Shown here one piece after another: positions 1-64,000 of a stretch of DNA of 64,000 bases. The notes beneath the pieces were generated by a model. The model saw nothing but the letters and a program-made list of their open reading frames with translations, had not been told where the DNA came from and ran no database searches. Positions within the stretch are counted from its first letter, which is position 1; every line of letters starts with the position of its first letter. A program made the translations under genes and the position numbers. This stretch comes from Candidatus Rokuibacteriota bacterium. GTDB taxonomy: Bacteria; Methylomirabilota; Methylomirabilia; Rokubacteriales; CSP1-6. The stretch is from positions 40,878-104,877 of the forward strand of contig JAUSJX010000078.1 in the NCBI GenBank assembly GCA_030647435.1, in the 5' to 3' direction.

Positions 1-771
1 TACATCGACATCAACTGCGACATGGGCGAGAGCTACGGCCGCTGGACCCTCGGCAACGACGAGGGCGTCATGCCCCACATCACGTCCGCCAACATCGCCT
101 GCGGCTTCCACGGGGGCGACCCCCACGTGATGCGGAAGACGGTCGAGCTGGCGCTCAAGCACGGCGTGGCGATCGGCGCCCACCCCGGCCTGCCCGACCT
201 CATGGGCTTCGGCCGCAGGCGGATGGAAGTGTCGCCGCAGGAGATCAAGGACATCCACCGGTATCAAGTCGGCGCGCTCGGCGCCTTCGTCAAGGCGGCG
301 GGCACCACGCTCCAGCACGTCAAGGCCCACGGCATCCAGTACCACATGTTCGAGGAGAACCTGGAGCTGGGCCGCGCCTCGGCCGAGCAGGTGCTGGAGC
401 TCGACCCGAACCTGATCCTCATGGTCATGGCGATGACCAAGTACGACGCCGAAGCGCGCAAGACCAAGGTGCGCGTCGCCGCCGAGGGCTTCGCGGACCG
501 CGTCTACGCCGACGACGGCCAGCTCGTCTCGCGCAAGCTCGGTAAGGACGCGCTCGTCTCCGATCCGTCAAAGGCCGCCGAACAGGCGGTGCGGATGGTG
601 ATGGAGCAGAAGGTCAAGACGATCACGGGCAAGACCATCAGCGCCAAGGTGGACACCATCTGCATCCACGGCGACAGCCCGGGCGCGGACAAGATCGTTG
701 CGGCGGTGCGCGAAGGGCTCGTCAAGGCGGGCGCGGTCGTCAAGCCGCTGCGCGACTGGTTCAAGGGCTAG
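1..771 (+). CDS. pxpA: 5-oxoprolinase subunit A (LamB/YcsF family), 5'-partial; reading frame is open from base 1
   Basis: N-terminal YIDINCDMGE plus HGGDP and ICIHGD motifs are typical of LamB/YcsF lactam utilisation proteins. The ORF is in frame from the first base of the window. Confidence 0.8.
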   Translation, partial: YIDINCDMGESYGRWTLGNDEGVMPHITSANIACGFHGGDPHVMRKTVELALKHGVAIGAHPGLPDLMGFGRRRMEVSPQEIKDIHRYQVGALGAFVKAAGTTLQHVKAHGIQYHMFEENLELGRASAEQVLELDPNLILMVMAMTKYDAEARKTKVRVAAEGFADRVYADDGQLVSRKLGKDALVSDPSKAAEQAVRMVMEQKVKTITGKTISAKVDTICIHGDSPGADKIVAAVREGLVKAGAVVKPLRDWFKG

Positions 772-772
772 C

Positions 773-1105
773 TTAGATCGGGGTCAGGTCTTGCATTCCT
801 ACATTTGCCTCGGGACGCCACCGGGGTAAGCGATGGTTCGCCGGGACCTGATGTCGGATTGCAAGACCTGACCCCGCCGGCCGCCGGTAGGTCCCATCAG
901 GGGCTTCGACCAGCAAGTTGTTGTTGGAGAAGGACACCAGCTTGCCCCAGCCCTTAGGCACGCTCATCTCGTACTTGGGGGCGGCCGTCTGCGCATGGGC
1001 ATCGCGCGGCCGGAGCTGCCCCATCCAGAGATGGCCGGCGATGGCGATCAAGGCAAAGGCGATGACGGGAAGCACGGCTTTCGTGTAACGGTCGGCGGCG
1101 GTCAT
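773..1105 (-). CDS. Hypothetical small protein with an N-terminal transmembrane segment (AVLPVIAFALIAIAGHLW). Its C-terminal about 30 codons are encoded by a hairpin repeat.
   Basis: ATG at 1105 is preceded by GGAGGA. The hydrophobic helix is followed by a soluble domain. No family was recognised. Confidence 0.45.
   Translation of the reverse strand: MTAADRYTKAVLPVIAFALIAIAGHLWMGQLRPRDAHAQTAAPKYEMSVPKGWGKLVSFSNNNLLVEAPDGTYRRPAGSGLAIRHQVPANHRLPRWRPEANVGMQDLTPI
781..878. repeat. Imperfect inverted repeat. The 20-bp arms GGGGTCAGGTCTTGCATTCC / GGATTGCAAGACCTGACCCC are separated by about 60 bp and sit between convergent gene ends.
   Basis: Read directly from the sequence: the arms are reverse-complementary with one mismatch. 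A 20-mer within it (GATGTCGGATTGCAAGACCT) recurs exactly at 50891-50910. Confidence 0.6.
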
Positions 1106-1169
1106 GGCAGCGTCCTCCTCGTCGTTGGGTAAGCTCGTGTGCTGACGATATTCGGCACGAGGGTGGCTT

Positions 1170-2210
1170 TCAAGGGGCCTCATGGCTGCCTCTGGAGCGG
1201 AGGATGCCCTCGAGCCGCTCCGCGGCGCGGTCCCAGTCGAAGCGTGACGTGACGAAGGCTCGGCCCTGGCGGGCGAGGCGCTCGCGGAGCGCGGCGTCGG
1301 TCACCATGCGCTCGAGCACCTGGGCCAGCGCGGCCACATCGCACCGCGGCGCCACCAGCGCGGTCTCGCCGTCCTTCGCATAGTCGCGGCAGCCGCCGTT
1401 GTCGAAGGTGACGAGCGCGGCGCCGCAGGCCATGGCCTCCATAGGCGGCATGCCGAGCCCCTCGTCCCAGGACGGGCAGAGATAGATGGGACACCGGCTG
1501 TAGAGCCACGCGAGGCGTTCCTGAGGCAGGTTCTCGTGGAACTCGTCGTACGGCAGCGCCTCGCGCGGGCGCTTGACACCGAAGCCCACCAGCAGGACGG
1601 AAGAGTGCCGCACCTTGACCGCCGCGACAGCCTCGAGCCCTTCGCGCACGCCCTTCCACGCGTAGTCGTGGTGGAGCATGAGCACGCGGAGGGCGTCGTC
1701 CGACCGTGCGCCTTCGACCGGACGGAAGAGCTCGCGGTCCACGGGAGTAACCAGGACGTCGGCCGCGCTCGCGAAGCGCTCCCGCATGATGTCCTTGAGC
1801 CACGTGGAGATGACGATCTTCTTGAGCGGCAGCGCGTAGGTCGCGTCCACCCGAGCGGGGTCCCCGTGGTAGAGGCTTTCGTAGTGCTGGACGAAGTAGA
1901 ACTTGGCGCCGGCGCTCGCGGACGCCCGCGCGACGGCATCGGCCGACTGCCACGCCGTGGCGATGAGCGCGTCGGCATGCGGTAGACGCGCGGGATCCCA
2001 CTCCGCCACCCAGCGCACGCGGGCGCGGAAGCCCGGGATCCAGTCCGGCCCCTGCCCGCGGACATTGCGCCACCAGACGAGCCAGGGCTGCTTGGCGGGC
2101 ACCACCACGGTGACGTCGTGGCCGCGCCCGGTGAGGCGATCCGCGTAGGTCAGGATGGCGCGCACGCCGCCGGCGATGCGGATATGCGGCGCGAGAAAGG
2201 TGATCTTCAA
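1170..2210 (-). CDS. GT4 (GT1-fold) family glycosyltransferase
   Basis: The EX7E-type C-terminal region (CPSWDEGLGMPPMEAMACGAALV) is typical of retaining GT-B glycosyltransferases. The likely start is TTG at 2210 (MKITFLAPHIRIAGG). The longer ORF running to 2246 would be encoded by the REP-like repeat. Confidence 0.75.
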   Translation of the reverse strand: MKITFLAPHIRIAGGVRAILTYADRLTGRGHDVTVVVPAKQPWLVWWRNVRGQGPDWIPGFRARVRWVAEWDPARLPHADALIATAWQSADAVARASASAGAKFYFVQHYESLYHGDPARVDATYALPLKKIVISTWLKDIMRERFASAADVLVTPVDRELFRPVEGARSDDALRVLMLHHDYAWKGVREGLEAVAAVKVRHSSVLLVGFGVKRPREALPYDEFHENLPQERLAWLYSRCPIYLCPSWDEGLGMPPMEAMACGAALVTFDNGGCRDYAKDGETALVAPRCDVAALAQVLERMVTDAALRERLARQGRAFVTSRFDWDRAAERLEGILRSRGSHEAP

Positions 2211-2220
2211 GAACGCCCCA

Positions 2221-2330
2221 CCCTCACCCTTCCCTCTCCCTCCCAAGAGGGAGAGGGAATCAAACAGGTCCCCTCTCCACCTTCGAGGGGGGAGAGGGCC
2301 AGGGTGAGGGGGAGGCGGTCCGCGGCATCA
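2221..2330. repeat. REP-like composite palindromic repeat (CCCTCTCCC..GGGAGAGGG and CCCTCACCC..GGGTGAGGG hairpins)
   Basis: Nested inverted repeats are seen directly. The same unit family occurs at 33571-33652 and 39901-40017. Confidence 0.6.
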
Positions 2331-3980
2331 GATGGCCATCGAGACCTGGCCGCCGCGGCGGTAGGCGCCGGGGTCCAGCACCACGTTGATGCAGAAGACC
2401 TCGCCCGAGCCCATGGCGCGATCGAGCGCGGGGCGGAGCTGCTTCGGCTCGGTCACCTGCACGCCCTTGCCGCCGAGCGCTTCCACCATCTGGTCGAAGC
2501 GCGTGAAGGGCAGCGAGGTCGCCACCTGGCGTTCGGCGCCGAAGAAGGAGAGCTGCGGGTTGCGGATCTGCCCCCAGCCACCGTCGTTGCCGATCACCAC
2601 CGTCATCGGCAGCTTGAAGCGCACGGCCGTCTCCATCTCCATGCCGTTCAGCCCGAACGCGCCGTCGCCCGCGATCAGCAGCACGCGCTCCGCCGGGCGC
2701 AGCAGTTTGGCGGCGATGGCGAAGGACGGCCCCACACCCAGGCACCCGAACGGCCCCGGGTCGAGCCACTGCCCCGGGCGCTGGAGCGAGACGATCTTCG
2801 ACGCGCAGCCGACCACGTCGCCCCCGTCGCCGACGACCGTGGTCTGCGCATCGACGACGGCGGCCAGCTCGTGGCCGAGGCGGTAGTGGCTGATGGGCAC
2901 GCTGTCGGAGAGCCGCTCCGCCATGAGCCGCTCCTGGCTCTCAGTCTCTTTCTTCTTGACGGCCTGCCGCCACGCCTCGAAGCGCCCTGCCACGTTCTTC
3001 GAAAGCGCCTCCTTCGCTCCTCGCAGCGTGAGCCCGATGTGAGACGCGAGCCCAAGCTCGAGAGGCCGGTTGCGCCCCAGCTCGACAGGATCACAGTCCA
3101 CCATCACCACCTTGACGTGTTCAGCGAAGGACGGCGGCCGGCCATAGCCCAGACGGAAATCGAGCGGTGTGCCGAGGACGAGGACGAAGTCCGCCTGCCC
3201 CAGCGCGAAGCCGCGCGCCTGTGAGAAGCCGAGCGGATGTCCCGCGGGAAGGGACCCGCGTCCGGCGCCGTTCATGAAGACGGGTACGCCGGCGGCCTCC
3301 GCGAAAGCCGCGAGATCCGCCGCCGCGTCATCCCAGTAGACACCACTCCCCGCCATGACGATGGGCCGCTCGGCCTTCGACAAGAGATCGGCGAGCTTCT
3401 GGACCGACTCCGCATCGGGCGCGAGCGGCCGGCGATGGACATACCCCGTCGGGATGGGCGCAAAACGATCCTCGACCATGGTCATCAGGAGATCCACGGG
3501 GATCTCGACGAAGACCGGACCCGGCCTGCCGGTCAGCGCGGTGCGGATGGCCGTCGTCAAGACTTCCGGTATCTGGCGGGTCTCGGAGACCGTCCACGAG
3601 CCCTTGGTGATCGGCTTGAGGAGATCAACCTGCTCGACTTCCTGGAGCGAGCCGAGCCCGCGCAGCCCGAGCGGCGCCGCGCCGCCGATCAGGAGCAGAG
3701 GGCTCCGCGCCGAGTACGCGTTGGCGACTCCCGTCACCGCGTCGGTCACGCCGGGCCCCGCCGTCACGGCGGCCACGCCGATGTTGCGCGTCAGCCGCGC
3801 GTAGGCGTCGCCCGCGTGCGCCGCCGCCTGCTCGTGGCGCACGTCCACCACCTCGACACCCTCGGTAATGCAGCCGTCATAGATCGGCAGGATGTGCCCG
3901 CCGCAGAGCGTGAAGATGTGGCCGACGCCCGCCTGCTTGAGCGTCCGCGCCACCAAGTGCCCGCCGTTCAGATCCGCCAT
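2328..3980 (-). CDS. Thiamine-diphosphate-dependent enzyme, acetolactate-synthase large-subunit-like
   Basis: ThDP-binding GDG(A/S)..N motif (IAGDGAFGLNGMEMETAVRFKLPMTVVIGNDGGWG) and an N-terminal Pyr domain (HIFTLCGGHILPIY). ATG at 3980 follows GGAGG. Confidence 0.85.
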   Translation of the reverse strand: MADLNGGHLVARTLKQAGVGHIFTLCGGHILPIYDGCITEGVEVVDVRHEQAAAHAGDAYARLTRNIGVAAVTAGPGVTDAVTGVANAYSARSPLLLIGGAAPLGLRGLGSLQEVEQVDLLKPITKGSWTVSETRQIPEVLTTAIRTALTGRPGPVFVEIPVDLLMTMVEDRFAPIPTGYVHRRPLAPDAESVQKLADLLSKAERPIVMAGSGVYWDDAAADLAAFAEAAGVPVFMNGAGRGSLPAGHPLGFSQARGFALGQADFVLVLGTPLDFRLGYGRPPSFAEHVKVVMVDCDPVELGRNRPLELGLASHIGLTLRGAKEALSKNVAGRFEAWRQAVKKKETESQERLMAERLSDSVPISHYRLGHELAAVVDAQTTVVGDGGDVVGCASKIVSLQRPGQWLDPGPFGCLGVGPSFAIAAKLLRPAERVLLIAGDGAFGLNGMEMETAVRFKLPMTVVIGNDGGWGQIRNPQLSFFGAERQVATSLPFTRFDQMVEALGGKGVQVTEPKQLRPALDRAMGSGEVFCINVVLDPGAYRRGGQVSMAI

Positions 3981-3996
3981 GGGTATTCCTCGCCTC

Positions 3997-4704
3997 CTAC
4001 CAGAACTTCTCCCACTTGACGCTCTTGCGGTCCATGCCTTTCGTGACGAGGGCGTCGCGGACGGCGTTGACCGTGTCGCCGCCGCCGCAGACATAGACCA
4101 CGAGCTTGTCCACGCTGTGGACGAGCCGGTCCACGACGGCGGCGGCCTCGCCCGACTCGCCGCGCCAGCCCGCGGGCGCCGCGCGCACCGCCGCCACGTA
4201 AGTGAAGCCGGGGTAGCGCCGCGCGAGGGAGCGGAACTCGGCGTCGTAGAGGAGCCACGAGGGGTCGCGCGCCCAGTAAATCAGGATGGTCTGGCGGCCG
4301 TAGCCCGTCTCGTAGAGATTGGCAAGGATCGACCGCACCGGCACGATGCCGATCTCCTCGGCGACGAAGACGGCGCGGCGCGGGTCGGCGCGGTTGAAGG
4401 TGAAGCCTCCCGTCGGCCCCTTGAACTCCACCGGATCGCCGGGCTTGAGCGCCCGCAGCCACTGGGACCCCATGCCCCCGGGCGCGACGTCCACGGCCAG
4501 CGTGATCGTCCGCTTGCGCGTGGGCGACGACAGGATAGTCCAGGCGCGCACGGTCTTGGGGCCGAAGGGCACTGAGATCCACTGCCCCGCATCGAAGTCG
4601 AGCGCGTCCGGCTCGACCATGCGGAGATCCACTTCGATCACTTCGGGGCGCGGCCAGCGGATGCCGGCAACCTCCGCCCGGCACTCCCGTGGCTTGGCAG
4701 CCAA
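3997..4704 (-). CDS. FNR-like FAD/NAD(P)-binding oxidoreductase (ferredoxin-NADP reductase-type two-domain reductase)
   Basis: An FAD-binding beta-barrel region (FDAGQWISV) is followed by an NAD-binding Rossmann region. The start abuts the stop of the upstream LLM gene. Confidence 0.65.
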   Translation of the reverse strand: MAAKPRECRAEVAGIRWPRPEVIEVDLRMVEPDALDFDAGQWISVPFGPKTVRAWTILSSPTRKRTITLAVDVAPGGMGSQWLRALKPGDPVEFKGPTGGFTFNRADPRRAVFVAEEIGIVPVRSILANLYETGYGRQTILIYWARDPSWLLYDAEFRSLARRYPGFTYVAAVRAAPAGWRGESGEAAAVVDRLVHSVDKLVVYVCGGGDTVNAVRDALVTKGMDRKSVKWEKFW

Positions 4705-5631
4705 CTACCGCCCCCGGAACTTCGGGAAGAGTTCGGCGGCGTACGTCTCGATCTGCTCGGCCTCGGCGGCGGCGGCGCAGATCGCGTTGAGGACGAAGTA
4801 GGAGCAGCCGGCCTCGATGAAGCGCTGGAGCTGCTCCGCGCACTGCTCCGGCGTGCCGATGATGCCGTACCTCTTCGCCAGCGGCGCGAAGTCCTGGGCG
4901 TAGCGCGTCGAGAGCCGCTCGACCCACGCCCGCTCGGCGCTCTCGTAGTCCTTGCCGACGGTGATGAAGGTCAGGTGCGCCTTCGTGAAGCCCTCGAGCG
5001 AGCGGCCCGCCATCGCCGCGGCCGCCTCGATCTTGGCGAGGCTCTGCTTGTAGCGCTCCGCCTGGACGACGTAGGAGATCCAGCCGTCGCCCTGCCGCCC
5101 CGCGCGGGCGAGCGCCGCGTCCGAGCGGCCACCGATCCAGATGGGCGGCGCGGGCCTCTGGACGGGCTTGGGATCTATGCTCACGCCCTCGAATTGGGTG
5201 AAGCGCCCCGTGAAGCTGGCCGGCGAGTCGCGCCAGAGCGTGCGCACGACGTCGATGCCTTCCGTGACGCGCGCGCCGCGTTCCTTGTGGGGAATGCCGC
5301 AGGCCTCGAACTCCTTCGGGTTCTCCCCGCCGACACCGACGCCGAAGATGAGGCGCCCCCCCGACAGGGCGTCGAGGGTCGAGGTGATCTTGGCTGCCAC
5401 CGTCGGCTGGCGGAGCGCGAGCAAGTAGACGCCCGCGCCGAGCTTGACCCGGCTCGTGATGCCGGCGTACGAGGCCAGGAGCGTCAGCGACTCGTAGAGC
5501 GGGGTGTGAAAGGAGACGTGATCCCCGGTCCACAGCGAATCGAAGCCGAGCGCGTCCACGCGGCGCGCGATGGCGAACTGCTCCTGGGGCGGGTGCAGCG
5601 AGAGAAAGGCGCCGAAGCGGATGGGCGGCAT
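4705..5631 (-). CDS. Luciferase-like monooxygenase (LLM) class, F420-dependent-type oxidoreductase
   Basis: TIM-barrel LLM signatures (FDSLWTGDHVSF, IFGVGVGG) are present. Confidence 0.8.
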   Translation of the reverse strand: MPPIRFGAFLSLHPPQEQFAIARRVDALGFDSLWTGDHVSFHTPLYESLTLLASYAGITSRVKLGAGVYLLALRQPTVAAKITSTLDALSGGRLIFGVGVGGENPKEFEACGIPHKERGARVTEGIDVVRTLWRDSPASFTGRFTQFEGVSIDPKPVQRPAPPIWIGGRSDAALARAGRQGDGWISYVVQAERYKQSLAKIEAAAAMAGRSLEGFTKAHLTFITVGKDYESAERAWVERLSTRYAQDFAPLAKRYGIIGTPEQCAEQLQRFIEAGCSYFVLNAICAAAAEAEQIETYAAELFPKFRGR

Positions 5632-5634
5632 GGG

Positions 5635-7695
5635 TTACCTCGGGAAGGCGTCCTTGACCCCGCCGTCCACCGTGATGGTGCAGCCCGTGGTCTTGGCCGA
5701 GCGGTCGGAGGCGAGGAAGAGCACGGCCTCCGCCACATCCTCGGGCAGGATGGGCGCGGCCAGGATGTTGCGCTTGCGGTAGAAGTCCTCGAGCTGCTCG
5801 ACCGTGATGCCCTGGGCGCGGGCGCGCTCGCGCCGGACGTCCTCCGACCAGAGCTTGGAGTCGCGGAAGACGGCGTCCGGGTTGACGATGTTGGAACGGA
5901 TGCCGTGCGGTCCGCCTTCCAACGCCAGCACCTTGGCCAGCTGCGCCTCGGCGGCCTTGGCGGCAGAGTACGCGGCGAAGTCCTTGCCCGGCGACATGAC
6001 GTTCTTGGTGGCGACGAAGACGAAGGCGCCGCCCAGCCCCTGCGCCTTGAGGACGCGCATCCCCTCGCGCGCCACGAGGAAGTGGCCCGTCGAGTTGACG
6101 GCGAAGGAGCGCTCCCAGTCCGCGAGGCTCATCTGGTCCACGGGGGAGGAATGCGCGATGCCCGCGTTCGAGACGATGATGTCGAGGCCGCCGTAGGCCA
6201 GCACGGCTTCCTCGAAGCCCGAAATCACCGACGCTTCATTCGAAACGTCCATCCCCACGCCGATCGCCCGTCCCGCTCCCGAGCCCGCGACGACTTCGTC
6301 GGCCACTTTGCGCGCCCCGGCGGCGTCGAGGTCGGTTACGACGACGTGCGCCCCCTCGGCGGCAAGGCGGAGCGCCGCGGCCCGGCCGATGCCCGAGGCT
6401 CCGCCGGTGACGAGCGCGATGCGCCGCGCCAGCTCCTTTTCGGGAGGCGCCTGGCTGAGCTTGTAGAGCTCGAGCGGCCAGTACTCGACATCGAACGCGT
6501 CTTTGGCGGTCAGCGAGACGTAGCTACCGAAGGACGTCGCCGCGCCCAGGACGGAGATCGTGTGGTGGTAGATGTCGTTGACGATGCCGGCGGTGCGGCG
6601 ATCCTTGCCGGTGGTGAACATCCCCAGCCCCGCCACCGTGATCACCCGCGGGAAGGCGTCGGTCAGCGCCGCGCCGCCCGCGTTGTGGGCGTTGAAGTAC
6701 GACGTGTAGTCGGCGACGAAACGTTCCACGGACGCCTTGATGGCGGCGGTCACCGCCGCGGGATCCCGCGGATCGTCCACCGGGGCGAAGCAGGGCAGCC
6801 GCTTGGTGTAAATGGTGTGGTCAGGGGTCGCGGGGCCGATCGTCGAGAGCGGCGCCGCCTCTTTCGAACACGCGAACTCGAGGACGTCGGGGGCGTCGTC
6901 GAAGGCCATGACACCACGGCGGTCTCTGCCGAGGAGCCCCCGCAGCGCGGGAGCCACGGCCAGCGCGACGCGCCGCCTCTCCTCGGGCGATGCGGCGGCC
7001 ACGGCGGCGCCGCCGAAGCGCGCGCGCCCTTTCGCCCGGTGCGCGATGGCCTCCTCGGCCCGGCTGATCAGCTCCATCGTCGAGAGATACGCTTCCTTGA
7101 CCGTGGCGCCCCAGCAAATCGTCCCGTGCTTCTCGAGCAGGAGCGCCTTGACCTTGGGATGGCGCTCGAACGTCTCGGCGACCTCGCGCGAGATCAGGAA
7201 GCCCGGGCGCCGGTACGGGAGCGCGATGACGTCGCCGCCGTAGACCTCGCGCAAGACATCGGCCGCGCGATCGTTGTTCGTGAGCGAGACGATGGCGTCG
7301 GCATGGGTGTGGATGACCGCCTCGGCGGGCAGGAAGCCGTGCAGCAGCGTCTCGATGGACGGCCGCGGGCTCGCCGGCTCCTGGAGGGCGTGCGCCAGGT
7401 AGTCCACCATCTCCTGGTCGCCCATGTCTCGGCGCTCGAGGAGCGCCAGGATGTCGTCCATGCGCACGCCGGGGAAGTGCTTCTTCTCGATGCTCTTGAG
7501 GTCCGATCCCGAGCCCTTGACGCGCAGCACGCGGACGTCCCGCCCCCGATAGTCACGCTCGGCGCGCTTGATCGACGTGTTTCCCCCGCCCCACACGACG
7601 AGCGAGGTCTCGGCGCCGATCAGCCGCGAGGCGTAGACGAGGAGGTCGAGGGCGTCGAGATTTTTCGCCGCGGCGTCATCCCAGCGCGACTTCAT
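5635..7695 (-). CDS. Bifunctional rhamnulose-1-phosphate aldolase (class II aldolase/adducin domain) / short-chain dehydrogenase
   Basis: N-terminal class II aldolase domain and C-terminal SDR domain (TGGASGIGRA, NAG, YSAAK). The architecture matches the known bifunctional RhaD-SDR family. Confidence 0.85.
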   Translation of the reverse strand: MKSRWDDAAAKNLDALDLLVYASRLIGAETSLVVWGGGNTSIKRAERDYRGRDVRVLRVKGSGSDLKSIEKKHFPGVRMDDILALLERRDMGDQEMVDYLAHALQEPASPRPSIETLLHGFLPAEAVIHTHADAIVSLTNNDRAADVLREVYGGDVIALPYRRPGFLISREVAETFERHPKVKALLLEKHGTICWGATVKEAYLSTMELISRAEEAIAHRAKGRARFGGAAVAAASPEERRRVALAVAPALRGLLGRDRRGVMAFDDAPDVLEFACSKEAAPLSTIGPATPDHTIYTKRLPCFAPVDDPRDPAAVTAAIKASVERFVADYTSYFNAHNAGGAALTDAFPRVITVAGLGMFTTGKDRRTAGIVNDIYHHTISVLGAATSFGSYVSLTAKDAFDVEYWPLELYKLSQAPPEKELARRIALVTGGASGIGRAAALRLAAEGAHVVVTDLDAAGARKVADEVVAGSGAGRAIGVGMDVSNEASVISGFEEAVLAYGGLDIIVSNAGIAHSSPVDQMSLADWERSFAVNSTGHFLVAREGMRVLKAQGLGGAFVFVATKNVMSPGKDFAAYSAAKAAEAQLAKVLALEGGPHGIRSNIVNPDAVFRDSKLWSEDVRRERARAQGITVEQLEDFYRKRNILAAPILPEDVAEAVLFLASDRSAKTTGCTITVDGGVKDAFPR

Positions 7696-7743
7696 GGCCA
7701 GCGCGACTTCATGGCGACACCATACCTGAAAGGGAGGGGCGCC

Positions 7744-8616
7744 TCAAGACGCGACGTCCCGCTGAGCCAGCCACACGCCGACGGAGGAGACGAGGAATCC
7801 CAGCATGGCCGTCGCCGTCAATGTCTCGCCGAGAACCACCCAGGCGAGGACGGCCGTGAGCCCCGGGATGACGTAGAAATTGCTCGACACTACGCCCGCG
7901 GTGCGCGAGCGCAGCATGAGCCCGAAAAGCCCCATGGCCCCAACCGAAACGGCCAGCGCGAGGTAGAGGGTGCTGCCGATGAGCCGCCAGGTCCACGCGA
8001 CGTGGAACGACTCCACCGTCGCCGCGAGGACAGCGCAGAGGACGGCGGCTGAGCCCATCTGGACCGCGTTGCCCGGCACGAGCGCGCCACCGCCGCAGTA
8101 GCGGCGGAAGTAGATGCTGCCGACGGCGAAGCAGACGATGCCGCCGACGGCCAGGAGCGCCGCGGCGACGCTCCGGCCGGGCACCGGCGCGACCCCCACG
8201 ACGAGGACGACACCCGTCACGCCCAGCGTCAGCCCAAGCCACTGGACGAGCCGCATGCGTTCGCCCAGGATGATCCAGCCGAGCAGGGCCGTCAGCATAG
8301 GGTTGAGCGCCGCGAGGAGCCCCATGGTGCCCGCGGCGAGATACTGGAGGGTGACGTAGGCGGTGGCGAGATAGATGCCGTTCATGAGCGCCCCCGCCAC
8401 AACAAAGTGGGGCCAGCGGCGGCCGAGCACGGCCGGCGGCTGACCCACAGCCCGCGCCAGCGCCAGGAGCACGACCGTCGCGATCGTGAAACGGAGCGCC
8501 AGCGAGGCGATGGGCGACATGTCGGGCAGGCTCAGCCTGACGACGATATAGGCCGAGCTCCAGAGGAAGATGAATGCGGCAGGCACGAGGACGCGCTGGG
8601 CCAGCGTGTGAGGCAT
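7744..8616 (-). CDS. EamA/DMT-family transporter (10 TM)
   Basis: Two repeated EamA halves with hydrophobic helices. Confidence 0.8.
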   Translation of the reverse strand: MPHTLAQRVLVPAAFIFLWSSAYIVVRLSLPDMSPIASLALRFTIATVVLLALARAVGQPPAVLGRRWPHFVVAGALMNGIYLATAYVTLQYLAAGTMGLLAALNPMLTALLGWIILGERMRLVQWLGLTLGVTGVVLVVGVAPVPGRSVAAALLAVGGIVCFAVGSIYFRRYCGGGALVPGNAVQMGSAAVLCAVLAATVESFHVAWTWRLIGSTLYLALAVSVGAMGLFGLMLRSRTAGVVSSNFYVIPGLTAVLAWVVLGETLTATAMLGFLVSSVGVWLAQRDVAS

Positions 8617-8881
8617 GGGCTCTATGCTTTAGACTGGCGGGACCAGGAAAGGAATCCCAGAATGAGTGAACCGATTGCGCGCGAGGTGCAGGCCTACTAT
8701 GCCCGAGGGGGAGAGGCCCGGCGTCTCTTCCGGACCCACGGGCTGATCGAGCTCGCGCGCACCCAGGAGATCATCCTGCGCCACCTCCCTCCGCCGCCTG
8801 GGCCGTCGAAAGCGAGCCCGCGCTCCTTGGCATCCACCCGCACCTGCTCGCCGTGGCGCGCCGCCCGACCTCAAATCCGGG

Positions 8882-8910
8882 TTGACACGCGGGCTCGGGC
8901 CGCTTAACGT
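8882..8910 (+). promoter_or_regulatory. Putative sigma70-type promoter for the 8944-12445 operon: -35 TTGACA (8882-8887), 17-nt spacer, -10 TAACGT (8905-8910), then RBS GGAGG at 8927-8931
   Basis: Consensus hexamers with canonical spacing were read directly. It is about 35 nt upstream of the ATG at 8944. Confidence 0.4.
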
Positions 8911-8943
8911 CCGGATTCAAGGGCACGGAGGTTCCCCCAGGAC

Positions 8944-9987
8944 ATGTCGAGCACCTATCGCTACCAGATCCCGGTCGAGCAGACGCAGTGGAAGTTCGAG
9001 GGGCAGAACGAGACCATCCTCAACTGGGAATACGAGGACGGGCACGCGAAACTCCTGGCCCTCTACGACAAGGGCAAGAAGCAGCAGTGGGACGCCGCCA
9101 CGCGCATCGACTGGTCCCAGGACCTCGACCCCGAGAACCCGATGATGCTGGACGACCGGGCCGTGCCGATCTGGGGCTCGCCAGTCTGGGAGCGGCTCAC
9201 CGAGAAGGAGCGGGTCCGCGTCCGCCATAACCTCCAGGCCCAGACGCTCTCGCAGTTCATGCACGGCGAGCAGGGCGCGCTCATCGCCACGGCCAAGATC
9301 GTCCAGACGGTGCCCGGCGTCGACGCCAAGTTCTACGCAGCGACCCAGGTCATGGACGAGGCGCGCCACGTCGAAGCCTACGCGCGCCTCCTCCACGAGA
9401 AGTTCGAGCTGGCGTACCCGATCACGCACGGTCTCAAGACCCTCCTCGAGCAGACGATCAGCGACCGCCGCTGGGACATGACCTACCTCGGCATGCAGAT
9501 CCTGATCGAGGGCCTGGCGCTCGCGGCCTTCCAGCGCATCCGCGACACGGCGAAGAACCCCCTCGCGGCGGCCGTCAACGCCTACGTCATGCAGGACGAG
9601 GCCCGCCACGTCGCCTTCGGGCGCCTGGCGCTGCGCGACTACTACCCGAACCTCTCGGACGGGGAGCGCGACGAGCGCGAGGAGTTCGTGGTCGAGGCCT
9701 GCTACCACATGCGCGACCGCTTCAACCAGCGCGAGGTGTGGGAGACGCTCGGGCTTCCGGTGGAAGAGTGCGTCCAGGCGACCATGCAGTCCGACCAGAT
9801 GCGCCAGTTCCGGACGCGCCTCTTCACCCGCATCGTGCCGACCGTGAAGGACATCGGCCTCTGGGGCCAGCGCGTCCAGAAGGCCTACGCCGACATGGGC
9901 GTGCTGGACTTCGCCACGATCGACGCGGAGGCGCTCCTCGACAACGACGCGAAGGTCGCCGAGGAGTTCGACGCCGGCCGGCGTTGA
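8944..9987 (+). CDS. Ferritin-like diiron-carboxylate oxygenase, AurF (p-aminobenzoate N-oxygenase)-like
   Basis: Two E-x(2)-H diiron ligand motifs (DEARHVEAY and DEARHVAFG) in a four-helix ferritin-like frame. The protein length of 347 aa fits the AurF/CmlI family. Confidence 0.65.
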   Translation: MSSTYRYQIPVEQTQWKFEGQNETILNWEYEDGHAKLLALYDKGKKQQWDAATRIDWSQDLDPENPMMLDDRAVPIWGSPVWERLTEKERVRVRHNLQAQTLSQFMHGEQGALIATAKIVQTVPGVDAKFYAATQVMDEARHVEAYARLLHEKFELAYPITHGLKTLLEQTISDRRWDMTYLGMQILIEGLALAAFQRIRDTAKNPLAAAVNAYVMQDEARHVAFGRLALRDYYPNLSDGERDEREEFVVEACYHMRDRFNQREVWETLGLPVEECVQATMQSDQMRQFRTRLFTRIVPTVKDIGLWGQRVQKAYADMGVLDFATIDAEALLDNDAKVAEEFDAGRR

Positions 9988-10817
9988 CGCGGGGAGTGGC
10001 GCTGGGCGTGGCGCTGGCCTTCCTGCCGGGCGCCGCCGCCGCCGACGGCATCATGCTCATCCAGGCCGGCGCCTTCTGGATGGGCAGCGACAGCGATGAC
10101 CCGAACGAGGTGCCGCTCCACCGGGTGTACGTCCGGGACTTCTGGATCGATCGTCACAAAGTGACCAACGCCGAATTCGTCCGGTTCCTCAACGCCCGGG
10201 GCGCCAGGAGCTCCGAAGGCGAGGACTACTTCGACTGGGACGATGCGGACGTGCGAATCCACGGGCCGGTTCGCGGGGGGCCGGGGCGCGGACCGGCGGG
10301 CCCCTACGCGGTCGATCCGGGCTTCGAGAATCACCCGGCGGTGGAAGTGAGCTGGTTCGGCGCGCGGGACTACTGCCTCTGGAAGGGCCGCCGCCTGCCG
10401 ACGGAAGCGGAGTGGGAGAAGGCGGCGCGCGGCCCGGACAAGCGCCGCTACCCGTGGGGCGACGCGGCGCCGACGCCCGCTCGCGCGATCTACGGCCGCG
10501 CGTACAACGCCACGGCGCCCGTGGGCGCGACGACGCCCGGAGGCGAGAGCCCCGACCGCGTCCAGGACATGCTGGGCAACGTGAGAGAGTGGACGGCGAG
10601 CGAGTACCGCCCCTACCCGTACGTGGCGGGTGACGGGCGCGAGGCCGCCGGGCGCTTCGCCCGCCGCGTGGTGCGCGGAGCGAGCCACGACGATCCGCTC
10701 GAAACACTGCGCGTGACGTTCCGCCGCTACCACGAGCATCGCGGCGTCGCCCGCGGCCACCACTTCATCGGGTTCCGCTGTGCCACGTCGGAGGACTTGG
10801 GGGAAATGGCCAAATGA
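9984..10817 (+). CDS. Formylglycine-generating-enzyme family protein (SUMF1/EgtB/PvdO fold) with a predicted signal peptide
   Basis: FGE-sulfatase-domain motifs (RVYVRDFWIDRHKVTNAEF, RLPTEAEWEKAARG, GNVREWT, RVVRGAS). The TTG start at 9984 overlaps the upstream TGA. The N-terminus MTRGVALGVALAFLPGAAAADG looks Sec-type. Confidence 0.8.
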   Translation: MTRGVALGVALAFLPGAAAADGIMLIQAGAFWMGSDSDDPNEVPLHRVYVRDFWIDRHKVTNAEFVRFLNARGARSSEGEDYFDWDDADVRIHGPVRGGPGRGPAGPYAVDPGFENHPAVEVSWFGARDYCLWKGRRLPTEAEWEKAARGPDKRRYPWGDAAPTPARAIYGRAYNATAPVGATTPGGESPDRVQDMLGNVREWTASEYRPYPYVAGDGREAAGRFARRVVRGASHDDPLETLRVTFRRYHEHRGVARGHHFIGFRCATSEDLGEMAK

Positions 10818-12445
10818 AGGGTCTGATCATGGACTACCCGCTGACGCTCACGCAGTTCTTCGAGCGGGCGCGCAAGATCTTCCACCGGAAGACGATGGCC
10901 ACCCGCGTGCCAGGGCTCGGGCTCCAGCGCTACACCTACCGCGACTACGCGGACCGCGTCTGCCGGCTCTCGGCGGCGCTCGCGGGCCTCGGGCTCAAGA
11001 AGGGCGACCGGGTCGGGACGTTCGCGTGGAACTCGCACCGGCACATGGAGATCTACTTCGCCGCGCCCTTGATGGGCATGGTCCTGCACACCGTCAACAT
11101 CCGTCTCTCGGCCCAGGACCTGACCTACATCATCAACCACGCCGAGGACCAGGTCCTGATCGTGGACGCGAGCCTCTGGCACCTCCTCGAGCCCATCCGC
11201 AAGGACCTCAAGAGCGTCAAGCACGTGATCGTCATGAAGGACTCGCCGACCGCCGAGATCCCCGCGGGCGCGCTCGACTACGAGGCGCTGGTGGCTGACG
11301 CGAACCCGATTGAGGCCTGGCCGAAGCTGGACGAGACCGACGCCGCGGGCATGTGCTACACGTCCGGCACGACCGGGCACCCCAAGGGCGTGCTCTACAC
11401 CCACCGCGGGATCTATCTGCACTGCTTCGGCTCGTCCACGGTGGACGTGCTCGGCATCTGCGAGCGCGACGTCATCCTGCACATCGTGCCGATGTTCCAC
11501 GCCAACGCCTGGTGCGTGCCCTTCGCCGGCGTCATGAACGGCTCCACGCAGATCTTCGGCGGCCCCAACCCCCAGCCGCGCGACATCATCGAGATCGTCC
11601 ACAACGAGCGCGTCACCGTGGTCGGCGCCGTCCCCACGGTGTGGATCGCCATCCAGGCCATCCTCGAGAAAGAGCCGCAGTGGGACATCTCGTCCATCCG
11701 CTGCATCCCCATCGGCGGCTCAGCGGCGCCCAAGAGCCTCATCGAGCTGTTCGACAAGAAGTACGGCGCCTACATGCTCCACGCCTGGGGCATGACCGAG
11801 ATGTCGCCGCTCGGGACCGTGTGCCGCCCCCGCTCCTACACGGACAGCCTGCCCGAGGAGGAGCGCTACAACATCCGCGCCAAGCAGGGCGCGATGGTGG
11901 CGGGCGTGGACATGCGGATCGTCGACGAGGGCGGCAGACTCCAGCCATGGGACGGCAAGAGCGTGGGCGAGATCCAGGTGCGCGGGCCCTGGATCACCAG
12001 TGGCTACTACAACAACCCGGCCGGCGCCGCGCAGTTCACCGAAGACGGCTGGTTCCGCACCGGCGACGTGGCCAGCATCGACTCCGAGGGCTACGTCCAG
12101 ATCACCGACCGGACCAAGGACCTGATCAAGTCGGGCGGCGAGTGGATCTCGAGCGTGGACATGGAGACCGCGATCATGGACCACCCGAAGGTCCTCGAGG
12201 CGGCCGTCATCGCGGTGCCCCACGAGCGCTGGCAGGAGCGGCCGCTCGCCTGCGTCGTGCCCAAGCCGGAGTTCAAGGACAAGCTGACCGAGAAGGAGAT
12301 CCTCGACCACCTCACGCCGCGTGTCGCCAAGTGGTGGCTGCCCGACGAGGTCGTCTTCATCGACGCCGTGCCCAAGACCTCCGTCGGCAAGTTCGACAAG
12401 AAGGTCCTGCGCGAGCGCTTCAAGAACTGGAAGCCGAAGGCGTAG
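10814..12445 (+). CDS. Acyl-CoA synthetase / AMP-dependent ligase (long-chain fatty-acid--CoA ligase-like)
   Basis: AMP-binding motif YTSGTTGHPKGV plus the C-terminal GEWIS and VGKFDK motifs. The ATG overlaps the upstream TGA (ATGA). Confidence 0.85.
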   Translation: MKGLIMDYPLTLTQFFERARKIFHRKTMATRVPGLGLQRYTYRDYADRVCRLSAALAGLGLKKGDRVGTFAWNSHRHMEIYFAAPLMGMVLHTVNIRLSAQDLTYIINHAEDQVLIVDASLWHLLEPIRKDLKSVKHVIVMKDSPTAEIPAGALDYEALVADANPIEAWPKLDETDAAGMCYTSGTTGHPKGVLYTHRGIYLHCFGSSTVDVLGICERDVILHIVPMFHANAWCVPFAGVMNGSTQIFGGPNPQPRDIIEIVHNERVTVVGAVPTVWIAIQAILEKEPQWDISSIRCIPIGGSAAPKSLIELFDKKYGAYMLHAWGMTEMSPLGTVCRPRSYTDSLPEEERYNIRAKQGAMVAGVDMRIVDEGGRLQPWDGKSVGEIQVRGPWITSGYYNNPAGAAQFTEDGWFRTGDVASIDSEGYVQITDRTKDLIKSGGEWISSVDMETAIMDHPKVLEAAVIAVPHERWQERPLACVVPKPEFKDKLTEKEILDHLTPRVAKWWLPDEVVFIDAVPKTSVGKFDKKVLRERFKNWKPKA

Positions 12446-12719
12446 CGCGGGCCCCTGCCGGACTCGCCTCGCCTCAGACCTGGATGCCTCGTCGGAAGGT
12501 CGTCAAGCGCAGCGCCGGGCGCCGCCCCGGTCAGCCGGCGGGGCGGTTCTGGTACGGCGCGCGGAGAGCATAGCGTGGCGATCAAGGAGCAGGACGGTCA
12601 CAACCGCTTGGGTTCGCCACCAGTCTGAGGTGCACCCTGCAGGGGCATTGACTGAGCGCCGTAGATGCTGGAGTATTGTGTGGCCTCAAGGTGAACTGAA
12701 GTAGGCGGATCTGCTGTGA

Positions 12720-13261
<542 letters not shown>

Positions 13262-13272
<11 letters not shown>

Positions 13273-13693
13273 GATTCTCCTAGCCGATAGCGCTGAGGTC
13301 CGCGAGGGCCTCCTCTTCCTTCTTGGCGGCGGGTGGGCGGAGACGGGCCCGGCACCGCAGCCGTTCGCGATCGCCGGGCTCGTCGAGGTTGATTGGGAGG
13401 AGACCAACGCACGCCACTCTATCGAATTCACGCTGGAGGATGAAGACGGTGCGCCATTGGTCGTCCCAACGCCCGCGGGAGACCAACCCGTCAAGATAGC
13501 TTCAGCATTCGAGCTTGGCCGCCCGCCTGGCAGCGTTCGCGGCAGTTCGTTCAACATGCCTGTCGCCGTCCCGATCGTGGCGCTCCCATGGACGCCGGGG
13601 CGGCGCTATGTAATCCGGCTCACTATCGACGGGGCTGAGGTGGACCGGCTCAAGTTCTCGGTCAGAGCGGGCCTGCTAGCGCCACAACGCTGA
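13262..13693 (+). CDS. Hypothetical protein, 143 aa, no recognisable family; start overlaps the BrnA-like gene
   Basis: An ORF in a lower-GC island with overlapping stop/start, which suggests co-transcription with the TA pair. Confidence 0.4.
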
Positions 13694-13805
13694 AGAACTA
13701 CTGGTCTGTGGTCGCAGAAGGGAATGGTAAGCCGTCGGCTCGGCTGAGCTTAGAGGACCCCGCCCGAAACCAACGATACTACGGCGTAGCCGCCCCTGCC
13801 CCTTG

Positions 13806-14360
13806 TCAGGGTGTCACTGTGAATGGATACCGTGCGATGATCTGATCGTCGATAGTCAACTCAAGGGGCCATTCACCGGGCACCTGGACGTTGACGGATG
13901 GTAGCACTTGCGTGAACCATGTCCGAGTCGAGGTGGCAGTAGAATCACGCAACACGCGATCCTGCTGCGCTGCCAGAGTCCCGTCAGGCTTGTACCACTT
14001 GAATTTCCCCATCGGGGTGCGCCCCGACTTGTACAGATTCAAGAAGAACGTTGCAGGCTGATCCGCCTTGAATTGGGACACGGGTTCGGGGAATGTCTGG
14101 AGAGTGCCGGTCGGCGGCGTCACTTTAATGACGTACGCCCGAACCACAAGATCCTTCGGCTGAGCGGTCGCGTACTGGGCCTTAGAGCTATCCGCCCGGT
14201 ACTTCGCCACGCAGTCTTGAAACAATCTGTAGTTCCCGTCGTTGTTCTGCTTGACCCAGTACCTGCCATCAGCCTCCACACGATCAATCCACACTCCGGG
14301 AAAGTGATCGCACGCTCGCATGGCGTCCATCGTTGCATCTTGCTGGGGCGTGTTCTGCAT
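13806..14360 (-). CDS. Hypothetical protein, 184 aa, no recognisable family
   Basis: An ORF in the same lower-GC island. There is no start codon upstream of the in-frame lipobox-like LVGC, so no signal peptide is predicted. Confidence 0.45.
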   Translation of the reverse strand: MQNTPQQDATMDAMRACDHFPGVWIDRVEADGRYWVKQNNDGNYRLFQDCVAKYRADSSKAQYATAQPKDLVVRAYVIKVTPPTGTLQTFPEPVSQFKADQPATFFLNLYKSGRTPMGKFKWYKPDGTLAAQQDRVLRDSTATSTRTWFTQVLPSVNVQVPGEWPLELTIDDQIIARYPFTVTP

Positions 14361-14752
14361 CGAGCCACATCCGACAAGTACGATTGAGCTTCAGACGACT
14401 GCCCAACCCGCTAGCCGTCGGAACATCCCTCCTGGATTCCCCTTGTGCATGGGTCTCCTTCCAAGCGCCTCTGCTGGGCCTTGACCACGTTCCCGACAGC
14501 CAAGGCCTTCGAGCGCGTCGGAATCACAGGACGCTCGATCGACCGCCGCTCCCCTCGCCTCGGCCAGGGCACCGAAGCCTCCCCGCCACAACCCTCCCTC
14601 GGCAACGGACTATGGCATGTGAGAGACCCTGGGGCAATGGCGGCCGTGCACGGTCATGAGTACCCCGTGCCGCGAGACGCGCTTCTTGGTAGGAGGCGGC
14701 GCGCCGTCTATACTTGGCGCAGCGGTGCTTCCATCACATAGGAGGGTATAGA

Positions 14753-15829
14753 GTGGGCTGGCTCGACCGCTTCCCCGGGCGCAAGCCGGCGGGCGACCCC
14801 AAAGCGCTCGCTCGCGTCGCGCCGGGCGACAGGATCGAGGCCGGCGGCGAGACCTGGAACGTAACGGCCGTGCTCTTCTACGACGGCGCGCGGGCGGTCG
14901 CCAGCCTCGTCGCGCTCGCGATAATGCTGGCGCCCGCGCCGGCCCGCGCGTCATGCAGAGCGTCCGGCGTGCCGCCTGACGCGCCCATGGCCCTGGTGCT
15001 CTCGGGCGGCGGCGCCAAGGGCGCCTACGAGGCCGGCGTCGCCGCTGCCCTGGTCGAGCGCGGGCTGCCGATCCGGCTCGTCGCTGGCTCTTCCGCCGGC
15101 GCTCTCAATGCAGCCATGATCGCCAGCGGTCAAACCGATCGGCTCGAGGCGATGTGGCGCACGGTGACGCGGGAGCAGGTCTACACGCTGCGCGGGCCGG
15201 TAATCTTCGCGGGCTTTCTGCCCGGCTGGCTCACCCTGCTCGTCCTGAACGAGACCAGCGCGCTCTTCGATCCGGCGCCCTTGCGGGATCTGATCGCCGC
15301 CTCGGTCGATCTCGACCGTCTTCGCGACTCTCCCATCCGCCTCGTCGTTACCGCCACCGATCTCGCTCGTGGCGAGAAGCGTATCTTCGACAACCGAACG
15401 GTGACGGTGGACGCGCTCATGGCGGCCTCTGCCGTGCCCGGCCTATTTCCTCCGGTCGAGGTGGATGGGGCGCTGCTGGTGGACGGTGGGCTGACCGGCC
15501 GCGCGCCCGTGCTCGAGGCGCTCGAGGCGGACCCGACGCTGGGCCGGGTCGTCGTCGTGCTGAGCTACGCGCAGGCCGAGCGGAGCCCCGAGCCCACGAC
15601 GATGCGCCGGGCGCTCGAGGCGAGCTTCGAACTGGTCATGGTCCACCAGATCCGCCGCGATACGGAGCTGGCTCGCCTTCGCGCTCCCAACGTGGACGTG
15701 CAGCTCTTGACACCGTCGGCGCCGATGCTGCTCCGGCCGCTCGACTTCGACCAAGACGCGATGGCACGCCTGCTCGCCCTCGGGCGCGCCGACGCCCTCG
15801 CGTGCCTGGAGACGTGGGCGCGGAAGTAA
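14753..15829 (+). CDS. Patatin-like phospholipase; start uncertain (GTG at 14753 after GGAGGG, or an internal ATG)
   Basis: GGGAKG oxyanion motif and GSSAG serine lipase motif, with a conserved DGG near the C-terminal third. Confidence 0.75.
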   Translation: MGWLDRFPGRKPAGDPKALARVAPGDRIEAGGETWNVTAVLFYDGARAVASLVALAIMLAPAPARASCRASGVPPDAPMALVLSGGGAKGAYEAGVAAALVERGLPIRLVAGSSAGALNAAMIASGQTDRLEAMWRTVTREQVYTLRGPVIFAGFLPGWLTLLVLNETSALFDPAPLRDLIAASVDLDRLRDSPIRLVVTATDLARGEKRIFDNRTVTVDALMAASAVPGLFPPVEVDGALLVDGGLTGRAPVLEALEADPTLGRVVVVLSYAQAERSPEPTTMRRALEASFELVMVHQIRRDTELARLRAPNVDVQLLTPSAPMLLRPLDFDQDAMARLLALGRADALACLETWARK

Positions 15830-15842
15830 GCCGGCTATCTCC

Positions 15843-18206
15843 TCAGAGCTTGCCCAACGCCTTCAGCACGACCTCGGGGGTGATGGGCTGTGACGTGACG
15901 CGCGCCCCGAACGGGGCGAGGGCGTCGTTGACGGCGTTGAGCACGGCCCCCGGCGCCCCCGCCGTGCCCGCCTCGCCGACGCCCTTGAAGCCGCCCTCGG
16001 CGTAGGCCGTCGGCGTCTCGACGTGGCCGACCACGATCTCGGGCATCTCGGCTGCCATCGGCACGAGGTAGTCCATCATCGTGCCGGTCAGCAATTGCCC
16101 CTGCTCGTCGTAGACCAGGTGCTCGTAGAGCGCGGCGCCGATGCCCTGGACGATGGCGCCGCGGATCTGCTCGTCCACCAGGCGCGGGTTGATGATGCGC
16201 CCGCAGTCCTCCACGCACCAATGCTTGAGCAGGCGCACGAAGCCCGTCTCGACATCCACCTCGACGTGGGAGAGCTGGATGCCGTTGGTGAAGGCAAAGC
16301 CCTGGTGGCGCGGCACGTAGTGGCGCGTCACCGTCAGCTCGGACTGGAAGTCCTTCGGGAGCGTGTCGGGACGGAAGTAGGCGACGCGGCCAAGCTCGGC
16401 CAGCTCCAGCCTCACCTCGCCAGTCATCAAATCCACGATCTTCCCGAGCCTGATGTCGAGATCCTCCGGCTCGCACTGAAGGATCGCCGCCGCGACCTTG
16501 AGGATGTTGTCGCGGATAGCCTTGCCCGTCTGGAGCGCCGCCTCGCCGCCGATGCCGGCGCCGCGCGACGCCCAGGTGCCGCCGCCGTAAGGCGAGACCA
16601 TGGTGTCGCCCGTTAGCACGCGGACGTCTTCCATGGCCACGCCCACCGCGCTCGCCACGACCTGCGCGATCATGGTGTCCGTCCCCTGCCCCTGCTCCGT
16701 CACGCCGGTCATGCAGGTGAGCTTGCCCGACGGCTCGAGCTTGATCGTGCAGCCGTCCTGGGATGAGATGCGGGCGCCGCCCACGCCGTAGAAGGCCGGG
16801 CCCGGCGTGGTCAGCTCGATGAAGGCGCAGAGACCGAGCCCGCGGTAGGTCCCATGCGTGCGGCGCTCGTCGCGCTCGGCGCACAGCACGCGGTAGTCGG
16901 AGATCTCCAGCAGCTTGTCGAGCGCCTCCTCGTGCGACAGGCGCTCGAAGAAATAGCCCGTCTGGGATGTGTGCGGGTACATCTCGGCCGTGACGTAGTT
17001 CTTCCGGCGCATCTCGACGGGGTCGAGGCCGAGGTCGCGCGCCGCCCTGTCCACCATGGCCTCCATCACCGCGAAGGCGATCGGGTGGCCGACGGCGCGG
17101 TACTGGCACATGGGCGTCTTGTTCTGGAAGACCACGCGGAGGCTCGCGGCGTAGTCGCGAAAGCGGTAAACCCCGGGCGTGAGGCGAATTGTCTGGTTGC
17201 CCTCGACGACGCTCGTGCGCGGGTAGACGGAGTACGGGCCGATGCCGGTCAAGTCGTCCACGCGCATGCCGAGAATGGTCCCGTCGCGCTTGACGGCCAG
17301 CTCGGCCTTCACATGGTGCTCCCGCGCGTGGATGTCGCTCACAAAGGACTCGAGCCGGTCCGCCGTGAACTTGACCGGGCGGCCGAGCATCACGCTGAGC
17401 GCGCAGGTCGCCATCTCATCCGGGTAGATGTGCACCTTGATGCCGAAGCTCCCGCCCACGTCCTTGCAGATGACGCGGACGTCCTGCTCGGGCAGCCCCA
17501 GGTGGCGCGCCAGGATGTCCTGCATCATGTTGGGCGCCTGGAAAGAGTGGTACACCGTCAGCCGCCGCTCGGACGGGTCGAAGTCGGCCAAAATGACGCG
17601 CGCCTCGAGCGTGACGCCCGTGTGCCGGCCCATGGTGAAGGTCTCGGTCAGCACGGCGTCGGCGCTCTTGAAGGCCGCGTCCGCGTCGCCCGAGTTGAGC
17701 TCGAGCTTGAAGGCGAGGTTGTCGCCGAGCTCCGGGTGGATCACCGGCGTCGAGGGGTCGAGCGCGGTCTCGGGATCCGTCACGGCCGGCAGCGGCGCCC
17801 ACTCGACGCGCACCCGCGAGACGCCGTCTTCGGCGACGGCGCGGCTCTCCGCCACGACGGCTGCGACGGGCTCGCCCTGCCACGAGCCCTTGTCGACGGC
17901 GAGCGGCCGCTGCATGGCGGACTTCATCCCCTGGAAGTGGGCGAGGGTGCCGACCCACCCCGAGCAGACCGGCGCCATCTCCTCGCCCGTGACGATGGCG
18001 ATGACTCCGGGCAGGGTCCGTGCCTCGGTGGAGTCGACGGACACGATGCGCGCGTGGGCGTGCGGGCTCCGGACGAAGGCGACGTGGAGCATCCGCGGCA
18101 GCGTGATGTCGTCGGTGAAGACGCCCCGGCCCGCGAGAAGCCGCGCGGTCTGCGGCCTGACCACGCTCTCGCCGATGTAGCTCCGGCCCTTTTCGATCCG
18201 GCTCAT
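15843..18206 (-). CDS. Xanthine dehydrogenase / CO dehydrogenase family molybdopterin-binding large subunit (CoxL-like)
   Basis: The N-terminal MSRIEKGRSYIGESVVR..GRGVFTDD is typical. Size and gene order fit the MSL pattern, but no form I/II CoxL active-site motif was seen. Confidence 0.85.
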   Translation of the reverse strand: MSRIEKGRSYIGESVVRPQTARLLAGRGVFTDDITLPRMLHVAFVRSPHAHARIVSVDSTEARTLPGVIAIVTGEEMAPVCSGWVGTLAHFQGMKSAMQRPLAVDKGSWQGEPVAAVVAESRAVAEDGVSRVRVEWAPLPAVTDPETALDPSTPVIHPELGDNLAFKLELNSGDADAAFKSADAVLTETFTMGRHTGVTLEARVILADFDPSERRLTVYHSFQAPNMMQDILARHLGLPEQDVRVICKDVGGSFGIKVHIYPDEMATCALSVMLGRPVKFTADRLESFVSDIHAREHHVKAELAVKRDGTILGMRVDDLTGIGPYSVYPRTSVVEGNQTIRLTPGVYRFRDYAASLRVVFQNKTPMCQYRAVGHPIAFAVMEAMVDRAARDLGLDPVEMRRKNYVTAEMYPHTSQTGYFFERLSHEEALDKLLEISDYRVLCAERDERRTHGTYRGLGLCAFIELTTPGPAFYGVGGARISSQDGCTIKLEPSGKLTCMTGVTEQGQGTDTMIAQVVASAVGVAMEDVRVLTGDTMVSPYGGGTWASRGAGIGGEAALQTGKAIRDNILKVAAAILQCEPEDLDIRLGKIVDLMTGEVRLELAELGRVAYFRPDTLPKDFQSELTVTRHYVPRHQGFAFTNGIQLSHVEVDVETGFVRLLKHWCVEDCGRIINPRLVDEQIRGAIVQGIGAALYEHLVYDEQGQLLTGTMMDYLVPMAAEMPEIVVGHVETPTAYAEGGFKGVGEAGTAGAPGAVLNAVNDALAPFGARVTSQPITPEVVLKALGKL

Positions 18207-18691
18207 CCGCGCCCCCGCGCCTCGGCGGTCTTCCGCACCGCCTCGACGATGGCGTGATACCCGGTGCAGCGGCAGTAGTTGCCAGAAAGCGCCTCGCGAA
18301 TCTCCTGGGCGCTCGCACCCGGCTTGCGCGCGAGCAGGTCCTGAGCCGTCAGCAGCATGCCTGGAGTACAGAAGCCGCACTGCAGCGCGTTCTCCTGCGC
18401 GAAAGCCTGCTGGAGGTCGAAGACCTCGCCCGTTCCCGCGACGCCCTCGATGGTCTCGACGCGGCAGCCGTCGCACTGGACGGCCAGCATGAGGCAGCCG
18501 CGCACGATGGCCCCATCCACCCGCACCGTGCAGGCGCCGCAGACGCCGTGCTCGCAGCCCACGTGAGAGCCCGTCAGCTCGAGGCCGTAGCGGAGGAAGT
18601 CCACCAGGCTCTGCCTCGGCTCGACGCGCCGGCTCACCGCCACGCCGTTCACCGTCAACGAAATCTGAATCGCCGGGTCCATGTCAGGCAA
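18203..18691 (-). CDS. (2Fe-2S)-binding small subunit of the molybdo-flavoprotein (CoxS-like)
   Basis: Two Cys clusters: CEHGVCGACTV and CGFCTPG...CRCTGY. Confidence 0.85.
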   Translation of the reverse strand: MPDMDPAIQISLTVNGVAVSRRVEPRQSLVDFLRYGLELTGSHVGCEHGVCGACTVRVDGAIVRGCLMLAVQCDGCRVETIEGVAGTGEVFDLQQAFAQENALQCGFCTPGMLLTAQDLLARKPGASAQEIREALSGNYCRCTGYHAIVEAVRKTAEARGRG

Positions 18692-19538
18692 CGATCTGCG
18701 CCACGGCCCGGGCGAGCAGCACTCGGGCCAGGTGACGTCTCAGCGCGGGGCTCGCGTGGACATCACCCGGAGGGTCCAGATCGGCGTCAAGGACGCGGCC
18801 CGCCTCCGCCACGACATCGGCGTCAGGACGACGGCCCGAAAGCGCGGCCTCGGCGCGAAGGACGCGGACAGGCGTCGGGCCGACACCGCAAAACGCCAAC
18901 CGCGCCTCCATGATGGCCCCGCCCTCGACCCGGCAGTGGGCGGCGAGACCGACCAGCGCGTAGTCGCCGTGGCGCCGGGCCAGCTCGTCGAAGCGGGAGC
19001 GCCAGCCGGGCCCGATGGGCGGCACCACGACGGCCGTCACGATCTCGCCCTGCGCGAGGTCCGTCGTATAAATGCCGCGGAAGAAGCGCTGGGCCGGAAT
19101 GTCGCGCCGCCTCCCGCGCCCTGCCGCGCGGACAATCGCGTCGAGCGCGATGAGACAGGCCGGCAGCTCGGCGGCAGGATCGGCGAGCGCGACACTGCCG
19201 CCGACGGTGCTACGAGTCCGGATGGCCCGGTGGCCCACGTGAGGCATCGCTTGGGCAATCAGCGGCGCATGGCGGGCCACGAGCGGCGAGGCCTCCACGG
19301 CCTCGTGCCTCGCGAGCGCGCCGATGACGAGCCCGTCCGGCTCCAGGCTGATCCCGTCGAGCCCGGGCAGGCGGTTGATGTCGATCAGCGCGGCGGGGGC
19401 GGCGAGGCGCATGTTGAGGGCGGGCACCAGGCTCTGGCCGCCCGCCAGGACGCGGCCGTCGGCGCCGTAGCGCTCGAGCAGCGCCAGGGCCTCGTCGAGA
19501 GAGGCGGGCCGGTGATAGGCGAACGGAGCGGGCTTCAC
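18684..19538 (-). CDS. FAD-binding medium subunit of the molybdo-flavoprotein (CoxM-like)
   Basis: AGGQSL FAD-binding motif. The M-S-L gene order has overlapping junctions. Confidence 0.8.
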   Translation of the reverse strand: MKPAPFAYHRPASLDEALALLERYGADGRVLAGGQSLVPALNMRLAAPAALIDINRLPGLDGISLEPDGLVIGALARHEAVEASPLVARHAPLIAQAMPHVGHRAIRTRSTVGGSVALADPAAELPACLIALDAIVRAAGRGRRRDIPAQRFFRGIYTTDLAQGEIVTAVVVPPIGPGWRSRFDELARRHGDYALVGLAAHCRVEGGAIMEARLAFCGVGPTPVRVLRAEAALSGRRPDADVVAEAGRVLDADLDPPGDVHASPALRRHLARVLLARAVAQIVA

Positions 19539-19601
19539 GCGGGAATCCTACCTTGACGCTTGAAACAGCGCCCTGCTATGTTACGGCCCGGTTCCCCCGC
19601 C

Positions 19602-20344
19602 ATGGCCTCCCCCATCGTCCGCACCGAGCGACTGACCCGAAGCTTCGGCAGCCTCATGGCCGTCGCGCAGGTGGACTTCGAGGTCGAGCGCGGCGAGCTG
19701 CGCTCGATCATCGGCCCGAACGGCGCGGGCAAGACGACCTTCTTCCGACTGATCTCGGGCGAGATGGCGCCCTCCGCGGGCCGGATCTGGTTCGACGGGC
19801 GCGAGATCACCGGCCTGCCCCAGCACAGGGTCTCGCGTCTCGGCGTCGCCAAGTCGTACCAGATCACCAACATCTTCCCGCATCTCTCCGTGCTCGAAAA
19901 TGTCCGCGTGGCCGCGCAGACGTACCGCCTCTCGTTCAACTTCTGGGGGCGCGCCGTGGCGCTCCACGGCATCCGGGACAAGGCCGGCGCCATCCTGAAA
20001 CAGGTCGGCCTCTGGGACAAGCGGACCCTCCTCGCGGCCCATCTCTCTCACGGCGAGCAGCGCCACCTCGAGCTCGGCATCGCGCTCTCGACCGATCCGA
20101 CGCTCCTCCTGCTCGACGAGCCCACGGCCGGCATGAGCCCGGAGGAGACGGACGAGACCATCCACCTGATCCGCCGCATCGCCGAGGGGCGCACCGTCAT
20201 CCTGATCGAGCACAAGATGAAGGTCGTCATGAACATCTCCGACCGCATCACCGTGCTGCACCAGGGTCAGGTGCTGGCCGAGGGCAGCCCCGCCGAGATC
20301 CGCGCCAACCTGCGCGTGCAGCAGACCTACCTGGGCGCCGCCAA

Positions 20345-20348
<4 letters not shown>
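19602..20348 (+). CDS. livG: Branched-chain amino-acid ABC transporter ATP-binding protein (LivG-type)
   Basis: Walker A GPNGAGKTT, ABC signature LSHGEQRHLE, Walker B LLLLDEP. Confidence 0.85.
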
Positions 20349-21061
<713 letters not shown>

Positions 21062-21097
21062 GCGCGGGAGTTGGGGGCATGTCGAGGTGGCCCGGGT

Positions 21098-22363
21098 TCA
21101 ACGCGAACTCCACATCCCCGAGCCGGAAATGCCCGCGTACACGGCCAGGCCGGCGGTAAGCCCAGACACAGCGATCACAATCCAGCCGTAGGCGCCGCGC
21201 AGCCGATGTTCCGCCGGCAGAGCCTTTATGGCCAACAGGATCAGGAACCCAAGGACCAGCGGCAGTATCAGGGCGTTCATCACCTCGACGGCGATGTTCA
21301 GCCTCACGAGGTCCGGTACAAAGGCGACCACGACAGCGCCCCCGACGACAGCGGCCGTGTAGACCGCATAGAACCAGGGCGCTTCCATGGGATGGTGCTC
21401 GAGCGAGCGCTTGTAGCCGGCAACCTCTCCGAAGCCCCACGCCGAAGCCAATGACACGACGATGGCGGCCACCATCGCGGCGCCGATGATGCCGAGGCTG
21501 AAAACCAGGCGGCCGACGGCCGGACCCATGAAGGGCGTGAGGGCATTGCTGATGTCGCCGACCGTGTTGAGGCTCGCAGCGGAGTTGGATTTCCCAATGG
21601 TGGCGGCGGTCGCCACCAAGACAGCCGCCATGACGAGTTGAGTCATGACCGCGCCCAGCGCTGTGTCCCAGCGGGCATCCTTGTAATGCTCGGGCCGCAG
21701 CTTCTTGTCGGCAACCGCCGATTGCTGATAGAAAATCATCCACGGCATGAGGACCGCCCCGATATTGGCGGCGACCAGGTAGAGATAGTCCTTGTCGTGG
21801 AGCGGCATGTGCGTCAGCCCCGACGCCACTTCCGCGCCTTGCGGGTGCGCCGCGTAGGCGACCCAGAAGAAGGCGAACTCGAACAGACCGAGGGCGATGG
21901 CAACCCGTTCGACGCGCCGGTAGGACCCAGTCCAGACAACCACCAGCAGGAAGCCTACGGCGAGACTCAGGCTGACGATCCGCGGCACGCCGAAGAGCTC
22001 GCCCACCGCCGCCACGCCGGAAAACTCTGTCAGCAGCGCTCCAACGGTCGCCACCCCCAGGCCCGCGACCGAGACCCAGGCCCAGAGCGGCCCGAACGTC
22101 TCCCGGATCAGCTCGCCATGTCCCTTGCCGGTGAAGATCCCGAGCCTGACGGTCAGCTCCTGCACCACATAGAGGATGGGCATCAGGATGGCCTGCAGGA
22201 GCAGGAGGCTGTAGCCCCATTGGACCCCGCTCTGCCCCGCGGTGATGATGCTGCCGACATCCGTATCCGCGAGCATGACCACGAGGCCGGGCCCGAGCAC
22301 GGCAAAGAAGGTCTTCCACCGCGAGGCAGCGAGACGCCCGCCCGCCAGGACGTCATTGCTCAT
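21098..22363 (-). CDS. NRAMP-family divalent metal cation transporter
   Basis: 11-12 TM protein with an NRAMP-like N-terminal region (GPGLVVMLADTDVGSIITAGQSG). Confidence 0.75.
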   Translation of the reverse strand: MSNDVLAGGRLAASRWKTFFAVLGPGLVVMLADTDVGSIITAGQSGVQWGYSLLLLQAILMPILYVVQELTVRLGIFTGKGHGELIRETFGPLWAWVSVAGLGVATVGALLTEFSGVAAVGELFGVPRIVSLSLAVGFLLVVVWTGSYRRVERVAIALGLFEFAFFWVAYAAHPQGAEVASGLTHMPLHDKDYLYLVAANIGAVLMPWMIFYQQSAVADKKLRPEHYKDARWDTALGAVMTQLVMAAVLVATAATIGKSNSAASLNTVGDISNALTPFMGPAVGRLVFSLGIIGAAMVAAIVVSLASAWGFGEVAGYKRSLEHHPMEAPWFYAVYTAAVVGGAVVVAFVPDLVRLNIAVEVMNALILPLVLGFLILLAIKALPAEHRLRGAYGWIVIAVSGLTAGLAVYAGISGSGMWSSR

Positions 22364-22410
22364 TCACACGGTTCCCTCTCGGCATCCGGTGGGGGCAAAC
22401 GACCGAGCGT

Positions 22411-23295
22411 CTAGCTCCCGGGCAGGCCGCTCATCCGCGCGAGGACATCGAAGACGGCGGTGAAGTCCTTATCTGCTAAGCCGAGGCCGCGCGCTGCCGT
22501 CAGCATCTCGTGGGTGAGGCTTGTCGACGGCAGCGGCACGCCTACCGCCCGCCCCTGCTCGAGCGCCAGCTGGAGGTCCTTCTGCATGAGCACCACGTTG
22601 AAGAGCGCCTCCTCGGGCATCTTCAGCACGAAGGGCCCGCGGTACTTCAGCATGGGCGACGCCGTGACGCTCTTGAGGAGCGCCTCGACGGCGCGCTCGC
22701 GCGGGATGCCTGACTTCTCTGCCAGCAGCACCGACTCGGCGAAGGCCAGGATCTGGACGCCGATGCCGAGGTTGATGGCGATCTTCATGGTGACGGCCAG
22801 GCCGAGTGCGCCGACATGAGTGATCGTGGGGCCGATGGCGAGGAGGTAGGGGCGCACGCGCTCGAGCGCGGCGGGATCGCCGCCGACGATGAACGACAGC
22901 TGCCCCTGTGCGATGGTGACGGTGCTGCCCGACACGGGCGCGTCGATTATCGCCGCTCCCCGCTCCGCCACGCGCTCGCCCAGCATGCGCGTCACCGCCG
23001 GGCTGACGGTGCTCATCTCGGCCCACACCGCTCCCTTGCCGAGGCCGGCCAGAATGCCGTCGGGGCGGAGGGCCACGTCGCGCAGTGCCTCTGAGTCCGT
23101 CACCATGCTCAGCACCACGTCGGCGCCGTCCACCGCGGCGCGGGCCGAGTCGGCGACGGTCATCCCCTGGGACACCAGCGCTAGAGCTTTCGCGCGGGTC
23201 CTGTTGTAGCCGGTGACGGGGTGGCCCGCCGCGAGGAGACGCTTGACCATGGCGCTGCCCATGGCGCCAAGGCCCACGAACGCGATCTTCGGCAT
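22411..23295 (-). CDS. NAD(P)-dependent oxidoreductase, 3-hydroxyisobutyrate dehydrogenase (HIBADH) family
   Basis: N-terminal Rossmann motif FVGLGAMGSAM and HIBADH-type catalytic region. Confidence 0.85.
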   Translation of the reverse strand: MPKIAFVGLGAMGSAMVKRLLAAGHPVTGYNRTRAKALALVSQGMTVADSARAAVDGADVVLSMVTDSEALRDVALRPDGILAGLGKGAVWAEMSTVSPAVTRMLGERVAERGAAIIDAPVSGSTVTIAQGQLSFIVGGDPAALERVRPYLLAIGPTITHVGALGLAVTMKIAINLGIGVQILAFAESVLLAEKSGIPRERAVEALLKSVTASPMLKYRGPFVLKMPEEALFNVVLMQKDLQLALEQGRAVGVPLPSTSLTHEMLTAARGLGLADKDFTAVFDVLARMSGLPGS

Positions 23296-23300
23296 CAGCC

Positions 23301-24485
23301 CTACTTTGGACCTGGCGGGGCCTGGGTGCCCGCGCCGAACTCGAACATGCCTCCGCCCAGCCCCAGCGCGAGCTTGCCCATGCCCTCAACCATCCGGTCC
23401 ATCGTGGGCGGCATGAGCGACGCCGTGCGCATGTCACGGAAAGCCCGCTCCACGGGATAGTCCTTGTAGGCGCCGCGCCCGCCGGTGATCTGGAGCGCCA
23501 GCGACGTGACGTGCAGTCCGATCTCCGTGGTCAGGTACTTGGCGCGGTTGGCCAGGTGCCCGCGCTGCGCCACGTCGGCCGCTTCCCAGCGCGAGGCCGA
23601 GTCGTGGAGGACGAGCCGCGCGGCGTCCAGCCGCGCCTCGAGGTCGCCGATCTGGCGCTGGACTCCCGGGTCATTGGCCACGGGAACGTTCTCGGGCTTG
23701 ACGACCCGCTTCTTCACGTAGTCCGCGGCGAACTCGAAGGCCGCCTCCGCGATGCCGACGTAGACGGCCGCGTAGCCCAGCGCGAAGCTCTCGACCACGC
23801 CCACACCCGTCGCCGAGCCGGGCTTGCCGAGCGCCGCGTCCTGCGGGACGCGCACGTTCGACAGGGTGACGGTCGGGCTGAAGGTCGCGCGCATGCCGAG
23901 GGTGTCCCACTTGCCGTCGGTGGAGATGCCGGCGCTCTCGGCGGGCACGAGGACCTGGAGGAGCGCGCTGGCCATGTCGCCGCTGCCGTCGAGGGCGCAC
24001 CAGACCATGTAGTACGAGGCGCCGAGCGCCATGGTGCAGAAGTGCTTGACGCCGTCCACGACCCATCCGCCGTCCGCCGCGCGCACGACCGTCTCCATCG
24101 TGAAGGTGCGCGAGAGACTCACGGCAGGCTCGCTGCCCCAGCTACCGAACATCCGGCCGCGCTCGACCGCCTCGGCGAAGTAGCGGCGCTTCTGCGCCTC
24201 GGTGCCGAGAGCGTCGATAAAGCGCATGACCGTGGAATGCATGTGGACCGTCATGGCCGTGCTGGCGCAGCCGCGGGCGATCGTGCGGATGACGCCGATA
24301 TAGGTCGCCATGTCGAGCCCCATGCCGCCGTACGCCTTCGGAACCGCGCACCCCAGATACCCCTCGCGCCGGAGGTCGCCCCAGCTCTCCACGGGGTTCT
24401 TGCCCTCGCGGTCGTACATCGCCGCGCGCGGGGCGATCTTCTCGCGCGTGAGCGCGTCGGCGCGGTCGACAACGTCCTGCCGCAT
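23301..24485 (-). CDS. Acyl-CoA dehydrogenase
   Basis: ACAD three-domain organisation with the C-terminal motif QITGGRGAYKDYPVERAFRD. Confidence 0.85.
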   Translation of the reverse strand: MRQDVVDRADALTREKIAPRAAMYDREGKNPVESWGDLRREGYLGCAVPKAYGGMGLDMATYIGVIRTIARGCASTAMTVHMHSTVMRFIDALGTEAQKRRYFAEAVERGRMFGSWGSEPAVSLSRTFTMETVVRAADGGWVVDGVKHFCTMALGASYYMVWCALDGSGDMASALLQVLVPAESAGISTDGKWDTLGMRATFSPTVTLSNVRVPQDAALGKPGSATGVGVVESFALGYAAVYVGIAEAAFEFAADYVKKRVVKPENVPVANDPGVQRQIGDLEARLDAARLVLHDSASRWEAADVAQRGHLANRAKYLTTEIGLHVTSLALQITGGRGAYKDYPVERAFRDMRTASLMPPTMDRMVEGMGKLALGLGGGMFEFGAGTQAPPGPK

Positions 24486-24486
24486 C

Positions 24487-24948
24487 CTAGCCCGCCATGG
24501 ACGGCGCCGCGGCCGCGCTCTTGCGGGCGGTCTTCTTGCAGCGGCACGTGCCGGCCTCGTGCAGCTCGATCAGGTTGCCGTGCGGGTCATCCATGAACAG
24601 CTGCTCGAGCTGGGGGCCGACGACGGACACGATGCTCCAGTACTTGACGCCCATCCGGTCCAGCTCGCGCTTGGCCTCCTGGACGTCGGGGACGGCCAGC
24701 GCCACGTGGAGCGTCGTCGGATCCTGCTTCGGCCCTTTGGCGTAACGCGACATCCCGTCGCAGCCCATGATATGGATCTGCGTATCGTTGCCGCAGTCCA
24801 TCCAGTAGCCGGGGATGCCGGGGATGTTCGGGCGCCCCGCGTCCGGCGTGAGCCCCAGCACATCGCGGTAGAAGGCCAGCGACTTGTCGGTCTCTTCCGG
24901 GTTGACGCGAATGCCGTGATGATGCAGCTCCAGCACCTTGACCGCCAT
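24487..24948 (-). CDS. VOC-family protein (glyoxalase / bleomycin-resistance / dioxygenase fold)
   Basis: HHHGIRV..E..FY motif at the N-terminus. ATG at 24948 follows AAGGAGGA. Confidence 0.75.
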   Translation of the reverse strand: MAVKVLELHHHGIRVNPEETDKSLAFYRDVLGLTPDAGRPNIPGIPGYWMDCGNDTQIHIMGCDGMSRYAKGPKQDPTTLHVALAVPDVQEAKRELDRMGVKYWSIVSVVGPQLEQLFMDDPHGNLIELHEAGTCRCKKTARKSAAAAPSMAG

Positions 24949-24962
24949 GATGTCCTCCTTGG

Positions 24963-25949
24963 CTACGGTTTCGCTCCGGCGGAGGTGCCGCCCGGGAGTC
25001 TGTCGATCAATGTGCCCCAGATGCCCTTGGGCAGGAACAGCACGAACGCCATGAAGATGAGGCCGATCACGAGCGGCCAGCGCTCGGTGAAGACGGCCAG
25101 CCGGTCTCCAAGCACCAGATACGTGCCGGCGCCGACGAAGGGCCCGAAGAAGGTGCCCGCACCACCGAGAAGCGTCATGATCACCACCTGACCAGACGTG
25201 ACCCAGTACAGCGACTCGACGGGCACGACGGCCAGCCGCAGCGCGTCCAGCCCCCCAGCCAGGCCCGCGAAGAACGCCGAGAAGACGAAGGACAGGTGCT
25301 TGACGCGGCGGACGTCGTAGCCGCACGCCGCCGCGCGGTCGCCGTTCTCACGGATTGCCTGGAGCACGGTGCCGAAGGGCGAGTCGAGGATCCGCTTGAG
25401 GCCCGCGACCGCGAGCCAGACCAGGACAAACGTGAAGTAGTAAAAAGCCAGCGAGCCTTCGAGGTCGATCTTCCAGCCGAAGAGATTGAGCGGCAGCTGA
25501 GGAATGCCGCGCAGACCGTCGTCGCCGCCCGTCACGTCAGACAGGTGGAACGCGACGAAGTAGAGGAGCTGGGCAAAGGCGAGCGTCAGCATGGCGAAGT
25601 AGATGCCGCGCCGCCTCAGGCAAAAGAAGCCGATGGCGATGCCGCCCAGGACGGCCAGGAGCGGCCCCGCGGCGATCCCGAGCCAGAGCGAGCCCAGCTT
25701 GAGCTTGGCGAGCGCGATGCCCGTGCCGTAGGCGCCGAGGCCGTAGTAGGCCGCGTGGCCGAAGGACAGGAGGCCCGTGTAGCCGTAGAGAAGGTTGAAG
25801 CCGAGCGCGAAGAGTCCGAAGATCAGAACCTGGGACGCCAGTGACTTGTACGGCATGAGGAACGGAAACACCGCGAAGAACATGCCGAAGGCCGCCACAG
25901 GATGGCGGCCCACCCATGAAATCAGGGCGCCCGCGCCGGGCACCCTCAC
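24963..25949 (-). CDS. livM: Branched-chain amino-acid ABC transporter permease (LivM-type)
   Basis: Multi-TM permease with the Liv-type conserved loop. Confidence 0.85.
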   Translation of the reverse strand: MRVPGAGALISWVGRHPVAAFGMFFAVFPFLMPYKSLASQVLIFGLFALGFNLLYGYTGLLSFGHAAYYGLGAYGTGIALAKLKLGSLWLGIAAGPLLAVLGGIAIGFFCLRRRGIYFAMLTLAFAQLLYFVAFHLSDVTGGDDGLRGIPQLPLNLFGWKIDLEGSLAFYYFTFVLVWLAVAGLKRILDSPFGTVLQAIRENGDRAAACGYDVRRVKHLSFVFSAFFAGLAGGLDALRLAVVPVESLYWVTSGQVVIMTLLGGAGTFFGPFVGAGTYLVLGDRLAVFTERWPLVIGLIFMAFVLFLPKGIWGTLIDRLPGGTSAGAKP

Positions 25950-26827
25950 TCCGCGAGCCCGGCCTCGCCGAAGATGCCGCTGGGCCGGACGAGGAGGACC
26001 ACTGCCATCACGACGAAGACCATGATCTCGGCGGCCTTGGGTGCGAAGTAGGTGGTGATGCCTACCACTTGCCCCATCAGGATGCCTGCGACCACGGCGC
26101 CGAGGAGGCTGCCCATCCCGCCCACGACGACCACCACGAAAGACTCGATGACCATCGTGACACCCATCTCGGCGTAGGCGCCCCGCATCGGGCCTGCGAG
26201 CGCTCCCGCGAGACCCGCCAGGCCGCAGCCGATGCCGAAGACGAGCAGCCAGATGCGGTTGAGGTTGATGCCGAGCGCCCGGACCATCAGCGGGTCGCGC
26301 GAGCCCGCGCGGATGATGAGGCCGACATTGGTGCGCGTCAGGAAGGCCCAGAGACCGAAGAGGACGACGATGGTGACCGCGATGACGAAGAGGCGGTACG
26401 CGGGAAAGATCATGAAGCCCAGATTGACCGTCCCGGCAAGCTCACGCGGGGGATCGAGCGTGAGCCCGATCTTCCCCCAGATGATCTTGGCGGTTTCGAT
26501 GAGCACGAGGGAGAGTCCGAACGTGAGCAGCAGAGGATCGTCCGGGCTCCGACCGTAGAGCCTCCGGATGAGGAAGCGCTCGATGAGGAGCCCGAACGTC
26601 CCGACCATGAGCGGCGCCAGCAGCAGCGCCAGCCAGAAGTTGCGCGTGTAACCGAGAAAGAACACGGTGAAGTAGGCGCCCAGCATATACAGCGCCCCGT
26701 GCGAGAAATTGACCACGGTCATGAGCCCGAAGATCAGCGACAGGCCGATCGCGAGCAGCACGAAGAGCATCCCCAGCACCAGACCGGTGAAGATCTGGGG
26801 CAGGACCGCGGCGAGCGAGAAGTCCAT
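25946..26827 (-). CDS. livH: Branched-chain amino-acid ABC transporter permease (LivH-type)
   Basis: Multi-TM permease. The stop overlaps the livM start. Confidence 0.85.
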   Translation of the reverse strand: MDFSLAAVLPQIFTGLVLGMLFVLLAIGLSLIFGLMTVVNFSHGALYMLGAYFTVFFLGYTRNFWLALLLAPLMVGTFGLLIERFLIRRLYGRSPDDPLLLTFGLSLVLIETAKIIWGKIGLTLDPPRELAGTVNLGFMIFPAYRLFVIAVTIVVLFGLWAFLTRTNVGLIIRAGSRDPLMVRALGINLNRIWLLVFGIGCGLAGLAGALAGPMRGAYAEMGVTMVIESFVVVVVGGMGSLLGAVVAGILMGQVVGITTYFAPKAAEIMVFVVMAVVLLVRPSGIFGEAGLAE

Positions 26828-26833
26828 CAGGGT

Positions 26834-28069
26834 CTAGACGAACCCCTTCTCGGCGCAGGTCCGGTCGTACTTCTCGTCCGCGGCCACCTTGGCCACGATA
26901 TCCATCAGCCCCCAATCGCCCTTGGTCTTGCCGGGACCTCGCCCCTTGACAATCCACATGTCCTGCATGGCCTTGTTGTCGCAGGCCCGCCACCACTCCT
27001 TGCCCTTGAAGTGGTCGTAGACGGGGCTCTTCCTGAGCGCGTTCGCGACGGCCTCGGCGTCGGTCGACTTGGCCAGCTCGACTCCGCGCCCGACCTCGAG
27101 CACTCCCGAGTAGGAGTACGCGCCGTAGTCGCCGGGCGGCATGTTGAACTTCTTCATGGACGCCTCGACGAACTTCTTCGCCGACGGGATCGTATCCTGC
27201 AGCTCCCAGTACCAGTTGATCGAGCCGTAGATGTCCGAGTAGAGCTCCGGCCCGCCTTCCTTCAGGTACGAGATCCACAGCAGCGGCTGAGCGAGCTTCA
27301 TGGTCTTGTCCATCCCGAAGCTCCGGGCCTGCTTGAGGTAGGCGATATTGTCCGCGCCGGGAGTTACCGACACGAGCACGTCGGGCTTGGCCGCCTGGAT
27401 CTTCGGCAGGTGGGCCGAGAACTCCGCGCTGCCGAGCGGGTACGGGGTGGCGCCGAGGAGCGTGCCGCCCTGCTTCTTGAGCGTGTCCTGGAGCACCGCG
27501 TTGTTCTGCTTGCCCCAGGCGTAGTCGGCGTAGATAATCCACCACTTCTTTCCGAGGTTCTGGGCAATCCAGGTGCCCATGACGCGCGAGGTGATGGTGG
27601 GGTTGAGCGCCTCGTGGAATGTGATGGGGCTCGTGTCGGGCTTGGCGCTGATCTCGTCGGACTGGCTGGTGGAGATGAAGAGAACCTTGGCTTTCTTGGT
27701 CTGTTCATTGATGGCCATCTGGACATGCGCGGCGAGGCCGCCGACGATGAACTGGCACTTCTGGTTCTCGATCAGCTCCTTCGTGCGCTGGGCGCCGACG
27801 GCCGGCTTGAGCTCGTCGTCGCGGAAGAGCACCTCGACCTTGCGGCCCATGACACCGCCCTTTGCGTTGAGCTCGTCCACGGCGAGCTGCGCGCCGCGCT
27901 GCATGTCCGCGGCCAGGGCCGCGAAGGGTCCAGTCAGCGGCAGCGGGCACCCGATGCGAAGCGGCTCAGCCTGCGCGCGGAGCACCGAGGGAAAGAGCCC
28001 ATGAGCGGCGACCGCTCCGGCGGTCGCGCCCGTTGCGCCCAGAAATTTGCGACGTGAGATCGACGCCAT
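26834..28069 (-). CDS. ABC transporter substrate-binding protein (Liv/urea-type periplasmic binding fold) with a Tat-like signal (SRRKFLG)
   Basis: ATG at 28069 follows GGAGGA. A twin-arginine motif is followed by a periplasmic-binding-protein type I fold. Confidence 0.85.
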   Translation of the reverse strand: MASISRRKFLGATGATAGAVAAHGLFPSVLRAQAEPLRIGCPLPLTGPFAALAADMQRGAQLAVDELNAKGGVMGRKVEVLFRDDELKPAVGAQRTKELIENQKCQFIVGGLAAHVQMAINEQTKKAKVLFISTSQSDEISAKPDTSPITFHEALNPTITSRVMGTWIAQNLGKKWWIIYADYAWGKQNNAVLQDTLKKQGGTLLGATPYPLGSAEFSAHLPKIQAAKPDVLVSVTPGADNIAYLKQARSFGMDKTMKLAQPLLWISYLKEGGPELYSDIYGSINWYWELQDTIPSAKKFVEASMKKFNMPPGDYGAYSYSGVLEVGRGVELAKSTDAEAVANALRKSPVYDHFKGKEWWRACDNKAMQDMWIVKGRGPGKTKGDWGLMDIVAKVAADEKYDRTCAEKGFV

Positions 28070-28140
28070 CGTCGTGTCCTCCTTCGGTGTGTGGGTGGGT
28101 GCCGGCGGGTCCGGCGCGCTCCGTTGATAGCAGGGGCCCC

Positions 28141-31640
<3,500 letters not shown>

Positions 31641-31686
31641 GGGATCACGCTTGACATGATATGCATTCTATACATATACTGGGGGC

Positions 31687-31970
31687 GTGGAGTTCGAGTG
31701 GGCCGGGCCAAACGAGAACACAATATCCGATCCCACGGCGTGGATTTCACGGAGGCGGCAAACACGTTTGACGACAGGCACGCGTCCTTCCAGTTCGACG
31801 GACGGCACTCCCTAGCGGAGGACCGATTCTTCCTCCTCGGCAAGACGCGGACTGGCCAATTGCTCATGACGGTCTTCACCTGGAGGGGCGTCAAGATTCG
31901 CATCATCTCGTCACGCCGGGCAAGCCGGCAGGAGGCCACTGGTTATGAGGAAAGAATTCGACTTCAGTAA
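31687..31970 (+). pseudogene. brnT: BrnT-family (DUF497) toxin gene with an apparent -1 frameshift after codon 7 (near 31705-31710)
   Basis: The GTG-EFEW N-terminus (after GGGGG) is in one frame. KREHNIRSHGVDFTEAANTFDD..IRIISSRRASRQE continues in the -1 frame. Alignment to brnT at 12750 places the break at one codon. Confidence 0.55.
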
Positions 31971-32283
31971 GGCGCGGCGGTCCGAGTTCTGGAAACACAT
32001 GCCGCCCCCGGACCAGCTCGCCCGCCACACTAAGGAGCGGATCACGATCTTCATCGACCTCGACATCTTGAACTTTTTCAGGGCCAGGGCGGCCAAGCGC
32101 GGCAAGCCGCCGTACCAGACCCAGATCAACCAGGCCCTGCGCGAGTACATGGAGGGCAGCCCTCCCCCGGGCAAGGGCGCCTTGGTCGCTGACGAGAAGC
32201 TCATCTCGCGGCTTGCCGAGCGGATCGCCGAGTACTCGACCACGAAGCGGAAGAAGCGTCGGGCGAAGAAGGCCAAGGCCTAG
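31945..32283 (+). CDS. brnA: BrnA-family antitoxin (ribbon-helix-helix)
   Basis: MRKEFDFSKARR N-motif and an RHH segment (ITIFIDLDILNFFRARAAKRGKPYQTQINQALREYM). It overlaps the brnT 3' end. Confidence 0.7.
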   Translation: MRKEFDFSKARRSEFWKHMPPPDQLARHTKERITIFIDLDILNFFRARAAKRGKPPYQTQINQALREYMEGSPPPGKGALVADEKLISRLAERIAEYSTTKRKKRRAKKAKA

Positions 32284-32286
32284 GTC

Positions 32287-33567
32287 CTACCACCCGACGA
32301 AGAGCGTTTCCGGCGCTTCGAGGCGGCGGATAATGGCTTGGGCAAAGCGCGCGCCGTCCGCGCCGTCGGCCACGCGGTGGTCGAAGGTCAGGGTGATCGG
32401 CAGCATCATGCGCGCCACAATCTGGCCGCCCCGCACGACGGGCTCCTCCCTGCCCCGCGCGACGGCGAGGATCGCCACTTCCGGGTAATTGATGATGGGA
32501 ATGGCGCCCGTGCCGCCGAGCGCGCCGATATTGGTGATCGTGAAGGTGCCGCCGCGGAGGTCGTCGAGCGCCGCCTTGCCGTCGCGCACCCGCTGGGCGA
32601 GCGCCGCAAGCTCGCGGGCGATGTCCATGACGGGCTTCGTGTCCACGTCGCGGATCACCGGGACGATGAGGCCCCGGTCCGTCGCCACGGCGATGCCGAG
32701 GTGGCAGTAGCGCTTGAGGATCAGCTCCCCCGCCCCGGCATCGAGGCTCGCGTTGAACTGCGGGTGCTCGTGGAGCGCCAGCGCCGCCGCCTTGAGGAGG
32801 AAGCTCGTGAGCGTCAGCGTGATGCCGCGCTGCTTGGCCGCCTCGAAGCTTCGCGTGACGATGGCGTTCAGATCGGTGACGTCGGCCTTGTCGAAGTGGG
32901 TCACGTGCGGGATCAGCGCGGCCGACAGCGCCATGCGCTCGGCAATGGTGCGGCGCAGATGCGAGAGCGGCTGGCGCTCGACGGGCCCCCACTGCTCGAA
33001 CTTGGGCAAGGGCGGCGGCTCGAGCCCGACGGCGGCGAGCGGCTTGGCCGGGCCCGCGGGAGCGGCGGCGCGCGCGGGCGCCCCGGGCTCCCCAGGCGCG
33101 CCCGAGGGCGTGCCCGCGCTCGCGCGCACGTCGTCGTCGGTGATGCGGCCCCCGGGGCCCGTGCCGCGCACGGCCTGAAGCTCCACGCCCAGCTCGCGCG
33201 CGAGGCGCCGCGTCGCGGGCGCGGCCGCAACCGGCCCGCCGTCGACGCGTGGCGCCGGCTTGGGCAGCGCCGCCGGCCCCGCCGATGCGGCAGCCGCGGG
33301 GGCAGAGCGTGCCGGCGCCGCCGTGCCACCGCCATCGGCGAAGCTCACGAGCGGCTGGCCGACCTTGACGGTCTGTCCGGGCTGGACATGGATCTTCTCC
33401 ACGCGCCCGGCGAAGGGCGACGGGATCTCGACCTGCGCCTTGTCGGTCTCGACCTCGAGGAGCGGCGAGTCCTCCTTCACGACGTCGCCCTCGTGGACCA
33501 GGACGGCGCGGATTTCGGCTTCGATCAATCCCTCGCCGAGATCTGGCAGGACAAAAGTGCGCGCCAT
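32287..33567 (-). CDS. Dihydrolipoamide acyltransferase (E2) of a 2-oxoacid dehydrogenase complex
   Basis: Lipoyl domain (VETDKA), Ala/Pro-rich linkers, an E3-binding domain, and a catalytic domain with DHRVADGA. Confidence 0.9.
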   Translation of the reverse strand: MARTFVLPDLGEGLIEAEIRAVLVHEGDVVKEDSPLLEVETDKAQVEIPSPFAGRVEKIHVQPGQTVKVGQPLVSFADGGGTAAPARSAPAAAASAGPAALPKPAPRVDGGPVAAAPATRRLARELGVELQAVRGTGPGGRITDDDVRASAGTPSGAPGEPGAPARAAAPAGPAKPLAAVGLEPPPLPKFEQWGPVERQPLSHLRRTIAERMALSAALIPHVTHFDKADVTDLNAIVTRSFEAAKQRGITLTLTSFLLKAAALALHEHPQFNASLDAGAGELILKRYCHLGIAVATDRGLIVPVIRDVDTKPVMDIARELAALAQRVRDGKAALDDLRGGTFTITNIGALGGTGAIPIINYPEVAILAVARGREEPVVRGGQIVARMMLPITLTFDHRVADGADGARFAQAIIRRLEAPETLFVGW

Positions 33568-33570
33568 CTA

Positions 33571-33652
33571 CACCCCCTCACCCTGACCTTCTCCCCCTCA
33601 CCCTACCCTCTCCCCCTCTGGGGGAGAGGACACAGGTGAGGGGGAGAGGGGA
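33571..33652. repeat. REP-like composite palindromic repeat (same family as 2221-2330)
   Basis: CCCTCACCC/CCCTCTCCCC..GGGGGAGAGG/GGTGAGGG nested inverted repeats in the E1beta-E2 intergenic spacer. Confidence 0.6.
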
Positions 33653-33668
33653 TCGCGCGGCGGCCATG

Positions 33669-34649
33669 CTAGAAGGCCAGGGTCTCGCGGGCGGCGGCAA
33701 GGACGCGCGCGACGTCAGGCACGTTCGCCTTCTCGCGCGCGAAGCCTGGGAAGGGCACGTCGTAGGCCGCGACCCGGCGGATGGGCGCCTCAAGCGAGAG
33801 GAAGGCGCCCTCCATGATGCTGGCCGCGATCTCGGCGCCGGGGCCGAAGCTCCGCGGCGCCTCGTGGACGATGACGGCGCGCCCGGTTTTGGCGACGGAG
33901 GCCGTCAGCGTCTCGCGGTCGAGCGGCGAGATGGTCAGCAGGTCGATGACCTCGGGCGCCACGCCGTCCTCCGCCTGGAGCGTTTCCGCCGCCTCGAGCG
34001 CCACCCGCAGCATCGCGCCGTAGGCGATCAGGGTCAGCCCCCGCCCCTCGCGGACGACCTGCGCCCTGCCGATGGGCATGGCCTCGCTCTCGTCGGGCAC
34101 TTCCTCCTTGGACGCGTGGTACAGCGCCTTGTGCTCGAAGAAGACGACGGGGTCGGGGTCGCGGATCGCGGCGACGAGCAGCGCGCGCGCCGTGCGCGGC
34201 CCCGACGGGATGACCATCTTGAGCCCGGGGATGTGGGCGTAGAACTGCTCCTCGCTCTCGGAGTGGTGCTCGAGCGCGCGGACGCCGCCGCCGAACGGCA
34301 TGCGGATCACCATCTGGCAGTGGAAGCGCCCCTGGCTGCGCTGGCGGTAGCGCGCGGCGTGGTTCTCGATCTGGTGAAAGCACTGGAAGGCGAAGCCGGA
34401 GAACTGGATCTCGCAGACGGGCTTGAGCCCGTAGAGCGCCATGCCGACCGAGCAGCCGATGATGGCCGCCTCGGCGAGCGGGCTGTCGATGACGCGGGTG
34501 CCGCCGAAGCGCCGGTGCAGGTCCTCCGTCACGCGGAAGACGCCGCCATCCACGCCCACGTCCTCGCCGATGATGAGCACGTCCGGGTCCCCCTCCATCT
34601 CCTCGAGGAGGGCCAGGTTCAGCGCCTTGACCATGTTCAGCTTTGCCAT
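33669..34649 (-). CDS. 2-oxoacid dehydrogenase E1 component beta subunit
   Basis: Transketolase-like Pyr and C-terminal domains, typical of E1beta. Confidence 0.9.
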   Translation of the reverse strand: MAKLNMVKALNLALLEEMEGDPDVLIIGEDVGVDGGVFRVTEDLHRRFGGTRVIDSPLAEAAIIGCSVGMALYGLKPVCEIQFSGFAFQCFHQIENHAARYRQRSQGRFHCQMVIRMPFGGGVRALEHHSESEEQFYAHIPGLKMVIPSGPRTARALLVAAIRDPDPVVFFEHKALYHASKEEVPDESEAMPIGRAQVVREGRGLTLIAYGAMLRVALEAAETLQAEDGVAPEVIDLLTISPLDRETLTASVAKTGRAVIVHEAPRSFGPGAEIAASIMEGAFLSLEAPIRRVAAYDVPFPGFAREKANVPDVARVLAAARETLAF

Positions 34650-34660
34650 GCGGCGCGCCG

Positions 34661-35080
34661 TCAGTCCCTCACGATGTGCATGATGGCGCCGGTCACCGCG
34701 GCAGGCAGCACGGTCAGCGCGAGGATGCGCAGGAGGGATGGCCCGAGCGCCTCGATCCGGTCGAGATCCGAGTGACCGGCGGCCAATCCGGCGCGGACGA
34801 TCCAGAGAAAGACGTCCACGAGGGCGACCGCCGGAGCCATGAACCAGCCGCGGCGCGGGACGCAGAAGCCCACGACGGCGGCGCCGAGCCCTATCAGCAC
34901 GGGGCGGCCCAGGTCATTCACCGCGCGCTCGACGCCCGAGCCCTGGTACTGCAGGCCCGGCACGTGCGCGAGGGCGAAATCCACGGCGAACGGCGCGACC
35001 CAGGCCAGGGCGCCCAGGCACACGGCGAAGAAAAAGAGCTCCCGGCGGCTGAACGGGTGCTCCGGCTTGATGACGATCAA
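34661..35080 (-). CDS. Hypothetical integral membrane protein (about 140 aa, 4 predicted TM) embedded between E1alpha and E1beta
   Basis: The TTG start overlaps the E1alpha TGA stop (TTGA). Hydrophobic segments are present. No family was recognised. Confidence 0.45.
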   Translation of the reverse strand: MIVIKPEHPFSRRELFFFAVCLGALAWVAPFAVDFALAHVPGLQYQGSGVERAVNDLGRPVLIGLGAAVVGFCVPRRGWFMAPAVALVDVFLWIVRAGLAAGHSDLDRIEALGPSLLRILALTVLPAAVTGAIMHIVRD

Positions 35081-36225
35081 TTCTGCCAACGGCTCGTCCT
35101 CCGCTGGCCCCGCATCGGGGGCGAGACGGGCTCGGAGCCGGCGGGCGCGGTGGCGTCCGCCGCGGCTTCCAGGCGCCCCGCCAGCTCCGCGCGCTCGGCC
35201 GCCACGTCCGGCGGCAGCTCCGCGTACGCGTGGTCGAACATGCCGAGCGGGTCGGCGGCCGGCACCGCCTCGAAGCGCTCGACGGCGCGGGCGATCTCCT
35301 CGTCCACCTGCTCGTCCACCGAAGGGTCGATCAATCCCTTCTTCTCGAGGTAGGCGCGGAAGCGCGTCAGCGGGTCCTTCTGCTCCCAGGCCTTGACCTC
35401 TTCGTCCGAGCGGTACTTGGTCGGGTCGTCCGCCGTCGTATGCACGCCGAGACGATACGTGACGCACTCGATGAGCGTCGGCCCCTCCCCCGCCCGCGCC
35501 TTGTCGACGGCGTCCCGGCTCGCCGCGTAGACTGCCAGCACGTCGTTGCCGTCCACCTGGATGCCGGGGAAGCCGTAGGCCAACGCCTTCTGGGCGATCG
35601 TGCGCGAGTTGGTCTGCTTCTTGAGCGGCACGGAGATGGCCCACTGGTTGTTCTGGCAGACGAAGACCACGGGCACGTGCCAGACGCCGGCGAAGTTACA
35701 CGCCTCGTGGAAGTCGCCTTCGGAGGTCGCGCCGTCGCCGAAGTAGACCATGACCACCGCGTCCTCGCCCCGGTACTGGATGCCGTACGCGATGCCCACC
35801 GCGTGAGGCAGCTGGGTCGCCACGGGAATGGTGATGGGCAGGTCGCGCTGCTCGGGGCCCGGCTGGCTGCCCTCGAGCCGGCCGGCGAAGAGCGCCAGGA
35901 TCTTCTCGATGGGCCAGCCGCGCCAGAGCATGGACGCCGTCTCGCGGAAGGAGGGCACCATCCAGTCGGTGGGCCTGAGCGTGAAGACACTGCCCATCTG
36001 CGAGGCTTCCTGCCCCTTGATCGGCGCGAAGGTGCCGATCCTGCCCTGGCGCTGGAGCTTGAGCATCCGCTCGTCGAGGCGCCGGCCCAGCACCATGGCG
36101 CGGTAGAGCCGCTTGAGGTCATCGGGGGAGAGCTTGGGCTCGAGCTTGGCGTCGAGCGTGCCGTCGCTGTCCAGGATGGACAGGCGCTCGGTGGGGAATT
36201 GCGGCTCGATCTGGGTCCTGGGCAT
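35077..36225 (-). CDS. 2-oxoacid dehydrogenase E1 component alpha subunit (ThDP-dependent)
   Basis: ThDP motif GDGATSEGDFHEACNFAGVWHVPVVFVCQNNQWAIS. Confidence 0.9.
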   Translation of the reverse strand: MPRTQIEPQFPTERLSILDSDGTLDAKLEPKLSPDDLKRLYRAMVLGRRLDERMLKLQRQGRIGTFAPIKGQEASQMGSVFTLRPTDWMVPSFRETASMLWRGWPIEKILALFAGRLEGSQPGPEQRDLPITIPVATQLPHAVGIAYGIQYRGEDAVVMVYFGDGATSEGDFHEACNFAGVWHVPVVFVCQNNQWAISVPLKKQTNSRTIAQKALAYGFPGIQVDGNDVLAVYAASRDAVDKARAGEGPTLIECVTYRLGVHTTADDPTKYRSDEEVKAWEQKDPLTRFRAYLEKKGLIDPSVDEQVDEEIARAVERFEAVPAADPLGMFDHAYAELPPDVAAERAELAGRLEAAADATAPAGSEPVSPPMRGQRRTSRWQN

Positions 36226-36324
36226 GAAGTCCTCGTTCGCCCGCTATGGTACCGCGAACCGGTCGGCGTGGACAGGGCGCGATATACGGCGGCCGCTCCG
36301 CCGCCTGTGAGAGGATGAAGGCCT

Positions 36325-37680
36325 ATGCCATTCTCATCTTTCGGGCTTCACTCCGATCTCCTCCGCGGCGTCAAGGAGATGGGCTTCACCCGCCCCACCC
36401 CGATCCAGCAGGACGCGATTCCCCCGGCGATGGAAGGCCGCGACGTGCTCGCCTGCGCCATGACGGGCAGCGGCAAGACGGCGGCGTTCGTCCTGCCGAT
36501 CCTCCACCGCCTCATGCCCAAGCGCCGCGGGGTCACCCGCGCGCTGATCATCACGCCGACACGCGAGCTGGCGGCCCAGATCGACGAGCACCTGAGCCAG
36601 ATGGCCGTGCACACGCCGATGTCGGGCGCGGCCGTCTTCGGCGGCGTCGGCATGGGGCCGCAGGAGCACGCCTTCAGGACGGGCGTGGACGTCATCGTCG
36701 CCACGCCGGGACGGCTCCTCGACCACTTCCGCTTCCCCTACGCGAAACTCGAAGGCCTCGAGATCCTGGTCCTCGACGAGGCCGACCGGATGCTCGACAT
36801 GGGCTTCCTGCCCGACATCCGCCGCGTCCTCAAGCACCTGCCGCCCCGGCGGCAGACGCTCTTCTTCTCGGCGACGATGCCGGCGCCCATCATGACGCTG
36901 ACGCGTGAGCTGCTGCGCAACCCGGCCACGATCAACCTCGAGCGCAAGTCCGCGCCCGCCGTCGGCATCACCCAGGCCGTGTACCCGGTCGCCCAGGACG
37001 GCAAGTCCTCCCTGCTGCTCGAGCTGATCAAGCGCGGCGAGATGAAGAGCGCGCTGGTCTTCACGCGCACCAAGCACCGCGCTAACCGGCTGGCCGACTT
37101 CCTCTCGCGCCACAGCGTCGCCTGCGAGCGCATCCACGGCAACCGGAGCCAGGCGCAGAGGACAGCGGCGCTCGCGGGCTTCAAGAGCGGCCGGTTCCGG
37201 ATCCTCGTCGCCACCGATATCGCCGCGCGCGGCATCGACGTGGAGGCGCTCAGCCACGTGATCAACTTCGACGTGCCGAAAGTGCCGGACGACTATATTC
37301 ACCGCGTCGGCCGCACGGCGCGCGCGGAGCTGACGGGTGACGCCTTCACCTTCGTCTCGCCGGAGGAGGAGAGGGATCTCTCCGCCATCGAGCGCGCCGT
37401 CGGCAAGCGCCTGCCGCGGGTGATCCTGCCCGACTTCGAGTACAGCCGGCGCGGGTCGGAGAAGCTCGAGATCCCGCTGGCGGAGCGCATCGCGGCCATC
37501 CGCGGGCGCAAGGCCGAGGACCGCGCCCGCGCCAAGACCAACGCCCAGCGGCGCGGCCAGCACCAGGCATCGCAGGGCCCGCGCTCCGGCGCTACACCCA
37601 CCCCGGCTTCCCAACCTAGACGGCCGGCACAGTCTTGGCCCGGCAAGCCGTCGGGCCCGCGCGGCCACGGCATTCGATAG
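36325..37680 (+). CDS. DEAD-box ATP-dependent RNA helicase (RhlE-like)
   Basis: Q-motif, Walker A AMTGSGKT, DEAD (VLDEAD), SAT, HRVGRTAR. Confidence 0.9.
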   Translation: MPFSSFGLHSDLLRGVKEMGFTRPTPIQQDAIPPAMEGRDVLACAMTGSGKTAAFVLPILHRLMPKRRGVTRALIITPTRELAAQIDEHLSQMAVHTPMSGAAVFGGVGMGPQEHAFRTGVDVIVATPGRLLDHFRFPYAKLEGLEILVLDEADRMLDMGFLPDIRRVLKHLPPRRQTLFFSATMPAPIMTLTRELLRNPATINLERKSAPAVGITQAVYPVAQDGKSSLLLELIKRGEMKSALVFTRTKHRANRLADFLSRHSVACERIHGNRSQAQRTAALAGFKSGRFRILVATDIAARGIDVEALSHVINFDVPKVPDDYIHRVGRTARAELTGDAFTFVSPEEERDLSAIERAVGKRLPRVILPDFEYSRRGSEKLEIPLAERIAAIRGRKAEDRARAKTNAQRRGQHQASQGPRSGATPTPASQPRRPAQSWPGKPSGPRGHGIR

Positions 37681-37780
37681 CGCGGCATTGACGGGCGCCG
37701 GTCGCTCCCGATTCCCCGCTACGAAACAATACGCCGGCGCCGCTCTTCAGGGCTGTCAGGGCCTTCCGGTCAACTCAGGC

Positions 37781-38368
37781 TCAGGCGAAGAGGTCGCGGA
37801 CCTGGATTCTGGCATGAGGCGCCGCGAGAGGACTGACCTGACGCGAGGGGTCGAGGACCTCACGCCTCGCGTAGCGCGCGCCGAAGGGCGCAGCAGCATC
37901 GGGCGCCGGCTCGCGGTACACCTCGAGGACGCGATCGACGAGGTTGACGATCCAGTAGTCCGGGATACCGGCTCTGGCATAGACGCTGCCCTTGTGGTCG
38001 CGATCGAACACAAGGCTCGATTCGGACACCTCGACGACCAGGGCGGCGCGAGAGGGATGGGAGCTCCTGTAGTCCTCTGGCTCGCCGGGGACCACGGCTA
38101 CGTCGGGCTCGGGCTCTGACTCCTCGTCAAGCCCCATCGGTCCCTGCGTACGGACGTTCCACGACGGGCCGAAGGCCCTTTCGAGGACCCGCGCTGTTTT
38201 CTGGATGGACGTGTAGTGTGGGGCGCCCTGCGGCTCGGCGACCAGGAGCTCGCCACCGATCAGCTCAATGGGGTCGCCGGGCTGGAAGACGCCCAAGTCG
38301 ATGAGCCGCTCGTATTCGATCCGGCTCCAGCGGCGCGTCTTTCTCTTGTGGATCGCCATTACCGGCAT
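37781..38368 (-). CDS. Uma2-family (DUF820) putative restriction-endonuclease-like protein
   Basis: RWSRIEYERLIDLG N-motif and a PD-(D/E)xK-like core (EPEPDVAV...EVSESS...DYW). Confidence 0.7.
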   Translation of the reverse strand: MPVMAIHKRKTRRWSRIEYERLIDLGVFQPGDPIELIGGELLVAEPQGAPHYTSIQKTARVLERAFGPSWNVRTQGPMGLDEESEPEPDVAVVPGEPEDYRSSHPSRAALVVEVSESSLVFDRDHKGSVYARAGIPDYWIVNLVDRVLEVYREPAPDAAAPFGARYARREVLDPSRQVSPLAAPHARIQVRDLFA

Positions 38369-38489
38369 CGTACCGGCGGCCAGCGAGCGCGTCAATGTCT
38401 CCGGATAGTGACACCGTCAGACGACGGGCGGCCTCGCGAGAGCGCCCGCCTCGCGCCAGTGGCGGCGGACGCCGTTCTGGAGCCGCGCC

Positions 38490-39170
38490 TCAGGCAGGGC
38501 TGAGACGCTGCTCCACGTGCCGCGCGTAGCGAGACATGGAGTAGGTGCAGATCCAGTACACGACCGCGATGAAGAGGTAGAGGGCGAAGGGGCGCACCTC
38601 GCGGTTGTTCACGACCTGGGCGGCCTTGGTCAGGTCCATGAAGCCGATGATCGAGGCGAGCGAGGTGTCCTTGAAGAGCACGATGAATTGCGTCACCAGC
38701 GACGGGATCATGTTCTTGAGCGCCTGTGGCAGGACGACGTGGCGCATCGTCTGCGCGCCCGTCAGGCCGACGGCGGTCGCCGCCTCCACCTGCCCCCGCG
38801 CCACCGACTGAACGCCCGCGCGTACGATCTCGCCGAGGTAGGCCGCCTCAAAGATGACGAAGGCGCTCAGCGCCACCCAGAACTCGGGGATGGGACGTCG
38901 CAGCACGATGGGCACGACGATCCACAACCAGAAGATGACCATGACGAGCGGGACTCCCCGGAAAAACTCGACGTAGAGCGTGGCGGGGATGCGGATCCAC
39001 CGCTGGGGCGCAAGCCGGCCGAGGCCGATGAAGATGCCGAGGAGGAAGCCCAGGACGATGGCGGGGATGGCGAGCCGCAGCGTGCCGCCGACGAAATTCC
39101 CGAAACCCAGGAAGCCCTGGACCATCAGGAACGGAAGGTTGCGCCAGATGATCTCGACGTCGGAGGTCAC
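38490..39170 (-). CDS. Amino-acid ABC transporter permease (polar amino acid / His-Glu-Gln-Arg-opine family)
   Basis: The GTG start overlaps the upstream TGA. An EAA-like loop (EAATAVGLTGAQTMRHVVLPQA) is present. Confidence 0.8.
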   Translation of the reverse strand: MTSDVEIIWRNLPFLMVQGFLGFGNFVGGTLRLAIPAIVLGFLLGIFIGLGRLAPQRWIRIPATLYVEFFRGVPLVMVIFWLWIVVPIVLRRPIPEFWVALSAFVIFEAAYLGEIVRAGVQSVARGQVEAATAVGLTGAQTMRHVVLPQALKNMIPSLVTQFIVLFKDTSLASIIGFMDLTKAAQVVNNREVRPFALYLFIAVVYWICTYSMSRYARHVEQRLSPA

Positions 39171-39892
39171 CGCCGCCTCCTGCCGCCGGCCGTGATGAGG
39201 CCGGGGATCGCGGTCCTCCGCTCGACCCAGGCCATCAGCGACGCGATCCCAACGCAGAGGACCAGGTAGATGAGTGTTCCCGCCGTCAGCGCCTCGATAG
39301 CCTTGGCGGTGTAGGTCTCGATCTGGCGCGTCTGGAAGGTCAGCTCGGCCACGCTGATCGTGAGCGCGATCGAGGAGTTCTTGAGCAGGTTGAGCGACTC
39401 GCTGGTCCCCGGCGGGATGATGATCCGGAGCGCCACCGGCAGGATGACGTAGCGGTAAGACTGGAAGGTCGTCAGCCCCGAGGCGACGGCCGCCTCCATC
39501 TGCGTCTTGGGGATGGACTGGATGCCCGAGCGCAGCACCTCGGAGAAGCGCGCGCCGCTGTAGACGCCGAGGGCGAGCACGCCCGCCCAGAACTCGAGCC
39601 CGTGCCCCAACATCCACTCGCGGATCATCTCGGGCAGGATCGGAGGCACGCCGAAGTACCAGAAGAACATCCAGACCAGGAGCGGCACGTTGCGGAAGAA
39701 CTCGACGTAGAAGGTCGCCAGCGCCCGGAGCGGCCGGAGCTTCACGGTCCGAAGCGCCCCCGACACGATGCCCAGCGCCACCGCCAGCAGCCACGCCAGC
39801 ACCGACAGCTCGAGCGTGACGATGAGCCCGCTCAGCAGCCACTGCCCGGACTCGCCGGTCCACAGCACCGACCACTTGAACGTGTAGTTCAC
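39167..39892 (-). CDS. Amino-acid ABC transporter permease (PAAT family)
   Basis: EAA-like loop MEAAVASGLTTFQSYRYVILPVA and 5 TM helices. Confidence 0.8.
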   Translation of the reverse strand: MNYTFKWSVLWTGESGQWLLSGLIVTLELSVLAWLLAVALGIVSGALRTVKLRPLRALATFYVEFFRNVPLLVWMFFWYFGVPPILPEMIREWMLGHGLEFWAGVLALGVYSGARFSEVLRSGIQSIPKTQMEAAVASGLTTFQSYRYVILPVALRIIIPPGTSESLNLLKNSSIALTISVAELTFQTRQIETYTAKAIEALTAGTLIYLVLCVGIASLMAWVERRTAIPGLITAGGRRRR

Positions 39893-39900
39893 TGCTCGGC

Positions 39901-40017
39901 CCCCTCACCCTCCCCTCTCCCCGAGGGGGACAGGGAAATCGGTTCCCTCTCCCTTCCAGGGCGAGAGGGCATTCGGTCCCCTCTCCCTTCCAGGGAGAGG
40001 GCAGGGTGAGGGTGGGT
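39901..40017. repeat. REP-like composite palindromic repeat: two tandem CCCTCTCCCTTCCAGGGAGAGGG hairpins flanked by CCCTCACCC/GGGTGAGGG
   Basis: Read directly from the sequence. Confidence 0.6.
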
Positions 40018-40028
40018 GAACGCGCCGC

Positions 40029-40211
40029 TCACTGGATCAGCTCGTCCGCCCGCCCCAGCAGCGACTGCGGGATCGTCAGGCCGAGGGCTTTGGCGGCCTT
40101 GAGGTTCATGACCAGCTCGAACTTGGTGGGTTGCTCGACTTCCTTCTCCACGAAGACGCGCACGTTCTTCCGTAGCATCCCGTGCTCTTCGGTAAAGAAG
40201 CGCTGGCTCAT
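40029..40211 (-). pseudogene. Remnant of the C-terminal about 40 codons of a PF04392-type ABC substrate-binding protein (..[35 protein letters not shown])
   Basis: The conserved C-terminal signature of this SBP family is present, but no upstream body exists. The nucleotide sequence is about 90% identical to 41000-41110. Confidence 0.6.
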
Positions 40212-40783
40212 GCTTCCTTACTCGGGGGTGCCTGCTTTTGCAGCGACTCCCAGATCGTGCCGAGGCCCAACCGGGCGGCCCAGTCGCCAATGTATGTCCT
40301 GTCGACGCCGGCGCCCGATATCCGGAGCATCCCCAGGATGTCACGCAGGTGGCGCTCGGATCCCCCGTCGCTGAAGTAGAGCATCTTGTAGAGGATGATG
40401 TCCTCCGGCATCGCGAGGTAAGCGTCGAGGTCGGGCGCGATCGTCTTGCGCTGACGCCGCTCGAACTGCGCGCGATCGTAGGGGGCGTCCTTCTTCAGCA
40501 TGAGGTCGATTTTGAGGCCGGCGGCGGGGTGAATGATGTTGAACTGGCCTTGGGTTCTGATCGCCTCGCGCACCGCCTCCTCGCTGATGTAGAACTGATC
40601 GGCAGGGAAGCGTGCCAACAGTCCCGGCACATGGCTCAGGTTAATATCTGCCACGACGCCAATGTCCTGGGTGAAGCGCGGCTCGCCGTAGTAGATCGAT
40701 GCTTGGGATCCGGCGATCATGTACGCGATCCCCAGGGCATCCATGGTCTCCACGAGGTGACGGAGGAGCTCAGTCTGATCCAC
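40208..40783 (-). CDS. Nucleotidyltransferase-fold protein (minimal pol-beta-like NTase; possible TA or abortive-infection-type module component)
   Basis: [23 protein letters not shown] resembles the NTase GS..(D/E)h(D/E)h core, but the second acidic residue is Gly. GTG start. Confidence 0.5.
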
Positions 40784-40943
40784 TGAGAAGTCTCTTGGCC
40801 ACTTGCTGTCTCAACTCCGTGGCACCCCATTCTGGGTGCTCGGCGGCCAGAAAGGCCGTGAGGCGTTCTCTGGCCTGCGTCCACGCCTCGTGCGCAATTC
40901 GCAGCCGATCCATCCCAGACTTTGCCTCGAAGACCCTGGCCAT
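40770..40943 (-). CDS. Small (57 aa) helical protein encoded immediately upstream of, and overlapping, the NTase gene; putative cognate partner
   Basis: 14-nt overlap with the NTase start. No family was recognised. Confidence 0.4.
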   Translation of the reverse strand: MARVFEAKSGMDRLRIAHEAWTQARERLTAFLAAEHPEWGATELRQQVAKRLLSGSD

Positions 40944-40993
40944 GTCGGGATCCACTGCGTCGAGACGAGGCGGAACTGGTCGCGGCTGGCCCA

Positions 40994-41980
40994 TCACTGG
41001 ATGACCTCGTCCGCCCGCCCCAGCACCGACTGCGGGATCGTCAGGCCGAGGGCCTTGGCGGTCTTGAGGTTGATCAGCAGCTCGAACTTCGTCGGCTGCT
41101 CGACGGGGAGGTCGGCGGGCTTGGCGCCCTTGAGAATCTTGTCCACGTAGGTAGCGGCGCGCCGCCACGCATCAGCATTGTTCGGTCCATAGGACATGAG
41201 GCCCCCGGCATCGACATACTCCCTCCATGGGTACACTGCCGGCAGCCGGTTCTTGGCCGCCAGGTCCACGAGGCGTCTTCGCTCACTGGAGAACATGCCG
41301 CTTGGCAACACAGTCAGAGCACCCACGCGCCCTGGTCATGTCCGAGAAGGCCCTGTCGAAATCGGCGGGACCTCGCGCCTCAACGAATTGAGGCCGCACC
41401 CCCAGCGCCCGCGCCGCGACGTCTGCTTCCTTCAGCATGTCCTTGACCGTGCGTTCGCCGGCGGCACCTGGCTGCCAGAGGACAGCGACGCGACTGACCC
41501 CCGGAACGGCCTGCTTGAGCAGTTCCAGCCACTTGCCGACTAGCTCCGGGGAGAGGATCGACAACCCCGTGAGATTGCCGCCCGGCCGCGCAAGGCTGGT
41601 GACGAGCGCGCTCGTCACCGGCCAGCACCAATGAAGACAATGGGAATGGTCCTGGTCGCTTGCTTGGCGACCAGCGCGTGGGGTGTGCCTGGGGCCACGA
41701 TGACATCAACCTTAAGCGCAACCAGTTCGACCGCAAGAGCGGGGAGCCGCTCGAACTTCCCCTCGGCATCTCGCCATTCAATCACGAGGTTGCGGCCCTC
41801 GACGTAACCGAGGTCACGCAGTCCTTGGAGGAAGGCCTCGGGCACGTGGGGGGCAGCGGCCCGGTTGAGCGCCAGGATGCCTATTCGAGCGATCTTGGCC
41901 GCCTGCTGCGCCTCGGCGGCGAACGGCGCGGCGACGACGCCGCCAGCCAGAGTGCCGAGGAACTCCCGCCGATCCATCAC
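40994..41980 (-). pseudogene. PF04392-type ABC substrate-binding protein gene disrupted by at least 2 frameshifts (N-terminal Tat-signal part 41615-41980, middle 41283-41618, C-terminal 40994-41326)
   Basis: Three consecutive ORFs in different frames together reconstruct the full family architecture (MMDRREFLG...ARPGGNLTGLS...[54 protein letters not shown]). Confidence 0.7.
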
Positions 41981-42109
41981 TGGATTACCCCGTCGGCGCG
42001 CAGCAGGTGGGACTGTGGGATCGTCAGGCCGAGCGCCTTGGCAGTGTCGAGATTGATGCTCAATCTCCTTCGATGCGGGCCAACGATCTCGAGAACAGGC
42101 GCCCTGACC

Positions 42110-43483
42110 TTAGCGTCTGAAGCCAGAGTGGTCAAGCGACGCTGGTCTCTGCGCCCGGGGGTGCAGGACGTCGATCGCCCAACCCAGATCGAGGCGCTCC
42201 CCGAGCCAGCCGGCGCACGCCGTGCGGGCGTCGAGGCGAAGGCCATTCGAGTCGTGACAAGCGCGGAGAGCCTCGACGGGATCATCGGGCACCGCGGCAG
42301 GCGGCGGCACGTCAGGCAGCGGGCGGCCGTCCGGCCGCCGGAACCGGAGGGCCCCGTCAGGGCCGCGCTCGACCTGGTACCCCTCCTCGTGCACCGCCCG
42401 GTGATGCCTGCGGCAGAGGAGCGCAAGGTTCGAAAGCGTCGTCGGCCCGCCGTGCGCCCAGTGGCGGAGATGATGCCCCTGGCCATTGCTCACGCCGCAA
42501 CCGGGGAACCGGCAGCCCAGGTCCCGATGGTGGAGCGCTCGCCGTAAGGCCGGGGGAATCGTCCGGGTCCGGGCCCCGATCTCCAGCAGGCGCCCGGCGT
42601 CGTCGTGGCGCATCACCACCCGGCTCGCGTCGCACGCCAGGCGCCGGGACGTTTCCGCGGAAACGCGCGCGCCGTCCTCGAGGACGGATTGGCCCGGCTG
42701 ATCCGGATCGGCCAGCGCCTCGGCATCGACGTGGACCACCACCTGGTAGCGCTCGCCCGGGGCGCCGGGATCGAGCCCATGGTGCAGGGCCGTTTCCGCG
42801 AGCAGGGTCAGGGCATCGGCCTGCCGCTGGGCCATCGAGGGCGTTTCCGCGGAAACGCCCATGGGCTTGGCGTCGCCGTTCGGCACGCGGGCTCGCTGGT
42901 ACAGGGCCTCCCGCGCTGCCGCGAGCGCCTGGACGAGCAGCGCGCCAACCTCCGGCTCAAGCCGCCCCCGGAGGACCACCATGCCGTCCTCGTCCTGGTG
43001 CACGTGAAGCGCTCGGCTCGCGTGCCGCAGGGTGGTCTCCCGAGCCTCGGCCCGCCGATCCACCAGGCGCCAGCCGCGCACGATCCGCTCGACATGGGCG
43101 GCCGTGCCGGCGCGCCCCACGGCCAGGAGCCGCGCCTCGGTCTCCGGCGTGGCCACCCGGGTGAGCGCACGGACCTTGGCATACGAGAGCTCCCCGCGAC
43201 CCAGGGCTTCGGCGAGGAGCGGCAGGGTCTCGAGGGCGCGCGCGACACGGACCCGCTCACGGGCCGCGCCCAGATCGAGCCCCACCCGCCAGGAGAGCCA
43301 GGCGGCGCAGGAGCGGAAGCCCGTGTTCCACCCCCCGCGGGCGTCGAACTCCCGGATCATGGCGAGCAGGCGCGCGGTGGCGGCGTCGAGGTGCGCGGAC
43401 AGCTCGGCGATCTCGTCGCCGAGCCGGTCGAGCGCCGCAAAGGGATGCTGCGAGGCAGTCACAGGTGAGACGCGGCTCTGCAT
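42110..43483 (-). CDS. DUF222-domain HNH endonuclease (13E12-repeat-type), copy 1
   Basis: The N-terminal DUF222 region is followed by an HNH motif (HHRDLGCRFPGC...HHLRHW...LCRRHHRAVHE). ATG follows AGGAGGG. Confidence 0.85.
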   Translation of the reverse strand: MQSRVSPVTASQHPFAALDRLGDEIAELSAHLDAATARLLAMIREFDARGGWNTGFRSCAAWLSWRVGLDLGAARERVRVARALETLPLLAEALGRGELSYAKVRALTRVATPETEARLLAVGRAGTAAHVERIVRGWRLVDRRAEARETTLRHASRALHVHQDEDGMVVLRGRLEPEVGALLVQALAAAREALYQRARVPNGDAKPMGVSAETPSMAQRQADALTLLAETALHHGLDPGAPGERYQVVVHVDAEALADPDQPGQSVLEDGARVSAETSRRLACDASRVVMRHDDAGRLLEIGARTRTIPPALRRALHHRDLGCRFPGCGVSNGQGHHLRHWAHGGPTTLSNLALLCRRHHRAVHEEGYQVERGPDGALRFRRPDGRPLPDVPPPAAVPDDPVEALRACHDSNGLRLDARTACAGWLGERLDLGWAIDVLHPRAQRPASLDHSGFRR

Positions 43484-43775
43484 GGCGAGCCCTCCTGCGC
43501 CGACTCTACACCCCGGTTTCCGCGCCTCCGTCGAGCCCCCGGGGCGCGCGTTTCCGAGACGGGGAATGATTTTTGACTCGACCCCGCTCGAATGCGCGCC
43601 GGCCGACGAGTGTGGGCCGCTGGGCCGTCACCTTCAGAGCACTGCCGCCGAATGACCATGGCGCCCCGCGGAAGCTGTCAAGCGGAAAAACACGCGATGC
43701 CGACTCTCGGTGTATCCCTCCGCATACAGTGACGCTGCTCGGAGTTCTCGGCTAGCCTCGGCGTCACTCAGCGCC

Positions 43776-44072
43776 ATGAAGCACGCAGAGCGACCCGGTC
43801 TCCATCGCTGGTCCCGCCGCGAGTACGGGTTGATGATCGACCACGGCCTCCTCGACGGCCTTCTGCTCGTCAAGGAGCCCCAGCACAGCCCGCACCGGAC
43901 GGAGGTCTGCGTCGTTCGCCGCTCGCCGCGTGACTACCCCGCCGCGCATCCGACTCGCCCGGCGCTCATCGCCGAAGTCGCGCTGCCGGTAGGCCAGCGT
44001 GAGCACCAACTGGCGCACCGGGACGAACGGAATCGCTTCGCCCACGAGGTGGACTGCGGGATGCCCGGTTGA
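43776..44072 (+). pseudogene. Truncated and internally deleted Uma2-family paralogue
   Basis: HRWSRREYGLMIDHGLL and SPRDYPAAHPTRPALIAEV match the ends of the Uma2 protein at 37781-38368, but about 40 central residues and the C-terminus are missing. Confidence 0.45.
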
Positions 44073-44123
44073 GGTACACTTCACTGGGTCGCGAGAAAGA
44101 AACCCAGAGGGAGGACTTGAGAC

Positions 44124-46025
44124 TTGGCACTCACCGCCACCGTCTATCACGTTGACCTGAGCCGCGGCACCATCGAGACGAAGACCCTGCCCGAAGACAT
44201 CTACCGCAGGTACCCGGGTGGAAGCGCGCTCGCCGCGTACCTCCTCCTGAAGTCGATTCCCGCCGGCGCCGATCCGCTCGGCCCCGACAACGTGCTGGTC
44301 CTGGCCGTGAGCCCGCTGACCGGGCTCGCGATCTCGGGGCAGAGCCGGATGACCGCGTGCGCGCGCTCGCCGCTCACGGGCGCCATCGGCGACAGCCAGT
44401 GCGGCGGCTTCTTCCCCGCCGAGATGCGGGCGGCCGGCGCCGACGCCATCGTCTTTACCGGACAGGCCAAGGAGCCCGTGTACCTCTGGCTCAACGACGG
44501 CAAGGCCGAGCTACGTCCCGCCAAGCACCTCTGGGGCAAGGTCACCGCCGAGGTCGACAGCCTCCTCAAGAAAGAGATCGGCGACGAGAAGGTCGAGATC
44601 GCGCAGATCGGCCCGGCGGGCGAGAACCTCGTGCGCTTCGCCGCGATCATGAATATGGTCAATCGCGCCAACGGCCGCACGGGCCTGGGCGCCGTCATGG
44701 GATCGAAGCGGCTCAAGGCGGTCGTGGTGCGCGGCAGCAAGTCGCCGAAGCCGGCGGTGCCCGAGGCCTTCCGCGGCCTGGTCAAGCGGCTGAAGGAGCT
44801 GCAGGAGGCGAACCCCGGCATCGTGTGGTTCGGCGAGTACGGGACCGCGGGCGTGCTGGCCATCCAGGACAAGGTCGGCGGTCTGCCGACGCGCAACTAC
44901 AACGAGGGCACCTTCGAGCTGGCCAAGAACATCGACGGGACGACGCTCGCCAAGACCATCCTCAAGGAGCGCGACACCTGCTACGCCTGCGTGGTGAAGT
45001 GCAAGCGCACGGTCGAGGTCCACGAGCCCGGCCTCGACATCGACCCGATCTACGGGGGCCCCGAGTACGAGACCTTGTCCCTCTTCGGCTCCATGTGCGG
45101 CGTGGGCGACCTCAAGCTCCTCTCCAAGGCCTCGGCCGACGCCAACATGTACGGCATGGATACGATCTCGGCCGGCGGGACCATCGCGTGGGCGATGGAG
45201 GCGAAGGCAAAGGGCCTCCTCGATGACAAGGGGCTGGGCCTGGAGTACGGTGACGGCCACTCCGTCCTCCGCGCCATAGAGGCCATCGCGCTCCGACGCG
45301 GCGCCGGCGATCTCCTCGCCGAGGGCAGCCTCCGCGCGGCGAAGACGCTCGGCCAGGCGGCGGTCGACCTCACCGTGACCGTCAAGGGGCAGGAGCTGCC
45401 GGCCCACATGCCGCAGGTCAAGCGCTCGCTGGGCCTCATCTACGCCGTCAACCCCTTCGGCGCCGACCACCAGTCCTCCGAGCACGACTCGGCGCTGCGG
45501 GCCAAGCCCGGCACCCTACAGAACCGGCGGCTCGAGGAGCTGGACATCGCCGCCAGCCTGCCGCTCACCGATCTCTCGGACGCCAAGGTCCGCTTCGCCT
45601 TCCGCTCGCAATGCTTCTACTCCGCCCTCGACACGCTCGGGCTCTGCCAGTTCGTCTGGGGCCCCTCGTGGCAGCTCTACGGCCCGGCCGAGACGGTCGA
45701 GCTGGTGCGCGCCGGCACCGGGTGGCAGGCGACAATGGACGAGCTGCTGGAGATCGGCGAGCGGAAGATCAACCTCGAGCGCGCGTTCAACGCCCGCGAG
45801 GGCATGGGCAAGGCCGCCGACGTGCTGCCCAAGAAGCTCTTCCGGCCGCTCGAGGGCAAGGGCCCGAGCGCCGGCGTGGCGCTGACCACGGAGGAGTTCG
45901 AGCACGCGCGCGAGAGCTACTACCGCCTCGCGGGCTGGGACACGGCGACGGGCTACCCGACGCCCGCCAAGCTGCGCGACCTCGGCCTCGACTGGCTCGC
46001 CGACAAGGCGCCCGCGGCGCGCTGA
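44124..46025 (+). CDS. Aldehyde:ferredoxin oxidoreductase (tungsten/molybdopterin AOR family)
   Basis: AOR N-domain and catalytic-domain motifs (GGRGLAAYLL-like, CYACVVKCKR 4Fe-4S Cys motif). TTG start at 44124 after GAGGGAGGA. Confidence 0.85.
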   Translation: MALTATVYHVDLSRGTIETKTLPEDIYRRYPGGSALAAYLLLKSIPAGADPLGPDNVLVLAVSPLTGLAISGQSRMTACARSPLTGAIGDSQCGGFFPAEMRAAGADAIVFTGQAKEPVYLWLNDGKAELRPAKHLWGKVTAEVDSLLKKEIGDEKVEIAQIGPAGENLVRFAAIMNMVNRANGRTGLGAVMGSKRLKAVVVRGSKSPKPAVPEAFRGLVKRLKELQEANPGIVWFGEYGTAGVLAIQDKVGGLPTRNYNEGTFELAKNIDGTTLAKTILKERDTCYACVVKCKRTVEVHEPGLDIDPIYGGPEYETLSLFGSMCGVGDLKLLSKASADANMYGMDTISAGGTIAWAMEAKAKGLLDDKGLGLEYGDGHSVLRAIEAIALRRGAGDLLAEGSLRAAKTLGQAAVDLTVTVKGQELPAHMPQVKRSLGLIYAVNPFGADHQSSEHDSALRAKPGTLQNRRLEELDIAASLPLTDLSDAKVRFAFRSQCFYSALDTLGLCQFVWGPSWQLYGPAETVELVRAGTGWQATMDELLEIGERKINLERAFNAREGMGKAADVLPKKLFRPLEGKGPSAGVALTTEEFEHARESYYRLAGWDTATGYPTPAKLRDLGLDWLADKAPAAR

Positions 46026-46034
46026 GACTGGCCG

Positions 46035-46871
46035 CTAAGCGAGAGCGTCCCAGCAGAGGCGGGACATCCTGCCGATGAGCTGGTAGGCGGCGGCGAAGCC
46101 CGGCGTGCCGTCGGGGAGCGCGGCGGGCACGCGTTCCGTGTACGCGGTCAGGATGAAGAGCGGCGCGGCATCCTTGTAGATGATGCCCGCGTCCATGAAG
46201 CCGCGCGATCCCGTCCCCGTCTTGTGGGCGACCCTGGTGCCGAGGGGAAGCTGGGACGGCAAGCGGGTCTTCAGCTTCTGCCAAGACAGGATGTCGAGCC
46301 CCAGGCGGCAGAGCTCGGGCGTCGAGCCGAGCTTGGCGGCCGCGGACTTGTCGGAGGCGCCGCGCAGGATCATCTCGAGTAGCATGCCCTGGTCGTTGGG
46401 CGTCGTCGTCGTCACCTGCTCCAGCGTGTGGTCGGGCCCGAGCCGCGGCGGGATGCCGAAGCGGTGGATGGTCCGCGTCATGCCGGCCGACTCGCAGAAG
46501 CTCTGCACGTTCCCGAGCCCGACCAGATCGACCACGGTGCCGGTGCACGTGTTGTCGCTGACGATGATCATCTGCACGAGCGCGTCGCGGAAGGTGATCC
46601 AGAAGCCGGGCGTCATGTGCTGGAAGGTGCCCGAGTCGTTGTCCTGGTACTTCGCCTCGATGGTCACCTTCTCGTCCAGCGCGAGCTTGCCGTCGTGCAC
46701 GGCCTTGAGCGCGGCCATCAGGATGGAGATCTTGCGCGTGCTGGCCGAGGGCACGGGCACGTCGCCGAGCCGGTTCGCGATTTTCCCCGTCTTCAGGTCC
46801 TTGAGATACCAGCTGGTCTGAAACGGCAGGGCCTCGCAGAGGGCGTTCATCTGCTTGACGAGAGCGTCCAT
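46035..46871 (-). CDS. Class A beta-lactamase-related serine hydrolase, no signal peptide
   Basis: The S-x-x-K (ASTRK), SDN (VSDNTC) and KTG (HKTGTG) triad motifs are in the correct order. The N-terminus MDALVKQMNALCE is not hydrophobic. Confidence 0.7.
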   Translation of the reverse strand: MDALVKQMNALCEALPFQTSWYLKDLKTGKIANRLGDVPVPSASTRKISILMAALKAVHDGKLALDEKVTIEAKYQDNDSGTFQHMTPGFWITFRDALVQMIIVSDNTCTGTVVDLVGLGNVQSFCESAGMTRTIHRFGIPPRLGPDHTLEQVTTTTPNDQGMLLEMILRGASDKSAAAKLGSTPELCRLGLDILSWQKLKTRLPSQLPLGTRVAHKTGTGSRGFMDAGIIYKDAAPLFILTAYTERVPAALPDGTPGFAAAYQLIGRMSRLCWDALA

Positions 46872-46899
46872 GGTGGTCTCCTCGGGAAAGGTTAGTAAA

Positions 46900-47793
46900 T
46901 CACGACGCCGGCCCCACGAAGCCGATGTAGGCGCCGCACGCATGCTCCGGTCCCACCAGCATCGCTTGCTCGCCGGTGTTGCGGACGCCGCGGACGGGAG
47001 GCGGCACGCCGTGGTCGGCCATCCAGCGGGCGGCGGCGTCCATGCTGCTGGTACGGTACAAGACCTGGAACGGTCTCGGCCCGCGCCGGCCGAGCGCCTC
47101 GGCGGCGGGACCGGGCTCGGCGGGCTGGGCCACCGTCAGGCCCGTCGGCCCGAGGTCGAACACCGCCATGTCGGCCTTGATGACCGCGCCACGCTGGATC
47201 GGAGGCACGGGCATGCCAAGCACTTGACCGTAGCTCGCGGCTGAGGCCGCGACGTCTGAAACCGCGATGTACACGCGGTCGGTACGAAGCACGCCGTTGG
47301 GGTGCTGACCTGCGCGCGGCACTTGCGCGCGCCGCTCAGCGAGGGACGTCAGGTGTTGGATGAAAAGCACGGGGAGCGGGTTTCCCTGTCCCAGCGCGGC
47401 CATCTTCCATTGCAGATCCTGTCCGCCCGGGGTCCGGCGCGCGCCCGGACTGGGATCGCTCACGTCGACGCCGCGTTGCCGCATCGCAGCCACGTCGGCC
47501 GCCAGGTCGTCGCTCTGAACGATGACGTAACGAAACCCGCCACCGCCAGAGAGGAAATCCAAGAGGGAGGGCCCCGCGTTGCCAGCGGCCGCTCGCGCCG
47601 CCAGGTACTCATCCCGGTCGCTCACGCTGACCAGCTCCAGGTAGTCCTCACCGTGAAAGGCGATGGCGTTGCGCGTCCCCTTGCCCGGGTGGGCGCCGCC
47701 CGGGTAAATGTTGAATCCGATGCGGGTGTAGGCGTCGATGCCCCGCTCCAGGCTGGCGACGCCGATCATGACGTGATCGATCCGGGTCACCAT
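46900..47793 (-). CDS. VOC-family protein with tandem glyoxalase-like domains
   Basis: IDHVMIGV..E..FY in the N-domain and a second beta-alpha-beta-beta-beta module. Confidence 0.6.
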   Translation of the reverse strand: MVTRIDHVMIGVASLERGIDAYTRIGFNIYPGGAHPGKGTRNAIAFHGEDYLELVSVSDRDEYLAARAAAGNAGPSLLDFLSGGGGFRYVIVQSDDLAADVAAMRQRGVDVSDPSPGARRTPGGQDLQWKMAALGQGNPLPVLFIQHLTSLAERRAQVPRAGQHPNGVLRTDRVYIAVSDVAASAASYGQVLGMPVPPIQRGAVIKADMAVFDLGPTGLTVAQPAEPGPAAEALGRRGPRPFQVLYRTSSMDAAARWMADHGVPPPVRGVRNTGEQAMLVGPEHACGAYIGFVGPAS

Positions 47794-48299
47794 CGCGCCG
47801 ATCCTGCCAGATTGCGACGGCCCGGTCAAACCCGGCCCCGGCGCGTGCTGCAGGGGCAGAGTCCAACCCCGAGACTGGGACGGATTACTGATGGGAGGGG
47901 GCGGGAGCGCGCAGGTCGGCCGCCTCCTCGCTCGCCGCCGACCTGCGAAAGCCTACGATCTGCGGGCGCCAGCGAGCGTGCGGCGCCAGGACCCCCTGGT
48001 AGAGGAGCCAGTGCACCGCGGGCCGCGGCGTCAGCGCGGCCAGCCTCTCCAGGAACTCGGGATACACCAAAAGTCGGCATCCCACGCTTTTCCGCTTGAC
48101 AGCCTCGGCCGGGTGAGTCGGTCTCTCGGCAGCAGCCCTCGGCAAGTGCCGGCCCAGCGGCATGCATCGGTCCACCGGTGCGCGATCGGGCGGGATCCGA
48201 TCGAAAATCATTTCGCGTCCCGGGATCGCCCGGCCCGGGCGCTTCCCGGGGGCTCGAAAATCAGGGTGTAGGGTCACTTCAACAGAAGGAGGGCTCGTT

Positions 48300-49685
48300 A
48301 TGCAGGTCCATTCGCCATCTGAGCTGGACCGGCTCGGCGACGAGATCGCCGAGCTGTCCGCGCACCTCGACGCCGCCACCGCGCGCCTCCTCGCCTTGAT
48401 CCGAGAGTTCGACGCGCGCGGGGGATGGAACACAGGCTTTCGCTCCTGCGCCGCCTGGCTGAGCTGGAGGGTGGGGCTTGATCTGGGCGCGGCGCGTGAA
48501 CGGGTCCGGGTCGCGCGCGCCCTCGAGACGCTGCCACTCGTCGCCCAAGCCCTTGCCCGCGGGCAGGTGTCGTACGCCAAGGTCCGCGCCATCACCCGCG
48601 TGGCCACGCCGGAGACCGAAGCTCGACTGCTGGCGGTGGCGCGCGCGGGCACGGCCGCCCAGGTCGAGCGGATCGTACGCGGTTGGCGGCGGGTGGACCG
48701 GCGGGCCGAGGCTCGGGAGACCGCGCAACGGCATGCGAGCCGAGCACTTCACCTGCATCAGGACGAGGACGGCATGGTGGTCCTCAGGGGGCGGGTCGAG
48801 CCGGAGGTCGGGGCGGTGCTCGTCCAGGCGCTCGCAGCAGCGCGCGAGGCCCTCTACCAGCGAGCCCGGGCCGAGGCGACGACCGCGCGCCCGGCTGATC
48901 CGACCGAGGACACCCCTACCACGGCCCAGCAGCAGGCCGATGCACTGGCCCTGCTCGCAGAGACGGCCCTCCATCACGGACTCGATCCCGGCGCCCCGGG
49001 CGAGCGCTATCAAGTGGTGGTCCACGTCGACGCCCAAGCGCTGGCCGATCCGGATCAGCCGGGCCAGTCCGTCCTCGAGGACGGCGCGCGCGTTTCCGCG
49101 GAAACGTCCCGGCGCTTGGCCTGCGACGCAAGCCGGGTGGTGATGCGCCACGACGACGATGGGCGCCTGGTGGAGATCGGTGCCCGGACCCGGACGATTC
49201 CACCCGCCTTGCGGCGAGCGCTCCACCATCGGGACCGGGGCTGCCGTTTCCCCGGCTGCGGCGTCCGCTTCGGCCAGGGGCATCATCTCCGCCACTGGGC
49301 GCAGGGCGGGCCGACGACGCTTTCGAACCTCGCGCTACTCTGCCGCCGGCATCACCGAGCGGTGCACGAGGAGGGCTACCAAGTCGCGCGCGGCCCCGAC
49401 GGGACTCTCCGATTCCGGCGGCCGGACGGGCGCCCGCTGCCTGAGGTGCCGCCGCCCGCTGCAGTGCCCGGTGATCCCGTCGAGGCTCTCCGCGCGTATC
49501 ACGACTCAATCGGCCTTCACGTCGACGCGCGGACGGCGTGCGCCGGCTGGCTCGGGGAACGGCTGAATCTGACTTGGGCGATCGACGTCCTGCACCCCCT
49601 GGCCCAAGGAGCCCGACCTCGTCGATCATCCGAACGGGGATCGCCGCCTGCCCACCTTTCGACGACCGGAGCGCAGGCGACCTAA
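48300..49685 (+). CDS. DUF222-domain HNH endonuclease, copy 2 (about 90% identical to copy 1, opposite orientation)
   Basis: Same motifs as copy 1. ATG follows AAGGAGGG. About 150 bp of upstream sequence is also shared. Confidence 0.85.
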   Translation: MQVHSPSELDRLGDEIAELSAHLDAATARLLALIREFDARGGWNTGFRSCAAWLSWRVGLDLGAARERVRVARALETLPLVAQALARGQVSYAKVRAITRVATPETEARLLAVARAGTAAQVERIVRGWRRVDRRAEARETAQRHASRALHLHQDEDGMVVLRGRVEPEVGAVLVQALAAAREALYQRARAEATTARPADPTEDTPTTAQQQADALALLAETALHHGLDPGAPGERYQVVVHVDAQALADPDQPGQSVLEDGARVSAETSRRLACDASRVVMRHDDDGRLVEIGARTRTIPPALRRALHHRDRGCRFPGCGVRFGQGHHLRHWAQGGPTTLSNLALLCRRHHRAVHEEGYQVARGPDGTLRFRRPDGRPLPEVPPPAAVPGDPVEALRAYHDSIGLHVDARTACAGWLGERLNLTWAIDVLHPLAQGARPRRSSERGSPPAHLSTTGAQAT

Positions 49686-49860
49686 AGGCCATTATCGGAC
49701 TGGGCCGGCGCCGGCGGGGGCCGGCGGCGGGGTGGCTGGCGCCGAGAGAGCCACTCGTACCGCTTCGGTGATCGCCCAGCCGGGCCAGTCATCAGCGACG
49801 ATCGTGCGCCGGCGAGCGCGGGGCAGTCAGGACGCGTCCTGCAGGGCCGGCCCTGTCTCG

Positions 49861-50853
49861 CTACGGCGCGATGACGGTCTTGGCGCCGTGGCCGGCCGCG
49901 GCGTGGGCGAAGGCCTCGCCGATCCGCTCCAGCGGGAAGCGCGCGGTGATCAGCCGCTTGACCCCGAGCTTCGGCATCAGCGCGAGCGCGCGGCGGAACG
50001 CGGTGCCGCGCCCGAACGCGCCGCCGATCCTGAGCTCGCGGTAGTGGACGTCCCAGAGGTCGAGCGGCAGCCGGCTACCCTTCGGATTCACGCCCACGAG
50101 CTGGAGGTACCCGGTCGCCCGGGTGAGCGCGATCGCTTCGGCGACCAGCTCCGGCTTGCCCACCGCTTCGCAGACGACATCCGCGCCGCGGTCCCGTGTG
50201 AGCGCCATCACGCGATCGCGCAGGCTCTCTCTCGAAGGGTCAACGACCACGTGAGCGCCCAGGCGGCGCGCGATCCGGCGGCGCTCCTCGATCGGGTCGG
50301 AGAGGATCAGGCGCTTGGCGCCCCGGCGGCGGGCGAGCGCCATGGTGAGAAGCCCCATGATGCCGCCGCCGATGACGAGCACCGTCGCCCCGCGCGGCAT
50401 GGCGAACGTCTCGAGCCCCGCCAGGCAGCAGGCGGCGGGCTCAGTCAGCGCGGCCGTTGCCGCATCGAGGCCGCGCGGCAGCGGATGCACGCAGGTCGCG
50501 GGCAGCGCGACGCGCTCGGCAAAGCCTCCCACGCGGACCGCGCGCTGGCACTGCGAGATGTGCCCCGCCTCGCACGCGGCGCACTCCCCGCACCCGTACG
50601 ACGGCTCGCACGCAACCGCACGCCCGAGCAGGCGCCGGCTCACCCCTCGGCCCACCTGGAGGACGACACCGGTGTACTCGTGCCCGAGCACCATGGGTGG
50701 CGTCCACGGGAAGAGCCCCTGCGTCGCGTGGATGTCGGTGCCGCAGATGCCGGCGGCGTGAATCCCCACCACGACCTGCCCCGGCCCGGCCACGGGATCG
50801 GGCACCGCGTCGATCGTGAAGCGGCTCTCGCCGCGCCAAGTGGCAACGTTCAT
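49861..50853 (-). CDS. Zinc-dependent alcohol dehydrogenase (MDR superfamily, threonine/sorbitol-DH-like)
   Basis: GHEYTG catalytic-Zn motif, a structural-Zn Cys cluster (CGECAACEAGHISQC), and Rossmann motif GGGIMG. Confidence 0.85.
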   Translation of the reverse strand: MNVATWRGESRFTIDAVPDPVAGPGQVVVGIHAAGICGTDIHATQGLFPWTPPMVLGHEYTGVVLQVGRGVSRRLLGRAVACEPSYGCGECAACEAGHISQCQRAVRVGGFAERVALPATCVHPLPRGLDAATAALTEPAACCLAGLETFAMPRGATVLVIGGGIMGLLTMALARRRGAKRLILSDPIEERRRIARRLGAHVVVDPSRESLRDRVMALTRDRGADVVCEAVGKPELVAEAIALTRATGYLQLVGVNPKGSRLPLDLWDVHYRELRIGGAFGRGTAFRRALALMPKLGVKRLITARFPLERIGEAFAHAAAGHGAKTVIAP

Positions 50854-51028
50854 GTGGAGATCCTCATGAGAGCATCGACGATACGGGCGCGGATGTCGGA
50901 TTGCAAGACCTTGCAATCATGCATTGCCGATCAGAGCCAGCCGCGACGAACGACCATCTGCTGACCGCCACTTCCGCCCGGCGCTTGTCACAGCGTCCTC
51001 TCACCGTCCTGGTGCCCTTGTTGCCTCC

Positions 51029-51451
51029 ATGGATCCGAAAACCCTCATGGGAACTTTGTGCGGGGCGCTGCTGCTCGTGATTTCCGCCTTCATGCACAAG
51101 CCCGGAATCTCTGGTCCCACGATCCTTTCCGGCTTGCGTCCGCCGGAGGGGGAGATGGGGCAGCCCAAGGGGTTTCCGCCGCTCTACAAGTGGATGCTGG
51201 CGCCGGATCTGGTGGCGGCGCACTGGCTGGGGGCGAAGGTCAACGGCAAGGAACTGGTGGAACCCCTCAACGTGGTGTTCGTGGATCGGCGGTCCAAGAG
51301 CATGGAAGAGGCGCGGGTGGTTCTATCTGAAACCTTATCCGTGGCGGGCTTCCCGAGCCGCACCGGGCATTCGGGGGGCTACTGCGCATTCTATGGATGG
51401 CCGTCTGCATCCGCATCTGCCTTCGGAACCCAACCACGCGTTCTCGGATGA
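51029..51451 (+). CDS. Hypothetical protein with an N-terminal TM segment; possibly continues after a frameshift into ORF 51393-51635
   Basis: It contains a G-H-S-G-G elbow-like motif near its end. The overlapping downstream ORF is in another frame. Confidence 0.3.
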   Translation: MDPKTLMGTLCGALLLVISAFMHKPGISGPTILSGLRPPEGEMGQPKGFPPLYKWMLAPDLVAAHWLGAKVNGKELVEPLNVVFVDRRSKSMEEARVVLSETLSVAGFPSRTGHSGGYCAFYGWPSASASAFGTQPRVLG

Positions 51452-51644
51452 ACCCTTCGAGCTTCCCAACGATCACGGCCGGGTGTTCGGGCCCGTATCC
51501 CTCGAGGGCCGCTTCGTCTTCGTGGCCGCCTTCAGCCGGGAGGGCGTCGCGCCCCTCGACAAGGTGAAGCACCGCTACGTGTCCTTCAACCGCGCCCGGG
51601 ACGCGGTGATTGACGGGGCGTGCCTGCCCCTCTAGACTCGGCGC

Positions 51645-52439
51645 ATGCGACGCAATCGACTCCGGGAATTGCTGCGGGCGGGCCAGCCCTCGATGGGCAC
51701 TCACATCCACTCGGCGTGGCCGGCGGTGGTGGAGCTGGCCGGGCACACCGGCCTCTTCGACTACGTGGAGTTCGTGGGCGAGTACGCGCCCTACGATCGC
51801 TTCGCGCTCGAGAACCTCGCGCGGGCCGTGAAGACGTTCGACCACATGACCGCCATGTTCAAGGTCGAGCAGCAGCCGCGCACCTACCTGGCGGTGCGCG
51901 CCATCGGTGCGGGGATCCAGAACCTGCTCTTCGCCGATCCGCGCACGCCCGACGACGTGCGCGACTGCGTGCGGAGCGTGCGGGCCGAGACGCCCGAGGC
52001 GGGCGGCCTCCACGGGGTGGGCATGCGCCGCGATGTCGGCTACGTCGTGGACGTGGGCTCGCCCGCGTTCGTCCAGGCGCTCGACGACGCGGTGGCGGCG
52101 GTGATGATCGAGAAGGCCTCCGCGGTGGAGAACCTGGAGGCGATGCTGTCGGTGAAGGGCGTCGACATGGTCCAGTTCGGGCCCGCCGACTACTCGATGA
52201 GCATCGGGCTCGCGGGACAGTGGAGCCACCCCCGAGTTGTCGAGGCCGAGCGTCACGTCATCAAGACCGCCCTGCGCATGGGCATCGCGCCCCGCGCCGA
52301 GATCTCGCATCCGAGCGAGGCCAAGGCCTATCTCGACCTGGGCGGGCGGCACTTCTGCATGGGCTGGGACATGAGCATCCTCTTTGATTGGTTCAAGAAC
52401 GAAGGCCGGACCCTGCGCGATCTGCTGGGCGGGGGCTAG
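51645..52439 (+). CDS. HpcH/HpaI-family aldolase (2-keto-3-deoxy-sugar-acid aldolase-like)
   Basis: TIM-barrel HpcH motifs (GTHIHSAWPAVVE...VDMVQFGPADYSMSIG). Confidence 0.8.
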   Translation: MRRNRLRELLRAGQPSMGTHIHSAWPAVVELAGHTGLFDYVEFVGEYAPYDRFALENLARAVKTFDHMTAMFKVEQQPRTYLAVRAIGAGIQNLLFADPRTPDDVRDCVRSVRAETPEAGGLHGVGMRRDVGYVVDVGSPAFVQALDDAVAAVMIEKASAVENLEAMLSVKGVDMVQFGPADYSMSIGLAGQWSHPRVVEAERHVIKTALRMGIAPRAEISHPSEAKAYLDLGGRHFCMGWDMSILFDWFKNEGRTLRDLLGGG

Positions 52440-52459
52440 CCCGCCCGGGCGCCGCCTTC

Positions 52460-53752
52460 ATGGCTCGCCGCCCGGCGCGCGCCGTCCTGCTCGTGCCGCT
52501 CCTCCTGCTCGCGCTGATCGCGGGCGGCTGCGGCGAGCGCGCGGGCAGCGGCGCGCCGGTGACGCTGGTCTTCAAGCACGCCAAGATCCTGGGGCCGGCC
52601 GATCCGCTGCCCGGTTTGCTCCGGCGCTTCGAGGCCCGGCACCCGGGCGTGCGCGTGCAGAGCGAGGCGCTGACGTGGAGCTCGGACGAGCAGCACCAGT
52701 TCTACGTGATCAACCTCGAGGGGGGCAGCCCGCCCTTCGACGTCATGATGCTCGACGTGATCTGGGTGCCAGAGTTCGCGCGAGCGGGATGGATCCTGGA
52801 CCTCACCCCGTTCGTGCCCGCGGCGGAGCGCGACGCGCACTTCCCCACCGCCATCGAGCCCGCGGTGCAGAGCGGTCGTCTCTGGGCGCTGCCGTGGTTC
52901 ATGAACGTGGGCCTCCTCTACTACCGGCGCGATCTCCTCGCCAAGTACGGCTTCACGCCGCCCGAGACCTACGAGGCCCTGGCCGCGCAGGTCCGCCGCA
53001 TCCGCGCGGGCGAGGGCGATCCGCGGCTCGACGGCTATCTGTGGCAGGGCAAGCAATACGAAGGCGGCATGGTCAACGTGCTGGAGGCCTTGTGGGCCAA
53101 CGGCGCACGGCTGCTCGACGAGGTGGGCCGGCCGTTCCCTGACCGGGAGCGCGCGCGGGAGTCGCTCGCGTTCCTGCGCGGGCTCATCGAGAGCGGGGTG
53201 AGCCCGGCCTGGGTGACCGCGGCCGACGAGGAGCTGACCCGGCGGCCCTTCGGCGACGGGCGGGCCATCTTCCTGCGGAACTGGCCCTACGCGCTCGACC
53301 TCTTCGAGCTGCCGGACTCGCGCGTGCGCGGCAAGGTCGGCGTGGCGCCGCTGCCGCGGCTGCGCCACGGCCCGGTGGGCGCCGCCTCCACCGGCGGCGC
53401 GCACCTCGCGGTCAGCGCGCGCACGCGGCACCAGGCGCTCGCGGTCGATCTGGCGCGCTTTCTCACGAGCAAGGCCGCGCAGCGGGCGATGACCGAGGGC
53501 GCGGCGCTCCGGCCCTCGCGGCCGAGCCTCTACCAAGACGCGGCCCTGGTCGCGCGCGATCCGAGCCTGCCCGCCCTGCTCGGGCTGATGGAGAAGGGGC
53601 ACCCGCGCCCGATCACGCCCTACTACCTCATGCTCTCCACCACGCTGCAGCCCGAGTTCTCCGCGGTCCTCGTGGGTCGCAAGTCACCCGACCGGGCCAT
53701 CCGCGACGGCACCGCCCAGGTCGAGCACCTGCTGCGGGCCATCACCCCGTGA
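52460..53752 (+). CDS. Sugar ABC transporter substrate-binding lipoprotein (SBP family 1)
   Basis: Lipobox LIAGGC after a signal peptide, then a family-1 SBP fold. Confidence 0.8.
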   Translation: MARRPARAVLLVPLLLLALIAGGCGERAGSGAPVTLVFKHAKILGPADPLPGLLRRFEARHPGVRVQSEALTWSSDEQHQFYVINLEGGSPPFDVMMLDVIWVPEFARAGWILDLTPFVPAAERDAHFPTAIEPAVQSGRLWALPWFMNVGLLYYRRDLLAKYGFTPPETYEALAAQVRRIRAGEGDPRLDGYLWQGKQYEGGMVNVLEALWANGARLLDEVGRPFPDRERARESLAFLRGLIESGVSPAWVTAADEELTRRPFGDGRAIFLRNWPYALDLFELPDSRVRGKVGVAPLPRLRHGPVGAASTGGAHLAVSARTRHQALAVDLARFLTSKAAQRAMTEGAALRPSRPSLYQDAALVARDPSLPALLGLMEKGHPRPITPYYLMLSTTLQPEFSAVLVGRKSPDRAIRDGTAQVEHLLRAITP

Positions 53753-54606
53753 CCGACCGCCGCCTCGCCTGGATCCTCCTCGCGCCCGCGCTCGCCGTGC
53801 TCGGCGGCCTCACCGTGTACCCGGCGCTGTGGGTACTGTGGCTCTCGCTCCAGTACCGCGTGCCGGTGTTCTCGATCTCGCGCTGGGCCGGCCTCGAGCA
53901 CTATGCGTTCCTCGCCGTCGACACCCGCTTCTGGAACGCGGCGTGGGTCACCGGTGTCTTCACGGTGTGCTCGGTGGCGCTCGAGTGCGCGCTGGGGCTC
54001 GCTCTGGCGCTCGGGCTGCGGGGCCAGTACCGCGGCCGCCGCGTGGCCCTGGCGCTCCTGCTGCTGGCCTGGGCGCTGCCCTCGGTGGTGACCGCCAAGA
54101 TGTTCGAGTGGCTCTACCATCCGGCGGGCGGGCTCGTGAACTTCCTGGTGGGCGGCCGGACCATCAACTGGCTCGGGGACCCCGACCTAGCGCTGCCCGC
54201 CTTGATCGCGGCCGACGTCTGGCGCGCCACGCCGTTCGTGACGCTGCTCTGCTTCGCGCGCCTGCTGACGATCCCGGCCGATCTCTACGAGGCCGCGCAG
54301 GTGGACGGCGCCGCGGGCCTGCAGGCCTTCGCGCGCATCACCTGGCCGCTGGTGCGCCCGATCCTCCTCGTCGCGCTGCTCTTCCGCACGCTGGACGCCC
54401 TGCGCGCCTTCGACATCATGTTCGTGCTGACGGGTGGCGGACCGGCGGGCGCGACCGAGACGCTCACCGTGTACGCCTATCGGGCCCTGTTCCAGACGAT
54501 GCAGATGGGGTTCGGCTCGGCCATCGGGGTGGTCGTCTTCGCCTTCGTCATGGTGGTGGCGGTGGCCTACCTGTGGGTGATCAACCGACAGGATCAGACG
54601 GCGTGA
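53749..54606 (+). CDS. Sugar ABC transporter permease (MalF/UgpA-type)
   Basis: The GTG start overlaps the upstream TGA. EAA loop EAAQVDGAAGLQAFARITWPL. Confidence 0.85.
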   Translation: MTDRRLAWILLAPALAVLGGLTVYPALWVLWLSLQYRVPVFSISRWAGLEHYAFLAVDTRFWNAAWVTGVFTVCSVALECALGLALALGLRGQYRGRRVALALLLLAWALPSVVTAKMFEWLYHPAGGLVNFLVGGRTINWLGDPDLALPALIAADVWRATPFVTLLCFARLLTIPADLYEAAQVDGAAGLQAFARITWPLVRPILLVALLFRTLDALRAFDIMFVLTGGGPAGATETLTVYAYRALFQTMQMGFGSAIGVVVFAFVMVVAVAYLWVINRQDQTA

Positions 54607-55418
54607 GAGCCAGCCGGGTGCGCGATGGGCTCGTGCTGCTCGCGCTCGCGATGTACGCCGCCCCGTTCTTCTGGCAGGCGATGACCTCGCTGCGGCCCGA
54701 CACCGAGCTGCTACCGTTGACGCATCTCTGGCCGAGCCGCCTCACGCTCGCCCATTACGACGTGGTGTTCCGCCAGAGCCTCATGCCGCGGGCGCTCGTC
54801 AACAGCCTGGGCATCGCACTGCTGAGCACGCTCCTTGCGGTGGGGCTCGGCGCGCTCGCGGCCTACGCGCTGGCGCGGCTGCCGGTGCGCGGTCGCAGCG
54901 TCATCCTGCTCGGTATGATCGCGGCCACCGCGTTTCCCCAGATCGCCACCGTGAGCCCGCTCTATCTACTGATGCGCGCCCTGGGCCTGCGCGACACCTG
55001 GCTCGCGCTGATCCTGGCCAACGGCTCGTTCACTCTGCCGCTGGTGATCTGGCTGCTGGCGGGCTTCATCCGCGAGATCCCGCGCGCGCTCGAGGAGGCG
55101 GCGATGGTGGACGGCGCGGGCCGGCTGGCCACGCTGCGCTGGGTGGTGCTGCCGCTGGTGGCGCCGGGCATGGCCTCGGCGGCCCTGCTGGCCTTCCTCT
55201 TTTCCTGGAACGAGTTTCTGTTCGCCTACAGCCTCACCGCCACCGAGGCCAGCCGCACGGTGCCGGTGGCCCTCGCGCTCTTCCCCGGGGTGTTCGAAGT
55301 GCCCTGGGGCGACATCGCGGCCGCCTCGCTCCTCGCGAGCCTGCCGCCCATCCTCATCGTGGTCGGCTTCCAGCGCTACCTGGTTCGCGGCCTCCTCGCC
55401 GGCGCCCTCCGCGAGTAA
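54603..55418 (+). CDS. Sugar ABC transporter permease (MalG/UgpE-type)
   Basis: The GTG start overlaps the upstream TGA. EAA loop EAAMVDGAGRLATLRWVVLPL. Confidence 0.85.
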   Translation: MRASRVRDGLVLLALAMYAAPFFWQAMTSLRPDTELLPLTHLWPSRLTLAHYDVVFRQSLMPRALVNSLGIALLSTLLAVGLGALAAYALARLPVRGRSVILLGMIAATAFPQIATVSPLYLLMRALGLRDTWLALILANGSFTLPLVIWLLAGFIREIPRALEEAAMVDGAGRLATLRWVVLPLVAPGMASAALLAFLFSWNEFLFAYSLTATEASRTVPVALALFPGVFEVPWGDIAAASLLASLPPILIVVGFQRYLVRGLLAGALRE

Positions 55419-55800
55419 CCCTCTCCTCGGGACCGGCGAAGGACAGCCGCAACACGCCGAGGGGCTTTCCTACCGTATGATTGACGTCCACCCGCCTGGT
55501 CGCGCGCACCACGCAGGCGCAGTAGCGCTTCGGCTCCGTCTTCGAGCCGATGATGAGGGTGTTCGCTGACTGCTCCGAGCGCCTACTGCGGCGCGGACCT
55601 CGTGAGCCGCTTCAGCGGGCGGGACTGCGCGAGCGGCTCGCTCGGGGTGATGCCGGACCAGGATCTGATGCCGCTCGTGATGGCCAACGCCCTTCGCTTC
55701 ACCAAGTACGGAGCGCGGGCGCGCCGCCGGCGCCTTCGCTCGGCCCGTGGCCGTTTAGGTTGGGACCCTCGCGCTCCCGCGGTATCCTAGCCGCATTGTC

Positions 55801-57057
55801 ATGAAGCGCTCCTACCGCCTCGTCTCCGTTGCCGTCCTGCTCGCCCTGGGCGTGATCGGGGTCGCCGTCCGCACGCGCGCGCCCGAGCCGCCCCGCGCAC
55901 GACCCGACATCGGCCAGGCGCCCGAGCCCGCGGCCCCGGACCAGAGCCCGGCCCCCATCGAGATCGTGCTGAAGCGCGGCGAGACCCTGGAGACCGCGCT
56001 CCGCCGCGCCGGCGTCGAGCGGGCCGAGGCCGCCGCCATCGTCGCAGCCCTCCGGAGCAGCGTCAACATGCGCCGCCTCGCGCCGGGCGAGCAGCTGACG
56101 GTCGTGCCGGGGCCGGAGGGACCGCCCGCGGAGGTCGTGTACGTGCGCTCCCCCGCGGAGCGCTACGAGATCCGGCCCAGCGGCCATCGCTGGACGGTCA
56201 CCGCGGTTCGCGCAGACGTGGACACGCGCGTGGTGGCGCTCGCCGGCGAGGTGCGCGACTCGCTCTTCGCCAGTATCGAGCGTCTCGGCGAGGCGGCCAG
56301 CCTCACCGCGCGGCTCGTCACCCTCTTCGAGTGGGACTTCGACTTCGCGGCCGACTCGCTGCCGGGTGACCGCTTCCGCTTCCTCGTGGAGAAGCGCTAC
56401 GTCGGCGACACGCTCCTGGGCTACGGCGACATCCTGATCGCGCAGTACTCGAGTATCGGCCGCTCGCTGCTCACGAGCGTGGCCTTCGAGGACAGCGGCG
56501 GGCGGCGGAACTACTACGACGCTTCCGGGCGCTCGGTGCGGAAGATGTTCCTGCGCGCCCCGCTCGACTTCACCCGCATCACCTCCGGCTTCTCCCATGC
56601 GCGCCATCATCCGATCCTGGGTGGGCTGCGGCCGCACCTCGCGGTGGACTACGGGGCGCCGGTCGGCACGCCGGTCCGCGCGGTGGCCGACGGCGTGGTG
56701 ACCCAGGCGGGAAGGGATGGCGGCTTCGGCCTCACCATCACGCTCCGTCACGCGCGCGGCTACGAAACGATGTACAACCACCTGTCCAAGATGGACGTCC
56801 GCCGGGGAGAGCGGGTGCGCCAGCGCCAGGTCATCGGCCGCGTCGGCACCACCGGCCTCTCCACCGGGCCGCACCTCGACTACCGCGTGCGCAAGGGCGG
56901 CGTGCTCGTGAATCCGCTGGGCGAGAAGTTCATCCCCGGCTCGCGCGTCACCGCGCACCGCCGTCAAGCCTTCTCGGTCCACGTGCAGGCGCTGCTGGAG
57001 CGGCTCGAGGCGCAGGCGCCTTTCCCGTCGTCCGCCCCCGGCCCTGGCCGATCCTGA
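55801..57057 (+). CDS. M23-family metallopeptidase (murein endopeptidase-like) with an N-terminal signal/anchor
   Basis: HxxxD and HxH zinc motifs (HLAVDYGAP, GPHLDYRV) in a C-terminal LytM domain. Confidence 0.8.
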   Translation: MKRSYRLVSVAVLLALGVIGVAVRTRAPEPPRARPDIGQAPEPAAPDQSPAPIEIVLKRGETLETALRRAGVERAEAAAIVAALRSSVNMRRLAPGEQLTVVPGPEGPPAEVVYVRSPAERYEIRPSGHRWTVTAVRADVDTRVVALAGEVRDSLFASIERLGEAASLTARLVTLFEWDFDFAADSLPGDRFRFLVEKRYVGDTLLGYGDILIAQYSSIGRSLLTSVAFEDSGGRRNYYDASGRSVRKMFLRAPLDFTRITSGFSHARHHPILGGLRPHLAVDYGAPVGTPVRAVADGVVTQAGRDGGFGLTITLRHARGYETMYNHLSKMDVRRGERVRQRQVIGRVGTTGLSTGPHLDYRVRKGGVLVNPLGEKFIPGSRVTAHRRQAFSVHVQALLERLEAQAPFPSSAPGPGRS

Positions 57058-57366
57058 GGCCGCCGCCCGGCTCACCGGCGTCCCCGACGTCCCGGCAAGA
57101 CCCACCCGCTTGTTCAGGCCGCGAACCGGATCGAGCCTCTGCTACTCGTGCGGCCAGCTCAACCGCGTGGGGAGTGGAGATAACATAGAGCCCGTTCTCG
57201 ATCATGGCGCCCCGCGGCCCAGGCTCTTCCCTCCTTGTCACAGCTCTTCCCCTTGTCACAGCGCGGATAACGCCCCTCCCATCCCGAGCCGAGCCTGCCA
57301 GAGCGCGGCTCGGAATCCTCCTGCCCGGATCGGGGTCAGGTTGACTCCCGTGGTAATCTTCCGCAC

Positions 57367-58749
57367 GTGCCGCGTCCTTCGGTTGCCCGGCGCTACGCGC
57401 GCTTCGTCCTCGGCCTGGCGCTGGATCAGGTGCCGCCGCCGGTGGCCGCGAAGGCGACCTCGCTCGCCCTCGACACTCTCGGCAGCTGCCTCGCGTCTTC
57501 GCGGGAGGACTTCGGCAGAGCCGTCCTGCAGGCCGCCGAGCGCCTGGGCGGCGCCCCGGAGAGCACCCTCATCGGAACCAAATCGAGGTCGGGCGCGGCG
57601 AGCGCGGTGCTCGCGAACGCCACGCTCGCCCACGGTCTCGACTTCGACGACACCCGGGAGGACGCCATCGTCCACACTGGCTGTGTCGCCGTCACCACGG
57701 CGCTTGCTGTCGGCGAGGCCCTCGGCGCCTCCGGCCGCGCGGTGCTCGAGGCGATGATCGCGGGCGTGGAGGTCATGTGCCGGGTCGGCCTCGCGGTGCC
57801 GGGCAGCTTCCACGCGCGCCACTATCACCCGACGTCTCTCACGGGCAGCTTCGCCGCGGCGGCGGTCGCGGGCAAGCTCTACGGCCTTACGGAGGACCAG
57901 CTCGTCCACGCCTTCGGGATCTGCGGCAGCCAGGCCGGCGGCATCATCGAGTACCTGGCAGACGGCTCGTGGACCAAGCGCCTGCACCCCGGCTGGGCCG
58001 CGCACGCGGGAGTGGCCGCGACGCTCCTCGCCCGCTCGGGTTTCACCGGTCCGGAGACGGTCTTCGAGGGCGTTCACGGGTTCTACCAGGCGTTCGCCGG
58101 CGGCTACGAGGAGCCCAACCTCGACGCTCTCCTCGCGACCCTCGGCCGCACATGGGAGCTCGCCGAGCTGACGCTCAAGCCCTATCCCTGCGGCTCCATC
58201 GCCCAGCCCTACATGGACTGCGCGCTCCGGCTCCGGCAGCAGCATCAGATCAAGCCCGAGCAGATCGCCGGCATCCGCTGCCGCACCGCCGAGGGCCCGA
58301 TCCCGCGCCTCTGGGAGCCCCTCGCGAGCAAGCACAGCCCGCAGAACGGGTATGCCGCCAAGTTCAGCCTGCCCTATCTGCTCGCGCTCATGCTCGTGAA
58401 GGGACGGGCGACGCTTGCCGAGTTCACCGACGAGGCGGCGCGTGACCAGGCGGTGCTGGCGGTGGCGGGCAAGGTCGGCTACGAGGTGGACGCGACCATC
58501 GACTATCCCCGCCAGTTCATCGGGCACGTCGCCATTCGCCTGCACGACGGCCGCCACCTCGAGGAGCACCAGGATCACCCGCGCGGCGGGCCGGACTTCC
58601 CCATGACGCGCGAAGAAGTCGAGGCGAAGTTCCTCGGCAACGCCGCTCTCGCCGTACCAGCGGAACAGTCAGCTCGCGTCGTCACACTCGTGGGGCAGCT
58701 CGCGGCGCAGGCGCACGTCACCGCCTTGATGGATTCTCTGACGGCCTAG
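57367..58749 (+). CDS. MmgE/PrpD-family protein (2-methylcitrate dehydratase-like)
   Basis: PrpD N- and C-domain conservation (LDTLGSCLAS..., HPGWAAHAGV). GTG start. Confidence 0.8.
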   Translation: MPRPSVARRYARFVLGLALDQVPPPVAAKATSLALDTLGSCLASSREDFGRAVLQAAERLGGAPESTLIGTKSRSGAASAVLANATLAHGLDFDDTREDAIVHTGCVAVTTALAVGEALGASGRAVLEAMIAGVEVMCRVGLAVPGSFHARHYHPTSLTGSFAAAAVAGKLYGLTEDQLVHAFGICGSQAGGIIEYLADGSWTKRLHPGWAAHAGVAATLLARSGFTGPETVFEGVHGFYQAFAGGYEEPNLDALLATLGRTWELAELTLKPYPCGSIAQPYMDCALRLRQQHQIKPEQIAGIRCRTAEGPIPRLWEPLASKHSPQNGYAAKFSLPYLLALMLVKGRATLAEFTDEAARDQAVLAVAGKVGYEVDATIDYPRQFIGHVAIRLHDGRHLEEHQDHPRGGPDFPMTREEVEAKFLGNAALAVPAEQSARVVTLVGQLAAQAHVTALMDSLTA

Positions 58750-58758
58750 GGGGATGAG

Positions 58759-59781
58759 ATGACACGACTTCGGCTCGCGACAAGCCTGACAGTGCTCGCC
58801 CTGCTCCTCTCCGCCGCCTCCGCGCCCGCGCAGGACGCGCGCCTGGAGGCGGCGAAGAAGGAAGGCAAGGTCGTCTGGTACACCTCCCTCGCCTTGTCCA
58901 GCTCCGAGAAGGTCGCCAAGCTCTTCGAGGCCGCGTATCCCGGGATCAAGGTCGAAGTCCACCGGACCGGCTCCGAGCGGATCCTCCAGCGCCTCATGCA
59001 GGAGCTCCAGGCCAACATCAAGATCGCCGACGTGGTCCACACCTCCGACGCGGGCCACTACGTGCTGCTGAAGGACAAGAAGCTCCTGATGAAGTACGCG
59101 CCGGCCGGCGTCGATCGCTTCCCGGCCGCCTTCAAGGACAAGGACGGCTATCACTACGGCCTCCGCGCCACGGTGAACGTCATCGCCTACAACTCGAAGA
59201 TCGTTCCTGCCGCCGAGGCGCCGCGGACATGGAAGGACCTGCTCGACCCGAAATGGAAAGGCAAGCTCGTCACGGCGCATCCGGGGTACAGCGGCGTGAT
59301 CGCGACCCATGTGCTGGCGCTGGTGCATCTCCACGGCTGGGACTACTTCAAGCAGCTCGCCCAGAACAAGCCCATGCTGGTCCAGTCGGCGGTCGACCCC
59401 TCCGGCGTCGTCGCCTCGGGCGAGCGGCCCATCGCGGCGAACGGCGGCGACTACACGTTCTACCAGGTCAAGAAGAAGGGCAATCCGGTCGAGATCGTGT
59501 TCCCGAAGGAAGGCGTCCCGCTCGTCGTGTCGCCGAGCGCCATCACCGCCTTCGCGCCGCACCCGAACGCTGCCCGTCTCTTCACCGACTTCATCTTCAG
59601 CCGCGAGCTCCAGCAGGTGCTGGCCGACAGCGAGGGGCTGTACACGGGCCATCCTGACGTGAAGTACCCGGCCGACCGGCCCAAGCTCTCCGAGCTGAAC
59701 CTGCTCCGCGTGGACCCGGAGGAGCTGGAGAAGCGCAACGAGGAGATCAAGACGCGCTTCGTCGAGTTCTTCGGAGCCTGA
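58759..59781 (+). CDS. Fe3+-type ABC transporter substrate-binding protein (FbpA/AfuA-like)
   Basis: Signal peptide followed by an SBP family-1 iron-binding fold. Confidence 0.75.
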   Translation: MTRLRLATSLTVLALLLSAASAPAQDARLEAAKKEGKVVWYTSLALSSSEKVAKLFEAAYPGIKVEVHRTGSERILQRLMQELQANIKIADVVHTSDAGHYVLLKDKKLLMKYAPAGVDRFPAAFKDKDGYHYGLRATVNVIAYNSKIVPAAEAPRTWKDLLDPKWKGKLVTAHPGYSGVIATHVLALVHLHGWDYFKQLAQNKPMLVQSAVDPSGVVASGERPIAANGGDYTFYQVKKKGNPVEIVFPKEGVPLVVSPSAITAFAPHPNAARLFTDFIFSRELQQVLADSEGLYTGHPDVKYPADRPKLSELNLLRVDPEELEKRNEEIKTRFVEFFGA

Positions 59782-59813
59782 TCCTGATCCGAAAGCCCAC
59801 GGCCGACCCGGAG

Positions 59814-61523
59814 ATGGCCCGGTCTCATCCCTCGCGGCTCGACGGCCTCGATCGCTCCGCTCCCGTCTGGGTCCTGACGGCGGCCGTGCTCGCGCTGCTG
59901 ATCCTCCTGCCGCTGGGCTGGCTCGGCTACATGAGCGTGAGCTCCGAGCGCGGCGTCACGCTCGCCCACTACGCCCGCGTCTTCGCCGACCCCCAGCTCC
60001 AGAAAGCGCTCTGGAACACGGTGGTGTTGGCGTTCTGGTCGGGACTCCTGTCGGTCGCCATCGGCGCGCCCATGGCCTGGCTCTCCGCCCGCACCGACCT
60101 GCCCTGGTCGCGGGTGATTCGGAGCCTCATCATGGCCTCCTTCGTGACGCCGCCCTTCCTCGGCGCCTTCGCGTGGGTCATGCTCGCCGGGCCGAACGCC
60201 GGCTACCTCAACAAGCTCTACCGAAGCCTGACCGGTGCGAACGACCCGCTCCTCAACATCTTCACGATGCCGGGGCTGATCTTCGTGGTCGCGATCTACA
60301 CCTTCCCCTACGTGTACATCATGATCGCCAACACGCTCGGGCTGATCGCGTCCGATCTGGAGGAGGCCGCGTCCATCCTCGGCGCCAGCCGCTTCCGGGT
60401 GGCGCTGACCATCACGCTGCCGATGGTCGCGCCCGCCATTCTGAGCGGCTTCATCCTGTCCGTCCTGCAGGCGCTGGCGCTCTTCGGCTCCCCGGCCATC
60501 CTCGCGCTGCCGGCGGGCTTTCACACGGTCACGACGCAGATCTGGGCGCTCTTCCACTACCCGCCCAAGGTCGAGATGGCGGCCGCCTTCTCCGTGCCGC
60601 TGCTGCTGGCCACGGCGCTCCTGCTGCTCGTCCAGAAGAGGCTCCTGGGCCGACGCGGCTACGCGTCGGTAGGCGGCAAGGGCGCGCAGCGCCGGGCGAT
60701 CCCGCTCGGCCCGTGGCGGTACCCCGCGCTCCTCGGCTGCCTCGCGGTCCTCGGCTGCGCGGTGTTCCTCCCGTATGGGATCCTCGCCAAGGCCGCCTTC
60801 TCTCGCGCCTGGGCCCAGCCGCTGACCTGGGAGAACTTCACGCTGGCGAACTGGTCGTTCACGTTCCTGTACAGCTCGACCCAGGGCGCCATCGTCAACA
60901 CGCTCGAGCTGGGCGTGCTCACGGCCTGCGTCGGCGCCGGGCTCGCGGCGCTGCTCGCCTATGTCACGAATCGCAAGCTCATCGTGGGCCACCAGCTCCT
61001 GGCCTTCCTCGCGCTGGCGCCCATCGTCATTCCCGGCACCGTCCTCGCGGTCGCCCTCTTCATCGCGTACACCCGCCCGCCCTTCCTCCTTTACGGCACA
61101 CTCTGGATCCTCTTCATCGCCTACCTGACCAAGGAGATGCCCGTCGGCTACTCCCAGTCCGACGCCACGTTTCGCGGGATCCATCCCGAGCTGGAGGAGG
61201 CGGGCCGCATCCTGGGCGCCGGGCGTCTGCGCGTGCTCCGGGAGATCACCGCGCCGCTCGCCAAGAGCGGCATCATCGCCACCTGGTGCTTCATCTTCAT
61301 CGGCGTCATCCGCGAGCTGTCCGCGTCGATCATTCTCTTCACGCCCAATACCAAGGTCATATCGGTCGTGATCTTCGACCTCAAGGAAGAGGGCCAGTTC
61401 GGCGCCATCGCGGTCCTCGGCATCTTCATGCTGGGCATGACGTTTGCCGTCGTTGCTTTGATGCAGACGCTCCTCGGCAAGGACGTCCTCGGGCAGAGGC
61501 CGTCCGCGAGCGCGCCGGGGTAA
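59814..61523 (+). CDS. Iron(III) ABC transporter permease (two-module FbpB-type)
   Basis: Duplicated 6-TM modules, each with an EAA loop (EEAASILGASRFRV; EEAGRILGAGRLRV). Confidence 0.85.
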   Translation: MARSHPSRLDGLDRSAPVWVLTAAVLALLILLPLGWLGYMSVSSERGVTLAHYARVFADPQLQKALWNTVVLAFWSGLLSVAIGAPMAWLSARTDLPWSRVIRSLIMASFVTPPFLGAFAWVMLAGPNAGYLNKLYRSLTGANDPLLNIFTMPGLIFVVAIYTFPYVYIMIANTLGLIASDLEEAASILGASRFRVALTITLPMVAPAILSGFILSVLQALALFGSPAILALPAGFHTVTTQIWALFHYPPKVEMAAAFSVPLLLATALLLLVQKRLLGRRGYASVGGKGAQRRAIPLGPWRYPALLGCLAVLGCAVFLPYGILAKAAFSRAWAQPLTWENFTLANWSFTFLYSSTQGAIVNTLELGVLTACVGAGLAALLAYVTNRKLIVGHQLLAFLALAPIVIPGTVLAVALFIAYTRPPFLLYGTLWILFIAYLTKEMPVGYSQSDATFRGIHPELEEAGRILGAGRLRVLREITAPLAKSGIIATWCFIFIGVIRELSASIILFTPNTKVISVVIFDLKEEGQFGAIAVLGIFMLGMTFAVVALMQTLLGKDVLGQRPSASAPG

Positions 61524-61528
61524 CCGCG

Positions 61529-62617
61529 ATGCCCGGCGTGACGATACGGGGTCTGACCAAGCGCTACGGCGACGTCGCCGCCGTCCTAGGCCTCGAGCTG
61601 CGCGTGGAGCCCGGCGAGCTGGTGGCGCTGCTCGGGCCATCGGGCTGCGGCAAGACGACCACGCTGCGGCTCGTGGCGGGCTTTCTCAAGCCGGAAGCGG
61701 GCGAAATCTGGGTCGGAGAACGCTGCCTCTCGTCGCCGGCAGCGGTGGTCCCGCCCGAGCGGCGCCGGATGGCGATGATCTTCCAGAGCTACGCGCTGTG
61801 GCCGCACATGACGGTGGATCAGAACGTCGCGTACGGGCTGCGGTTCACGGGAGTGCCGAAGGCCGAGAGGGACCGGCGGGTGAAGGACATCCTGAAGGCG
61901 GTCCAGCTCGAGGGCTACGGATCCCGCTATCCCGGCGAGCTCTCCGGCGGCCAGCAGCAGCGCGTCGCCGTCGCGCGTGCGCTGGTGGTCGAGCCCGAGA
62001 TCCTGCTCCTGGACGAGCCGCTCAGCAACCTGGACGCGAACCTCCGCGAGGAGATGCGCTTCGAGATCCGGCGCCTGCACGAGACGTTCGCGATCACGAC
62101 GCTCTACGTCACGCATGATCAGGCGGAGGCCATGGTGATCTCGGACCGCGTGGCGGTACTCCAGGACGGGCGCGTCGCCCAGGTCGGCACGGCCGAAGAG
62201 CTCTTCGAGCGTCCGCGGACGCGCTTCGTCGCCGAGTTCATCGGGAAGACCAACCTGATCGACGGCCGCGCCGAGGGGACGGCCACCGTCGCCCGCGGGG
62301 ACTTACGCCTGCGCGTTGCCTCGGCAGGCCTGACGGCCGGCGCGCCGGTCGCCGTCTCGATCCGGCCTCACCAGATCGAGCTGGCGCCGCGAGCTAGAGC
62401 CGGCGCCACGGCCGCGCGGGAGACTAACGTCCTCACGGGTACCGTCGTGCGCGCGAGCTATCTCGGCGACGGAGTCGACTACCAGGTCCGGATCGAGGGA
62501 AGCGACGTCGTCCTGCGCGTGGCCGGCCCGGCCCCGCCGCGTGTGCGGCTGGGCGAGAGCGTCAGCGTGAGCGTGGCGGTGAGCGCGTGCGTCCCGCTGC
62601 CGTCAGGGGGCGGCTAG
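61529..62617 (+). CDS. ABC transporter ATP-binding protein (FbpC/PotA-type with a C-terminal TOBE domain)
   Basis: Walker A GPSGCGKTT, signature LSGGQQQRVAVARAL, Walker B LLLDEP. Confidence 0.85.
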   Translation: MPGVTIRGLTKRYGDVAAVLGLELRVEPGELVALLGPSGCGKTTTLRLVAGFLKPEAGEIWVGERCLSSPAAVVPPERRRMAMIFQSYALWPHMTVDQNVAYGLRFTGVPKAERDRRVKDILKAVQLEGYGSRYPGELSGGQQQRVAVARALVVEPEILLLDEPLSNLDANLREEMRFEIRRLHETFAITTLYVTHDQAEAMVISDRVAVLQDGRVAQVGTAEELFERPRTRFVAEFIGKTNLIDGRAEGTATVARGDLRLRVASAGLTAGAPVAVSIRPHQIELAPRARAGATAARETNVLTGTVVRASYLGDGVDYQVRIEGSDVVLRVAGPAPPRVRLGESVSVSVAVSACVPLPSGGG

Positions 62618-62639
62618 GCCCGGCTCACCCGCTCCGGAA

Positions 62640-62810
62640 CAGCACCGAGACGTCGAGGTCCGGGTTGAGCCTGCCCATCTCGGCGTCGACGGCCCGGCGC
62701 ACGTGCTCCCTCTCCTCCAGGTCCGACAACACGATGAGAGCGTCCGCGCGTTCTCTGATCATCGCCGAGAGGGCGCTGTCGAATTCGTTTGGGCACCTTC
62801 ACACCGTAGC
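62640..62810 (-). pseudogene. Internal fragment of a PF04392-type SBP (..EFDSALSAMIRERADALIVLSD..)
   Basis: Translation of the minus strand gives the conserved central motif of the family with no N- or C-terminal parts. Confidence 0.4.
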
Positions 62811-62830
62811 CCTGGTGCACATTCCCTTTC

Positions 62831-63808
62831 TCACCGCTCAATAATCTTCTCCGCACGAGTGAACACCTCCCTCGGTAGCGTGATTCCTATCGCCTTCGCG
62901 GTCTGAATGTTAATTACTAAGTCAAACCTCGTCGGAATTTGAATCGGAATGTCGGCGGGCCTTTCACCGCGTAACGCTTTGTCCAGACTTTGCGCGCACT
63001 GTTTCCCAAGAACTCGCCACGAGGGACCATAGGCGGCCAGCATCCCCTTTTCCGAAAAAGATTCCTCATGAGCTATTGAGGGAAGTTTGACTTCGTTCAG
63101 ACGTGCGATCACCGCGTCGATGGCAGCGGTGACCTTTGCCTCACCAAGGTGGAAGAAGGCATCATATTCGCCTCGCCTGATGCTCTTCATTAGGGCCACT
63201 ACGTCATCCTTCGATCCAACGTGCTTTTCAATGAGCGCAATCCTAAGCGCGTTTGCAGCTTCCCGAAGAATCACGATCGCACCGTGTGAGAACCTATTTT
63301 TCGGATCGTATGGGACAAGTACCCGACGAACATCGGGCACCATCATTTTTAGAACCTCCAGCCGCTTCGGACCGGTCTGCCCGACGTAATTACTGCAGCC
63401 GGTAAGGTTGTTGCCCGATGAGCGCCAGCTTCGCACCAATCCAGTGCCCACCGGATCACTTACAATGTTGAAGATGATTGGAATGTTTTTTATGACCTGC
63501 GCCACGTGTGTTGTCACCGGCGTCGAAACGGCATAGACAACATCGACTTTCTTTCTCAAAAACTCCTCAGCGGCAGCTCTGGCTTTCTCATCGGAACCTG
63601 CGGCATCCACGACGGTATAAGCGATATTCTTGCCTTCTTCATATCCGAGCTCTTTCATACCTTCCTGCATGCCCAGAATGACTTCGACCTGCCCACCGCC
63701 AAAGGAGACAACACCCACGTGATAAGGTTCTTTGGACCACGACACGTCACGCCACCCGGCCATGGCCAGGAGTATCGACGCAATAATGAACCAGCGCTTC
63801 TTGAACAT
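62831..63808 (-). CDS. PF04392-type ABC transporter substrate-binding protein, full length, in a region of distinctly lower GC
   Basis: N-terminal anchor MFKKRWFIIASILLAMAGW, the central motif, and the C-terminal ...PADIPIQIPTRFDLVINIQTAKAIGITLP signature. Confidence 0.8.
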   Translation of the reverse strand: MFKKRWFIIASILLAMAGWRDVSWSKEPYHVGVVSFGGGQVEVILGMQEGMKELGYEEGKNIAYTVVDAAGSDEKARAAAEEFLRKKVDVVYAVSTPVTTHVAQVIKNIPIIFNIVSDPVGTGLVRSWRSSGNNLTGCSNYVGQTGPKRLEVLKMMVPDVRRVLVPYDPKNRFSHGAIVILREAANALRIALIEKHVGSKDDVVALMKSIRRGEYDAFFHLGEAKVTAAIDAVIARLNEVKLPSIAHEESFSEKGMLAAYGPSWRVLGKQCAQSLDKALRGERPADIPIQIPTRFDLVINIQTAKAIGITLPREVFTRAEKIIER

Positions 63809-64000
63809 GCTAGTGAACCTCCTCCGTGGCGCGTACGTAACATGACGCCTGTTCTCGGACCCGGCGGCCGTTGGTGCCCGTGCCACAGCGCGGACGAACC
63901 GTGGCATTTCGCGCCGACCCTGTCAGAGCGCGCGGGACAAGTCAAACCGGCGCCTCGAGGCGGCGAGCGGGCGCCGTCCACCGGGGCGCTCAGCACAGAC

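Follow-up and report, generated by a model that had tools for sequence, protein, structure and literature searches.

Gene content and layout of the locus

Positions 1170-7695 of the window, the 64-kb stretch of DNA analyzed here, hold five open reading frames on the minus strand, and Pfam and NCBIfam searches recovered in them the domains named in the initial annotation: a fused aldolase/short-chain dehydrogenase (SDR), an LLM oxidoreductase, an FNR-like reductase, a ThDP enzyme and a GT4 glycosyltransferase (Table 1). We corrected two gene starts. The ThDP gene begins at the ATG at 3980, which has an AGGAGG Shine-Dalgarno sequence in front of it and gives a protein of the same length as in relatives; a start at 4094 was rejected because it would overlap the FNR-like gene. 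The GT4 gene most likely begins at the TTG at 2210, with the N-terminus MKITFL. The spacing of 0-80 bp originally reported holds at three junctions, with 3 nt between the aldolase/SDR and LLM genes, 0 nt between the LLM and FNR-like genes (a TAG followed by a TTG) and 16 nt between the FNR-like gene and the corrected ThDP start, but not between the ThDP and GT4 genes, where 117 nt are occupied by a REP-like hairpin. This hairpin has a fold energy of -82.5 kcal/mol (z-score -5.6), and its core, GGGAGAGGGnnGGGTGAGGG, occurs in 4 copies in the window against 0.01 expected. In relatives the ThDP and GT4 genes abut or overlap and the hairpin is absent at that position.

Table 1. Features at the locus, in window coordinates
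Feature	Coordinates	Strand	Basis or remark
GT4 retaining-type glycosyltransferase, 346 aa, core, last gene of unit	1170..2210	-	Pfam; most likely start
REP-like long hairpin	2214..2321	-	inserted between ThDP and GT4 genes; outside conserved operon
ThDP enzyme, 2-hydroxyacyl-CoA lyase/oxalyl-CoA decarboxylase/benzaldehyde lyase clade, 550 aa, accessory	2328..3980	-	PDB match
FNR-family flavin/ferredoxin reductase-like, Fre/LuxG-sized, 235 aa, accessory	3997..4704	-	Pfam
LLM oxidoreductase, TIGR03619/Rv2161c family, 308 aa, core	4705..5631	-	TIGR03619 match
Fused class II aldolase + short-chain dehydrogenase, RhaEW-type, 686 aa	5635..7695	-	first conserved gene
Perfect 17-bp tandem duplication across start region	7681..7714	-	window sequence
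-10-like hexamer TATGGT, putative operon promoter	7719..7724	-	window sequence and related loci
EamA/DMT transporter	7744..8616	-	Pfam EamA; upstream of operon promoter
AurF-like di-iron oxygenase, first gene of divergent operon, rare accessory	8944..9987	+	PF11583, 70.6 bits
Exported FGE-sulfatase-fold protein	9984..10817	+	PF03781, 168 bits
Acyl-CoA synthetase (ANL family), near-core divergent partner	10814..12445	+	NF004837, 606 (cut-off 476)

In 61 of 63 related loci the aldolase/SDR start is preceded by a TAnnnT hexamer whose end lies 6-10 nt away, compared to a background of 0.7%; it reads TATGGT in 30 of the 63 and TATCGT in 24. This points to a conserved, nearly leaderless promoter directly before the aldolase/SDR gene. 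A possible -35 element (CTTGAG/TTGAGG) overlaps the stop codon of the EamA gene, which is also part of the unit in this window and is found only in the window's subclade (L001, L003-L005). The tandem duplication gives rise to an upstream ORF of six codons (ATG 7712 to TGA 7692), and the stop codon of this ORF overlaps the true ATG at 7695. The identical Logan contig L001 shares the duplication, which no other related locus compared has; L002 and L003, read directly, have a single copy.

Conservation across Rokubacteria

The window belongs to a soil bacterium of the Rokubacteria/Methylomirabilota type. Our scan detected 142 relatives and returned the best 80 of the 142 loci, all from one lineage. 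Gene order was counted over 52 species-level relatives spanning the cluster, and neighborhoods over 41-42 loci. The aldolase/SDR-LLM-GT4 core is present in all 52 cluster-spanning loci, 31 of which have the full set of five genes, identically ordered, and core genes are kept in 93-95% of loci. The cluster is modular: accessory genes encode the FNR-like reductase, the ThDP enzyme and a small VOC protein, each missing from 11-12 of 42 loci, and in some loci internal genes are cleanly deleted with the order preserved. Median intergenic gaps in relatives are 0-20 nt once over-long query N-termini are corrected for. As this gene order is found again in MAGs from different Rokubacterial species whose flanks differ on both sides, its recurrence exceeds chance. 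Tight or overlapping genes in the window and in relatives, together with the conserved -10-like box, bear out the initial proposal of a single operon, and a synteny search found the five genes together in many genomes, whereas a failure to co-occur elsewhere would have counted against that proposal. We conclude with very high confidence that the cluster is a true operon, kept in dozens of uncultivated Rokubacteria from soil. A literature search found no description of it.

The first gene encodes a RhaEW-type enzyme

The aldolase/SDR protein contains Pfam Aldolase_II and adh_short domains and passes the cut-offs of TIGR02632 (746 versus 568) and NF006189. NF006190 is the best NCBIfam model for both this protein (867, below the cut-off of 1014) and the RhaEW enzyme of the D. 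deserti rha locus, to which it is 46% identical with one gap (684 aa). The sequence shows the His triad that binds Zn, the catalytic Glu, a phosphate loop and SDR motifs (GGGNTS, PSIETLLH, HTH, KHG, TGGASGIG, YSAAK), and the protein is a RhaEW homologue. Characterized RhaEW converts rhamnulose-1-phosphate to DHAP and L-lactate in an NAD+-dependent reaction and shows no activity when NADH is supplied, a catabolic sequence of cleavage and aldehyde oxidation (PMC3870299). Counts of lineage-specific fixed changes are similar to those of rha-locus enzymes, with 39 in the Rokubacterial proteins, 42 in the alphaproteobacterial and 34 in the Deinococcus rha-locus proteins. The SDR catalytic Ser is replaced by Thr in the window protein and at least 90% of its Rokubacterial orthologues, and around the SDR motifs several residues are unlike those of any rha-locus enzyme, so the aldehyde may not be lactaldehyde.

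An F420-type oxidoreductase with an accessory reductase

The aldolase/SDR gene lies upstream of the LLM gene in 39 of 41 loci, with a median gap of 2 nt (74 loci). The LLM protein matches Bac_luciferase (205 bits) and exceeds the cut-off of the F420-type model TIGR03619 (199.7 versus 166.9), and F420 families supply all three of its top-scoring NCBIfam models. In the PDB the closest sequence is that of the F420-dependent Mer (98 bits, compared to 72 for SsuD). An S. meliloti homologue (34.5% identical) adjoins cofC, cofD, cofH and npdG, and F420 biosynthesis is reported to be encoded in Rokubacteria (PMC8498797). We infer that the LLM protein probably uses F420.

The FNR-like reductase, present in 30 of 42 loci, combines FAD_binding_6 and NAD_binding_1 domains, and its PDB matches are NqrF, MmoC, BenC and Fre. 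It may instead form a two-component flavin monooxygenase with the LLM protein, in which a Fre/LuxG-like reductase would supply FMNH2 and the LLM protein would oxygenate an aldehyde or other intermediate with O2, with no F420 hydride transfer. We regard this as possible but on the unlikely side. In the window the FNR-like gene begins right at the LLM stop (median gap 3 nt across 54 loci) and its product resembles Fre and LuxG in size and architecture, with a conserved RxYS motif and no Fe-S domain; in Foldseek searches with a poor LLM model (pLDDT 68), the FMN-dependent MsuD and SfnG, like luciferase, scored almost level with Mer and Fgd1, so that the searches did not discriminate between the two kinds. 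Against it stand the sequence assignments above, the 12 of 42 loci without the reductase and an NAD(P)H loop, EEIG(I/V)VP, that is non-canonical, though conserved. The flavin step with its own reductase that the initial annotation envisaged keeps the abutting gene pair in its favor, and is weakened by these reductase-free loci and the F420-type family of the LLM protein.

Accessory, terminal and divergent genes

The ThDP enzyme carries Pfam TPP_enzyme_N, M and C domains and aligns over its full length with its best PDB match, the 2-hydroxyacyl-CoA lyase (HACL) 6xn8 (326 bits), while its NCBIfam scores all fall below cut-off (PRK05858, 545 versus 587; HACL-ACT, 377 versus 600; OXC, 320 versus 557). 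The carboligation or decarboxylation suggested for it is narrowed by these matches to the clade given in Table 1, as an accessory function only: the gene is present in 31 of 42 loci, and locus L076 retains a 137-aa C-terminal relic. Among cluster-spanning loci the VOC gene occurs only with the ThDP gene, directly upstream of it. The GT4 protein contains Glycos_transf_1 (80 bits) and a visible EX7E motif (EGLGMPPME), and resembles known GT4 enzymes (SPS, MshA, GlgM, PglA) in its C-terminal domain only. Its gene lies at most 8 kb downstream of the LLM gene in 40 of 42 loci.

A divergent operon at 8944-12445 encodes AurF-like, FGE-like and AMP-binding proteins. The AurF-like gene is found only in L002-L005 and L010, and a PDB sequence search with its product gave no match. 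Its stop codon is overlapped by the TTG start of the FGE-like gene, whose own stop codon is overlapped by the ATG of the acyl-CoA synthetase gene. The FGE-like protein, with PDB matches to CalU17, EgtB and FGE, has a cleavable signal peptide and, after it, the conserved stretch ADGIMLIQAG, in the window as well as in most recovered orthologue N-termini. The synthetase scores 612 with a DmdB-type model, below its cut-off of 822, and its top PDB matches are a T. thermophilus long-chain fatty-acyl-CoA synthetase (536 bits) and a DmdB-like protein (479 bits). The FGE-like gene lies upstream in 25 of 41 loci and the synthetase gene in 35 of 41; these genes are usually divergent from the operon, and in many loci the divergent gene starts inside the aldolase/SDR promoter region.

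Possible pathways

We tentatively favor, at less than even confidence for the scheme as a whole, a catabolic route in which ketose-1-phosphate cleavage is followed by CoA-thioester and F420-type processing of a hydroxy-acid fragment. The RhaEW-type enzyme would cleave a ketose-1-phosphate (L-rhamnulose-1-phosphate or a close analogue) to DHAP and a 2-hydroxy-aldehyde and oxidize the aldehyde with NAD+ to a 2-hydroxy acid, L-lactate if the substrate is rhamnulose-1-phosphate. In D. deserti the RhaEW gene lies between rhaI and the rhamnulokinase gene, and in both D. deserti and D. taeanensis the rhamnulokinase gene directly downstream of RhaEW is followed by lutABC-type lactate-oxidation genes. 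The Rokubacterial co-transcribed genes hold the position of LutABC in these loci and by analogy may process the small fragment in its place. The LLM protein would contribute a hydride transfer, probably F420-dependent, which a reduced-flavin step aided by the FNR-like reductase, where present, may replace or accompany. In the full version, we infer that the divergently encoded synthetase would activate the hydroxy acid, the VOC protein may epimerize or isomerize the CoA ester, and the HACL-type enzyme would split it to yield formyl-CoA plus an aldehyde shortened by one carbon. As the ThDP, VOC and FNR-like genes are dispensable, this CoA branch cannot be the core function. The data establish the genes' family-level identities, their operon structure, conservation and modularity, while the substrates, step order and LLM cofactor of this scheme are putative.

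The RhaEW identity, positional analogy to lutABC, CoA module and F420-type LLM protein argue for this catabolic route, at low confidence. Against it, the synthetase looks most like long/medium-chain fatty-acyl-CoA and DmdB-type ligases rather than a lactate ligase, the near-invariant GT4 belongs to the unit yet would have nothing to do in pure catabolism, the FGE-like protein is an exported one, no genes to deliver a ketose-1-phosphate were found over most of the window or within about 10 kb of related loci, the SDR changes described above may point to an aldehyde other than lactaldehyde, and Foldseek, on a poor model, ranks FMN- and F420-dependent enzymes nearly level for the LLM protein.

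A biosynthetic or tailoring cluster that builds and exports a glycosylated small molecule or glycolipid would give the GT4 a role, namely to add a sugar. The aglycone, of 2-hydroxyacyl or diol type, would come from the synthetase and the HACL-type enzyme run in the condensing direction, and its redox state would be tuned by the LLM and SDR. Decoration would fall to variable methyltransferases and the AurF-like oxygenase, and export to EamA. Consistent with this, GT4 is core, the synthetase is fatty-acyl-CoA-synthetase-like, the unit has no regulator or uptake system, F420-type LLM enzymes act on lipids in mycobacteria, and accessory content varies as in biosynthetic clusters, with two kinds of SAM methyltransferase, the oxygenase and the exporter in some lineages. 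However, the decorating genes are rare (four to five loci), many lineages lose the ThDP and FNR-like genes yet keep GT4, the cluster has no carrier protein, PKS, NRPS, sugar-nucleotide or lipid-assembly genes, and the fused aldolase/SDR diverges from rha-locus RhaEWs no more than those do among themselves. Cleavage and oxidation are the sole working direction of the characterized enzyme (PMC3870299). We consider this reading unlikely, and no test supported the deoxysugar or glycolipid tailoring first suggested for the locus.

Another reading is that the locus serves ordinary catabolism of L-rhamnose or L-fucose, the isomerase, kinase and transporter being encoded elsewhere and the neighbors being unrelated passengers. 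This would fit the TIGR02632 and NF006189 matches and a window protein as close to Deinococcus RhaEW as alphaproteobacterial RhaEWs are. We judge it very improbable. RhaEW orthologues are reported always to lie inside rha loci (PMC3870299). Here, no homologues of RhaI, RhaB, the mutarotase RhaM, the rhamnose binding protein (RhaS) or LutB were found in 1.29 Mb covering the window and 87 related loci, which supports the initial view that this is not a standard rhamnose operon. D. deserti rha-gene homologues were absent within about 10 kb of related loci, and Pfam searches over most of the window found no isomerase, kinase, transporter or regulator delivering a ketose-1-phosphate. Further arguments against it are the closely following LLM gene and the substitutions fixed in the clade, namely the catalytic Ser-to-Thr and others around the SDR motifs. 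Similarly slim is the chance that the genes stay together by descent only, with no common pathway: the returned loci are indeed one lineage, and an unrelated convergent neighbor (PxpA with a second LLM) is also kept in 15 of 42 loci, but this is 36% compared to 93-95% for the core genes, whose flanks vary on either side, whose start and stop codons abut or overlap, whose first member follows one conserved promoter element and whose order survives clean internal deletions.

Overall, a rhamnose-type aldolase/dehydrogenase is found here away from any rhamnose locus, in one operon with an F420-type oxidoreductase, a flavin reductase, a glycosyltransferase and an enzyme resembling 2-hydroxyacyl-CoA lyase.

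A conserved operon in Rokubacteria

The five minus-strand genes between positions 1170 and 7695 encode a fused class II aldolase/short-chain dehydrogenase (aldolase/SDR), an LLM protein, an FNR-like reductase, a ThDP enzyme and a GT4 glycosyltransferase, in that order (see table). Pfam and NCBIfam searches confirmed the five ORFs and the domains given to them by the initial annotation, which had proposed an unusual operon, possibly for deoxysugar or glycolipid tailoring. The start of the ThDP gene was corrected to ATG 3980, which is preceded by an AGGAGG Shine-Dalgarno sequence and yields 550 aa, the length called in relatives, and the GT4 gene most likely starts at TTG 2210, giving an MKITFL N-terminus. 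With these starts the intergenic gaps are 3, 0, 16 and 117 nt.

The closest relatives of the LLM protein stem from soil metagenomes, with identities of 96% to 78%, and the few that have names are Methylomirabilota MAGs. A scan with one genome per species detected 142 relatives; the best 80 of these were examined, all of them Rokubacterial, and share 69-88% identity, most being labelled Rokubacteria, Rokuibacteriota or Methylomirabilota and a few carrying other bin names. An exact-sequence look-up returned a single match to the window LLM, a 5.2-kb Logan contig (L001) that is identical to the window.

We compared the window proteins with all fetched loci by tblastn and obtained 52 non-redundant loci spanning aldolase/SDR to GT4. 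Far from being confined to this window, the five genes occur together in 31 of the 52, with order and orientation kept, and in 14 of these 31 a 137-aa VOC/glyoxalase-fold gene lies between FNR and ThDP. The FNR gene is missing in 11 of the spanning loci and the ThDP gene in 4, and 6 consist of aldolase/SDR-LLM-GT4 only. Among loci with enough flank for each count, GT4 lies downstream of LLM in 40/42, aldolase/SDR lies upstream in 39/41, and ThDP is present in 31/42. The convergent neighbor PxpA, our comparator for background synteny, is kept in only 15/42. The median gap between consecutive cluster genes is 0-20 nt, after correction for over-long ThDP and GT4 queries. One short locus (L076) retains a 137-aa ORF between LLM and GT4 that matches only the C-terminal ThDP-binding domain, and this relic shows that the short aldolase/SDR-LLM-GT4 forms arose by deletion. 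We are highly confident that the cluster is a real, conserved operon.

Neighbors beyond GT4 and beyond the divergent AMP-binding gene differ among three related loci (L002, L003 and L006), which fixes the boundaries of the unit. On the divergent side an acyl-CoA synthetase is found in 35/41 loci and an FGE-sulfatase-fold gene in 25/41; in the window an AurF-like oxygenase precedes these two, and the stop and start codons of the three genes overlap. EamA, AurF and methyltransferases of two kinds are confined to a few lineages. The insertions seen inside the cluster in a few loci, an opposite-strand phosphodiesterase and a CHAT-TPR protein, look unrelated to the system. Separately, two contigs of the MAG MFD00962.bin.2.190 (L037 and L060) each carry a copy of part of the cluster, and the aldolase/SDR match in L060 reaches only 41% identity; this may reflect duplication, a mixture of strains or the decay of one copy.

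Positions of the cluster genes and other features, in window coordinates unless a related locus is named
Feature	Position	Strand	Remark
Aldolase/SDR	5635-7695	-	
LLM	4705-5631	-	
FNR-like reductase	3997-4704	-	
ThDP enzyme	2328-3980	-	
GT4	1170-2210	-	start most likely at 2210
EamA	7744-8616	-	
AurF-like oxygenase	8944-9987	+	
FGE-like protein	9984-10817	+	
Acyl-CoA synthetase	10814-12445	+	
-10-like hexamer	7719-7724		directly past EamA stop codon
17-bp tandem duplication	7681-7714		perfect
PxpA (LamB/YcsF)	22-771	+	window's left edge, convergent to cluster
Spacer downstream of GT4	772-1169		palindrome GGGGTCAGGTCTTGCA ... TGCAAGACCTGACCCC
ORF downstream of GT4	773-1183		
Promoter-like site of putative small membrane-protein gene	1173-1145	-	
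Low-G+C segment	12446-14713		about 2.2 kb
REP-like palindromic element, core GGGAGAGGGnnGGGTGAGGG	2214-2321; 33595-33614; 39902-39921; 39993-40012		all apparently intergenic
DUF222-HNH endonuclease genes (paralogous)	42110-43483	-	about 5 kb from the second copy
DUF222-HNH endonuclease genes (paralogous)	48162-49685	+	
Aldehyde:ferredoxin oxidoreductase (AFOR)	44124-46025		
Second LLM and two CoA-transferase subunits, L002	17748-20927		after PxpA
Second LLM and two CoA-transferase subunits, L003	17272-20777		after PxpA
CoA-transferase A/B and TIGR03619 LLM, S. meliloti pSymA (L089)	5199-7894		beside F420 biosynthesis genes
ThDP relic, L076	4852-5265		

A conserved box upstream of the first gene

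Alignment across loci of the 80 nt that precede the start codon of aldolase/SDR brought out a box, (G)GTATGGTG or GGTATCGTG. A TAnnnT hexamer with its end 6-10 nt ahead of the start codon is found in 61/63 loci, against a random-position rate of 0.7%, and reads TATGGT in 30 loci and TATCGT in 24. From its conservation and position, the hexamer looks like the -10 element of a leaderless or near-leaderless transcript, which would make aldolase/SDR the first gene of a conserved operon. The box emerged only by locus comparison: a scan with consensus promoter and terminator models gave nothing useful within the cluster, and an Rfam scan of positions 1-14000 returned no riboswitch or leader, only spurious miRNA-type matches on a REP-like hairpin.

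The window carries a perfect tandem duplication in this start region that creates a 6-codon upstream ORF (MKSRWP), the TGA of which overlaps the real ATG at 7695. The duplication is also present in the identical Logan contig; its junction is absent from all other related loci compared, and direct reading of L002 and L003 showed the sequence once in each. We do not count the duplication as belonging to the conserved system. It may be natural variation that affects how a normally leaderless gene is translated, or an error of assembly.

A RhaEW-type enzyme outside rhamnose loci

RhaEW (YuxG/Caur_2283) is the bifunctional L-rhamnulose-1-phosphate aldolase/L-lactaldehyde dehydrogenase of rhamnose loci; it converts L-rhamnulose-1-phosphate to DHAP and L-lactate with NAD+, shows no activity when NADH is supplied, and has been reported always to be encoded within rha loci, with rhaI, rhaB, rhaM and a transporter (Rodionova et al. 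2013, PMC3870299). The 686-aa aldolase/SDR fusion shares the two-domain architecture and length of this family, with catalytic motifs present. It scores above the cut-offs of TIGR02632 (746, cut-off 568) and NF006189 (690, cut-off 634); its best model, NF006190, gives 867, below the cut-off of 1014, which the D. deserti RhaEW exceeds with 1216 on the same best model. The two proteins are 46% identical with a single one-residue gap. In D. deserti the RhaEW gene lies between rhaI and the rhamnulokinase gene, with LutABC after.

The catalytic features of the aldolase domain are present, including the metal-binding His triad (HTH at 129-131 and His190 of a KHG motif), PSIE115TLLH and GGGNTS; the catalytic Glu and the phosphate loop are kept, and the motifs align with those of the D. 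deserti enzyme. The SDR domain has TGGASGIG, VVVTDLD, in which the Asp suggests a preference for NAD, and YSAAK. Unlike in rha-locus RhaEWs, the catalytic Ser position of the SDR domain is Thr (ATKN versus GSKN/ASKN), a substitution fixed in at least 90% of Rokubacterial orthologues and accompanied by changes in neighboring SDR motifs that are also fixed in the clade. Some of the Rokubacterial changes fall close, by sequence, to catalytic motifs: GIASSAP to GIAHSSP, STGYF to STGHF and AAAY to DFAAY. In a three-way comparison, 62 Rokubacterial orthologues were set against two enzymes from Deinococcus and two from alphaproteobacterial rha loci; this gave 39 lineage-specific fixed differences for Rokubacteria, 42 for alphaproteobacteria and 34 for Deinococcus, so that the Rokubacterial protein is no more diverged than genuine RhaEWs are among themselves. 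Its chemistry is very probably RhaEW-like; its substrate and pathway setting would not be those of a standard rhamnose operon.

The genomic setting differs from that of RhaEW: the gene lies outside a rha locus and is followed at 2-3 nt by the LLM gene. D. deserti RhaI, RhaB, RhaM, RhaS and LutB gave no tblastn match in the window and 87 related loci (1.29 Mb), while RhaEW itself matched 87 sequences. This bears out the initial annotation's statement that the cluster is not a standard rhamnose operon. No isomerase, kinase, mutarotase or transporter gene lies near aldolase/SDR, and Pfam searches over most of the remaining window found genes for fatty-acid oxidation, branched-chain amino-acid transport and 2-oxoacid dehydrogenases but no sugar genes.

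The LLM protein and its reductase

The LLM protein scores 199.7 against TIGR03619 (Rv2161c family, "F420-dependent LLM"), above the cut-off of 166.9. Its best solved relatives are the F420-dependent enzymes Mer and Fgd1, with SsuD, MsuD and SfnG close behind. An AlphaFold model built from a shallow alignment was poor (pLDDT 68), and Foldseek did not separate F420 from FMN enzymes. An S. meliloti homologue, 34.5% identical, adjoins cofC, cofD, cofH and npdG, and Rokubacteria have been reported to encode F420 biosynthesis (PMC8498797). Together, the TIGR03619 assignment, the cof linkage and the reported F420 synthesis favor the use of F420; the adjacent FNR-like gene counts against it. We found no known substrate for any TIGR03619 member in the literature searched. 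Like F420-dependent LLMs (TIGR03619; the solved Mer, Fgd1 and Adf), the protein passes the family cut-off and has a homologue linked to cof genes; unlike them, its gene is often coupled to that of an FNR-family reductase. We are aware of no F420-dependent LLM that is paired in this way.

The FNR-like protein has 235 aa, the size of Fre or LuxG, with FAD_binding_6 and NAD_binding_1 domains and no Fe-S domain. It keeps the RxYS flavin motif, and its NAD(P)H loop is a strictly conserved EEIG(I/V)VP versus the canonical GGxGxxP. The gene is adjacent to LLM in 30/42 loci and absent from 12. Where it is present, the abutting LLM stop and FNR start codons argue for a functional pairing. The pair might form a two-component FMNH2/O2 monooxygenase, which would be compatible with either a catabolic or a tailoring role for the cluster. 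The arrangement resembles luxAB-luxG, in which an LLM gene is likewise followed directly by one for an FNR-family reductase of about 235 aa without an Fe-S domain. In contrast to luxAB-luxG, the LLM groups with F420 families rather than LuxA or SsuD, some loci do without the reductase, and the NAD loop of the reductase is non-canonical; we consider the monooxygenase reading possible but rather doubtful.

Distant LLM homologues on plasmids of M. branderi, S. meliloti, Tardibacter, Tsukamurella, Streptomyces and Natrinema have heterogeneous contexts. Three of the six have CoA-transferase or adenylating-enzyme neighbors, and in none of the six contexts is an aldolase/SDR or GT4 gene near. As a separate observation, a second LLM, 36% identical to that of the cluster, follows PxpA in two relatives together with two CoA-transferase subunits; S. 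meliloti pSymA has a similar grouping, and on the Natrinema plasmid CoA-transferase genes lie near the LLM homologue. The CoA-transferase and LLM arrangement may be a separate conserved F420/CoA module.

The ThDP enzyme, acyl-CoA synthetase, glycosyltransferase and FGE-fold protein

The ThDP enzyme has TPP_enzyme_N, M and C domains, with a GDGAFG...GNDGG motif and VRHEQ, which holds the cofactor-activating Glu. Its top PDB match, aligned end to end, is the 2-hydroxyacyl-CoA lyase (HACL) 6xn8 (326 bits), and the next are annotated as 2-hydroxyacyl-CoA lyase/synthase or oxalyl-CoA decarboxylase (up to 307 bits). Benzaldehyde lyase and actinobacterial 2-hydroxyisobutyryl-CoA lyase (7pt1-4 among the matches) both score 272 bits, and acetolactate synthases stay under 210. 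Benzaldehyde lyase, a non-CoA enzyme, thus scores almost as well as HACL, so these matches do not prove a CoA substrate. The protein falls below every NCBIfam equivalog cut-off: the nearest is PRK05858 with 545 (cut-off 587), followed at a distance by HACL-ACT NF058623 with 377 (600) and the oxalyl-CoA decarboxylase models TIGR03254 and NF006721 with 299 (739) and 320 (557). As in systems that combine HACL or oxalyl-CoA decarboxylase with an acyl-CoA ligase, an acyl-CoA synthetase is encoded beside the operon; the ThDP enzyme differs from that family in these sub-threshold scores and in being accessory to the cluster. The synthetase is most like the T. thermophilus long-chain fatty-acyl-CoA synthetase (536 bits) and then a DmdB-like protein (479).

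GT4 matches Glycos_transf_1 with 80 bits and has a visible EX7E motif (EGLGMPPME); it approaches no equivalog cut-off, and only its C-terminal, GT-B nucleotide-sugar domain resembles known enzymes. The FGE-fold protein has a cleavable signal peptide before a conserved ADGIMLIQAG, both in the window and in most recovered orthologue N-termini, indicating that it acts outside the cytoplasm.

Models of function

In the model that we prefer, a RhaEW-type enzyme would cleave a ketose-1-phosphate to DHAP and a 2-hydroxy-aldehyde and oxidize the aldehyde to a 2-hydroxy acid, and the genes behind it would process the 2-hydroxy-acid fragment. These genes stand roughly where Deinococcus rha loci have LutABC for L-lactate oxidation, after the kinase gene. 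LLM would catalyze a hydride transfer, probably F420-dependent. The full version of the pathway would also use the acyl-CoA synthetase, the VOC protein and the HACL-type lyase to activate the acid and remove one carbon from it, yielding formyl-CoA and an aldehyde. The same logic, from acid to CoA ester to lyase, is known for 2-hydroxyisobutyrate degradation in actinobacteria. The model has weak points: no source of ketose phosphate is encoded in the vicinity, the cluster can do without the CoA branch, the synthetase resembles fatty-acid enzymes, and a purely catabolic scheme leaves the near-invariant GT4 without a role. As a whole, we put it forward tentatively.

A second reading is a biosynthetic or tailoring cluster that would make a glycoside or glycolipid. 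It is favored by the core status of GT4, by the lack of a regulator or uptake system in the unit and by the decorating genes of some variants; against it stand the catabolic direction of RhaEW and the absence of assembly genes. We consider this reading unlikely.

Ordinary rhamnose catabolism with the neighbors as passengers would account for the RhaEW-type enzyme but not for the missing rha genes and is highly improbable, as is synteny without shared function, in view of the poorly kept PxpA comparator. Sulfoquinovose and organosulfur readings drew on weak resemblances only (the FGE fold, the DmdB-like ligase, an SsuD-like LLM and an Xsc-like ThDP enzyme) and were dropped because LLM and the ThDP enzyme are each closer to other families.

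Repeats and other observations in the window

The 117-nt spacer between ThDP and GT4 is filled by a long hairpin of about 100 nt (-82.5 kcal/mol, z = -5.6). ThDP and GT4 abut or overlap in relatives, so we regard the hairpin as a REP-like insertion outside the system. The core of the element has four copies in the window versus 0.01 expected, and 12 in 1.22 Mb of related loci. A second kind of palindrome lies in the spacer downstream of GT4. The ORF at 773-1183 has neither a homologue in related loci nor a family match; at most, its 3' two-thirds may encode a small membrane-anchored protein on the minus strand, with GAGGAGG as Shine-Dalgarno sequence and a site that resembles a promoter. Related loci have a 110-aa lipoprotein gene in its place.

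Between the acyl-CoA synthetase gene and a patatin-like gene lies a segment with DUF6941-type ORFs and a G+C content of 0.60-0.64, versus about 0.70 for the window. The synthetase and patatin genes are directly adjacent in L002, and the segment thus looks like an insertion. Further along, the DUF222-HNH pair flanks AFOR, a class A beta-lactamase-like gene and a glyoxalase-like gene.

Significance

Every protein family in the cluster is already known, and this is not a categorically new system; in the literature searched we found no description of the five-gene combination. The cluster runs counter to the report that RhaEW genes always lie within rha loci. It also supplies a conserved genomic context for two families of poorly known role, the bacterial HACL-like ThDP enzymes and the TIGR03619 LLMs. 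The clean modularity of the unit, a core with deletable FNR, VOC and ThDP genes, together with its putative conserved leaderless-type promoter makes it a practical candidate for heterologous expression. Conserved operons offer one of the few routes into the metabolism of the host phylum, which is uncultivated and abundant in soil. It is conceivable, if improbable, that the cluster represents an undescribed Rokubacterial pathway in which a RhaEW-type enzyme would work outside rhamnose catabolism and pass its hydroxy-acid or aldehyde product to an F420-type LLM and an optional acyl-CoA-ligase/VOC/HACL branch making or consuming formyl-CoA, ending in a GT4-made glycoside. The product, for example a glycosylated hydroxy acid or diol, might serve as a solute, a cofactor precursor or an envelope lipid. 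If true, such a pathway would assign a physiological function both to the HACL-type enzymes of bacteria and to the TIGR03619 family.

What the first reader, a model, noticed from the sequence alone, without database searches (positions are those of the whole stretch)
31640..32290. Second BrnT/BrnA module inserted antisense inside the 2-oxoacid dehydrogenase operon, with a frameshifted toxin
Between the E2 stop (32287) and the lpdA start (31640), both on the minus strand, the plus strand carries a BrnT-like ORF and an intact BrnA with a clear RHH. The BrnT N-terminus (GTG-EFEW) and the rest (KREHNIRSHGVDF...IRIISSRR) are in different frames, and the break maps to a single codon near 31705-31710. 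The module is wedged so that the brnA stop is 3 nt from the E2 stop and brnT starts 47 nt from lpdA. That positioning allows transcriptional interference with a core catabolic operon, and the toxin is either inactivated or needs a frameshift.
Basis: seen in the sequence. Interest (0 to 1): 0.6.

Follow-up and report, generated by a model that had tools for sequence, protein, structure and literature searches.

The report
Broken toxin-antitoxin pair inside metabolic operon
A small BrnT/BrnA toxin-antitoxin cassette sits backwards between two genes of a 2-oxoacid dehydrogenase operon in a soil Methylomirabilota (Rokubacteria) genome, and its toxin gene has been killed by a real one-base deletion, which is an ordinary case of toxin-antitoxin decay in an unusually conserved place.

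Summary
On the plus strand, 31687-32283 carries brnT (Pfam PF04365, 2e-22) and an intact brnA (PF14384). They lie between lpdA (30243-31640, minus) and E2 (32287-33567, minus). Aligned with a 93%-identical intact homologue in the same context, the window lacks one A between 31702 and 31703. That base belongs to the codon matching catalytic Asp6 of Brucella BrnT. It is not a homopolymer slip. A separate Logan assembly that differs by 4 SNPs carries the same deletion.

The cassette is not a one-off. Eighteen further related loci, all Methylomirabilota/Rokubacteria where a source names the organism (one MAG is labelled Acidobacteria), show the same lpdA | brnT-brnA | E2 layout. One relative has the empty site (E2 TAG-cgcc-ATG lpdA). 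Across these loci brnT is disrupted in 6 of 16 by six different lesions, and brnA in 0 of 18. Both genes are otherwise under purifying selection (dN/dS about 0.2 and 0.15).

Best reading: a recently toxin-dead type II module, with BrnA still made and probably repressing a near-consensus, apparently leaderless promoter that fires head-on into the operon. I found no support for programmed frameshifting. Transcriptional interference is geometrically unavoidable but untested. This is a new member of a known kind, of modest interest.

The parts
31651..31680 (+). PbrnT promoter-like site: -35 TTGACA (31651-31656), 18-nt spacer, -10 TATACT (31675-31680). The -10 ends 6 nt before the GTG, which predicts a leaderless brnT mRNA.
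   Evidence: 11 of 12 consensus matches, and the only site on either strand in 31300-32600 (shuffles average 0.0). The same site with the same 18-nt spacer is found in L002, L004, L007 and L168. It is aligned across 13 loci, with 5-8 nt between the -10 and the start codon.
31658..31678 (.). Putative BrnA operator. It is an imperfect inverted repeat, GATATGCAT-TCT-ATACATATA (clade consensus TATATGCAT-N3-ATGCATATA), lying in the spacer and overlapping the -10.
   Evidence: Read directly. The two 9-nt arms are perfect in L006 and L008 and match at 7 of 9 in the window. Binding by BrnA is inferred from the known autoregulation of BrnTA (PMC5086665).
31687..31970 (+). brnT pseudogene. GTG 31687 opens MEFEW. 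A 1-nt deletion between 31702 and 31703, in the Asp6 codon, shifts the frame. The frame-1 ORF stops at 31815, and the rest of the BrnT domain runs 31704-31970 in the other frame.
   Evidence: PF04365, 2e-22, profile positions 4-77; alignment to intact L002 and to Logan contig L001; Asp6 equivalence with 3U97; the model's two best PDB matches are 7VD7 and 3U97.
31689..31700 (+). GGAG (31689-31692), then 5 nt, then GTG (31698-31700). This is a possible alternative start that the deletion brings into frame. It would give a 90-aa BrnT lacking residues 1-6 (MGRAKREHN...).
   Evidence: Read; ORF translation. The same GGAG...GTG is present but out of frame in intact relatives, so it is a by-product of the coding sequence and not an adaptation. 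Whether it is used is unknown.
31930..32283 (+). brnA antitoxin gene (ATG 31945 to stop 32281-32283, 112 aa) with its own AGGAGG (31930-31935) 9 nt upstream. It overlaps the brnT 3' end by 26 nt.
   Evidence: PF14384, 2.1e-12; intact at 110-113 aa in every related locus, with an invariant PYQTQINQALREY and a conserved C-terminal helix and basic tail.
32287..33567 (-). E2 dihydrolipoamide acyltransferase. Its stop codon lies 3 nt from the brnA stop, and the two genes converge.
   Evidence: Biotin_lipoyl, E3_binding, 2-oxoacid_dh.
30243..31640 (-). lpdA (E3, dihydrolipoyl dehydrogenase). It diverges from brnT, starting 46 nt away, and its stop overlaps the start of a fadB-like gene (28141-30246) by 4 nt.
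   Evidence: TIGR01350 above its cut-off.
33669..36225 (-). Upstream operon genes E1-beta (33669-34649) and E1-alpha (35077-36225).
   Evidence: Transket_pyr with Transketolase_C; E1_dh.

Best explanation
The locus is a type II BrnT/BrnA toxin-antitoxin cassette of about 645 bp. It was inserted, in the opposite orientation, into the 4-nt gap between E2 and lpdA of a 2-oxoacid dehydrogenase/beta-oxidation operon in a Methylomirabilota (Rokubacteria) lineage.

In this genome a genuine 1-nt deletion has inactivated the toxin. The lost base is the A of the GAC codon for Asp6, a residue needed for RNase activity and toxicity in Brucella BrnT. The deletion separates the start codon and the first five codons from the rest of the domain. 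The antitoxin gene, its own Shine-Dalgarno sequence, the near-consensus promoter and the palindromic operator are all intact.

Inferred operation:
1. PbrnT produces a leaderless transcript.
2. Ribosomes starting at the 5' GUG make a 42-aa nonsense peptide.
3. BrnA is translated independently and represses PbrnT through the operator.
4. No active RNase is made.

This is one of several independent, recent toxin-killing events in a cassette that is otherwise kept under purifying selection and shuffled by recombination across the clade. It is the standard toxin-first erosion of a chromosomal toxin-antitoxin module.

Shown: identity, position, the lesion, its recurrence in relatives, the empty site, and the selection statistics. 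Inferred: the leaderless start, BrnA autorepression, loss of toxicity, and read-through transcription of lpdA across the cassette.
For: - **Family assignment.** Pfam matches for both genes are well above their cut-offs. The model of the frame-2 product finds the two BrnT-family structures, 7VD7 and 3U97, as its top PDB hits.
- **The lesion.** Alignment to intact L002 (a Methylomirabilota MAG whose BrnT is 93% identical, in the same context) shows a single missing A at 31702/31703.
- **Second assembly.** Logan contig L001 from SRR13727527 carries the identical deletion, yet differs from the window at 4 positions in E2.
- **Residue affected.** The alignment to 3U97 equates the deleted codon with Asp6. 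Asp6, Glu7, Lys9, Arg41 and Glu78 are required for activity (PMC5086665, citing Heaton 2012).
- **Conserved context.** The lpdA | brnT-brnA | E2 layout holds in all loci recovered through BrnA or BrnT and in L170, which was found through lpdA.
- **Empty site.** L171 and L172 have E2 and lpdA adjacent with no cassette.
- **Toxin and antitoxin decay differently.** brnT is disrupted in 6 of 16 loci by different lesions, brnA in 0 of 18 (Fisher p = 0.006). lpdA and E2 show no frameshifts in the same loci.
- **Selection.** Median dN/dS is 0.20 for brnT and 0.15 for brnA.
- **Known pattern.** Toxin-first pseudogenisation is the documented erosion route (PMC13617665 section 13; PMC7167474).
Against: - I could not inspect raw reads, and L001 may derive from the same or a related sample, so it is not fully independent evidence.
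- The deletion puts a GTG (31698), preceded by GGAG, in frame with the remaining 88 codons. Those codons are still fully open, so an N-terminally truncated BrnT could be made and keep some function.
- With so recent a lesion, the intact brnA says nothing about whether BrnA is still under selection in this genome.
- The requirement for Asp6 comes from a distant homologue (20 bits to 3U97).
Confidence: 0.8

Rival explanations
1. Sequencing or assembly artefact: the real genome has TGGGACCGG and an intact 94-aa toxin.
For: No read-level data were available. Metagenome-derived assemblies can carry indels. The downstream frame is perfectly open and 93% identical to an intact homologue.
Against: The lost base is a lone A, not part of a homopolymer. 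A separately built Logan contig that differs from the window by 4 SNPs elsewhere has the same deletion. E1-alpha, E1-beta, E2, lpdA and the fadB-like gene of this window each read as one uninterrupted ORF with near full-length Pfam domain matches. Relatives show five other independent brnT lesions, so disruption of this gene is biologically common.
Confidence: 0.07
2. Attenuated rather than dead toxin: translation starts at GTG 31698 (GGAG 5 nt upstream) and gives BrnT lacking residues 1-6. This product still binds BrnA, for example as a co-repressor, or keeps weak RNase activity.
For: The deletion places this GTG in frame. The 90-aa product still matches 74 of the 77 profile positions. The equivalents of Lys9, Arg41 and Glu78 are retained. 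The four-stranded sheet and C-terminal helix are still predicted.
Against: Trp5 and Asp6 are lost, and Asp6 is required for toxicity in Brucella BrnT (PMC5086665). The first 15 residues of the model have pLDDT below 50. The GGAG...GTG motif is present in all intact relatives, where it is out of frame, so it was not selected as a start. On a leaderless mRNA the 5' GUG would compete for ribosomes.
Confidence: 0.1
3. Programmed recoding: a -1 ribosomal frameshift or transcriptional slippage restores full-length BrnT at low level.
For: Only that the two halves are separated by a single-base shift and both remain open.
Against: There is no X XXY YYZ heptamer and no A/T run between 31687 and 31712. 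None of the 15 other loci shares the shift, and the closest relatives are simply in frame. Other relatives are broken in quite different ways.
Confidence: 0.01
4. Domesticated regulator: the cassette persists because BrnA and PbrnT act as a head-on transcriptional valve on the operon. They would control how much lpdA-fadB is made relative to E1/E2. The toxin is dispensable, and BrnA must be kept to silence a strong antisense promoter.
For: The position is exactly conserved (3 nt from the E2 stop, 46-60 nt from the lpdA start in the loci checked) across loci whose lpdA is only 74-96% identical to the window's. PbrnT is the only promoter-like site in each of the five cassettes scanned, and none of them has a minus-strand promoter for lpdA. 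brnA is intact in 18 of 18 loci against 10 of 16 for brnT.
Against: brnT is itself under purifying selection clade-wide (dN/dS 0.2), as expected of an ordinary addictive module. A relative with the empty site exists, so the operon works without the cassette. Toxin-first decay with temporary retention of the antitoxin is the default pattern for any toxin-antitoxin module (PMC13617665). There are no expression data.
Confidence: 0.1

Closest known systems
[quoted passage not shown]
   Same: The gene order is toxin first, with overlapping genes. The toxin has a DUF497/BrnT domain and the antitoxin a BrnA RHH-type domain. A palindromic sequence overlaps the promoter, consistent with autorepression by the complex. 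The N-terminal W-D-x-x-K motif aligns residue for residue (PMC5086665).
   Different: Here the toxin ORF is broken in the Asp6 codon. Position 7 is Arg, not Glu, throughout this clade. BrnA carries a conserved extension of about 40 aa (a helix and a Lys/Arg tail). The predicted mRNA is leaderless with a GUG start. The cassette sits antisense inside a catabolic operon.
Decay of chromosomal toxin-antitoxin modules, e.g. ccdO157 in E. coli (Mine et al. 2009, cited in PMC7167474) and Photorhabdus toxin-antitoxin erosion (PMC13617665)
   Same: The module sits at a fixed chromosomal site shared by related genomes. Occupied and empty sites both occur. Independent toxin-inactivating mutations recur while the antitoxin stays intact.
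   Different: The host is an uncultivated soil phylum. The site is inside an operon rather than between operons or in a high-turnover spot. Both genes still show purifying selection clade-wide. The toxin allele is mosaic relative to its flanks (brnT is 94.6% identical where the flanks are about 82%).
Convergent or head-on transcriptional interference and antisense control by embedded genes (general mechanism)
   Same: A strong promoter is oriented against the operon's direction of transcription, and no terminator-like element was found in the window between them.
   Different: There is no experimental evidence here. It is only a geometric possibility.

Membership tests
BrnT toxin (Pfam PF04365 / DUF497) | Domain match above the Pfam gathering score | tested here: met
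BrnT toxin (Pfam PF04365 / DUF497) | BrnT fold (four-stranded antiparallel sheet packed against helices, as in 3U97 and 7VD7) | tested here: met
   four strands and a C-terminal helix are predicted. The two best PDB hits are 7VD7 (E = 4e-4, TM 0.56) and 3U97 (E = 0.013). The model's confidence is only moderate (pLDDT 68).
BrnT toxin (Pfam PF04365 / DUF497) | One uninterrupted ORF from the start codon through the N-terminal F-x-W-D motif | tested here: not met
   a 1-nt deletion between 31702 and 31703 separates MEFEW from the rest, and the frame-1 ORF ends at 31815.
BrnT toxin (Pfam PF04365 / DUF497) | Residues needed for RNase activity in Brucella BrnT (Asp6, Glu7, Lys9, Arg41, Glu78) | tested here: not met
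   alignment with PMC5086665: the Asp6 codon is destroyed. Position 7 is Arg in this clade. The equivalents of Lys9, Arg41 and Glu78 are present.
BrnT toxin (Pfam PF04365 / DUF497) | Ribonuclease activity and growth arrest, neutralised by BrnA | not testable with these tools
   This needs expression assays.
BrnA antitoxin (Pfam PF14384) | Domain match above the gathering score, with an RHH-like core | tested here: met
   47.7 bits against a cut-off of 26.1, residues 6-69. The invariant core is RITI...PYQTQINQALREY.
BrnA antitoxin (Pfam PF14384) | Encoded immediately downstream of, and overlapping, the brnT gene | tested here: met
   ATG 31945 lies 26 nt inside the brnT 3' end. The arrangement is the same in all relatives.
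BrnA antitoxin (Pfam PF14384) | Binds and represses its own promoter | tested here: inconclusive
   A conserved inverted repeat, TATATGCAT-N3-ATGCATATA, overlaps the -10. Binding itself was not tested.
Functional (addictive) type II toxin-antitoxin module | Both an active toxin and a cognate antitoxin are encoded | tested here: not met
   The toxin ORF is disrupted and the antitoxin is intact.
2-oxoacid dehydrogenase complex operon (E1-alpha, E1-beta, E2, E3) | All four components are encoded on one strand, and E2 and E3 are adjacent in relatives that lack the cassette | tested here: met
   for the domains. Searches show the empty-site relative L171, with E2 and lpdA 4 nt apart. Substrate specificity was not determined.
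Programmed ribosomal frameshift or transcriptional slippage gene | A slippery motif at the shift site, and the shift conserved in homologues | tested here: not met
   There is no X XXY YYZ heptamer or A/T run at 31687-31712. The shift is absent from all 15 other loci.

The most novel reading that the evidence does not exclude
In this Rokubacteria clade the BrnTA cassette has been co-opted as a regulatory insert. BrnA-controlled, leaderless PbrnT fires head-on into E2-to-lpdA read-through and produces RNA antisense to the E2 3' end. This would set the ratio of lpdA/fadB to E1/E2 expression, for example under stress when BrnA is degraded. The toxin is expendable, and BrnA is retained because losing it would unleash a near-consensus antisense promoter inside an important catabolic operon.
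Probability: 0.1. Interest if true: 0.6.

Novelty: new member of a known kind. Interest (0 to 1): 0.3.

Why it matters
For annotating this genome, the practical result is that 31687-31970 should be called a brnT pseudogene (a 1-nt deletion in the Asp6 codon) next to an intact brnA. It should not be called a recoded gene or a sequencing error.

More broadly, the clade offers a natural series for studying how chromosomal toxin-antitoxin modules erode. It includes an empty site, intact cassettes, and six independently toxin-dead cassettes at one exactly conserved position inside an operon. The series also bears on whether an antitoxin and its promoter can be kept for their effect on neighbouring genes. 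Toxin-first decay itself is well documented, so the result confirms existing views and does not change them.

Tried and rejected
- **Programmed frameshift or slippage.** No slippery motif, and the shift is not conserved.
- **Homopolymer error.** The deleted base is a lone A.
- **Known RNA element in the region.** Only one sub-threshold Rfam match, 20.8 bits against a gathering score of 56.8.
- **NCBIfam.** No model matched BrnT or BrnA, so membership rests on Pfam and the fold.
- **Phage or mobile-element vector.** Scanning viral contigs with the BrnT alignment found no relative. I saw no obvious direct or inverted repeat at the cassette boundaries when comparing them by eye with the empty site; no repeat search was run across both boundaries.
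- **Separate promoter for lpdA inside the cassette.** No minus-strand sigma-70-like site in the window or in four relatives. Other sigma factors are not covered by that scan.
- **The 76-aa 'VDF...' BrnT proteins in the database as evidence of N-terminal disruption.** The DNA shows a mixture. L003 is a true nonsense mutation. L167 has lost its start codon and carries an 18-nt deletion. L004 and L168 are intact genes with miscalled starts. L166 is cut by a contig end. No DNA was available for P0009.
- **Primary literature.** The Heaton 2012 paper was not held, so residue data are cited through the review PMC5086665.
Full report
**1. What is in the sequence**

Reading 31400-32500 and listing ORFs shows two minus-strand genes flanking a plus-strand pair.
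- lpdA is at 30243-31640. It has the Pyr_redox_2 and Pyr_redox_dim domains and matches TIGR01350 at 489 bits against a cut-off of 409.
- E2 is at 32287-33567, with lipoyl, E3-binding and 2-oxoacid_dh catalytic domains.
- Upstream on the same strand lie E1-beta (33669-34649) and E1-alpha (35077-36225).
- Downstream of lpdA, overlapping its stop codon, is a 701-aa enoyl-CoA hydratase/3-hydroxyacyl-CoA dehydrogenase (28141-30246).

Between lpdA and E2 the plus strand carries two genes.
- brnT begins at a GTG at 31687 that opens MEFEW. After a frame change, 88 further codons match Pfam BrnT_toxin (79.7 bits, cut-off 34.5, profile positions 4-77 of 77).
- brnA is an intact 112-aa ORF at 31945-32283 that matches BrnA_antitoxin (47.7 bits, cut-off 26.1).

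Adding a single base gives a full-length BrnT match (profile positions 1-77). G+C falls from about 70% in the flanks to 57-60% in the cassette. The only adjustment is the position of the break, which is 31702/31703 rather than 31705-31710.

**2. Nature of the break**

The closest protein in the large database, P0001, is an intact 94-aa BrnT from a Methylomirabilota MAG. It is 93% identical and begins MEFEWDRAKREQN. Its contig, L002, has the same gene order: lpdA(-), brnT, brnA, E2(-).

The DNA alignment shows GAGTGGGACCGGGCC in L002 against GAGTGGG-CCGGGCC in the window. One A is missing, and it is flanked by GGG and CC, so this is not a homopolymer-length error.

A Logan assembly of run SRR13727527 (L001) encodes the identical BrnA and carries the same deletion. 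It differs from the window at four positions in E2, so it is a distinct assembly or strain. I could not see reads, and an artefact therefore remains possible, but it is unlikely.

The deleted codon aligns with Asp6 of Brucella abortus BrnT. Asp6, Glu7, Lys9, Arg41 and Glu78 are the residues reported as important for RNase activity and toxicity (review PMC5086665, citing Heaton et al. 2012; the primary paper was not available).

**3. The cassette is a conserved resident of this site**

Every close relative I recovered has the same lpdA | brnT-brnA | E2 arrangement.
- Loci found through BrnT proteins: L002-L005 and L166-L169.
- Loci found through BrnA in species-representative genomes: L006-L010. 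They are Rokuibacteriota/Methylomirabilota MAGs, one of them labelled Acidobacteria.
- Loci found in metagenomes: L086-L088.

The flanking lpdA of these loci is 74-96% identical to the window's, and E2 68-97%.

Two look-ups starting from lpdA instead of the toxin-antitoxin genes gave one occupied site (L170) and one empty site (L171 and L172, lpdA 83% identical). In the empty site the E2 stop and the lpdA start are separated only by cgcc, and there is no cassette.

The insert is about 645 bp and contains nothing beyond a promoter and the two genes. Comparing the boundaries by eye with the empty site, I saw no obvious flanking repeat; no repeat search was run across both boundaries. The BrnT alignment found no relative in viral contigs.

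**4. Recurrent toxin loss**

I read the brnT region of each locus by hand.

| State of brnT | Loci |
|---|---|
| -1 nt at codon 6 | window (= L001) |
| GGA to TGA nonsense at codon 18 | L003 |
| +1 C at about codon 30 | L005 |
| Start codon GTG to GCG, with an in-frame stop just upstream | L008 |
| GTG to GCG plus an 18-nt deletion | L167 |
| 2-nt deletion that removes the RIISSRR motif | L169 |
| Intact | L002, L004, L006, L007, L009, L010, L087, L088, L168, L170 |
| Cut by a contig end | L086, L166 |

brnA is intact (110-113 aa) in all 18 loci. Six of 16 against 0 of 18 gives Fisher p = 0.006. lpdA and E2 show no frame breaks in the same loci.

Several 76-aa 'VDF...' proteins in the database looked at first like further N-terminal disruptions. 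Some of them are only miscalled starts (L004, L168).

Within the 94-aa BrnT clade, pairwise Nei-Gojobori dN/dS has a median of 0.20 for brnT and 0.15 for brnA. The toxin is therefore normally under purifying selection, and the lesions are recent events on terminal branches. In the closest pair with one broken member (L002 and L005), brnT has 1 synonymous and 5 non-synonymous differences, while brnA has 3 and 1. This hints at relaxed constraint, but the counts are tiny.

**5. Mosaicism**

Between the window and L002, nucleotide identity is 82% in lpdA, 94.6% in brnT and 82.6% in brnA. dS is 0.15 for brnT and 0.64 for brnA. Conversely, L006-L008 have a BrnA about 80% identical to the window's but a BrnT only 46-51% identical.

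brnT GC3 is 0.67-0.76, against 0.85-0.95 in the host genes.

The toxin gene is thus exchanged among relatives independently of its flanks, most simply by homologous recombination. That could repeatedly replace dead alleles, which would reconcile frequent lesions with long-term constraint. This last step is an inference.

**6. Expression signals**

The only sigma-70-like site on either strand in 31300-32600 is TTGACA-18 nt-TATACT at 31651-31680 on the plus strand (11 of 12 matches; shuffles average 0.0). The same single site occurs in L002, L004, L007 and L168.

Across 13 aligned loci, the -10 ends 5-8 nt before the start codon (6 nt in the window). This predicts a leaderless mRNA beginning at the GUG.

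The spacer and the -10 contain a conserved inverted repeat, TATATGCAT-N3-ATGCATATA. It is perfect in L006 and L008 and matches at 7 of 9 in the window (31658-31678). It is the obvious candidate for the BrnA operator, since the BrnTA complex represses its own promoter in Brucella (PMC5086665).

brnA has its own AGGAGG 9 nt upstream (31930-31935), so it does not depend on brnT translation.

I found no minus-strand promoter for lpdA within the cassette and no terminator-like hairpin in the window. lpdA-fadB is therefore probably transcribed by read-through from E2, antisense across brnA and brnT and head-on through PbrnT. This geometry makes interference possible in every member of the clade, but nothing here measures it. 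There was no Rfam match of note.

**7. Could the toxin still be made?**

- *Programmed frameshifting is unsupported.* There is no slippery heptamer or A/T run, and no relative shares the shift.
- *An alternative start exists.* The deletion brings an internal GTG (31698), preceded by GGAG at a 5-nt spacing, into frame. The product would be a 90-aa protein lacking residues 1-6. The same GGAG...GTG is present but out of frame in intact relatives, so it is incidental.
- *The truncated product is probably inactive.* AlphaFold on the 41-sequence alignment gives a moderate model (pLDDT 68). It has a four-stranded sheet and a C-terminal helix, and its first 15 residues are disordered. Its two best PDB matches are the BrnT-family structures 7VD7 and 3U97. 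Such a product would lack Trp5 and Asp6 and is most likely non-toxic, though it might still bind BrnA.

**8. Comparison with what is known**

The module is a member of the BrnT/BrnA family by domain, fold, gene order and promoter architecture. As a functional toxin-antitoxin system it fails the test of an intact toxin.

The evolutionary pattern is the documented route of chromosomal toxin-antitoxin erosion: a fixed chromosomal site, occupied and empty alleles, and independent toxin-killing mutations with the antitoxin retained. Examples are ccdO157 in E. coli (cited in PMC7167474) and Photorhabdus, where 185 copies were toxin-only pseudogenes and 8 were antitoxin-defective (PMC13617665, section 13).

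Four features are less usual:
- the position inside an operon, antisense, conserved to the nucleotide across a broad uncultivated clade;
- the predicted leaderless GUG start;
- continued purifying selection on the toxin clade-wide;
- exchange of the toxin allele independently of its flanks.

**9. Verdict**

This is a new member of a known kind and of modest interest (0.3).

The most novel reading not excluded is that the BrnA/PbrnT cassette serves as a head-on transcriptional valve on lpdA-fadB. I put that at about 10%.

Noticed in passing
window 12750-13272: The 'first' BrnT copy (12750-13025, 91 aa) is intact and matches PF04365 at 4.5e-25, but is only 36% identical to the operon copy. Its overlapping downstream partner (12994-13272, 92 aa, containing ...[14 protein letters not shown]...) has no Pfam or NCBIfam match. 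That module therefore pairs BrnT with a different or unrecognised antitoxin.
   Followed up: partly
window 34661-35077 (-): The 427-nt gap between E1-alpha and E1-beta holds an open frame of about 135 codons. It encodes a very hydrophobic protein that looks like it has four transmembrane segments, and it has no Pfam match. AT skew reaches about 0.5 at 34700-34999. Relatives L004, L168 and L171 instead carry a 120-aa cupin gene between E1-beta and E2, so small accessory inserts in this operon vary.
   Followed up: no
L008 3742-3744 and L167 (brnT start): Two loci from different BrnT sub-clades independently carry GCG in place of the GTG start codon, each with an in-frame stop two or three codons upstream. 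On a leaderless mRNA this would abolish initiation.
   Followed up: partly
window 31687-32283 compared with L002, L006-L008: The cassette is mosaic. brnT and brnA have discordant divergence (dS 0.15 against 0.64 between the window and L002). Two BrnT sub-clades, only 46-51% identical to each other, pair with BrnA proteins that are 80% identical. brnT GC3 (0.67-0.76) is well below that of host genes (0.85-0.95).
   Followed up: partly
window 32150-32283 (BrnA residues 70-112): BrnA has a C-terminal extension of about 40 aa beyond the Pfam domain. It consists of a conserved helix (KLISRLAERIAEY) and a Lys/Arg-rich tail (KRKKRRAKKAKA), and several positions are invariant across the clade. On the minus strand the tail's codons read as a T-rich run, which in L004 and L168 scores as a terminator-like hairpin just after the E2 stop.
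   Followed up: no
L087 (brnT codon about 72): This otherwise intact BrnT has Cys in place of the Arg that is invariant among the 41 aligned homologues (KICIISS instead of KIRIISS). It may be a missense inactivation.
   Followed up: no
L007 5631-6534: E1-beta of this curated Rokubacteria scaffold matches in two different frames, which suggests a frameshift in that gene or assembly.
   Followed up: no
window 32900-33300: G+C reaches 80-84% in the Ala/Pro-rich linker region of E2.
   Followed up: no

Follow-up and report, generated by a model that had tools for sequence, protein, structure and literature searches.

In the window, by which the whole analysed stretch of 64,000 nucleotides from a Candidatus Rokuibacteriota contig is meant, a compact pair of overlapping genes is enclosed between two copies of the 3′ end of a solute-binding protein (SBP) gene of the PF04392 type (Table 1). 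All genes considered below are read from the minus strand. Following the direction of transcription, an HNH/DUF222 gene and an orphan SBP 3′ fragment precede a frameshifted SBP gene, after which come the putative antitoxin and toxin, the beginning of an acyl-CoA dehydrogenase (ACDH) gene, the second SBP 3′ end, a group of hairpins and the permease gene of an amino-acid ABC transporter. Scans for promoters and terminators, Rfam families and tRNAs returned nothing relevant here, including no evident promoter of the pair's own.

Table 1. Features of the locus and their positions in the window
Feature	Position	Strand	Remark
Amino-acid ABC permease gene	39167-39892	minus	from here on collinear with relatives again
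Cluster of three REP-like GC-rich hairpins	39895-40028		absent from L170-L173
Copy A	40029-40139	minus	second SBP 3′ end, downstream direct repeat
Putative illegitimate junction	40136-40139	minus	GTCG common to ACDH codon 25 and SBP 3′ end (three-way alignment)
ACDH stub	40140-40211	minus	first 24 codons; ATG overlaps toxin stop (ATGA)
Predicted MenT1-like nucleotidyltransferase toxin	40208-40783	minus	191 aa; by fold and profile matches
Toxin codon 42	40658-40660	minus	GGC (Gly); GAC (Asp) in the family and in a 99.2%-identical contig
Predicted MenA1-like antitoxin	40770-40994	minus	74 aa; PF18993-like; the 57-aa reading starts at 40943
Copy B	40994-41104	minus	3′ end of PF04392 SBP gene, upstream direct repeat
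PF04392 SBP pseudogene	40994-41980	minus	Pfam matches on three ORF pieces
Copy C	41977-42070	minus	orphan SBP 3′-end fragment of ~30 codons, by alignment
HNH/DUF222 gene	42110-43483	minus	upstream of copy C

The larger protein of the pair had been assigned a nucleotidyltransferase fold in an earlier note made from the sequence, and this assignment is supported by its AlphaFold (AF2) model (pLDDT 91.2), for which the Foldseek matches ranked from 1 to 5 are all MenT1/MenAT1 structures (E from 8e-9 to 1e-7, TM 0.56-0.68; the best are 8an5/8an4 with E about 1e-8 and TM 0.65-0.68), as well as by the toxin-family profile, which matches MenT1 8an4 with E=4.7e-4 and aligns EPRLTQDIDVV with EPRFTRDVDIVV. 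A profile of the C-terminal half gave no MenT1 match in the PDB, and no Pfam, NCBIfam or PADLOC model matched the window toxin even at E≤10. Among its homologues, 50 of 56 match PF08843 (AbiEii) at E≤0.1 (best 1.1e-6), a model that leaves the window protein itself unmatched, and DUF6036 and NTP_transf_5 were also found in the same Pfam scan. The catalytic set of the family (G25, S26, T38, D40, D42, K133 and D148) is invariant or at least 90% conserved; in the window toxin, with the motif residues G25-S26, T38, D40, G42, D93, K133 and D148, it is incomplete owing to Gly in place of Asp at position 42. K133 and D148 presumably correspond to K137 and D152 of MenT1, as judged only from the identical 15-residue spacing and the fold.

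The smaller partner had been proposed to be 57 aa long and to overlap the nucleotidyltransferase gene. The overlap stands and amounts to 14 nt, with the antitoxin ORF ending at 40770, while the length has to be revised: the protein probably comprises 74 aa, because the N-terminal motif of the family (IEVVDD, LDAVDPD in the window) is located in the alignment upstream of the 57-aa start and gene callers gave 74-75 aa for the partner on related contigs. In this longer reading, the start codon overlaps the stop of the SBP gene. PF18993 ("Rv0078B-related antitoxin") is matched by 28 of 30 partner homologues at E≤0.01 (best 6e-11) and by the window protein with E from 6e-4 to 1.3e-3 and 20.1 bits, under the Pfam cut-off of 27.1; an antitoxin profile run against PDB sequences did not find MenA1 and yielded chance matches only. 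An antitoxin-like ORF is positioned directly upstream of the toxin gene in most of 80 genome loci from several phyla, and both gene order and overlap of the pair are kept across phyla. In total, the family gave more than 540 matches in Rokubacteria, Planctomycetota, Verrucomicrobiota and Acidobacteriota.

The pair is thus predicted, from sequence comparison and the structural model, to be a toxin-antitoxin module of the MenAT1 type (Rv0078B/Rv0078A). A cassette of toxin-antitoxin or abortive-infection type had been suspected initially; the toxin-antitoxin part of this claim is sustained by the PF18993 matches and the conserved arrangement of the pair, while the AbiE and MNT/HEPN families named with it give way to MenAT1 as the best match. 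By analogy with MenT1, the toxin, a small nucleotidyltransferase of the Pol-beta superfamily, would add nucleotides to the acceptor ends of tRNAs and block translation, and the small protein encoded upstream would bind the toxin directly and thereby neutralise it; one MenA1 binds two MenT1 protomers in M. tuberculosis (PMC10435456). The likeness to MenAT1 (PMC10435456) includes a small antitoxin encoded upstream (68 aa there, ~74 aa here) and belonging to PF18993, and a toxin of ~190-197 aa that is the best structural match and whose GS and T-x-D-x-D motifs align. Unlike MenAT1, the window pair is translationally coupled into SBP/ACDH operons with no promoter evident, its toxin is only ~19% identical to MenT1 and falls below every Pfam model, and Gly occupies the position of MenT1 D43. 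AbiE (AbiEi/AbiEii, type IV toxin-antitoxin or abortive infection; DUF1814, PF08843) belongs to the same broad nucleotidyltransferase family, but its antitoxins consist of two domains including a winged-helix DNA-binding one (PMC10435456), whereas the window partner of 57-74 aa matches PF18993 only; PADLOC recognised neither protein of the pair. MNT-HEPN systems likewise combine a small Pol-beta-type nucleotidyltransferase with a small helical protein, but the window partner lacks the length needed for a HEPN domain, the nucleotidyltransferase is the antitoxin there and the predicted toxin here, and Pfam gave no matches to either family in the pair, the HEPN models included when the partner was searched. 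An R-x4-H string in RLRIAH of the partner was considered as a HEPN trait and dismissed, its His not being conserved in the family alignment.

It might be supposed that the pair has nothing to do with toxin-antitoxin function and that the enzyme nucleotidylates small molecules or antibiotics in the manner of ANT(2′′) or Lnu, with the partner being an accessory protein. Foldseek indeed also matches ANT(2′′)-Ia, LnuA and other small nucleotidyltransferases (E from 1e-4 to 1e-3), the module is coupled to metabolic and transport operons instead of being free-standing, and no defence-system model recognises it. We nevertheless judge this reading very improbable, as MenT1 is the best match by both fold and profile, the partner belongs to the Pfam family of MenA1, and the invariant Thr of T-x-D-x-D corresponds to MenT1 T39, a residue that was examined by mutation and carries a phosphate in 8rr5. 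The distribution of the family is also patchy, toxin-only deletions leave orphan antitoxins in L088 and L128, and active sites were changed independently in the window (D42G) and in L001 (D40A), each of which is typical of the decay of toxin-antitoxin modules.

As to the borders of the module, copies A and B align without gaps in direct orientation with 100 identical bases of 111 (90.1%; 100 of 113 over 113 nt), they have exact common runs of 27 and 20 nt, and of the nine codon differences four are synonymous and five conservative. The repeat finder outlined here a 116-nt family (40024-40139 and 40989-41104, 89% identity, spacing 965 nt), and a 26-nt core pattern occurs three times in the window against none in 100 shuffles. 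Direct repeats of about 90% identity, both encoding the C-terminus of PF04392 SBPs, had been described around the module, and pairwise alignment agrees with the first part of this description and translations with the second: both copies read VEQPTKFEL(V/L)(M/I)NLK(A/T)...(L/V)LGRADE(L/V)IQ before the stop, and copy B is the end of a gene assigned to PF04392 by Pfam (E=4e-17). Copy B carries a Shine-Dalgarno-like GAGGT and a stop overlapping the antitoxin ATG at 40994 (TGATG), and copy A continues the reading frame of the ACDH stub, the two making up a chimeric ORF of 60 codons (40029-40211). In comparison with the single SBP 3′ end of the relative L170, copy B is 97.3% identical and copy A 92.8%, the latter being its top match among all 3′ ends compared; each of the 11 differences between A and B agrees with L170 in one of the two copies. 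Copy C, more degenerate and absent from the earlier note, has a stop that overlaps the start of the next SBP gene, and its junction with the end of the HNH gene recurs in the relative L088, which indicates that this copy was inherited and is not recent.

The SBP gene ending with copy B is the orthologue of the one standing directly before the permease gene in relatives. Its body finds the top matches in L171 and L170 (88.7%), as compared with 75% or less for array SBPs adjoining the module, and along its length it is 88.4% identical at the nucleotide level to the intact 330-aa gene of L170, departing from it by exactly two indels, both of them frameshifts (-4 nt at ~41624 and -2 nt at ~41331). 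Exact-sequence look-ups gave no record of the frameshifted SBP piece or of the 60-aa chimera, so that the frameshifts are seen in the window assembly only. Upstream, the ATPase gene of relatives is replaced in the window by the HNH/DUF222 gene, and both changes fit the decaying transporter locus that had been suggested. Collinearity with L170 extends through 30434-39894 (91-97%) and 40994-42036 (87%), with 94.8% nucleotide identity on the permease side over 35074-39894; at the HNH/DUF222 gene, the likeness shifts from L170 to the usual locus of the module as in L002 and L088.

Between the two collinear segments lie 1,099 nt (39895-40993) that are absent from all four flank-sharing relatives, L170-L173, in which SBP stop and permease start overlap (..GAGGTGATCCAGTGAACTAC..) and no module is present. 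This implies that the window carries a 1.1-kb insert, composed of the antitoxin and toxin genes, 24 ACDH codons, the second SBP 3′ end and the REP hairpin cluster; the last is bounded by CAGTGA at 40029-40034 and again at 39889-39894. In its usual context in related Rokubacteria, the module follows a tandem array of PF04392 SBP genes and precedes ACDH (L001, L002-6, L174 and L169), with ACDH either intact or having its 5′ end at the contig edge, the antitoxin start overlapping the last SBP stop and the toxin stop overlapping the ACDH start. No downstream repeat follows the toxin gene in module-sharing relatives. The ACDH stub of the window is recognised by Pfam (Acyl-CoA_dh_N, E=0.0025), can be aligned to the beginning of the intact L001, L002 and L018 genes and is 92% identical to the ACDH 5′ end of L176. 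In L169, the module is 93% identical to that of the window at the nucleotide level and the SBP 3′ end upstream of it only 83% identical to copy B, a drop marking the SBP stop/antitoxin start as a breakpoint. Thus, the capture by recombination suggested in the earlier note conforms both to the empty site of L170-L173 and to the usual locus without a downstream repeat, and tandem paralogous SBP genes devoid of an insert in all relatives, the arrangement that would speak against it, were not found.

The insert is marked by an uninterrupted target site in L170-L173 and by one junction in homology and another in microhomology, and its origin is best explained, in our opinion with good probability, by copying of a MenAT1-type module into an SBP-permease junction and its subsequent decay. 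A segment extending from an SBP 3′ end through the antitoxin and toxin genes to ACDH codon 24 would have been copied into the junction between another SBP paralogue and the permease gene, joined upstream through the homology common to all SBP 3′ ends and downstream illegitimately, at the GTCG microhomology 111 nt before the stop of the recipient SBP. Joining at this point would have duplicated 111 nt and produced the flanking direct repeats. Later on, the host SBP would have gained its two frameshifts, the REP cluster would have landed between copy A and the permease gene, and the region upstream of the SBP would have been replaced by the HNH/DUF222 segment, with at least one further recombination needed, since the window is not L170-like upstream of ~41900-42036 and one insertion cannot explain the whole mosaic. 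The segment may equally well have come from within the genome itself as from linear DNA acquired, in a RecA-dependent manner, by transformation or conjugation. The divergence between A and B (9.9%) exceeds that of the flanks from L170 (5.2%) and would fit a duplication after the split only if A evolved faster, B is in part donor-derived or L170 lost the insert.

By its junction anatomy, the event resembles homology-facilitated illegitimate recombination (PMC3240628), and from this anatomy only we infer such a mechanism: one end is anchored by homology (the SBP 3′ end) and the other lies at microhomology, and displaced or duplicated gene ends pile up as remnants, with no recombinase taking part. 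Arrays of orphan T6SS immunity genes in Vibrio cholerae and Rhs C-terminal displacements were proposed to be built in this way (PMC5361080). Unlike these, the window event is anchored in the 3′ end of genes from a housekeeping-type family with many paralogues and not in the conserved part of a toxin locus, and it gave a duplication instead of a displacement.

Since the window derives from a metagenome-assembled genome, and A and B have the exact runs mentioned above, a short-read assembler might have joined unrelated contigs through the SBP 3′-end repeat. The Logan unitigs L087 and L168 do break inside the repeats with an overlap of only 12 nt, so linkage across each copy is provided solely by the window assembly. 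We regard such an artefact as quite unlikely, though, because the ACDH′::SBP junction is found within single contigs from two samples, namely L087 (100% identical to 40059-41056) and the JGI contig L179 (other sample, 99.2% identical to 40127-41034), the common run has A-specific variants to either side of it (beside the stub in L087 and beside the REP cluster and permease gene in L168), and the window contig joins L087 and L168 consistently. Moreover, both ends of the junction unit run into SBP 3′ ends, and a repeat-flanked cassette therefore exists whatever adjoins it.

The same junction could be produced with no insertion at all, if a single microhomology-mediated deletion had removed everything between ACDH codon 25 and codon ~295 in the permease-adjacent SBP. 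This scenario presupposes a chromosome on which the usual locus and the SBP-permease locus were formerly both present and equally oriented, and it explains the permease-adjacent look of the SBP before the antitoxin by an earlier gene conversion of ~900 nt between paralogues. It agrees with the HNH-copy C junction and the first ~100 nt of the SBP, which resemble L002 and L088 and not L170, with the position of ACDH after the module in all relatives of the lineage and with GTCG as a microhomology typical of deletions; copy A, contiguous with the permease gene, could then be the orthologue of the L170 SBP 3′ end. It requires, however, a long conversion tract ending exactly at the SBP stop, and it is opposed by the affinity of the SBP body to permease-adjacent SBPs and of copy B to the L170 3′ end. 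Moreover, in L176-178 the same toxin cluster is bracketed independently, and in a further context, by SBP 3′ remnants of 14 and 4 codons with CGAGT microhomology at the junction, and repeated capture fits this better than repeated deletion and conversion. Altogether, the deletion seems rather improbable. A simpler variant suggested by L001/L002 synteny, with the module in its ancestral place and copy A as a mere deletion remnant, was rejected because the SBP-permease junction is uninterrupted in relatives.

If the module was captured, as we prefer to think, the state of its toxin allows subsequent events to be ordered. The earlier note had read the active site as GS..QDIG with the second catalytic carboxylate replaced by Gly; this motif is confirmed against the family consensus GS...T-x-D-x-D, and D42G is unique among 119 homologues, 116 of which have Asp at this position and only the window copy Gly. 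Contig L179 has A at window position 40659, hence Asp42 is kept, and protein P0250 is identical to the window toxin except for D42. Since L179 possesses the same ACDH′::SBP junction together with Asp42, capture preceded D42G, and it was after capture that a single GAC to GGC change would have removed the second metal-binding Asp of the toxin. In MenT1, D41 and D43 were proposed to hold the metal-triphosphate and D41A abolishes toxicity (PMC10435456); D43 itself was not mutated in that study (PMC10435456), and we therefore infer the loss of activity from D42G. The window toxin is thus probably catalytically dead, which would make the pair a decaying remnant now. R125M was considered as a second defect and set aside, Met at 125 being common in the closest cluster. 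The dN/dS ratio equals 0.26 for the window versus L169 and 0.14 for deeper pairs, values that are suggestive only and were not used as evidence.

Recurrence of SBP 3′ sequences raises the question of whether this kind of capture is more general. Orphan 3′ fragments are met repeatedly (copy C, two of 16 codons in L095, L096, L088 and L001) and are sometimes stacked, and SBP 3′ sequence flanks the module on both sides in three contexts (the window, L089 and L176), as could be expected from a site-specific mobile cassette whose recombinase recognised a site in the SBP 3′ end and left attL/attR-like repeats. This origin appears hardly credible, as no integrase, transposase or other recombinase is encoded in or beside the unit, breakpoints differ among the three contexts (111 nt, ~240-290 nt or 80-97 codons, and 14 nt before the stop) and each is at a different microhomology (GTCG, CGAGT), and a stub of the neighbouring gene was carried along, which a site-specific system would not yield. 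The excess of 3′ fragments is also partly a detection bias, because short fragments can be detected only if they derive from the 3′ end, where conservation suffices.

In place of a dedicated site, one may tentatively propose, with more doubt than conviction, that the conserved last ~110 nt of PF04392 SBP genes offer in Rokubacteria a general landing pad that needs no recombinase. Dozens of paralogous copies of these genes exist there, and their terminal codons GAC GAG GTG ATC CAG TGA also provide a strong Shine-Dalgarno sequence and a stop-start overlap. If so, segments beginning with an SBP 3′ end could be captured at any other one by means of one-sided homology and microhomology, their cargo being toxin-antitoxin modules and also the AMP-ligase+SBP block of L176, and their translation would immediately be coupled to that of the host operon. 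Such a landing pad would account for the stacked orphan 3′ fragments and for the mismatch between phylogenies of module and flanks, as well as for modules being enclosed repeatedly by SBP 3′ remnants, and would represent a housekeeping-gene analogue of the Rhs and T6SS C-terminal displacement arrays.

The locus is a clean natural case of known processes and not a new system, and its general importance is modest, since it illustrates established mechanisms and is itself a remnant in decay. It offers readable junctions, insert-free target sites in relatives and known loci of the donor type, and thereby a dated natural example of a toxin-antitoxin module moving without mobile-element machinery. 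Capture followed by probable inactivation of the toxin through a single base is the order expected for the decay of addiction modules and is rarely documented. For the MenAT1 family, characterised only in M. tuberculosis, the predicted relationship would add a large and very divergent clade that present domain models largely miss.

The relevant genes of the locus all lie on the minus strand, with identities taken from Pfam (table below). A small ORF and a 191-aa ORF stand between two 3′ ends of PF04392 solute-binding-protein (SBP) genes, copies A and B, which are identical at 100 of 111 positions in ungapped alignment. A repeat finder groups them, 965 nt apart, into one 116-nt family to which copy C belongs at 61%, and a 26-nt core has three occurrences in the window versus none in 100 shuffles; thus the direct repeats described in the earlier note are real rather than products of chance. 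The interior of the cassette is backed by two independent contigs, Logan contig L087, identical to window 40059-41056, and JGI contig L179 from a different sample, 99.2% identical to 40127-41034. Since the unique junction between an acyl-CoA dehydrogenase (ACDH) 5′ stub and copy A lies inside contigs from two samples, it is unlikely that the geometry of the cassette itself is an assembly artefact, although only the window assembly provides linkage across each repeat copy, the Logan unitigs breaking off within the repeats. An ORF at 40031-39889 starts at a GTG overlapping the copy A stop, stays in frame through the entire hairpin cluster and ends in a TGA overlapping the GTG start of the permease, so that on paper overlapping cistrons chain unbroken from toxin to permease, which could be chance in DNA of 69% GC.

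Features of the locus (window coordinates unless a contig of a relative is named)
Feature	Position	Strand	Identity from
HNH/DUF222 gene	42110-43483	-	Pfam
Copy C, orphan SBP 3′ fragment	41977-42070	-	
PF04392 SBP gene, split into three ORF pieces; copy B is its final 111 nt	40994-41980	-	Pfam
Small ORF (antitoxin)	end at 40770	-	
191-aa ORF (toxin)	40208-40783	-	
60-codon ORF: first 24 codons ACDH N-terminus-like, last 36 codons copy A	40029-40211	-	Pfam
Cluster of three GC-rich hairpins	39895-40028		
Two amino-acid ABC permease genes	first start 39892	-	Pfam
REP-like hairpins	39895-40028; ~2232-2257; 33606-33629		
Terminal SBP codons	40994-41011 (copy B end); L170 8990-9010; L002 ~1435-1455		

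The 191-aa protein has no match in Pfam, NCBIfam or PADLOC at any threshold. Its 541 homologues in a collection of 5.8 billion proteins include many named Rokubacteria or Methylomirabilota, and NCBI MDO8477345.1 from a Candidatus Rokubacteria MAG is the exact window protein. Among 56 aligned homologues, 50 match PF08843 (AbiEii) weakly and 40 match DUF6036. Two solved structures match the family profile: 5uvd, which is a fungal nucleotidyltransferase-like protein (E=4.5e-6), and 8an4, MenT1 of M. tuberculosis (E=4.7e-4), the latter with EPRLTQDIDVV opposite EPRFTRDVDIVV. For an AlphaFold model built from the alignment (mean pLDDT 91), the best five Foldseek matches in the PDB consist entirely of MenT1 and MenAT1-complex entries (E 8e-9 to 1e-7, TM up to 0.68), with ANT(2''), LnuA and CCA-adding enzymes ranked lower; the MenT1 profile match and these top five bear out the nucleotidyltransferase fold proposed earlier.

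The small partner matches only PF18993, “Rv0078B-related antitoxin”; the window protein itself scores 20 bits, under the curated cut-off, and 28 of 30 partner homologues match (best E 6e-11). In most of 80 genome loci (Rokubacteria, Planctomycetota, Acidobacteriota and others) the toxin gene is immediately preceded by a partner ORF of ~60-75 codons, and the partner family together with this gene order sustains the assignment as a toxin-antitoxin cassette. The small gene preceding the toxin stands, and its proposed length of 57 aa is probably too short: the conserved N-terminal motif of the partner alignment, IEVVDD, present in the window as LDAVDPD, is upstream of the 57-aa start codon, so the real antitoxin is probably a 74-aa form starting at ATG 40994, where start and SBP stop overlap in TGATG; on the related contigs L169 and L174 gene callers picked a 74-75-aa form. 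Rv0078B/Rv0078A are MenA1/MenT1; MenT1 adds nucleotides to tRNA acceptor stems, its toxicity is lost with D41A, a role in holding the metal-triphosphate is proposed for D41 and D43, and one MenA1 straddles two MenT1 protomers asymmetrically via its N-terminal part (PMC10435456). Agreement in fold, partner family and gene order makes the window pair, as judged from sequence and model, a member of the MenAT1 kind. AbiE was rejected, having the wrong antitoxin type, as was MNT-HEPN, and the pair matches no PADLOC-listed defence system.

Contigs carrying the closest toxins (L001, 82% aa; L002-L006; L174; L169, 93% nt) share one order: a tandem array of 1-6 PF04392 genes, antitoxin, toxin, ACDH. 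There the antitoxin start overlaps the last SBP stop and the ACDH start overlaps the toxin stop; on the longer contigs ACDH is complete (383 aa), usually with an enoyl-CoA hydratase gene next, and L169 ends 45 nt into it. No SBP 3′ end follows the toxin in any of these contigs. Comparison anchored on orthologous ACDH genes (80-94% aa identity) reveals a very plastic upstream junction with five arrangements, ACDH being preceded by the window's module lineage; by a second lineage only 55-60% identical; by antitoxin alone; by no module (SBP stop, REP hairpin, ACDH start); or, in L089, by SBP, antitoxin, toxin, an 80-codon SBP 3′ fragment and a C1 peptidase. The SBP immediately before this junction is another paralogue nearly each time (41-72% aa), and module and ACDH phylogenies are in conflict.

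Conservation is high in the permease that follows copy A. In four relatives (L170-L173), whose permease is 94-98% identical to it, the stop of a PF04392 SBP and the start of the permease overlap; more SBPs and an ABC ATPase lie upstream, and downstream come a second permease, Uma2 (lacking in L172), DEAD-box helicase and E1 dehydrogenase, as at 30-39.9 kb of the window. The window is collinear with L170 over 30434-39894 (91-97% nt) and 40994-42036 (87% nt), and the 1,099 nt between these blocks are missing in L170-L173. The SBP body in the window matches the permease-adjacent SBPs of L171/L170 at 88.7% identity, and any module-adjacent SBP at no more than 75%. Against the intact 330-aa gene of L170 it shows exactly two indels (-4 nt near 41624, -2 nt near 41331), which make it a pseudogene unless these are assembly errors. 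Copy B is 97.3% and copy A 92.8% identical to the single SBP 3′ end of L170, which is the best match of copy A among all 3′ ends compared. A and B differ at 11 sites, all of which show in L170 the base of one copy or the other, so both repeats look like descendants of the single 3′ end seen in uninterrupted relatives. An intact Uma2-family (PF05685) gene follows the permeases (37781-38395; also in L170 and L171, not L172), and a second, apparently degraded Uma2-like ORF at 43710-44072 adjoins the HNH gene.

Up to ..GAGAAGGAAGTCG the 60-codon ORF tracks the 5′ part of ACDH in L001, L002 and L018, and from GTCGAGCA.. onwards it tracks the SBP 3′ end, with GTCG common to both partners at the junction. 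On the upstream side identity to L169 falls from 93% in the module to 83% between its preceding SBP 3′ end and copy B, which places the ancestry switch at or just before the SBP stop/antitoxin start. Homology-facilitated illegitimate recombination is defined by one junction in shared homology and one at few-base microhomology (PMC3240628), an anatomy that the window junctions share; this process is a proposed origin of orphan immunity-gene arrays in Vibrio T6SS clusters and of displaced Rhs C-termini (PMC5361080). If capture of the module between SBP and permease proceeded in this manner, an illegitimate join upstream of the homologous crossover in the recipient would duplicate the stretch between the two, here the 111 nt from GTCG to the SBP stop; no recombinase is present at the captured module. 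The main rival, fusion of two loci by a GTCG deletion after a 900-nt gene conversion of the SBP, likewise requires two events, and we regard it as improbable. This pattern is supported by a second case, in L176-L178, where a toxin of the same 90% cluster follows a 14-codon SBP 3′ fragment and ends ..QAPPSELIQ*, its C-terminus running into the final four codons of an SBP (ELIQ*) at a CGAGT microhomology (L176 5700-6560; also L177, L178). This unit is flanked by an SBP and an AMP-ligase gene; compared with L001, toxin and ACDH are separated by an inserted AMP-ligase+SBP block that has SBP 3′ ends at its boundaries. A single capture leaves the region upstream of ~41900-42036 unaccounted for, where the window, in place of the ATPase side of L170, has copy C and HNH/DUF222 joined as they are in L088; at least one further recombination is needed, probably again between SBP 3′-end fragments.

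The alignment of 119 toxin family members shows complete conservation of G25 and T38 and near-complete conservation of S26, while D93, K133 and D148 vary little or not at all. Asp occupies position 40 in 118 members and position 42 in 116, and the window alone has Gly at position 42, in accordance with the earlier reading that the second catalytic carboxylate is replaced. Toxin P0250 of contig L179 equals the window toxin at all other residues (14-191) and has Asp42, the difference being one base, GAC versus GGC, at 40659. Since L179 carries the ACDH′::SBP junction and yet Asp42, the module already had its present structure when D42G arose. The two carboxylates have a general role in Pol-beta-type nucleotidyltransferases, and from this and the role proposed for them in MenT1 we infer by analogy that D42G inactivates the window toxin. 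With G42 breaking the complete catalytic set of a MenAT1-type toxin, the window copy may best be described as a recently inactivated member. R125M, considered as a second defect, was rejected as common in the closest cluster. The closest homologue on a long contig (P0002, L001 6001-6576) has lost the first catalytic Asp by D40A, an independent active-site change in the same module lineage. In L088 (4738-4990) and L128 (1336-1572) the toxin gene is deleted and an orphan antitoxin kept, its C-terminus running, by a junction common to both, into a REP hairpin just before ACDH.

REP-like hairpins of the type CCCTCACCC..CCCTCTCCC-loop-GGGAGAGGG number seven in the window, against a pattern-based expectation of 0.03. 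CAGTGA stands at both boundaries of the cluster that follows copy A; the same element also lies between SBP stop and ACDH start in module-free relatives (L095-L099, L127) and at the site of the deleted toxin gene in L088 and L128. The HNH/DUF222 gene with its upstream region occurs twice, at 42150-43718 and 48059-49606, as a 1.5-kb inverted repeat of 89% identity that could mediate inversion of the ~4.3 kb between (Uma2 remnant, aldehyde:ferredoxin oxidoreductase, beta-lactamase-like and glyoxalase-like genes); an SBP 3′ fragment follows the first copy only.

The terminal SBP codons GAC GAG GTG ATC CAG TGA contain GAGGTGATC, complementary to the 16S rRNA 3′ tail (Shine-Dalgarno). Because it sits 7 nt before the GTG/ATG overlapping the SBP stop, these codons would double as the ribosome-binding site of the next cistron, be it SBP, antitoxin or permease, and this may be the reason why short 3′ remnants persist before the first genes of arrays. 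SBP arrays are full of such remnants: two stacked 16-codon fragments (L095 4505-4625), the last 12 codons fused to a signal peptide (L099 ~540-807), and 32-33-codon fragments between genes (L096 2214-2309, L001 784-885). L010 (540-2370) has a 14-codon SBP 3′ fragment, antitoxin, toxin, full SBP and then the antitoxin's first 9 codons again, like a circularly permuted or tandem-duplication-like version of the SBP+module unit, and is adjoined by a VapC-like PIN gene. Another SBP gene, close to the end of the window, has a fourth, more divergent PF04392-type C-terminus (..IPTRFDLVINIQTAKAIGITLPREVFTRAEKIIER*) at ~62800-62900. That SBP 3′ ends are general landing pads for gene capture in these genomes is a tentative and somewhat doubtful proposition, and the apparent excess of 3′ fragments is partly detection bias, since only the 3′ end is conserved enough for recognition when short.

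The capture mechanism resembles one already known, and the interest of the locus is that both junctions are readable, with insert-free relatives and donor-type loci both at hand and a putatively toxin-inactivating base change datable to after the capture.
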